Source: a candidate division WOR-3 bacterium (GTDB taxonomy: Bacteria > Hydrothermota > Tepidihabitantia > Tepidihabitantales > Tepidihabitantaceae). From it: DNA of 18,203 bases. Position 1 is the stretch's first letter; every line of letters starts with the position of its first letter. The stretch lies in the NCBI GenBank assembly GCA_965649295.1, contig CBFGKH010000017.1, forward strand, positions 1 to 18,203. The letters run 5' to 3'. Positions 1-18,203 of this stretch are shown piece after piece. The notes under the pieces were generated by a model that ran no database searches, was not told where the DNA came from, and saw only the letters and a program-made list of their open reading frames with translations. Made by a program: the position numbers and the translations under genes.

Positions 1-9
1 GAGCGATAG
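1..9 (+). CDS. Last codons (E-R-stop) of an upstream gene truncated by the window edge, probably another T9SS-sorted paralog
   Basis: GAG CGA TAG aligns with GAG CGC TAG ending the large gene at 6721-6729 and is followed by the same downstream repeat. Confidence 0.55.
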   Translation, partial: ER

Positions 10-67
10 GCTAGCGCAGCCCTCGGGCTGCCCAACCTGGCGGTGGCGGGCAGATGCCCGCCACCGC
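1..67 (+). repeat. Copy 1 of the T9SS-gene 3'-end/double-hairpin repeat
   Basis: 59/67 nt identical to 6721-6787. Contains GCAGCCC-TC-GGGCTGC and GCGGTGGCGGGCA-GA-TGCCCGCCACCGC (40-67). Confidence 0.93.
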
Positions 68-96
68 AACTGTTGGGTTTCGCAGCGCACGATTAC

Positions 97-124
97 TTGA
101 CTTAGCTGCCTGCTTCTGTATCAT
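97..124 (+). promoter_or_regulatory. Putative sigma70-type promoter of the large surface-protein gene
   Basis: TTGACT (97-102), 16 bp, TATCAT (119-124). Confidence 0.65.
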
Positions 125-232
125 ATATATGTCTAAGAACTTAGCTTAGTAGCGGCAGTTCCTAGATGCGAGCGGGCGACTCGGGGGAGCCGACGTCGCT
201 TATGCTCACAACCAAAGCCGAGTGTTCGATTT

Positions 233-240
233 GGAGGAGG
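233..240 (+). promoter_or_regulatory. Shine-Dalgarno sequence
   Basis: GGAGGAGG 6 nt before ATG at 247. Confidence 0.85.
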
Positions 241-246
241 TTTCTT

Positions 247-3200
247 ATGCAGCGCAGGCTGGTAGTGGTCTTGCTCTCAATGCTGGTTGCGTGCGCCAGC
301 GCTACGGTGTACAACTGGACAATCAAGCCCGGCGGTGGCGGCACGTATCCGTCATTCGTCGCGGCAATTCAGCAGTTGCGCACAATCGCCAATGGTCCTG
401 GTATCGTTGATACCTACGATATTGTTGCCGATGTCGGTACGTACGCTGAGGCGTGCACGGTCAACTTCGCAACTGTTGACGACGGCATATCGCGTGGTTA
501 CGTCGTGTTCCGCACCGACGGCTCCGGCTACGCGACGATTACCGGCGGCGGTTCCCAGCGCGGTATCATAGTCACCGGCAATTTGCTTGAGACTAGGCGC
601 GTCACATTTCAGAACATTGAGGTTACCGGCGGTTCGCTCAATCGCATCCAAGTCCTCCGTTCCCGGCACGTGACCTTCCGCAACTGTCTTGTGAGTCCTG
701 GCGTTGGCGTAATAAATGACGCCGTCTATGTCGAGAACTCACCACAATTGACACTAGACAGCGTTGCAATCAGTGCTGGTGCTCCGCTCAGTTTCAGCAT
801 TTTGCGGGTCACCGGATTGGCGGCAACGCGCTCGGACTCGCTCTATGCCCGCCACTTGACCGTGACTGGCGGAACTGCCCAATACGGCATCAACCTCGAC
901 AATGCGTGGAACTGCCGGTTCGACACCGTAGCAGTGAGTGCCGGCGCGACGACGGCGTTCAGAATGCTCACTGGCCGAGTGGCCTTCATCAATGGCGGTA
1001 GCATCACCGGAACACACAGCACCTATGGCCTCCAGGTCAGCGGTTACGATTCGGTTATCGTGAGCGGACTCACGGTTGACCTGACTGGGGCTAGCAGCAC
1101 CACAGCTCTCCGGTTCGATGGTTCTGATACCTGCGTGGTCAGGCAGAGCAGCATAACCGGCTCGCCGACACTTGGAACCGGAATCCATTTCAACACTTCG
1201 ATTGACTGCCGGATTGATAGCTGCAATCTCACCAACATCTCCGGCACCGGGCTGCGTCTGCAGGGCACTAATAACACCCACAAGCGTGGGTCAATTACTG
1301 GCTGCAGCGTGAGTGGGCCGATTGCCAGTAATGGCATTCTGGTGGAGATGGATTCTGTTCGGATAGACAGTTGTGCAGTCACGGTGAACTCAAACCCAAC
1401 AAGCGCCGGCACGCTTGCCAACATCACCCTTCCTGCTGGCGTGGGCATGGTCGGTGGTTCTACACTGCGCAAGTGCTCATTTACCACTGCTGGCGACTTC
1501 CGCACGAACTACGGCATCCAAGTTGTGCGAGCGCCGAGAGTGAGGATTGACTCCTGCGTCATCAACCTGCCTTCTGCTACCTATCCGCCGGTCTGCGGCA
1601 TTCTGGATTCGCTTGGTTCGCGAGCTATCCGGATTACCGGCTGCCAGGTGACGGGTTTCTTCTCCCGTGAAGGGATTCTTATCGCCGTCAATGGTGACAG
1701 TGCCGTCATTGACAGTTGCCAGGTTACTTTCACCAATACTCGGAGTACAGCCTACGGAATTAGACTCGTGGGCACGGCAGGTTCTGAGACCGATTCCTGC
1801 ACTGTCCGCAAGACAACTGTTGCCACGGTTGGCGGCGGTCCGACGCTTGGCTATGGTTTTGGCGTTGACCGCGCCCGGTTCTGTCGGTTCGACACCTGTT
1901 CCGCCAGCAACATCAGCAACACTGGCTTTGTTCTGACGAATAGCTCGTTCCGAGCCCGATTGACCGGTTGCGGTATCAGTGGGCCGTTCACAACTGCCGG
2001 TATCAGCACCAACGCCTCCGACACCCTGGTTGTTGATAGCTGCAACATCCAGTGTACTACAACCGGCGGCACGATTGCCGGTGTATTGGCAACCGGATCG
2101 AACCGAATGACCGTACGCCGGACAACGATCAACGCCAGCGGTACGAATACGATCGGCTTTGGCGTCAACGTGACCGGAGCCGCGAACGGCTGTCGTGTTG
2201 ATAGCTGTGTCATCAGTAACGTCACTAATACCGGTATCCGTTTTGCCGGCGCGAGTGGTGCAAACCCGGCGAAGAACGGCCGTGTGACCGGCTGCTCGGT
2301 CAGCGGGCCGTTCACAATTGCCGGTATCGCTGCTGCCGACTACGCCGATACGCTGACAATTGACAGTTGCAGTGTGACTACGACTGCCAACATCGCCGGG
2401 CCGAACGCAATTGTTCGCGCCTACCGCTCACCTGGACTGCGCATCCGGAAGACGAGTTTGACCTCAACTGGCTCATCGCTCTATGCTGGGATCAACTTCC
2501 ATTTATCAGCCGCCTGCCGGATTGATACCTGCGTCATAACGACGCCAGGAGGTTCACCGTCGTTCGGTATCCTCGACACGCTCAACTCCAACAATACTCA
2601 GGTGAACGGCTGCAACATTATTCACAGCGGCAGCGCATTGCAGCGTGGCGTGTTCGTTGCCAATTCGAGCGGTGTGACGGTGCGGGATGTCGTCTCCACG
2701 GGGTCGAACGGCATCAACACCGCGGTGTTCGAAGGCCTGAACTCCAATGGTCTGACTTTCCAGCGTTGCTCGACTTACGCAAATAGTGTGCATAAGGGGG
2801 TGCAGCTTGACGGCTGCAACTACAGCAAAGTTTATGACCTCCGCGTACCCCAGTGCTACACGGTCGGCGTACGGCTGGTTCGTTCGGACTTCTGCGGCAT
2901 CCGTAACTGTCATGTTGGATTCGTGATTCCCCAGACCCCACTGCAGTCCATTCTGGTGGACTCGTCCAGTTACGACACTGTTGCTGCCTGTCGGATTGCG
3001 GGCAACGGGAATGTTGCACTGAAGTTCTACAATCCCAGCGGCGCCTCCGGCATTGGGCATTACATTGCTAACAACATGGTTCACGGTTGGGGTAACATCA
3101 CGGCCGGTTCTGCCGTCGGCATTGAGCTCACTAACCAGACCGGCCCGACTCTCTACTACAACACTGTCTTCGGTCCGGACAGCAGCAACTCAAACCAGAC

Positions 3201-6200
3201 TCAGGCTTACAACGTCAAACTGACAAGTGCGACTGGAGTCAAGTCCCGCAACAACATTTTTGTCAATCAGGGTGAGCCTGGTACTGCCTCGGCGACGTCG
3301 GCATGCTACTTTGTCTCGACCGGAATCCCGCCATCCAGTTTCACAATCTCCAACAACAACTGCTTCTGGTCATCTGGCGCCATCGCTACTAATGGTTCAA
3401 GCCAGCAATGGCTGACCCTAACCGATTGGCGAGGCTCCCCCGGCAATCCTGATACTAACAGTATCGAAGCCGATCCACTCCTTGTTGATGCCAGCCAACC
3501 CCAGCCGTTTGACCTTCACATTCTGGCCGGTTCTCCTTGTCGTTGGAAGGGAGCACCGCTTTCCGACGTTTCCACTGATTTCGACGGCGACGTTCGCGGC
3601 AGTGTTCATCCCTGCATTGGTGCTGATGAGTTCGTCGCTACCGATGTTCAGCCGCTGGCCATTCTTGCTCCTACCGGCGAAGTTGATTCCGGCACGGTCG
3701 TGACACCGCAGTGTCGGGTGGCCAGCTTCAGCAACACCGCGCAGACCTACAACATTCGAATGCGAATCGGCGGCGACTACGATAGCACCTTCACCGTCAC
3801 CAACCACGTAGAAGGCGAGACCCTGACCGTTACCTTCGCTTCGCCCGAAGATGACTGGACCGCGCTCGTCCGCGGCAATCATGCCGTTCTGTGCACGACC
3901 GAACTGGTCGGTGATAATAGCGGCACCAATCGTGTTACCGGCACAGTGTTCGTGCGGGCGCACGACGCTGCTGCGGAAGCGATTCTGGCGCCGGCTAGCA
4001 ACTCGGTATTTGCGCCCGGCGTTCAGGTAACGCCGCAGGCCCAGGTGCGCAATAACAGTAATGTGACCGAGAACATCCCGGTGACGTTCACGTTGACCGG
4101 AGCGACCGGCTACTCCAACTCCCAGACAGCAGACAACATCGCGCCTGGCGCTCTGGGAACGGTCAGCTTTGTTCAGAGCCCAGCGCTTGACCCCGGTTAC
4201 TATACGATGACCTGCGCCACTGAGCTGGTACCGGACGGCAACCCAGCCAACAATACCGTAAGTGGCAACTTCCTTGTCATTGGCGTGCCGACGTTGATCT
4301 ACCCGGTTGGCATCATGGTTAACACCGCTCAGCCGGCATTTGACTGGGACGACCTGGCGGGTGCAACGAGCTATGTCCTGCAGGCGGCAACCGACCCCGG
4401 CTTCAGCAACATCGTCTGCACCGAATACCCAACTGGTTCAACAGTAGTTCCGGGAACACCGCTGCCGGAAGGCGACATCTACTGGCGAGTACGCGGCGTG
4501 AATGTCCTCGAAGGCAGTTGGTCAACGACCGGCCACTTCGGAGTTGACCTTGGGCTACCCGACGCGCCGAATCTGCTTCAGCCACCCAGTAACGCCATGA
4601 ACGTGCCGGTGACACCGACTTTTGAGTGGACCAGCGTATCCTACGACGGTCGCCAGAACTTGGTGGCTAGCCGACCGTCGAAGAAGCAGCCGATTGATGC
4701 CATTACCTATCGGATTCAGGTCGCCGATAACGTTTCGTTCAACAACCCGATTGTTGATACCACGACCCTGAACACAACTCTGGTCTCGCCAGTGACATTA
4801 GCCAACTTCGTCAAATACTACTGGCGCGTCAACGCAACCGATGACGCTAACAACACCGGACCATGGGGCGGGCCGGATAGCTTCACCACTATCATTACCG
4901 TTCCGGATGTGCCGCAACTTGTAGCACCCGAGAACGGCGCTGTGAATGTGGCGGTAGTGGGCAATCTGGAATGGGCTGAAGCCAATCTAGCTGACGAATA
5001 CGACGTCTATCTCGATACTGTCAATCCGCCGGCGCAGCTACTTCAGAGCGGCGTGACCGTACCGACAATGGTTCCTTACTCCGGGCTCGAGAATGATCGC
5101 ACGTATTACTGGCAGGTCGTGGCTAAGAACGTTGCCGGCACAACACCTTCGGCAGTCTGGAACTTCAGAACAATCGTTGCCGTACCAAACGCACCGTTGC
5201 TGATTGCGCCGCCAGACACGGCCCGCGAGGTCCCGCTGAACGGTGAACTTGTCTGGCATCGTGCACCGCGGGCAGCAAGCTATGATGTTTACTTTGACAC
5301 GCTAAACCCGCCGGTCGCTTTGGCTGGAACAGGCCTGACTGACACCTCGTTGGCCTACTCCGGACTTCGCCGCCTGACCACCTACTACTGGTGTGTTGTC
5401 GCCCGGAACGTCGCCGGCGAGTCGGCATCAACCGTCTGGTCTTTCACGTCAGTACGACCTGTTGCCGGTGGCTGGACTTCGTTTGACACAATGACCGGTG
5501 GCCCGGTCCGTGACGGCGGCGGTATCACCTACAACGCCGACAAAGGCTTGATGTATGCCATCAAGGGCGGCAAGACGAATGAGTTCTGGCAGTACAACCC
5601 GGTAGAGACGACCTGGACCAAGCTCACCGACGTCACCGCTGGCACCAAGCCGGTCAACAAAGGCGCAGCCATCACCACTGGCGGCGGGTTCGTCTATGTG
5701 CTGAAGGGCAACAACACCTACGACTTCTACAAGTACGACATCGAGGCTGGGACCTGGGCTGCCTGCAAGCCCCTGCCCAAGGCGCTGGACCAGACTGCGA
5801 CCCGGGGCAAGGCGGCCAAGGGCGGCGGCAGCCTGGCCTACGTCTATACTCGCGAGTCGAGCTTCGTCTATACGCTGAAGGGCTCAGGCACAAACGAGTT
5901 CTACCGCTACGACGTGCTCCGCGACACCTTCTTCTCGCTGGCGCCCGCGCCATACAACACCAAGCCGAAGTACGACAAAGGTAGCTGGATTGCCTACGAC
6001 GGCAGCCAGTTCATCTACCTGATGCAGAACAAGTACAACGCCTTGTTCAAGTATGATGTCGTGAATGAGGCCTGGGTGACGACGCCGACGCTTGACCCGA
6101 TGCCGCTGAACAGCACGGTGACGGGCAAGAACAACAAGAAGGTCGGCGACGGTTCGTGCGCGGCCTTCAACCCGGATGGCGGGTATCTGTTTGCCATGAA

Positions 6201-6729
6201 GGGCAACAACACGCAGGAAGCGTGGAAATACCTGCCTGGGACGAGCGACACCTGGGTGGAGCTGGAGTCGATTCCGCAGGCCTATCCTGGCGGCAAGAAG
6301 AAGAAGGTGAAGGCCGGAGCCGGAGCGGTGTACTATCCGGAGGCTGGTGTCTTCTATGTCCAGAAGGGCAACAAGAGCAACCAGTTCTGGCGTTACACCC
6401 CAGGCATCGGCGGTCCGTACTATGCCGGTCGTCCGCAGCGTGAGGGCATCGCGGTCAGTGGTGTGACGAACCTAACCCACAGTCTAGCGATAGCACCGAA
6501 TCCGCTGGCTGGCGGTCAGGCAGTGGTGCGCTACACCTTGCCGCGGGCTGGGCTGGTGAGCCTGAGCGTCTGCGATGTCACTGGCCGAGTGGTGATGGAG
6601 CGGACGTTTGCGGCTGGCCGGACCGGCGTGCAGAGCCTCGACCTGCGCGGGCTCTCGGCTGGAGTGTACCTTGTCAAGCTCAATGCCGACGGGTTCACTT
6701 CGAGCCAGAAGCTCGTAGTCGAGCGCTAG
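247..6729 (+). CDS. Giant secreted/surface protein (2160 aa): signal peptide, long right-handed parallel beta-helix, choice-of-anchor Q motif, two CARDB/Ig-like domains, four FN3-like domains, six-blade Kelch propeller, T9SS type-A-like C-terminal sorting domain
   Basis: Start moved from 166 to ATG 247 (strong SD; signal peptide MQRRLVVVLLSMLVACASA). Repeating 'RIDSC..I....GI.V' beta-helix units to ~3400. DLHILAGSPC...DFDGDVR...CIGADEF at ~3511-3633. PxLxxP...W...YYW(R/Q/C)V units at ~4285-5460. Six KGxxTxEFxxY-like blades at ~5470-6405. C-terminal IAPNP...DVTGRVV...LSAGVYLVKL...SQKLVVER. Confidence 0.92.
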   Translation: MQRRLVVVLLSMLVACASATVYNWTIKPGGGGTYPSFVAAIQQLRTIANGPGIVDTYDIVADVGTYAEACTVNFATVDDGISRGYVVFRTDGSGYATITGGGSQRGIIVTGNLLETRRVTFQNIEVTGGSLNRIQVLRSRHVTFRNCLVSPGVGVINDAVYVENSPQLTLDSVAISAGAPLSFSILRVTGLAATRSDSLYARHLTVTGGTAQYGINLDNAWNCRFDTVAVSAGATTAFRMLTGRVAFINGGSITGTHSTYGLQVSGYDSVIVSGLTVDLTGASSTTALRFDGSDTCVVRQSSITGSPTLGTGIHFNTSIDCRIDSCNLTNISGTGLRLQGTNNTHKRGSITGCSVSGPIASNGILVEMDSVRIDSCAVTVNSNPTSAGTLANITLPAGVGMVGGSTLRKCSFTTAGDFRTNYGIQVVRAPRVRIDSCVINLPSATYPPVCGILDSLGSRAIRITGCQVTGFFSREGILIAVNGDSAVIDSCQVTFTNTRSTAYGIRLVGTAGSETDSCTVRKTTVATVGGGPTLGYGFGVDRARFCRFDTCSASNISNTGFVLTNSSFRARLTGCGISGPFTTAGISTNASDTLVVDSCNIQCTTTGGTIAGVLATGSNRMTVRRTTINASGTNTIGFGVNVTGAANGCRVDSCVISNVTNTGIRFAGASGANPAKNGRVTGCSVSGPFTIAGIAAADYADTLTIDSCSVTTTANIAGPNAIVRAYRSPGLRIRKTSLTSTGSSLYAGINFHLSAACRIDTCVITTPGGSPSFGILDTLNSNNTQVNGCNIIHSGSALQRGVFVANSSGVTVRDVVSTGSNGINTAVFEGLNSNGLTFQRCSTYANSVHKGVQLDGCNYSKVYDLRVPQCYTVGVRLVRSDFCGIRNCHVGFVIPQTPLQSILVDSSSYDTVAACRIAGNGNVALKFYNPSGASGIGHYIANNMVHGWGNITAGSAVGIELTNQTGPTLYYNTVFGPDSSNSNQTQAYNVKLTSATGVKSRNNIFVNQGEPGTASATSACYFVSTGIPPSSFTISNNNCFWSSGAIATNGSSQQWLTLTDWRGSPGNPDTNSIEADPLLVDASQPQPFDLHILAGSPCRWKGAPLSDVSTDFDGDVRGSVHPCIGADEFVATDVQPLAILAPTGEVDSGTVVTPQCRVASFSNTAQTYNIRMRIGGDYDSTFTVTNHVEGETLTVTFASPEDDWTALVRGNHAVLCTTELVGDNSGTNRVTGTVFVRAHDAAAEAILAPASNSVFAPGVQVTPQAQVRNNSNVTENIPVTFTLTGATGYSNSQTADNIAPGALGTVSFVQSPALDPGYYTMTCATELVPDGNPANNTVSGNFLVIGVPTLIYPVGIMVNTAQPAFDWDDLAGATSYVLQAATDPGFSNIVCTEYPTGSTVVPGTPLPEGDIYWRVRGVNVLEGSWSTTGHFGVDLGLPDAPNLLQPPSNAMNVPVTPTFEWTSVSYDGRQNLVASRPSKKQPIDAITYRIQVADNVSFNNPIVDTTTLNTTLVSPVTLANFVKYYWRVNATDDANNTGPWGGPDSFTTIITVPDVPQLVAPENGAVNVAVVGNLEWAEANLADEYDVYLDTVNPPAQLLQSGVTVPTMVPYSGLENDRTYYWQVVAKNVAGTTPSAVWNFRTIVAVPNAPLLIAPPDTAREVPLNGELVWHRAPRAASYDVYFDTLNPPVALAGTGLTDTSLAYSGLRRLTTYYWCVVARNVAGESASTVWSFTSVRPVAGGWTSFDTMTGGPVRDGGGITYNADKGLMYAIKGGKTNEFWQYNPVETTWTKLTDVTAGTKPVNKGAAITTGGGFVYVLKGNNTYDFYKYDIEAGTWAACKPLPKALDQTATRGKAAKGGGSLAYVYTRESSFVYTLKGSGTNEFYRYDVLRDTFFSLAPAPYNTKPKYDKGSWIAYDGSQFIYLMQNKYNALFKYDVVNEAWVTTPTLDPMPLNSTVTGKNNKKVGDGSCAAFNPDGGYLFAMKGNNTQEAWKYLPGTSDTWVELESIPQAYPGGKKKKVKAGAGAVYYPEAGVFYVQKGNKSNQFWRYTPGIGGPYYAGRPQREGIAVSGVTNLTHSLAIAPNPLAGGQAVVRYTLPRAGLVSLSVCDVTGRVVMERTFAAGRTGVQSLDLRGLSAGVYLVKLNADGFTSSQKLVVER

Positions 6730-6788
6730 GCTAACGCAGCCCTAGGGCTACCTAACCTTGCGGTGGCGGGCATCTGCCCGCCACCGCG
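6685..6788 (+). repeat. Copy 2 of the T9SS-gene 3'-end/double-hairpin repeat
   Basis: 103/104 nt identical to the reverse complement of 18100-18203 (one T/G difference at 6700). Confidence 0.97.
6760..6787. terminator. Strong GC-rich hairpin between convergent genes (possible terminator, transcript stabiliser or REP-like element)
   Basis: 13-bp perfect inverted repeat GCGGTGGCGGGCA-TC-TGCCCGCCACCGC. No clear U-tract follows on either strand. Confidence 0.55.
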
Positions 6789-6792
6789 CTTG

Positions 6793-7746
6793 TCAACGCT
6801 TGCGGCAGTAGTAGATGTCGGCTTCGAGTAGTCGGCTCGAATCGCCGCCAGTATAGAAGTGATGAACGAAGTAGAGATTGCCCGAGTCGTCAAGAGTCGG
6901 CTCGCCCGCAAACTGGGCAACGATTATCTCCGGTGTCTGCCAGTTGCCTGCCGAATCGGCCAGGGACCGATAGACACAAGGTCCCATCCACTGCTCGTTC
7001 CAGCCCGTGTACCAGAGTTCGCGCATATCGGATGAGACAAACGGCTGCGACTGGCTGAACGAATCGTTGATGTTCGCGTCCAGCCTGACCGGCATGCTCC
7101 AACCGGTCGCGGTCCGCTGCATCTGCCAGAGGTCAGAATTGCCAATTCCCTCAGCGCTGCCAAAGTACATCGTCTGATGGTCGCTAGTCAGATGGAACTC
7201 GCCGATGTTGTACTCGACATTGAGCTGATGCCCAGCATTGCGCCAGTCCTGCCACACGCCGTTCCTGCGCACCGCGGTGAATACGTCAATGTCACCGAGC
7301 ATGTCCCGGCTGCGGATTGAGGCAAACCAGAGCGTGTCACCGACCAGTTGCTGGCAGCCGTCCAGACTGATGTCGTCATTCAGTACCACGCGCACTGGCT
7401 CGGTCCATTCGCCGCCGACCCGCTGCGAGTACCAGATACCGGTTACACTGTCTCTCAACTGCTGCTCTACCGGCACGCGCACGTCCGGCGTGAAGAAGAA
7501 AAAGAACTCAGCTCCGTCAGCAGAGATGAACGGCGAGTCCTCTGCGCCCATCGAGTTGACTGGCCCGCTCATCGGCACCGGCTCGTCGTATTCGTTCGAC
7601 AGTAGCACCGGTGGAAACGGGTCGGTTGCCGGCGTTCCCTTCCTTGCATCGGCCGGAATCTTCGAGTACCGGTCGGCGATGAACGGCCACGGTTTCTCGC
7701 AGGCTGCAAGCAGTACGGTCAGAATCAGCAGTCCGGCTCGGATCAC
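6793..7746 (-). CDS. Lipoprotein with PD40/WD40-like (TolB-type) beta-propeller repeats
   Basis: Likely GTG start at 7746 after AAGGGAG, just past the upstream stop. Lipobox LLAAC. Repeats such as 'GPVNSMGAEDSPFISADG', 'NINDSFSQSQPFVSSDMRELWY' and 'W..P..L'. Confidence 0.8.
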   Translation of the reverse strand: MIRAGLLILTVLLAACEKPWPFIADRYSKIPADARKGTPATDPFPPVLLSNEYDEPVPMSGPVNSMGAEDSPFISADGAEFFFFFTPDVRVPVEQQLRDSVTGIWYSQRVGGEWTEPVRVVLNDDISLDGCQQLVGDTLWFASIRSRDMLGDIDVFTAVRRNGVWQDWRNAGHQLNVEYNIGEFHLTSDHQTMYFGSAEGIGNSDLWQMQRTATGWSMPVRLDANINDSFSQSQPFVSSDMRELWYTGWNEQWMGPCVYRSLADSAGNWQTPEIIVAQFAGEPTLDDSGNLYFVHHFYTGGDSSRLLEADIYYCRKR

Positions 7747-7747
7747 C

Positions 7748-8326
7748 CTACGCTCCCTTCGCGGCGAAGCCACGGGCGATGTCGCAGGCCAGCTCGACCA
7801 CTTCAACCGGGTCTTTGCCCAGCAGGAAGTAGAGCGGTTCCTTGCCCCAACCCCGAGTTTCGTAACAAACCCGCGGCGGCCGGCCCAATTCCTGCACCAG
7901 CATCTTCATCTTCCACGGTATCGAGCTCTTGTCCTTGCCAATCAGTTCCTTTGGCTCAACGCTCCGGTCGACGCCGCCAATCGTAATACCGCGCTCGCGG
8001 CAGTATTGTTCGACAAAGGAGTGAATCCGCTCGTTCCAGCGGAAGTTCATCCCGGCCCTGATTGCCGGGTCATACTTGCGTGCCTCAATTACCAGTCGTG
8101 CCATATGGTCAGACACGCCTGGTCTTATCGGACCTGATGCTTTTGGCATACCGCCGACGACCGTAATGCGGCCATCAACGCCGAGCACTTCCTGCGGCCC
8201 AGCCGCATCATCCGGCGCCACTACGACATTGACCCTCACTTCCGGCATCAAGACACTGAACTCTTGGCATGACTCAAGCAGCCGTACCGCCTCAGCCAGC
8301 CTTGCTTCGCCTTCTCGTCTTGTCAT
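7748..8326 (-). CDS. thiN: Stand-alone ThiN-type thiamine-phosphate synthase domain protein
   Basis: Motifs LMPEVRVN, GVDGRI, GVSDHMAR, AGMNFR and GWGKEP are typical of the ThiN (ThiP_synth) family. No ThiD or HTH domain is fused. Confidence 0.78.
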   Translation of the reverse strand: MTRREGEARLAEAVRLLESCQEFSVLMPEVRVNVVVAPDDAAGPQEVLGVDGRITVVGGMPKASGPIRPGVSDHMARLVIEARKYDPAIRAGMNFRWNERIHSFVEQYCRERGITIGGVDRSVEPKELIGKDKSSIPWKMKMLVQELGRPPRVCYETRGWGKEPLYFLLGKDPVEVVELACDIARGFAAKGA

Positions 8327-9369
8327 TGCTCCAGCGCCTTGAAGTAGGCGTTCCAGAACGGGTCAACAATCGGGTGTTCCAGCTTCTGCTCCCGGCCTGC
8401 CTCGACCAGCACCATTCCCTTGCGCGTGACCTCGCCGATGTCGGCGGCCGGTATCCGCTTCTTGCGCAGAGCATCCAGGACCTTCGCGGCCCGATTGGGT
8501 CGCACCATCGCAATCAACGTCCCTTCGCTGATTGACTTATAGGGATCAATGCTGTAAAGGCCGCAAATCTCGGCAACACCGGGCAGCAGCGGTATCTTCT
8601 CCTTCTCGACCCGCACGCCGAATCCGCCGGCCTGGGCCATCTCATAGAGCCCACCCCAGATTCCGCACTCGGTTGCATCGTGCATCACCGTCACGCCTCG
8701 CTCCCGCACGCCCACGCTCACTGCTGCCATTGCGTCCTCAACCACGCTCATCTGCCAAAAGAGCTTCTGTGCCCGCTTTGCGAATGCCGCACCGAACTCC
8801 TGTTCCAGCCGCTTCGGGAACATCGCCGCAAAGATGCCAGCGGCCTCAACTGCTGGCCCCTTGGTCACGATGATGCGGTCACCGGGCCGCACGAATTGCG
8901 GTGCCACATAGTCCCCAAGTCCCCCTTCGGCAATCACGGTCGCGCCGCCGACCATTGGGAACCCGCAGTTACCATACCGCGCCGTATGCCCGGTCACGAC
9001 CGTGACTCCATAACGCTTGCACTCGCGGTGAATCGTCTTCCAGACAATCTCCAGTTGTTCTTCGGTCGTCTGCATCGGCAGATTGAAGTCAATCGTGAGA
9101 TACTTCGGGGCCAGTCCGCTCGTGACGACGTCCGAAAGCAGAATGTGGATGGCGAACCACGCGGCCCGCTCCCAGCCGTACTCGGGAACGATGAAGACTG
9201 GGTCGGTCGTCAGTGCCAAGGCTCGGTTGCCGACGCGGATGATGCCGCAGTCCACCCCATGCATCGGCCCGACCAGCACATTCCGGCTTGCCGCACCGAG
9301 CCGCGGATAGATTAGCTCTTCAAATACCTTCTGGGATATCTTGCCAATTTCGGGCAGTTTCTCTCGCAT
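8323..9369 (-). CDS. AIR synthase family protein (PurM/HypE/ThiL-like ATP-binding fold)
   Basis: GKI...VLVGP.HGVDCG, TTDP, SDV.TSG..P, VTGHT, PGDRIIVTKG, MHDATECGIWGGLYEMA and SEGTL motifs. 4-nt overlap with thiN. Confidence 0.88.
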   Translation of the reverse strand: MREKLPEIGKISQKVFEELIYPRLGAASRNVLVGPMHGVDCGIIRVGNRALALTTDPVFIVPEYGWERAAWFAIHILLSDVVTSGLAPKYLTIDFNLPMQTTEEQLEIVWKTIHRECKRYGVTVVTGHTARYGNCGFPMVGGATVIAEGGLGDYVAPQFVRPGDRIIVTKGPAVEAAGIFAAMFPKRLEQEFGAAFAKRAQKLFWQMSVVEDAMAAVSVGVRERGVTVMHDATECGIWGGLYEMAQAGGFGVRVEKEKIPLLPGVAEICGLYSIDPYKSISEGTLIAMVRPNRAAKVLDALRKKRIPAADIGEVTRKGMVLVEAGREQKLEHPIVDPFWNAYFKALEQ

Positions 9370-9375
9370 GGCGCG

Positions 9376-9403
9376 ATTGTAGCCAGGTCGCTGAGCCGGT
9401 CAA
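9376..9403 (-). promoter_or_regulatory. Putative sigma70-type promoter, leaderless arrangement
   Basis: Minus strand TTGACC, 16 bp, TACAAT, 6 nt, ATG (9369). No SD sequence. Confidence 0.72.
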
Positions 9404-9408
9404 GAAAG

Positions 9409-9984
9409 CTAGCGACCGAACGGCGTGAAGACGAGGGCAGCCGAGTTGAGGCAGTAGCGCAACCCGGTTGGCCGAGGTCCATCCGGAAAGACGTGGCCAA
9501 GATGGGCGTCGCAGCGTTTGCAGAGAATCTCGACCCGTTCCATCCCGAAGCTGTGGTCCGGTTTCTCAGTGATGTTCTCTTTCGCAAACGGCTGAAAGAA
9601 ACTCGGCCAGCCGGTGCCTGACTCAAACTTCGCTGCTGACGAGAACAAGGGTAAGCTGCAGCAGACACACCGGTAGATGCCCGGCTCCTTGTTCGAAAGC
9701 AGTCCGCCACAGAACGCTGGCTCGGTTCCCTTGCGCCGGGTGACCCGATACTGTTCCGGAGTTAGTAGCCGCTGCCACTCTGAATCCGGCTTCACGACTT
9801 TGTCCACCTGCTGAGGCTCGGTCGGTTTGCCATCTGGCCCGGCCAGCCGGACAACCACCTTTTCTAGAGGTTCACTTTGGCTCATCTCTTTCTCCCGCGA
9901 TTTGGTTCTGGTAGTTCCGCCGCAACCACTACTGACCAGCACTACTGCTGTGGCCAGCAGCAGGATAGTAACCAGTCCGCGCAC
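9409..9984 (-). CDS. msrB: Peptide-methionine (R)-S-oxide reductase MsrB with predicted N-terminal lipoprotein signal
   Basis: EW...[50 protein letters not shown], and two CxxC zinc motifs. N-terminus [21 protein letters not shown]. Confidence 0.95.
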
Positions 9985-11190
9985 TCAGTTGCTCCAGCCA
10001 GCGGGCAGGCGCGCCTCGTAGGCGTCAGTGTAGTCATCGGGTGACAGCCGGCCCCAGTTTGAGCCGAACACGACCCTTGTGCCGGCCCGGTTGATGCTCG
10101 CGAACGCCTCGGCAAAGTAGTTCGAGCGCGGCGAACTGCCGGTGTAGCAGCGGGTCCTGCAGAGCTTGTAGATACGTGGGCTCGCCTCTAGCTCCAGCAT
10201 GAAGAGTAAGTTGTCCATCCACGAATGGGTCTTGCCTGGCGGCGGGTTGAGCGCGCCATAGGTAGAGACTAAGACCCACCCCGGCACCAGGTCACAGTTG
10301 CCCGAGATGTGCATGCCGATGTCCGGATTCACATCGAACGGAATCGAAAGCAACTGGGTCGCAGCGCCGGTCACCAGGTCGGCCATCTCGATATAGTCGG
10401 TCGCAACGTTCTGATAGACAATCACGTCGGTCGAATCAGCGGTTATGGCAACATCAGCATGTCCCATCGCGCCTGCCGGCATATCCACTTCGCCGGAGAA
10501 ATCGAGGTTGAACGACTGAAACGGCCTTGAGTCATAGGCAATCACTACCCGATTGCCCGACACGCTCATCGTCACGTGGTTCACCGCGTCCGGGAAGCTC
10601 GTCTTGAGCCCGAGCACCGAATCTCTATCCAGGTTATACGTGCAGACCCCAAGCAGATTGAACAGGCTGTCGCAGAGCATCAACGCCCAGTAGCGCCGGT
10701 CTCGTGACGCGTCGCCCTCGACCCCGGTCGTGATGTAGCGACAGCGGTTCACCAGTCCGGCAAAGTCGTGAATGAGCGCAGAATTCGAGTTATCGAGGTC
10801 ATAGGTGCGCAACTGAGTGCCGACCAAGTAGTAGAAAAGACTCGGGTCCGACTCGTGCCAGCGCGGCTCCATCTCTTGCTCGGTGCCAACCTCGCCGAGG
10901 CTGCGCACCAGCGCAAACCCGTCCTCGCGGTACAGGTAGTAGGTGCCGTCGTTACCGCGCAGCACGCAGTACGTGCCGTCGCAGTTCCAGGCATCGGCGC
11001 GGGCGTATTCGTTCTGGATGCCGTTACCGGAGTAGCCGTCACTTCTGTCGGTCATCCGGCATAACTGGGCTCCGTGGAGCGAATCGGCAAAGAAGACTCC
11101 CTTGGCCGGCAGTTCGGCCAGCGGTTTCTCACAGCCGGCAGCGAGCACCGCTGCCAGCGCGACCAGTATCAGCCAATTCCCTTTTGCCAT
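9985..11190 (-). CDS. Uncharacterised lipoprotein, probable beta-propeller
   Basis: Likely ATG at 11190 giving MAKGNWLILVALAAVLAAGC (lipobox). Beta-rich repeats 'AWNCDGTY', 'SVSGNRVVI', 'ASINRAGTRVVFGSNW'. Its stop abuts the msrB start. Confidence 0.78.
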   Translation of the reverse strand: MAKGNWLILVALAAVLAAGCEKPLAELPAKGVFFADSLHGAQLCRMTDRSDGYSGNGIQNEYARADAWNCDGTYCVLRGNDGTYYLYREDGFALVRSLGEVGTEQEMEPRWHESDPSLFYYLVGTQLRTYDLDNSNSALIHDFAGLVNRCRYITTGVEGDASRDRRYWALMLCDSLFNLLGVCTYNLDRDSVLGLKTSFPDAVNHVTMSVSGNRVVIAYDSRPFQSFNLDFSGEVDMPAGAMGHADVAITADSTDVIVYQNVATDYIEMADLVTGAATQLLSIPFDVNPDIGMHISGNCDLVPGWVLVSTYGALNPPPGKTHSWMDNLLFMLELEASPRIYKLCRTRCYTGSSPRSNYFAEAFASINRAGTRVVFGSNWGRLSPDDYTDAYEARLPAGWSN

Positions 11191-11195
11191 AGCTA

Positions 11196-11223
11196 ACTGT
11201 AACCCCGCGGCGCAATCCGTCAA
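11196..11223 (-). promoter_or_regulatory. Putative sigma70-type promoter, leaderless arrangement
   Basis: Minus strand TTGACG, 16 bp, TACAGT, 5 nt, ATG (11190). No SD sequence. Confidence 0.68.
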
Positions 11224-11321
11224 CCACCAGTGGCTACTCTGTCTTTGTCACTTGCCTGCGGCACAACTGTTGCACAAGGTATGCGCAAAGTCGCCTCAGT
11301 GATTAGCCATGCTGCCTCTTC

Positions 11322-11349
11322 TTGCCTCCTTTTCCGCTCGCTGTACCAT
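11322..11349 (+). promoter_or_regulatory. Putative sigma70-type promoter of the CDF gene, leaderless arrangement
   Basis: TTGCCT, 16 bp, TACCAT, 6 nt, TTG (11356). Pyrimidine-rich upstream sequence with no SD. Confidence 0.55.
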
Positions 11350-11355
11350 TCTCCG

Positions 11356-12258
11356 TTGACGCACGACCATAACCACACTGCCGAGGCCCGCCAGGGCTCG
11401 AGCCTGATTGTCTCCATCGTTCTGAATCTCGGCTTTGCCGTGGTCGAGCTTGTCGCTGGGCTTGCCGCCAATTCGCTCGCGCTCGTCGCCGACGCGGTGC
11501 ACGACTCAAGCGACGCGGTCGCGCTCGGCCTCTCCTACTTCGGGTTGCGGCTTTCGGCCCGCGCTCCTGACCGGCGGCGGACGTTCGGGTACAAGAAAGT
11601 CCGCATCCTGACTGCGTTCATCAATGCGCTTGTCCTCGCCCTCTTGACCGCGTTCATCGTCCGCGCCGCTGTACTCCGCATCTTTCGTCCGGAACCGGTA
11701 CAGAGCCCGGTGCTCATCTTCGTGGCGATTGCCGGACTCGCCATCAACGGTGCCGCAGTTCTGCTCCTGCGCCGTGACCAGCACAGCCTGAACATCCGCG
11801 CCGCAATGTGGCATCTAATGGAGGATTTTCTAGGTTGGGTGGTCGTGCTCGTTGGCGGCATCGTCATCCACTTCACCGGCTGGTTCTGGATTGACCCGGT
11901 ACTGTCGCTGCTTGTCAGTGCGTTTGTCATCTGGGGTGCCTGGTCGGTCTTCCGCGAGTCAACTCGCATCCTGATTGATTCGACACCCCAGGACCTGAGC
12001 TTCGATGAGATTCATGATTTCATCGTCGGATTCGACCCCCAGATTGCCGAGACCCACGACCTCCATATCTGGACTATCGGCGAAGGCGAGCGGGCCCTGA
12101 TGGCCCACCTTGTTGTCGCTGATGGCCCGGTCAGCTCATTTCATCCCCTGCTCGCCCGGCTTGAAACCGCGCTGCATGAACGCTACGGGATTGGCCACGT
12201 GACGTTCGAGCTCGAGTGTGGTGAGTGCAAGTCGGGCGACAACGTCTGCCAGCAGTAA
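11356..12258 (+). CDS. czcD: Cation diffusion facilitator (CzcD/ZitB-like Zn/Co/Cd efflux transporter)
   Basis: NSLALVADAVHDSSD, RRTFGYKK, SLNIRAAMWHLMED, IDPVLS, HDLHIW and GIGHVTFELE motifs with six hydrophobic segments. Likely TTG start giving the His-rich MTHDHNH. Confidence 0.9.
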   Translation: MTHDHNHTAEARQGSSLIVSIVLNLGFAVVELVAGLAANSLALVADAVHDSSDAVALGLSYFGLRLSARAPDRRRTFGYKKVRILTAFINALVLALLTAFIVRAAVLRIFRPEPVQSPVLIFVAIAGLAINGAAVLLLRRDQHSLNIRAAMWHLMEDFLGWVVVLVGGIVIHFTGWFWIDPVLSLLVSAFVIWGAWSVFRESTRILIDSTPQDLSFDEIHDFIVGFDPQIAETHDLHIWTIGEGERALMAHLVVADGPVSSFHPLLARLETALHERYGIGHVTFELECGECKSGDNVCQQ

Positions 12259-12294
12259 GGACAACCACGACCTACGGCCGGACGCGGCAATATT

Positions 12295-15200
12295 CTAAAG
12301 CCGGATTCGCCGCAGCCGGAGCGAGTTGGTGACGACGTTGATGGATGAGAGCGCCATCGCCGCCTCAGCGATGACCGGATGGAGCAGGCCGAGCATCGCG
12401 AGCGGAATGGCTACGACGTTGTAGAAGAAGGCCCAGAACAGATTCTGCCGAATCTTGGCAAAGGTCGCCCGCGACAACCGCACCGCAGCAACGACACCAT
12501 CAAGGCTGCCGCGCACCAGTGTTACGTCGCTCGACTCGATAGCGATGTCCGTGCCCGTGCCAATGGCGATGCCAACATTTGCCGCCTTGAGTGCGGGCGC
12601 GTCGTTGATACCGTCGCCGACCATTGCCACCAGGCCAAACTCGCGCTGCAGCTCAGCGATTACCTGTTGCTTTTGGGCTGGCAGCACCTCGGCCACGATG
12701 CGGCCGATGCCCAGTTCAGCACCGATTCTGGTTGCGGTCTCGCGGTTGTCGCCGGTGAGCATTATCGGGACGATGCCGAGCGACTTTAGTGCTTCGATAG
12801 CCGTGCGCGAGTCTGGCTTGACCGTGTCAGCAGCACCGATGACTCCGGCAACCTTGTCTGCCACTCCAACGAAGAGCACAGTCCGGGCACGCGACTGCAG
12901 TTGGGCAGCGGTCGGTGCCAGCGCCTGCGTGTCGATTCCGGCCGCAGCGAGCAACTCAGCCTTACCGACAAGCGCTGGCTTGCCGTCAACCAGCCCCTTC
13001 ACGCCCTTGCCGGGTATCGCCTGAACGGCGCTTGCGGCCGCTGCCGCAACTCCCTGTCTCTGGGCCGCGGTCAGCACCGCAGTGGCAATCGGATGCTCCG
13101 AACCTTGCTCCAGGGCAGCGGCAAGCCGTAGCACAGCGACTGAATCGAAGCCTGCAGCCGGCACAACATCAGTGACCTCGGGCCGACCATGAGTAATCGT
13201 ACCGGTCTTATCAAAGACAATTGCCCTGACATCTTTCAGGGTCTGGATTGCCTCGACGGAACGGAACAGAATCCCTTTCTCGGCACCGACCCCTGACCCG
13301 ACCAGCAGCGCGGTCGGCGTGGCCAGACCGAGCGCACACGGACAGGCGATTACCAGTACGGCAACGCCGGCAGCAAACGCGAGCGAAGCGGCTGTGAGAC
13401 TGGGATCAACCCAGGGCAAGAACCCGCTGGCCCAGACCAAGACCGGCCGCAAGGCCGAGCCGAACAAAGCCCAGCCCGCTGCGGTAATCAGCGCCAGGAC
13501 GATTACCACCGGCACAAATCTAGCAGTTACTCTGTCGGCCAACACCTGGATCGGAATCTTCTTGCCCTGTGCCTGCTCGACAAGTTCGATTACTTGAGCA
13601 AGAAATGTGTCCCTACCGACATGCGTTACCTCAACCTTGACTAGCCCGTTACCGTTAATGGTCCCGCCGATGACTCTGTCTCCTGGCCCGCGTTCTACCG
13701 GCAGCGACTCGCCGGTTGCCAGCGATTCATCAATGGTTGTGCTGCCCTCGATAATGCGACCGTCAGTCGGTATCTTCTCGCCTGGTCGCACAACCATTAT
13801 GTCGCCGGGCTCCAGTTGCCCGACCGGTATCTCCTTTTCGCCTGTGTCGGCTACGATTCGGGCCGTGCGCGCGCCCAGCGCTACGAGCTTGCGAATCGCC
13901 TGTGAGGCGCGACCTTTGGCTGTTGTCTCGATGTACCGGCCGGTCAGAAAGATGGCCATTATCATTCCACCGACTTCGGCAAAGCTCTGGATAGGCAGCC
14001 CGGCCAGCACAGCGATACCAGATACGAGTGTTGCAATCGTGCCGAGCACAATCAGCACTTCCATTGATGCCGAACCCGCTCGCAACGAGCCCCACGCGCC
14101 CCGGATTGCTACCCAACCCGGAATGAAGAGCACAGCGGCTCCGAACAGAACCGCCAGCAGCTCGGCGAACGGCACATGCCAGCCCAGCATGTGCAGCATC
14201 ATCAGTACCATCGGCGGCAGGGCCAGTGCCCAGGCGAGAATCAGTCGGGTCCGCGCCTTCTGTTGCTCTGCCGTTGCTCCTTCAGCTTCCGATTCCTCGA
14301 CCTGCCTGATGTCGTATCCAACAGCAGCGACCGCCTTTGCCATATCGGCGATACTCGAAACCTTGGGGTCATACTCGACCAGCGCCTTTTCGAGGGCGAA
14401 GTTCACAGTGGCTTGCTTCACGCCTGGCAGCCGGTTCAGCGCCTTCTCAACCGTGGCAACACAGCTTGCGCACGACATTCCGCCTACTGACAATGTCACG
14501 TTTTCAGTCCTACCCAGTTCCCCTTTCGGTAGCAGCACCGGCTCCGGCAGTTCTTGGTCTGGCTGCTCAGTTCTGACCACAGCGGTCTGGGCACCCACTT
14601 CTGACTTCGCCCGGATGAACCGCTCCGGCTCGGCTTGGAATCGCTTGAGACAGTTCGGGTTACAGAAGTAGTAAGTCGTGCCCTTGTACTCCCACTTGCC
14701 CGCCTCATCTCCTTCCCGCACGCTCATCTTGCAGACCGGGTCAATGTGCACCGCAGGCTCTGCCTGCTGCTCCGGCTCAGTCGGCTGCGTTCTCGCTTCG
14801 GCACTCTCGAAGCTGACTTCGTCCGCCGGATGTAGGTATCCCTCCGGATTCCGCTGGAACTTCTCAAGGCACACTGCGCTGCAGAAGTAGTAGGTCTCGC
14901 CCTGGTATCGCCAGCGGCCGACCTCGGTTCCTTCCATCACGCCCATCTTGCAGACTGGGTCAACGTGCGACCGCGACGGCGGCAATGGCGCTTCCTTCGG
15001 TTCCGGTCGAACTGTTACGGTTACAGCCGGCCGAGCTACGGGTTTAGGTTTGGGGTGCAACACCGCCTCTGGATCCATTTCGAACCGCTGACGGCAGTTC
15101 GTGCTGCAGAAGTAGTAGGTCGTTCCCTTATACTCGACCTTTCCGGCTTCGCGGCCCTCGATGACCTTCATGCGACAGACCGGGTCAAGATGGACCATTG

Positions 15201-15453
15201 CCTGCCAGTCTTTTGCTTCCTCGACCCTGTCGAGAGGCTCTGACGGCTGCTCCTTGGTTTCTGTTGGTTGTTTACTGCCCTTGTGGGCTGTCGCCAGATA
15301 CTCCTCAGGGTCCTGCATGAACTTCCGTGCGCAGGCCTTGCTGCAGAAGTAGTAGATTCGGCCGTCATACTCACGCCTTGCGCCCTCCTCGCCAGTTAGC
15401 AGTTGTTTGTGGCAAACTGGGTCATTGTGGACGGCCGGCTTCTTGTCCTTCAT
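12295..15453 (-). CDS. copA: Cu(I)-translocating P1B-1 ATPase with four YHS domains and one HMA domain
   Basis: [36 protein letters not shown] and MALSS motifs. HMA motif GMSCASC. Four DPVC...YYFC..C...F units. Confidence 0.95.
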
Positions 15454-15577
15454 CGTCTTAGTAACGGCTAGTTACCACTTCTGCTAGTAGAAAATCTGGA
15501 ACCACTCCCACCGCTACGAAGAAGCTGGGCTTCGTGGTGCGTCCCGGGCGCAGTCGAATCCCAACCTTGTGCTGTTA

Positions 15578-15664
<87 letters not shown>

Positions 15665-15725
15665 GTGTGTGCCGTTCACAGGTTGCACTAATACGGTCAG
15701 AACCCGGGTCAGGCATCACGCTCTT

Positions 15726-15753
15726 AGCCTATAATCTCTCTTGCCGGTGTCAA
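15726..15753 (-). promoter_or_regulatory. Putative promoter of tRNA-Ser
   Basis: Minus strand TTGACA, 16 bp, TAGGCT. Confidence 0.65.
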
Positions 15754-15755
15754 AC

Positions 15756-16403
15756 CTAGTGAATCAGCACGGTCGTGCCCTTACGCACGGCACTGACCAC
15801 CGACCGCAGCGCAGCATCCGGCAACTCGATGTATCCGCCCTCGACTGCCTCAGCCGCGACTGCCTCCCGCACTTTACCATGAATCACAATGTCGCCGCCT
15901 AAGAAGATTTCGCCGGCGCCAAAAGCCCGCGGCACGACTCGGCTGGCTGAGTCCTTAGGCGGTACCTGTCCGTGTTTCTCATAGACCCAGTCCGGTCGGT
16001 ACCAGTCAGTATTGTTTGATACTGCCAGCACTTCGAGCGTGCCGACTGGCAGTCGTGCCAGGCCTGCCTGAACCGGCCCGGCGAGCCGATAACCAGTCTC
16101 AAGCACAATCTTGTTGCCGATTGCCAGTTGTAGTTTCTGCTCACTGCGGTTGATAATCAGATAAGGGTCGCCACCGGCAATCGACGCCAGCCGTCGTTCG
16201 AGAAACTGCTCTTCCAGGGCAAGTTGTCGCCGCACTGCTGCCAGACTGTCCCGTTCCTGCTTCAGAATCTGCCAGCGGCCAGCGCTCGCTTGGAGCCCGG
16301 CCTGGAGCCCGGCCTTGCCAAACGCATCTATCAGCCGGACGAGGCCTAGCCCGACTAGCACGACAGCTGCCACTTGCCATGCCCGTCTCGTATTGGCCGC
16401 CAT
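15756..16403 (-). CDS. Membrane-anchored L,D-transpeptidase-like (YkuD fold) protein lacking the catalytic Cys
   Basis: Collinear with the upstream LDT: TM segment, coiled coil, YLIINRSEQKLQL, LPVG, WYRPDWVY, GGDIVIHG, GTTVLIH. VEGGYIEL replaces VTHGCIRV. Confidence 0.75.
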   Translation of the reverse strand: MAANTRRAWQVAAVVLVGLGLVRLIDAFGKAGLQAGLQASAGRWQILKQERDSLAAVRRQLALEEQFLERRLASIAGGDPYLIINRSEQKLQLAIGNKIVLETGYRLAGPVQAGLARLPVGTLEVLAVSNNTDWYRPDWVYEKHGQVPPKDSASRVVPRAFGAGEIFLGGDIVIHGKVREAVAAEAVEGGYIELPDAALRSVVSAVRKGTTVLIH

Positions 16404-17089
16404 CAGTAAATGAACACCCTCGTGCCGATTGGCACGGAGTCGTAAAGCACTTTGAGTTCCTCTTTGCCCACCCGGATGCAGCCGTGGGTCACGCTGCGAC
16501 CCAGCAGATGCTCCTGTGGTGTGCCATGAATCATCACGCCGCCGCCCAGGTCAAGCAGATAGTCGCCCAGAATCCCGCGCTCACGCCGTAACGGTGAGTT
16601 CCACGCTGGAATCGACTCACCGGCCTCAACAAATGCCCAGTCCGGCTTCAGCCAGACCGGTTTCTCTTTCTTGCGCACTACGGTCATGATGCCGCGTGGT
16701 GTCTCAAACACCCATTTACGTCGTCCACTGCGCAAGGTGTCGCCTCGGCCAGTTGAAACTCTGGCCACGAGCAACGTATCGCGGCCCCGGCGCAGGAGCA
16801 ACCGATTGGTGCCCGGATTGATGGTGATGTAGAGTTCGTCGGTGACTGAACGTTCCAGACTATCGCTGAGCACGGCTACTGACTGGCCGAGTCTCTCAAT
16901 CTCCCGCCGCAACTGCGGCATTTCAAGCTGTAGCCTTAGTACCCTGGCCCGCGCGTCAAGAAAACTCCGGGCGATTGCGAGCCCGTCCGTCTCAATGCTT
17001 TGCCTTACCGGCAAGCGCCACTCCGCCAAAGCCAATGCTCCGGCGCAAAACAGGGCCGCAATCAGCAGTTGTAGTGGGCCGGGTTTCAT
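16403..17089 (-). CDS. L,D-transpeptidase (YkuD/ErfK-SrfK family)
   Basis: VSTG, FETPRG, PVWLKPDW, IHGT...LGRSVTHGCIRV and VPIGTRVFIY motifs, after an N-terminal hydrophobic segment and coiled coil. Confidence 0.93.
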   Translation of the reverse strand: MKPGPLQLLIAALFCAGALALAEWRLPVRQSIETDGLAIARSFLDARARVLRLQLEMPQLRREIERLGQSVAVLSDSLERSVTDELYITINPGTNRLLLRRGRDTLLVARVSTGRGDTLRSGRRKWVFETPRGIMTVVRKKEKPVWLKPDWAFVEAGESIPAWNSPLRRERGILGDYLLDLGGGVMIHGTPQEHLLGRSVTHGCIRVGKEELKVLYDSVPIGTRVFIY

Positions 17090-18024
17090 TGATGCCAGCG
17101 GGACCGACAGCCCCGGACATCAATGTGAATGAAAGGACCGCGCCAGCGGGTCCGGCTGTACCAACCGCAGCCGCCGACCAGCTCTGGATAGCGTTCTTCG
17201 AACTCGTCAACGAAAGTTGCCAAAAGCTTCGAGTCGCGCCGGTTCACAACGCCGTCGTGAGTGATATCGTCCATGTGCCAGTCCTTGTTCTGGTCAACAA
17301 AGACATCGGCCGCTCCACCATAGACGTGGGCGCTGTTCCGGCCGGTACGGTTTCGACGGTTGTAGTAGGGTGAACGGAACCCGCTTAGAATCTCCAGCCG
17401 GTCACAAGGGATTCCTTTCTCCGCCACGAAGTCTGAAAACAGTTCCAGCTTCACCAGCAATTCTTCGCGCAGAGCCATATACTTTGGGTAACCGTCCGGC
17501 TGATGGGGGGCCAGGTCGCCAAGCCGGTACCGCTGTGATATCGGAGTGTTGATATTCTCTGGCGTCACCTCAATGAAACCGCGCGGTATCTTGAAGTTCG
17601 GGAAAGAACTCGAACTTGGATACCGACCCATCAGCACGCCCCGCAGGTAGCCTTTCTTGTTCAGCTCGCTATACGGCACCATTACGAATGCATTGATGTA
17701 CTTTAGAGCCGGACCGTTGCTCACCATAATCGGATACAGCCCTGGCTCGTTTGGCGCGACCCAGCAAGTCACCCCGTTGACCTCGGTCAGCTCGCCGCCT
17801 GACGCCACGAACCCCGAATGCTCGGTTGTTCCTCTGACTGCTAACCAAAGCGTTTCACCTGGCATCACAAACCGGCCGATATTGTCCCACTGATAGTCAT
17901 ACCCGTTCACCGTTATTGTGAACGGCGGTTTGACCATTCGGCGAACAACGTCGCCCGAAAGCGGGGACCCGATTGCCACGCTTCCGAGCGCGACTGTTAG
18001 GAGAACGAGAATACTGCGTTTCAA
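17086..18024 (-). CDS. Secreted peptidase M15 family (YcbK/MepK-like LAS-type Zn metallopeptidase)
   Basis: ILSGFRSPYYN, SAHVYGGAADV (H-x6-D) and FIHIDVRG..SRW motifs. Signal peptide. TTG start with TAAGGA SD (18031-18036). Confidence 0.87.
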   Translation of the reverse strand: MKRSILVLLTVALGSVAIGSPLSGDVVRRMVKPPFTITVNGYDYQWDNIGRFVMPGETLWLAVRGTTEHSGFVASGGELTEVNGVTCWVAPNEPGLYPIMVSNGPALKYINAFVMVPYSELNKKGYLRGVLMGRYPSSSSFPNFKIPRGFIEVTPENINTPISQRYRLGDLAPHQPDGYPKYMALREELLVKLELFSDFVAEKGIPCDRLEILSGFRSPYYNRRNRTGRNSAHVYGGAADVFVDQNKDWHMDDITHDGVVNRRDSKLLATFVDEFEERYPELVGGCGWYSRTRWRGPFIHIDVRGCRSRWHQ

Positions 18025-18069
18025 GACTGATCCTTAATGGCGCCGGAACGCGCCAGAACAAGACCTCGA

Positions 18070-18097
18070 AGTATATCGAGCAACATCCATCTGTCAA
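18070..18097 (-). promoter_or_regulatory. Putative promoter of the peptidoglycan-remodelling operon
   Basis: Minus strand TTGACA, 16 bp, TATACT. Confidence 0.75.
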
Positions 18098-18099
18098 AA

Positions 18100-18203
18100 C
18101 GCGGTGGCGGGCAGATGCCCGCCACCGCAAGGTTAGGTAGCCCTAGGGCTGCGTTAGCCTAGCGCTCGACTACGAGCTTCTGGCTCGCAGTGAACCCGTC
18201 GGC
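18100..18203 (-). repeat. Copy 3 of the T9SS-gene 3'-end/double-hairpin repeat (runs off the window end)
   Basis: Reverse complement is 103/104 identical to 6685-6788. Confidence 0.97.
18159..18203 (-). CDS. C-terminal fragment of another T9SS-sorted paralog (ADGFTASQKLVVER-stop), truncated by the window edge
   Basis: Minus-strand translation matches ADGFTSSQKLVVER-stop of the 247-6729 protein at 13/14 aa. Confidence 0.8.
   Translation of the reverse strand, partial: ADGFTASQKLVVER

Follow-up and report, generated by a model that had tools for sequence, protein, structure and literature searches.

Near-identity of a propeller and sorting-domain module among type IX secretion cargo genes of a candidate division WOR-3 bacterium, a likely case of gene conversion

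The window analyzed here, a stretch of 18,203 nt, corresponds to an entire contig (C17) of a candidate division WOR-3 bacterium, whose genome was binned from a short-read metagenome; the bin comprises 19 contigs and is scored 100% complete. It contains a long gene, gene A, and the truncated ends of two paralogs, referred to as copies D and E (Table 1). The gene A product matches two sorting-domain profiles, TIGR04183 (38.9 bits, cut-off 23, aa 2109-2185) and PF18962 (32.5 bits, cut-off 27); according to these profiles it is a type A cargo of the type IX secretion system (T9SS), and its secretion is predicted. A hydrophobic stretch, LVVVLLSMLVACASA, is visible in the translation near the N-terminus, and a beta-sandwich is found in the structure model at module residues 338-417. 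The same genome includes a 1864-aa frame matching SprA_N (56.7 bits) and four PorV matches above cut-off, and about 143 of the 1935 crude genes of this small genome bear such a sorting tag; no literature linking WOR-3 with type IX secretion was found. A search of the window against Rfam gave a single match, the tRNA at 15578-15664, and no family matches the 3′ UTR described below.

Table 1. Features of the window related to gene A and its paralogs
Feature	Position	Strand	Remarks
Last two codons (E-R) and stop of upstream paralog, copy E	1..9	+	Aligns with 6721-6729 of gene A; truncated by contig start
3′ UTR of copy E	10..67	+	Palindrome 18-29; GC hairpin 40-67, loop AGAT; 88% to 6721-6787
Sigma-70-like promoter match	97..124	+	TTGACT-16-TATCAT, 10/12; between copy E hairpin and gene A start; consensus match only
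Gene A, 2187 aa	166..6729	+	Beta-helix passenger, Ig/fn3-like repeats, Kelch propeller, T9SS type A CTD
Kelch propeller, six-bladed	~5470-6411	+	Predicted fold
Module, coding part	5500..6729	+	Left identity step ~5487-5512
Variable patch within module (blades 4-6 and linker)	6066..6465	+	Gene A deviates, copies B and C agree
Hypervariable loop within variable patch	~6108-6135	+
Disordered linker	~6412-6471	+
CTD	6490-6720	+	TIGR04183 at aa 2109-2185; codons end ...SQKLVVER
Shared 3′ UTR	6730..6787	+	Stop 6727-6729; palindrome AGCCCTAGGGCT 6738-6749; GC hairpin 6760-6787, 12-bp stem, 4-nt loop ATCT
Sigma-70-like promoter match	18070..18097	-	TTGACA-16-TATACT, 11/12; begins 3 nt past copy D hairpin, ahead of ORF 17086-18024(-); consensus match only
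Tail of paralog copy D	18100..18203	-	14 codons 18203-18162, stop 18161-18159, palindrome, hairpin 18128-18101; truncated by contig end

An earlier note on the window described a 104-nt unit, formed by the last codons, a short palindrome and a GC hairpin, in three copies, and these were all confirmed: 6685-6788(+) and 18100-18203(-) share 103 of 104 bases, copy D thus differing from gene A by a single base, and 1-67 agrees with 6721-6787 at 59 of 67 positions (88%). A repeat search of the window returned the first two as arms of 107 nt, 6685-6791 and 18097-18203, which are 98% complementary. As the note had also stated, similarity stops close to the hairpin end, 0-5 nt past it in every copy, and both window ends fall within the repeat. 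The proposed size of the unit, however, did not hold: the apparent left limit at 6685 reflects the end of the contig at 18203 and does not belong to the repeat itself. The repeated module measures about 1.28 kb, from ~5500 to 6790, and comprises the whole propeller, the linker and the T9SS type A sorting domain, followed by the stop codon and by a 3′ UTR with the palindrome and the hairpin.

In comparison with copies on other contigs, similarity extends leftwards to ~5500, with matches at C7:89267-90578 (90% alike over 1324 nt) and at C5:187936-187035 (88.6% over 914 nt, reaching the contig end); the comparison covers only two full modules and one 0.9-kb tail. Six full tails are present in the genome, together with an orphan 3′ fragment at C6:1-117, the hairpin of which probably sits at C4:1-38; the expectation of at least three genes sharing the unit was therefore exceeded. 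At least 25 genes display the propeller and CTD architecture; most of them are old paralogs, 30-48% alike in protein, and in a subset of seven or eight the module is 88-100% alike in DNA. The passenger domains differ, being represented by a beta-helix, by CARDB with an InhA-like MAM domain, or by Ig/fn3 domains, and seven genes share the left edge, in agreement with the claim of a multi-copy DNA unit on different N-terminal passengers. Several family members lie in tandem: copy E is followed by gene A in the window, three members are found on C18 and pairs on C7, C1, C2 and C5. The suspicion that the assembly had broken at the repeats also proved correct, with 11 of the 38 contig ends falling within the module; the assembly gives no pairing of five heads with four tails across contigs.

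Mapping the edges of the module against the genome, as the note had suggested, gave a common left edge at ~5500 and a right edge at the hairpin. In all 21 pairs of the seven genes with this left edge, the 300 nt upstream are 48-71% alike, as compared with 92.5-100% for the first 93-250 nt downstream, which rules out that the paralogs are equally identical along their whole length. The left edge is located inside the ORF, at a domain border common to all 25 paralogs. At the other side, all 15 pairs of the six tails show 81-100% identity over the last 67 nt and only 42-54% over the 100 nt that follow, so that the right boundary coincides with the hairpin, as had been proposed.

Near-identity of the module extends to synonymous and non-coding sites, a feature already noticed for the 3′ unit. 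The synonymous divergence (dS) between gene A and copy B is 1.99 and 1.32 upstream of the module and falls at the left edge to 0.05-0.16 (5551-6045); it is then 0.29-0.82 over 6046-6441 and 0.12-0.31 over 6442-6726. Gene A and copy C show no synonymous difference in 28.7 sites over 6541-6639. The site patterns form 58 runs, compared with 96 ± 5.3 in shuffled data (0 of 10000 shuffles as low), and outgroup quartets group copies B and C against gene A (BC|AO) at 24 sites over 6061-6450, versus 1 and 6, with no such site in either flanking segment. An intermediate paralog on C18 diverges from gene A by 10.9%, 22.5% and 38.4% in the three segments. The differences between copies are spread across all four bases, with no adenine bias. 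Contigs A and B pass through 500 nt that are 98-99% alike, and the fine mosaic could in part derive from assembler path-switching. The dS step and the mosaic site patterns make exchange between paralogs the best explanation.

The module is carried by 23 of 24 genomes of the same family. Among the matches listed outside the genome itself, in 40 relatives, likeness stays within 77% over any stretch longer than about 100 nt, with short patches reaching 96%, and the nearest non-self protein is 64% alike; the paralogs within this genome (88-100%) are thus closer to one another than to the homologs in relatives (at most 77% among the matches listed). Homogenization does not hold throughout the family: in two genomes, with one query each, the paralogs of one module gene in the closed genome G004 are only 66-87% alike and eight copies in G016, which belongs to another genus, are 66-83% alike. 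Related strains were detected in four hot-spring runs from two studies, with differences from the window of about 6% both in the flank (47/730) and in the module (31/497), yet with their own module copies collapsed into one contig. None of the sequencing runs holds more than 0.17 of the words sampled from the stretch, and no RNA run is among them.

The hairpin that closes the module is part of a stable predicted structure: the RNA of positions 6724-6800 has a folding energy of -39.1 kcal/mol (z = -3.42), which none of 200 shuffled sequences equals. In copy C a compensatory pair of changes, T>C and A>G, preserves the stem, and a GGTGG variant of the hairpin is common to six of the seven copies. 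Since GC hairpins follow most paralogs (perfect stems of at least 9 bp within 100 nt of the stop in 18 of 25) and many other genes, and since a promoter-like site lies behind the hairpins of copies D and E, the element is most simply read as a terminator, which would end the transcription unit. The sequences past the hairpins are GCTTGTCA, GTTTTGAC, AACTGTTG, AGCTTTAT, CTATTTCC, AACTGGCA and GTTTTTCG, with 1-5 T in the first 8 nt, and none of the three copies in the window was picked up by a scan for the terminator consensus. The convergent ORF 6793-7806(-) has its stop 5 nt from the hairpin of gene A, which probably also serves as its terminator.

What the data show is that the module exists in many copies, has two edges, is mosaic in dS and has the fold described. 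The likely explanation is RecA-type gene conversion among old paralogs, which would keep the ~1.28-kb module near-identical, with the hairpin as the probable terminator of the gene. That conversion, and not some other copying process, moves the DNA, and that transcription stops at the hairpin, is what we infer from these data; RecA is encoded in the genome (438 bits). The mechanism would consist of repeated, non-reciprocal homologous exchange among paralogs, some of which are in tandem or inverted on one contig. Because such exchange would be confined to pre-existing homology, its left limit would be the border with the unrelated passenger or stalk sequence, and its right limit the point where the transcription unit ends; the hairpin, maintained by selection on its structure, would be the last conserved sequence usable as homology. 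Classical conversion requires homology on both sides, and no homology is found past the hairpin, although the hairpin itself is homogenized; the right-hand resolution is thus not explained by classical conversion. A quite unlikely solution is that the module and its hairpin form a discrete exchange cassette delimited by the hairpin. A stall of replication or repair at the 12-14 bp GC hairpin would be followed by a switch of the nascent end to a paralog's identical hairpin, from which the sorting domain and the propeller would be copied inwards. If this were the case, a common right edge without homology beyond it, occasional loop flips and orphan tails would be accounted for, and the terminator hairpins of an uncultured phylum would represent cis-acting start sites for homogenizing, and re-equipping, the end of surface proteins devoted to secretion and anchoring.

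Among the other explanations, an assembly artefact is unlikely: the paralogs would be real, and their likeness and mosaic pattern would result from a repeat collapsed or chimerized by the assembler, with true copies more diverged. This is consistent with the many contig ends in the module, with the passage of contigs A and B through stretches 98-99% alike and with the fact that contig ends can bear shared graph nodes. However, each of the seven heads has single-base differences of its own within the shared stretch, and they are therefore not one consensus, and copy D is one base off gene A. Moreover, the same edges and high-depth collapsed contigs recur in the four independent runs from two studies. 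There, contigs of the related strains break at 5477-5529 and 6786-6791, matching the module edges, with loose contig ends also at 6107-6108 (contig joints with sides of 20-52 letters at 88% likeness were left out), and the module copies of each strain collapse into one contig. The depths of the module contigs (51, 126-144, 241 and 13-20) are 3-9 times those of the flanks (5.45, 20.4, 28.3 and 3.6, respectively), as depths of Logan contigs, which do not equal copy numbers.

A dedicated mobile or programmed cassette, such as REP/RAYT, an integron attC, a DGR or another hairpin-directed system in which the hairpin is a recombination or priming site, appears very unlikely. The presence of the same two edges in every copy, the passenger-less orphan fragment, the inversion of the hairpin loop between copies (AGAT vs ATCT) and the situation in G016, where one hairpin sequence, present just six times in the genome, follows five module genes that are only 66-83% alike, would all fit such a system. 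On the other hand, a search of the assembled genome for six Pfam families yielded only two tyrosine recombinases, which lie on other contigs (C14 and C9) than the copies, and no match for RVT_1 (PF00078), Y1 transposase (PF01797, RAYT), resolvase, rve or DDE_Tnp_1, despite the completeness score of the bin. Transposases are often absent from bins. A DGR was rejected because neither an RVT_1 match in the assembled genome nor an adenine bias was seen, and REP/RAYT because Y1_Tnp gave no match there and the hairpin copies of this genome are all attached to the module; as to an integron attC cassette, the left edge lies inside the ORF, at the domain border of all 25 paralogs, and the tyrosine recombinases are distant from the copies. 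In a pattern scan of genome contigs, the exact hairpin matched only 17 places, in records from unrelated organisms (Clostridia, Streptomyces and others), which are read as chance terminators. The idea that the hairpin sets the boundary of a dedicated diversification system is thus not supported, the hairpin being simplest as a terminator and the assembled genome giving no match for RT, Y1 transposase, resolvase, rve or DDE transposase; the homogenized portion is the constant and not a variable part of the protein.

Recent whole-gene duplications followed by fast passenger divergence, with no exchange, are highly improbable, and stand refuted if the assembled sequences are to be relied upon: the tandem arrangement of several members is in their favor, but dS steps from 1.3-2.0 to 0.05-0.16 within ~100 nt, the passengers consist of different domains, the closest pair shifts along the module and the downstream flanks are unrelated. 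Selection at the nucleotide level without exchange, for instance through a single regulator or small RNA that binds a common 3′ region of the mRNAs, is hardly credible. In G016, conservation continues past the coding sequence into the 3′ UTR and hairpin, which would agree with it, but it fails to account for 1.2 kb of synonymous identity and for the shifting closest pair, and no Rfam family is found at the 3′ UTR.

Gene conversion among paralogs would place the module within a known kind of gene-family behavior. The module accounts for the fragmentation of the bins of this group at such genes, and head-to-tail joins of these genes in short-read bins are not trustworthy. Its hairpin resembles Rho-independent terminators in having a GC-rich stem-loop of 12-14 bp, 30 nt past the stop, with a compensatory change and a promoter-like site behind it, but the T run is weak or absent. 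As in REP elements, a 28-nt GC-rich hairpin recurs in the genome; unlike in REP/RAYT systems, it is non-coding, always joined to the module and limited to 7 copies instead of hundreds, and no Y1 transposase gene was found.

Concerted evolution in prokaryotes is described as a greater likeness of within-genome paralogs than of between-genome orthologs, with mosaic tracts and homogenized synonymous sites (PMC6053082, PMC8223754). The same paralog likeness, mosaic tracts and homogenized synonymous sites are observed here, but only the 3′ third or less of each gene is involved, and the presumably converted block includes the non-coding terminator. The closest precedent is represented by hagA, rgpA and kgp of P. 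gingivalis, T9SS cargo genes for which differing N-terminal parts, identical C-terminal repeats and a conserved CTD, failure of automated assembly to resolve them and a combinatorial modularity are reported, and for which gene conversion through homologous recombination is invoked (PMC5266723). In both cases T9SS cargo share C-terminal sequence across differing N-termini; however, the phylum is different, the homologs here having candidate division WOR-3 as their source name, the habitat is a hot spring and not a host, and the shared portion, which in P. gingivalis consists of internal adhesin repeats, is here a Kelch propeller with CTD and terminator, having common edges in seven or eight genes. 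The WOR-3 module thus provides a clean case outside Bacteroidota of T9SS cargo genes whose propeller-plus-CTD end is held in common as DNA.

The genome amounts to 2.28 Mb in 19 contigs, and the window is one complete contig of 18,203 nt. Comparison of the window with itself confirmed a 3′ unit common to three sites, as the earlier note had claimed: positions 6685-6791 (+) and 18097-18203 (-) form an inverted repeat of 107 nt, 98% alike, and positions 1-67 show 88% likeness to 6721-6787. The elements of the unit are listed in the Table; the RNA fold of 6724-6800 has an energy of -39.1 kcal/mol and a z-score of -3.42, equalled by 0 of 200 shuffles. The unit is thus present as described, but its left limit at 6685 does not stand, because it merely reflects the end of the contig at 18203, and the similarity reaches window position 5467. 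Contig C7 (89267-90578) is 90% alike to window 5467-6787 across 1324 nt, and on C5 the similarity to the window module is 914 nt long, stopped by the contig end. The finding itself is real, the 104-nt repeat being the end piece of a constant module of 1.28 kb.

Both edges of this module are sharp. An exact 23-nt anchor at its start is found in seven genes, and their alignment places the left identity step at about 5487-5512: in 21 of 21 pairs the 300 nt upstream are 48-71% alike, whereas the first 93-250 nt downstream are 92.5-100% alike. At the right edge, the last 67 nt to the hairpin end are 81-100% alike in all 15 pairs of the six full tails, and the 100 nt past the hairpin 42-54% alike, again in 15 of 15. 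A seventh tail (C6:1-117, -) is an orphan, comprising 29 sorting-domain codons and the palindrome; stop codons lie upstream of these, and there is no passenger, the name used here for the N-terminal part of each gene. The hairpin of this tail is probably the one at C4:1-38 (+), the start of another contig, which has two odd bases at the very contig tip. Since 11 of the 38 contig ends lie within the module, the assembly did break at the repeat, as had been suspected, and five heads and four tails (gene pieces cut off at contig ends) stand unpaired in it. Other repeat families also occur at contig ends, among them arrays that repeat every 110 nt or so at the starts of C5 and C10, and repeats of 98-100% likeness common to three contigs (C1 end, C7 and C12 end; C9 start, C4 and C11 end).

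Table. Gene A and its 3′ unit, the modelled protein end, the module copies, A-B synonymous divergence (dS) and contig depths in metagenome runs
Feature	Position	Strand	Description or value
Gene A, 2187 aa	166-6729	+	right-handed beta-helix region, Ig/fn3-like repeats, Kelch motifs, T9SS type A sorting domain
Stop, after the last sorting-domain codons (...SQKLVVER)	6727-6729	+	gene A end
Palindrome AGCCCTAGGGCT	6738-6749	+	part of unit
Hairpin, 12-bp stem and 4-nt loop	6760-6787	+	part of unit
Six-bladed propeller	model residues 1-314		AlphaFold
Linker, low confidence	model residues 315-334		AlphaFold
Beta-sandwich	model residues 338-417		AlphaFold
Seven anchor genes			A (window), B (C7), five 3′-open frames at ends of C14, C16 (both ends), C9, C11
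Six full tails			A, B, C (C5), D and E (window), F (C18)
dS A-B	before left edge		1.99 and 1.32
dS A-B	5455-5550 (straddles edge)		0.71
dS A-B	5551-6045		0.05-0.16
dS A-B	6046-6441		0.29-0.82
dS A-B	6442-6726		0.12-0.31
Run X1			module contig depth 51; flank depth 5.45
Run X2			module contig depth 126-144; flank depth 20.4
Run X3			module contig depth 241; flank depth 28.3
Run X4			module contig depth 13-20; flank depth 3.6

The product of gene A matches TIGR04183 at aa 2109-2185 (38.9 bits). Its last 419 aa were modelled with AlphaFold from 56 aligned sequences (mean pLDDT 91.2), and the Foldseek neighbours of the propeller are Kelch domains, e.g. Keap1, KLHL12 and the designed SAKe6 proteins (E about 1e-12). 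The genome encodes a SprA-like frame and PorV-like barrels, and a T9SS-like sorting domain ends about 143 of 1935 crude genes, as called by an iterated HMM that may overcount. Besides A, 24 frames have the propeller-plus-CTD end, with protein identities mostly of 30-48%. The module is also borne by 304 public proteins (E <= 1e-20), whose passengers vary (peptidases S8, C25 and M14, CARDB, others); the few that have a source name are labelled candidate division WOR-3, and the likeness of the nearest non-self protein is 64%. Passengers also vary among the seven near-identical genes: beta-helix in A, CARDB with InhA-like MAM on C9, CARDB on C11 and Ig/fn3 elsewhere. The 7.2-kb contig C18 (1-7181) holds, on its minus strand, a module tail, a complete family gene of 1735 aa and the 5′ part of a third, and therefore the family forms tandem arrays; within the module, the likeness of the complete gene to A varies between 89% and 62%. 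A propeller loop at window 6108-6135 is hypervariable, reading NSTVTGKNNKK in A and VGR-SGK-SKK in B and C, and at least three further variants are found in related strains as loose ends at 6107-6108.

A subset of this old gene family probably keeps the module alike through gene conversion. Synonymous divergence between A and B, computed in 33-codon bins, is given in the Table, and A and C have 0 synonymous differences over 28.7 sites at 6541-6639. Among the 145 variable sites of A, B and C, the agreeing pair shifts blockwise from AC to AB, BC and again AC, giving 58 site-pattern runs vs 96 ± 5.3 in shuffled data (as low in 0 of 10,000 shuffles), this fine mosaic being read from a short-read bin. 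Quartets with an outgroup (O) support BC|AO at 24 sites of 6061-6450, vs 1 and 6 for the other groupings, and at 0 sites in both flanking segments. The intermediate C18 paralog is patchy, with divergences from A of 10.9%, 22.5% and 38.4% across three segments. No adenine bias was seen among the copy differences.

Two studies of hot springs supplied four metagenome runs (X1-X4, Logan contigs) that contain a strain whose divergence from the window is about 6%, with differences at 47/730 and 49/719 flank sites and at 31/497 and 19/300 module sites. Single module contigs in these runs have a greater depth than the flanks (Table), break at 5477-5529 and 6786-6791 and show that the two edges of the module recur in other assemblies; the Logan depths, which are not copy numbers, fit 5-9 identical module copies per genome in this strain. 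Module copies inside one strain resemble each other more closely than a given locus does across strains. When 40 relatives were searched, the module was present in 23 of 24 same-family genomes; among the matches listed, none from outside the genome under study was above 77% at lengths beyond about 100 nt, and short patches were as high as 96%. The eight module copies of G016, a relative of another genus, are merely 66-83% alike.

In 18 of 25 module paralogs the stop is followed, no further than 100 nt on, by a perfect GC hairpin with 9 bp or more; the hairpin sequences are individual, with a GGCGGCGGGC core common to several. Perfect hairpins of at least 10 bp number 142 across the genome; those of at least 9 bp follow 45/143 genes with a sorting domain vs 87/1792 others, an odds ratio of 9 obtained with a crude gene set and crude CTD calls. 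In copy C a T>C change is paired with A>G on the opposite arm, preserving the stem. A promoter-like site follows the hairpin of D, its -35 box beginning 3 nt downstream, and another follows that of E; a convergent ORF (6793-7806, -) has its stop 5 nt past the hairpin of A. The T run after the hairpins is weak, and a consensus terminator scan called 0 of the 3 window copies. In G016 an identical 10-13 bp hairpin (GAGGGGCGGC...GCCGCCCCTC) lies after five module genes (loci L076 and L077; contigs C40 and C84), with six occurrences genome-wide, the sixth at C54:9637. The hairpin is accordingly a component of the gene unit, and its slow evolution is that expected of a paired structure. Among seven hairpin copies (including C7:90549-90580 and C18:7084-7109) the loop is AGAT three times, ATCT three times and ACCT once; owing to the inverted loop, the 30 nt of window 40-69 are fully complementary to 6758-6787. 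The inversion could be due to two adjacent substitutions or to a strand switch inside the palindrome.

As to mechanism, the module edges would fall where homology stops, the left one at a domain border and the right one at the probable terminator. A GGTGG hairpin variant in 6 of 7 copies indicates that the hairpin itself is homogenised, and past it there is no homology where classical conversion could resolve; a candidate explanation of a right end without homology beyond is that the template is switched at the hairpin. The check for a recombinase, RAYT or reverse transcriptase that the earlier note had proposed gave no RVT_1, Y1_Tnp, Resolvase, rve or DDE_Tnp_1 match in a profile search of the genome, which encodes two tyrosine recombinases (C14 and C9) and RecA. 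The completeness score of the bin is 100%; transposases are frequently missing from bins. The modules of A (+) and D (-) face inversely around 6790-18100, and A x D recombination would flip this 11.3-kb segment, which has a housekeeping content (ThiN, an AIR-synthase-like gene, MsrB, a CDF transporter, a P-type ATPase, a tRNA, YkuD and an M15 peptidase). The heavy-metal ATPase (12298-15453, -) has four N-terminal YHS domains, which explain four 63-nt direct repeats at 14622-15365, spaced by 219-237 nt.

No paper on the module, or on T9SS in WOR-3, came up in the literature search, prior publication being still possible. Concerted evolution in prokaryotes is treated in general terms in PMC6053082 and PMC8223754. 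The closest published case found is that of hagA, rgpA and kgp of P. gingivalis, which, according to PMC5266723, have identical adhesin repeats and a conserved CTD in common and defeat automated assembly, a pattern attributed there to domain rearrangement and gene conversion.
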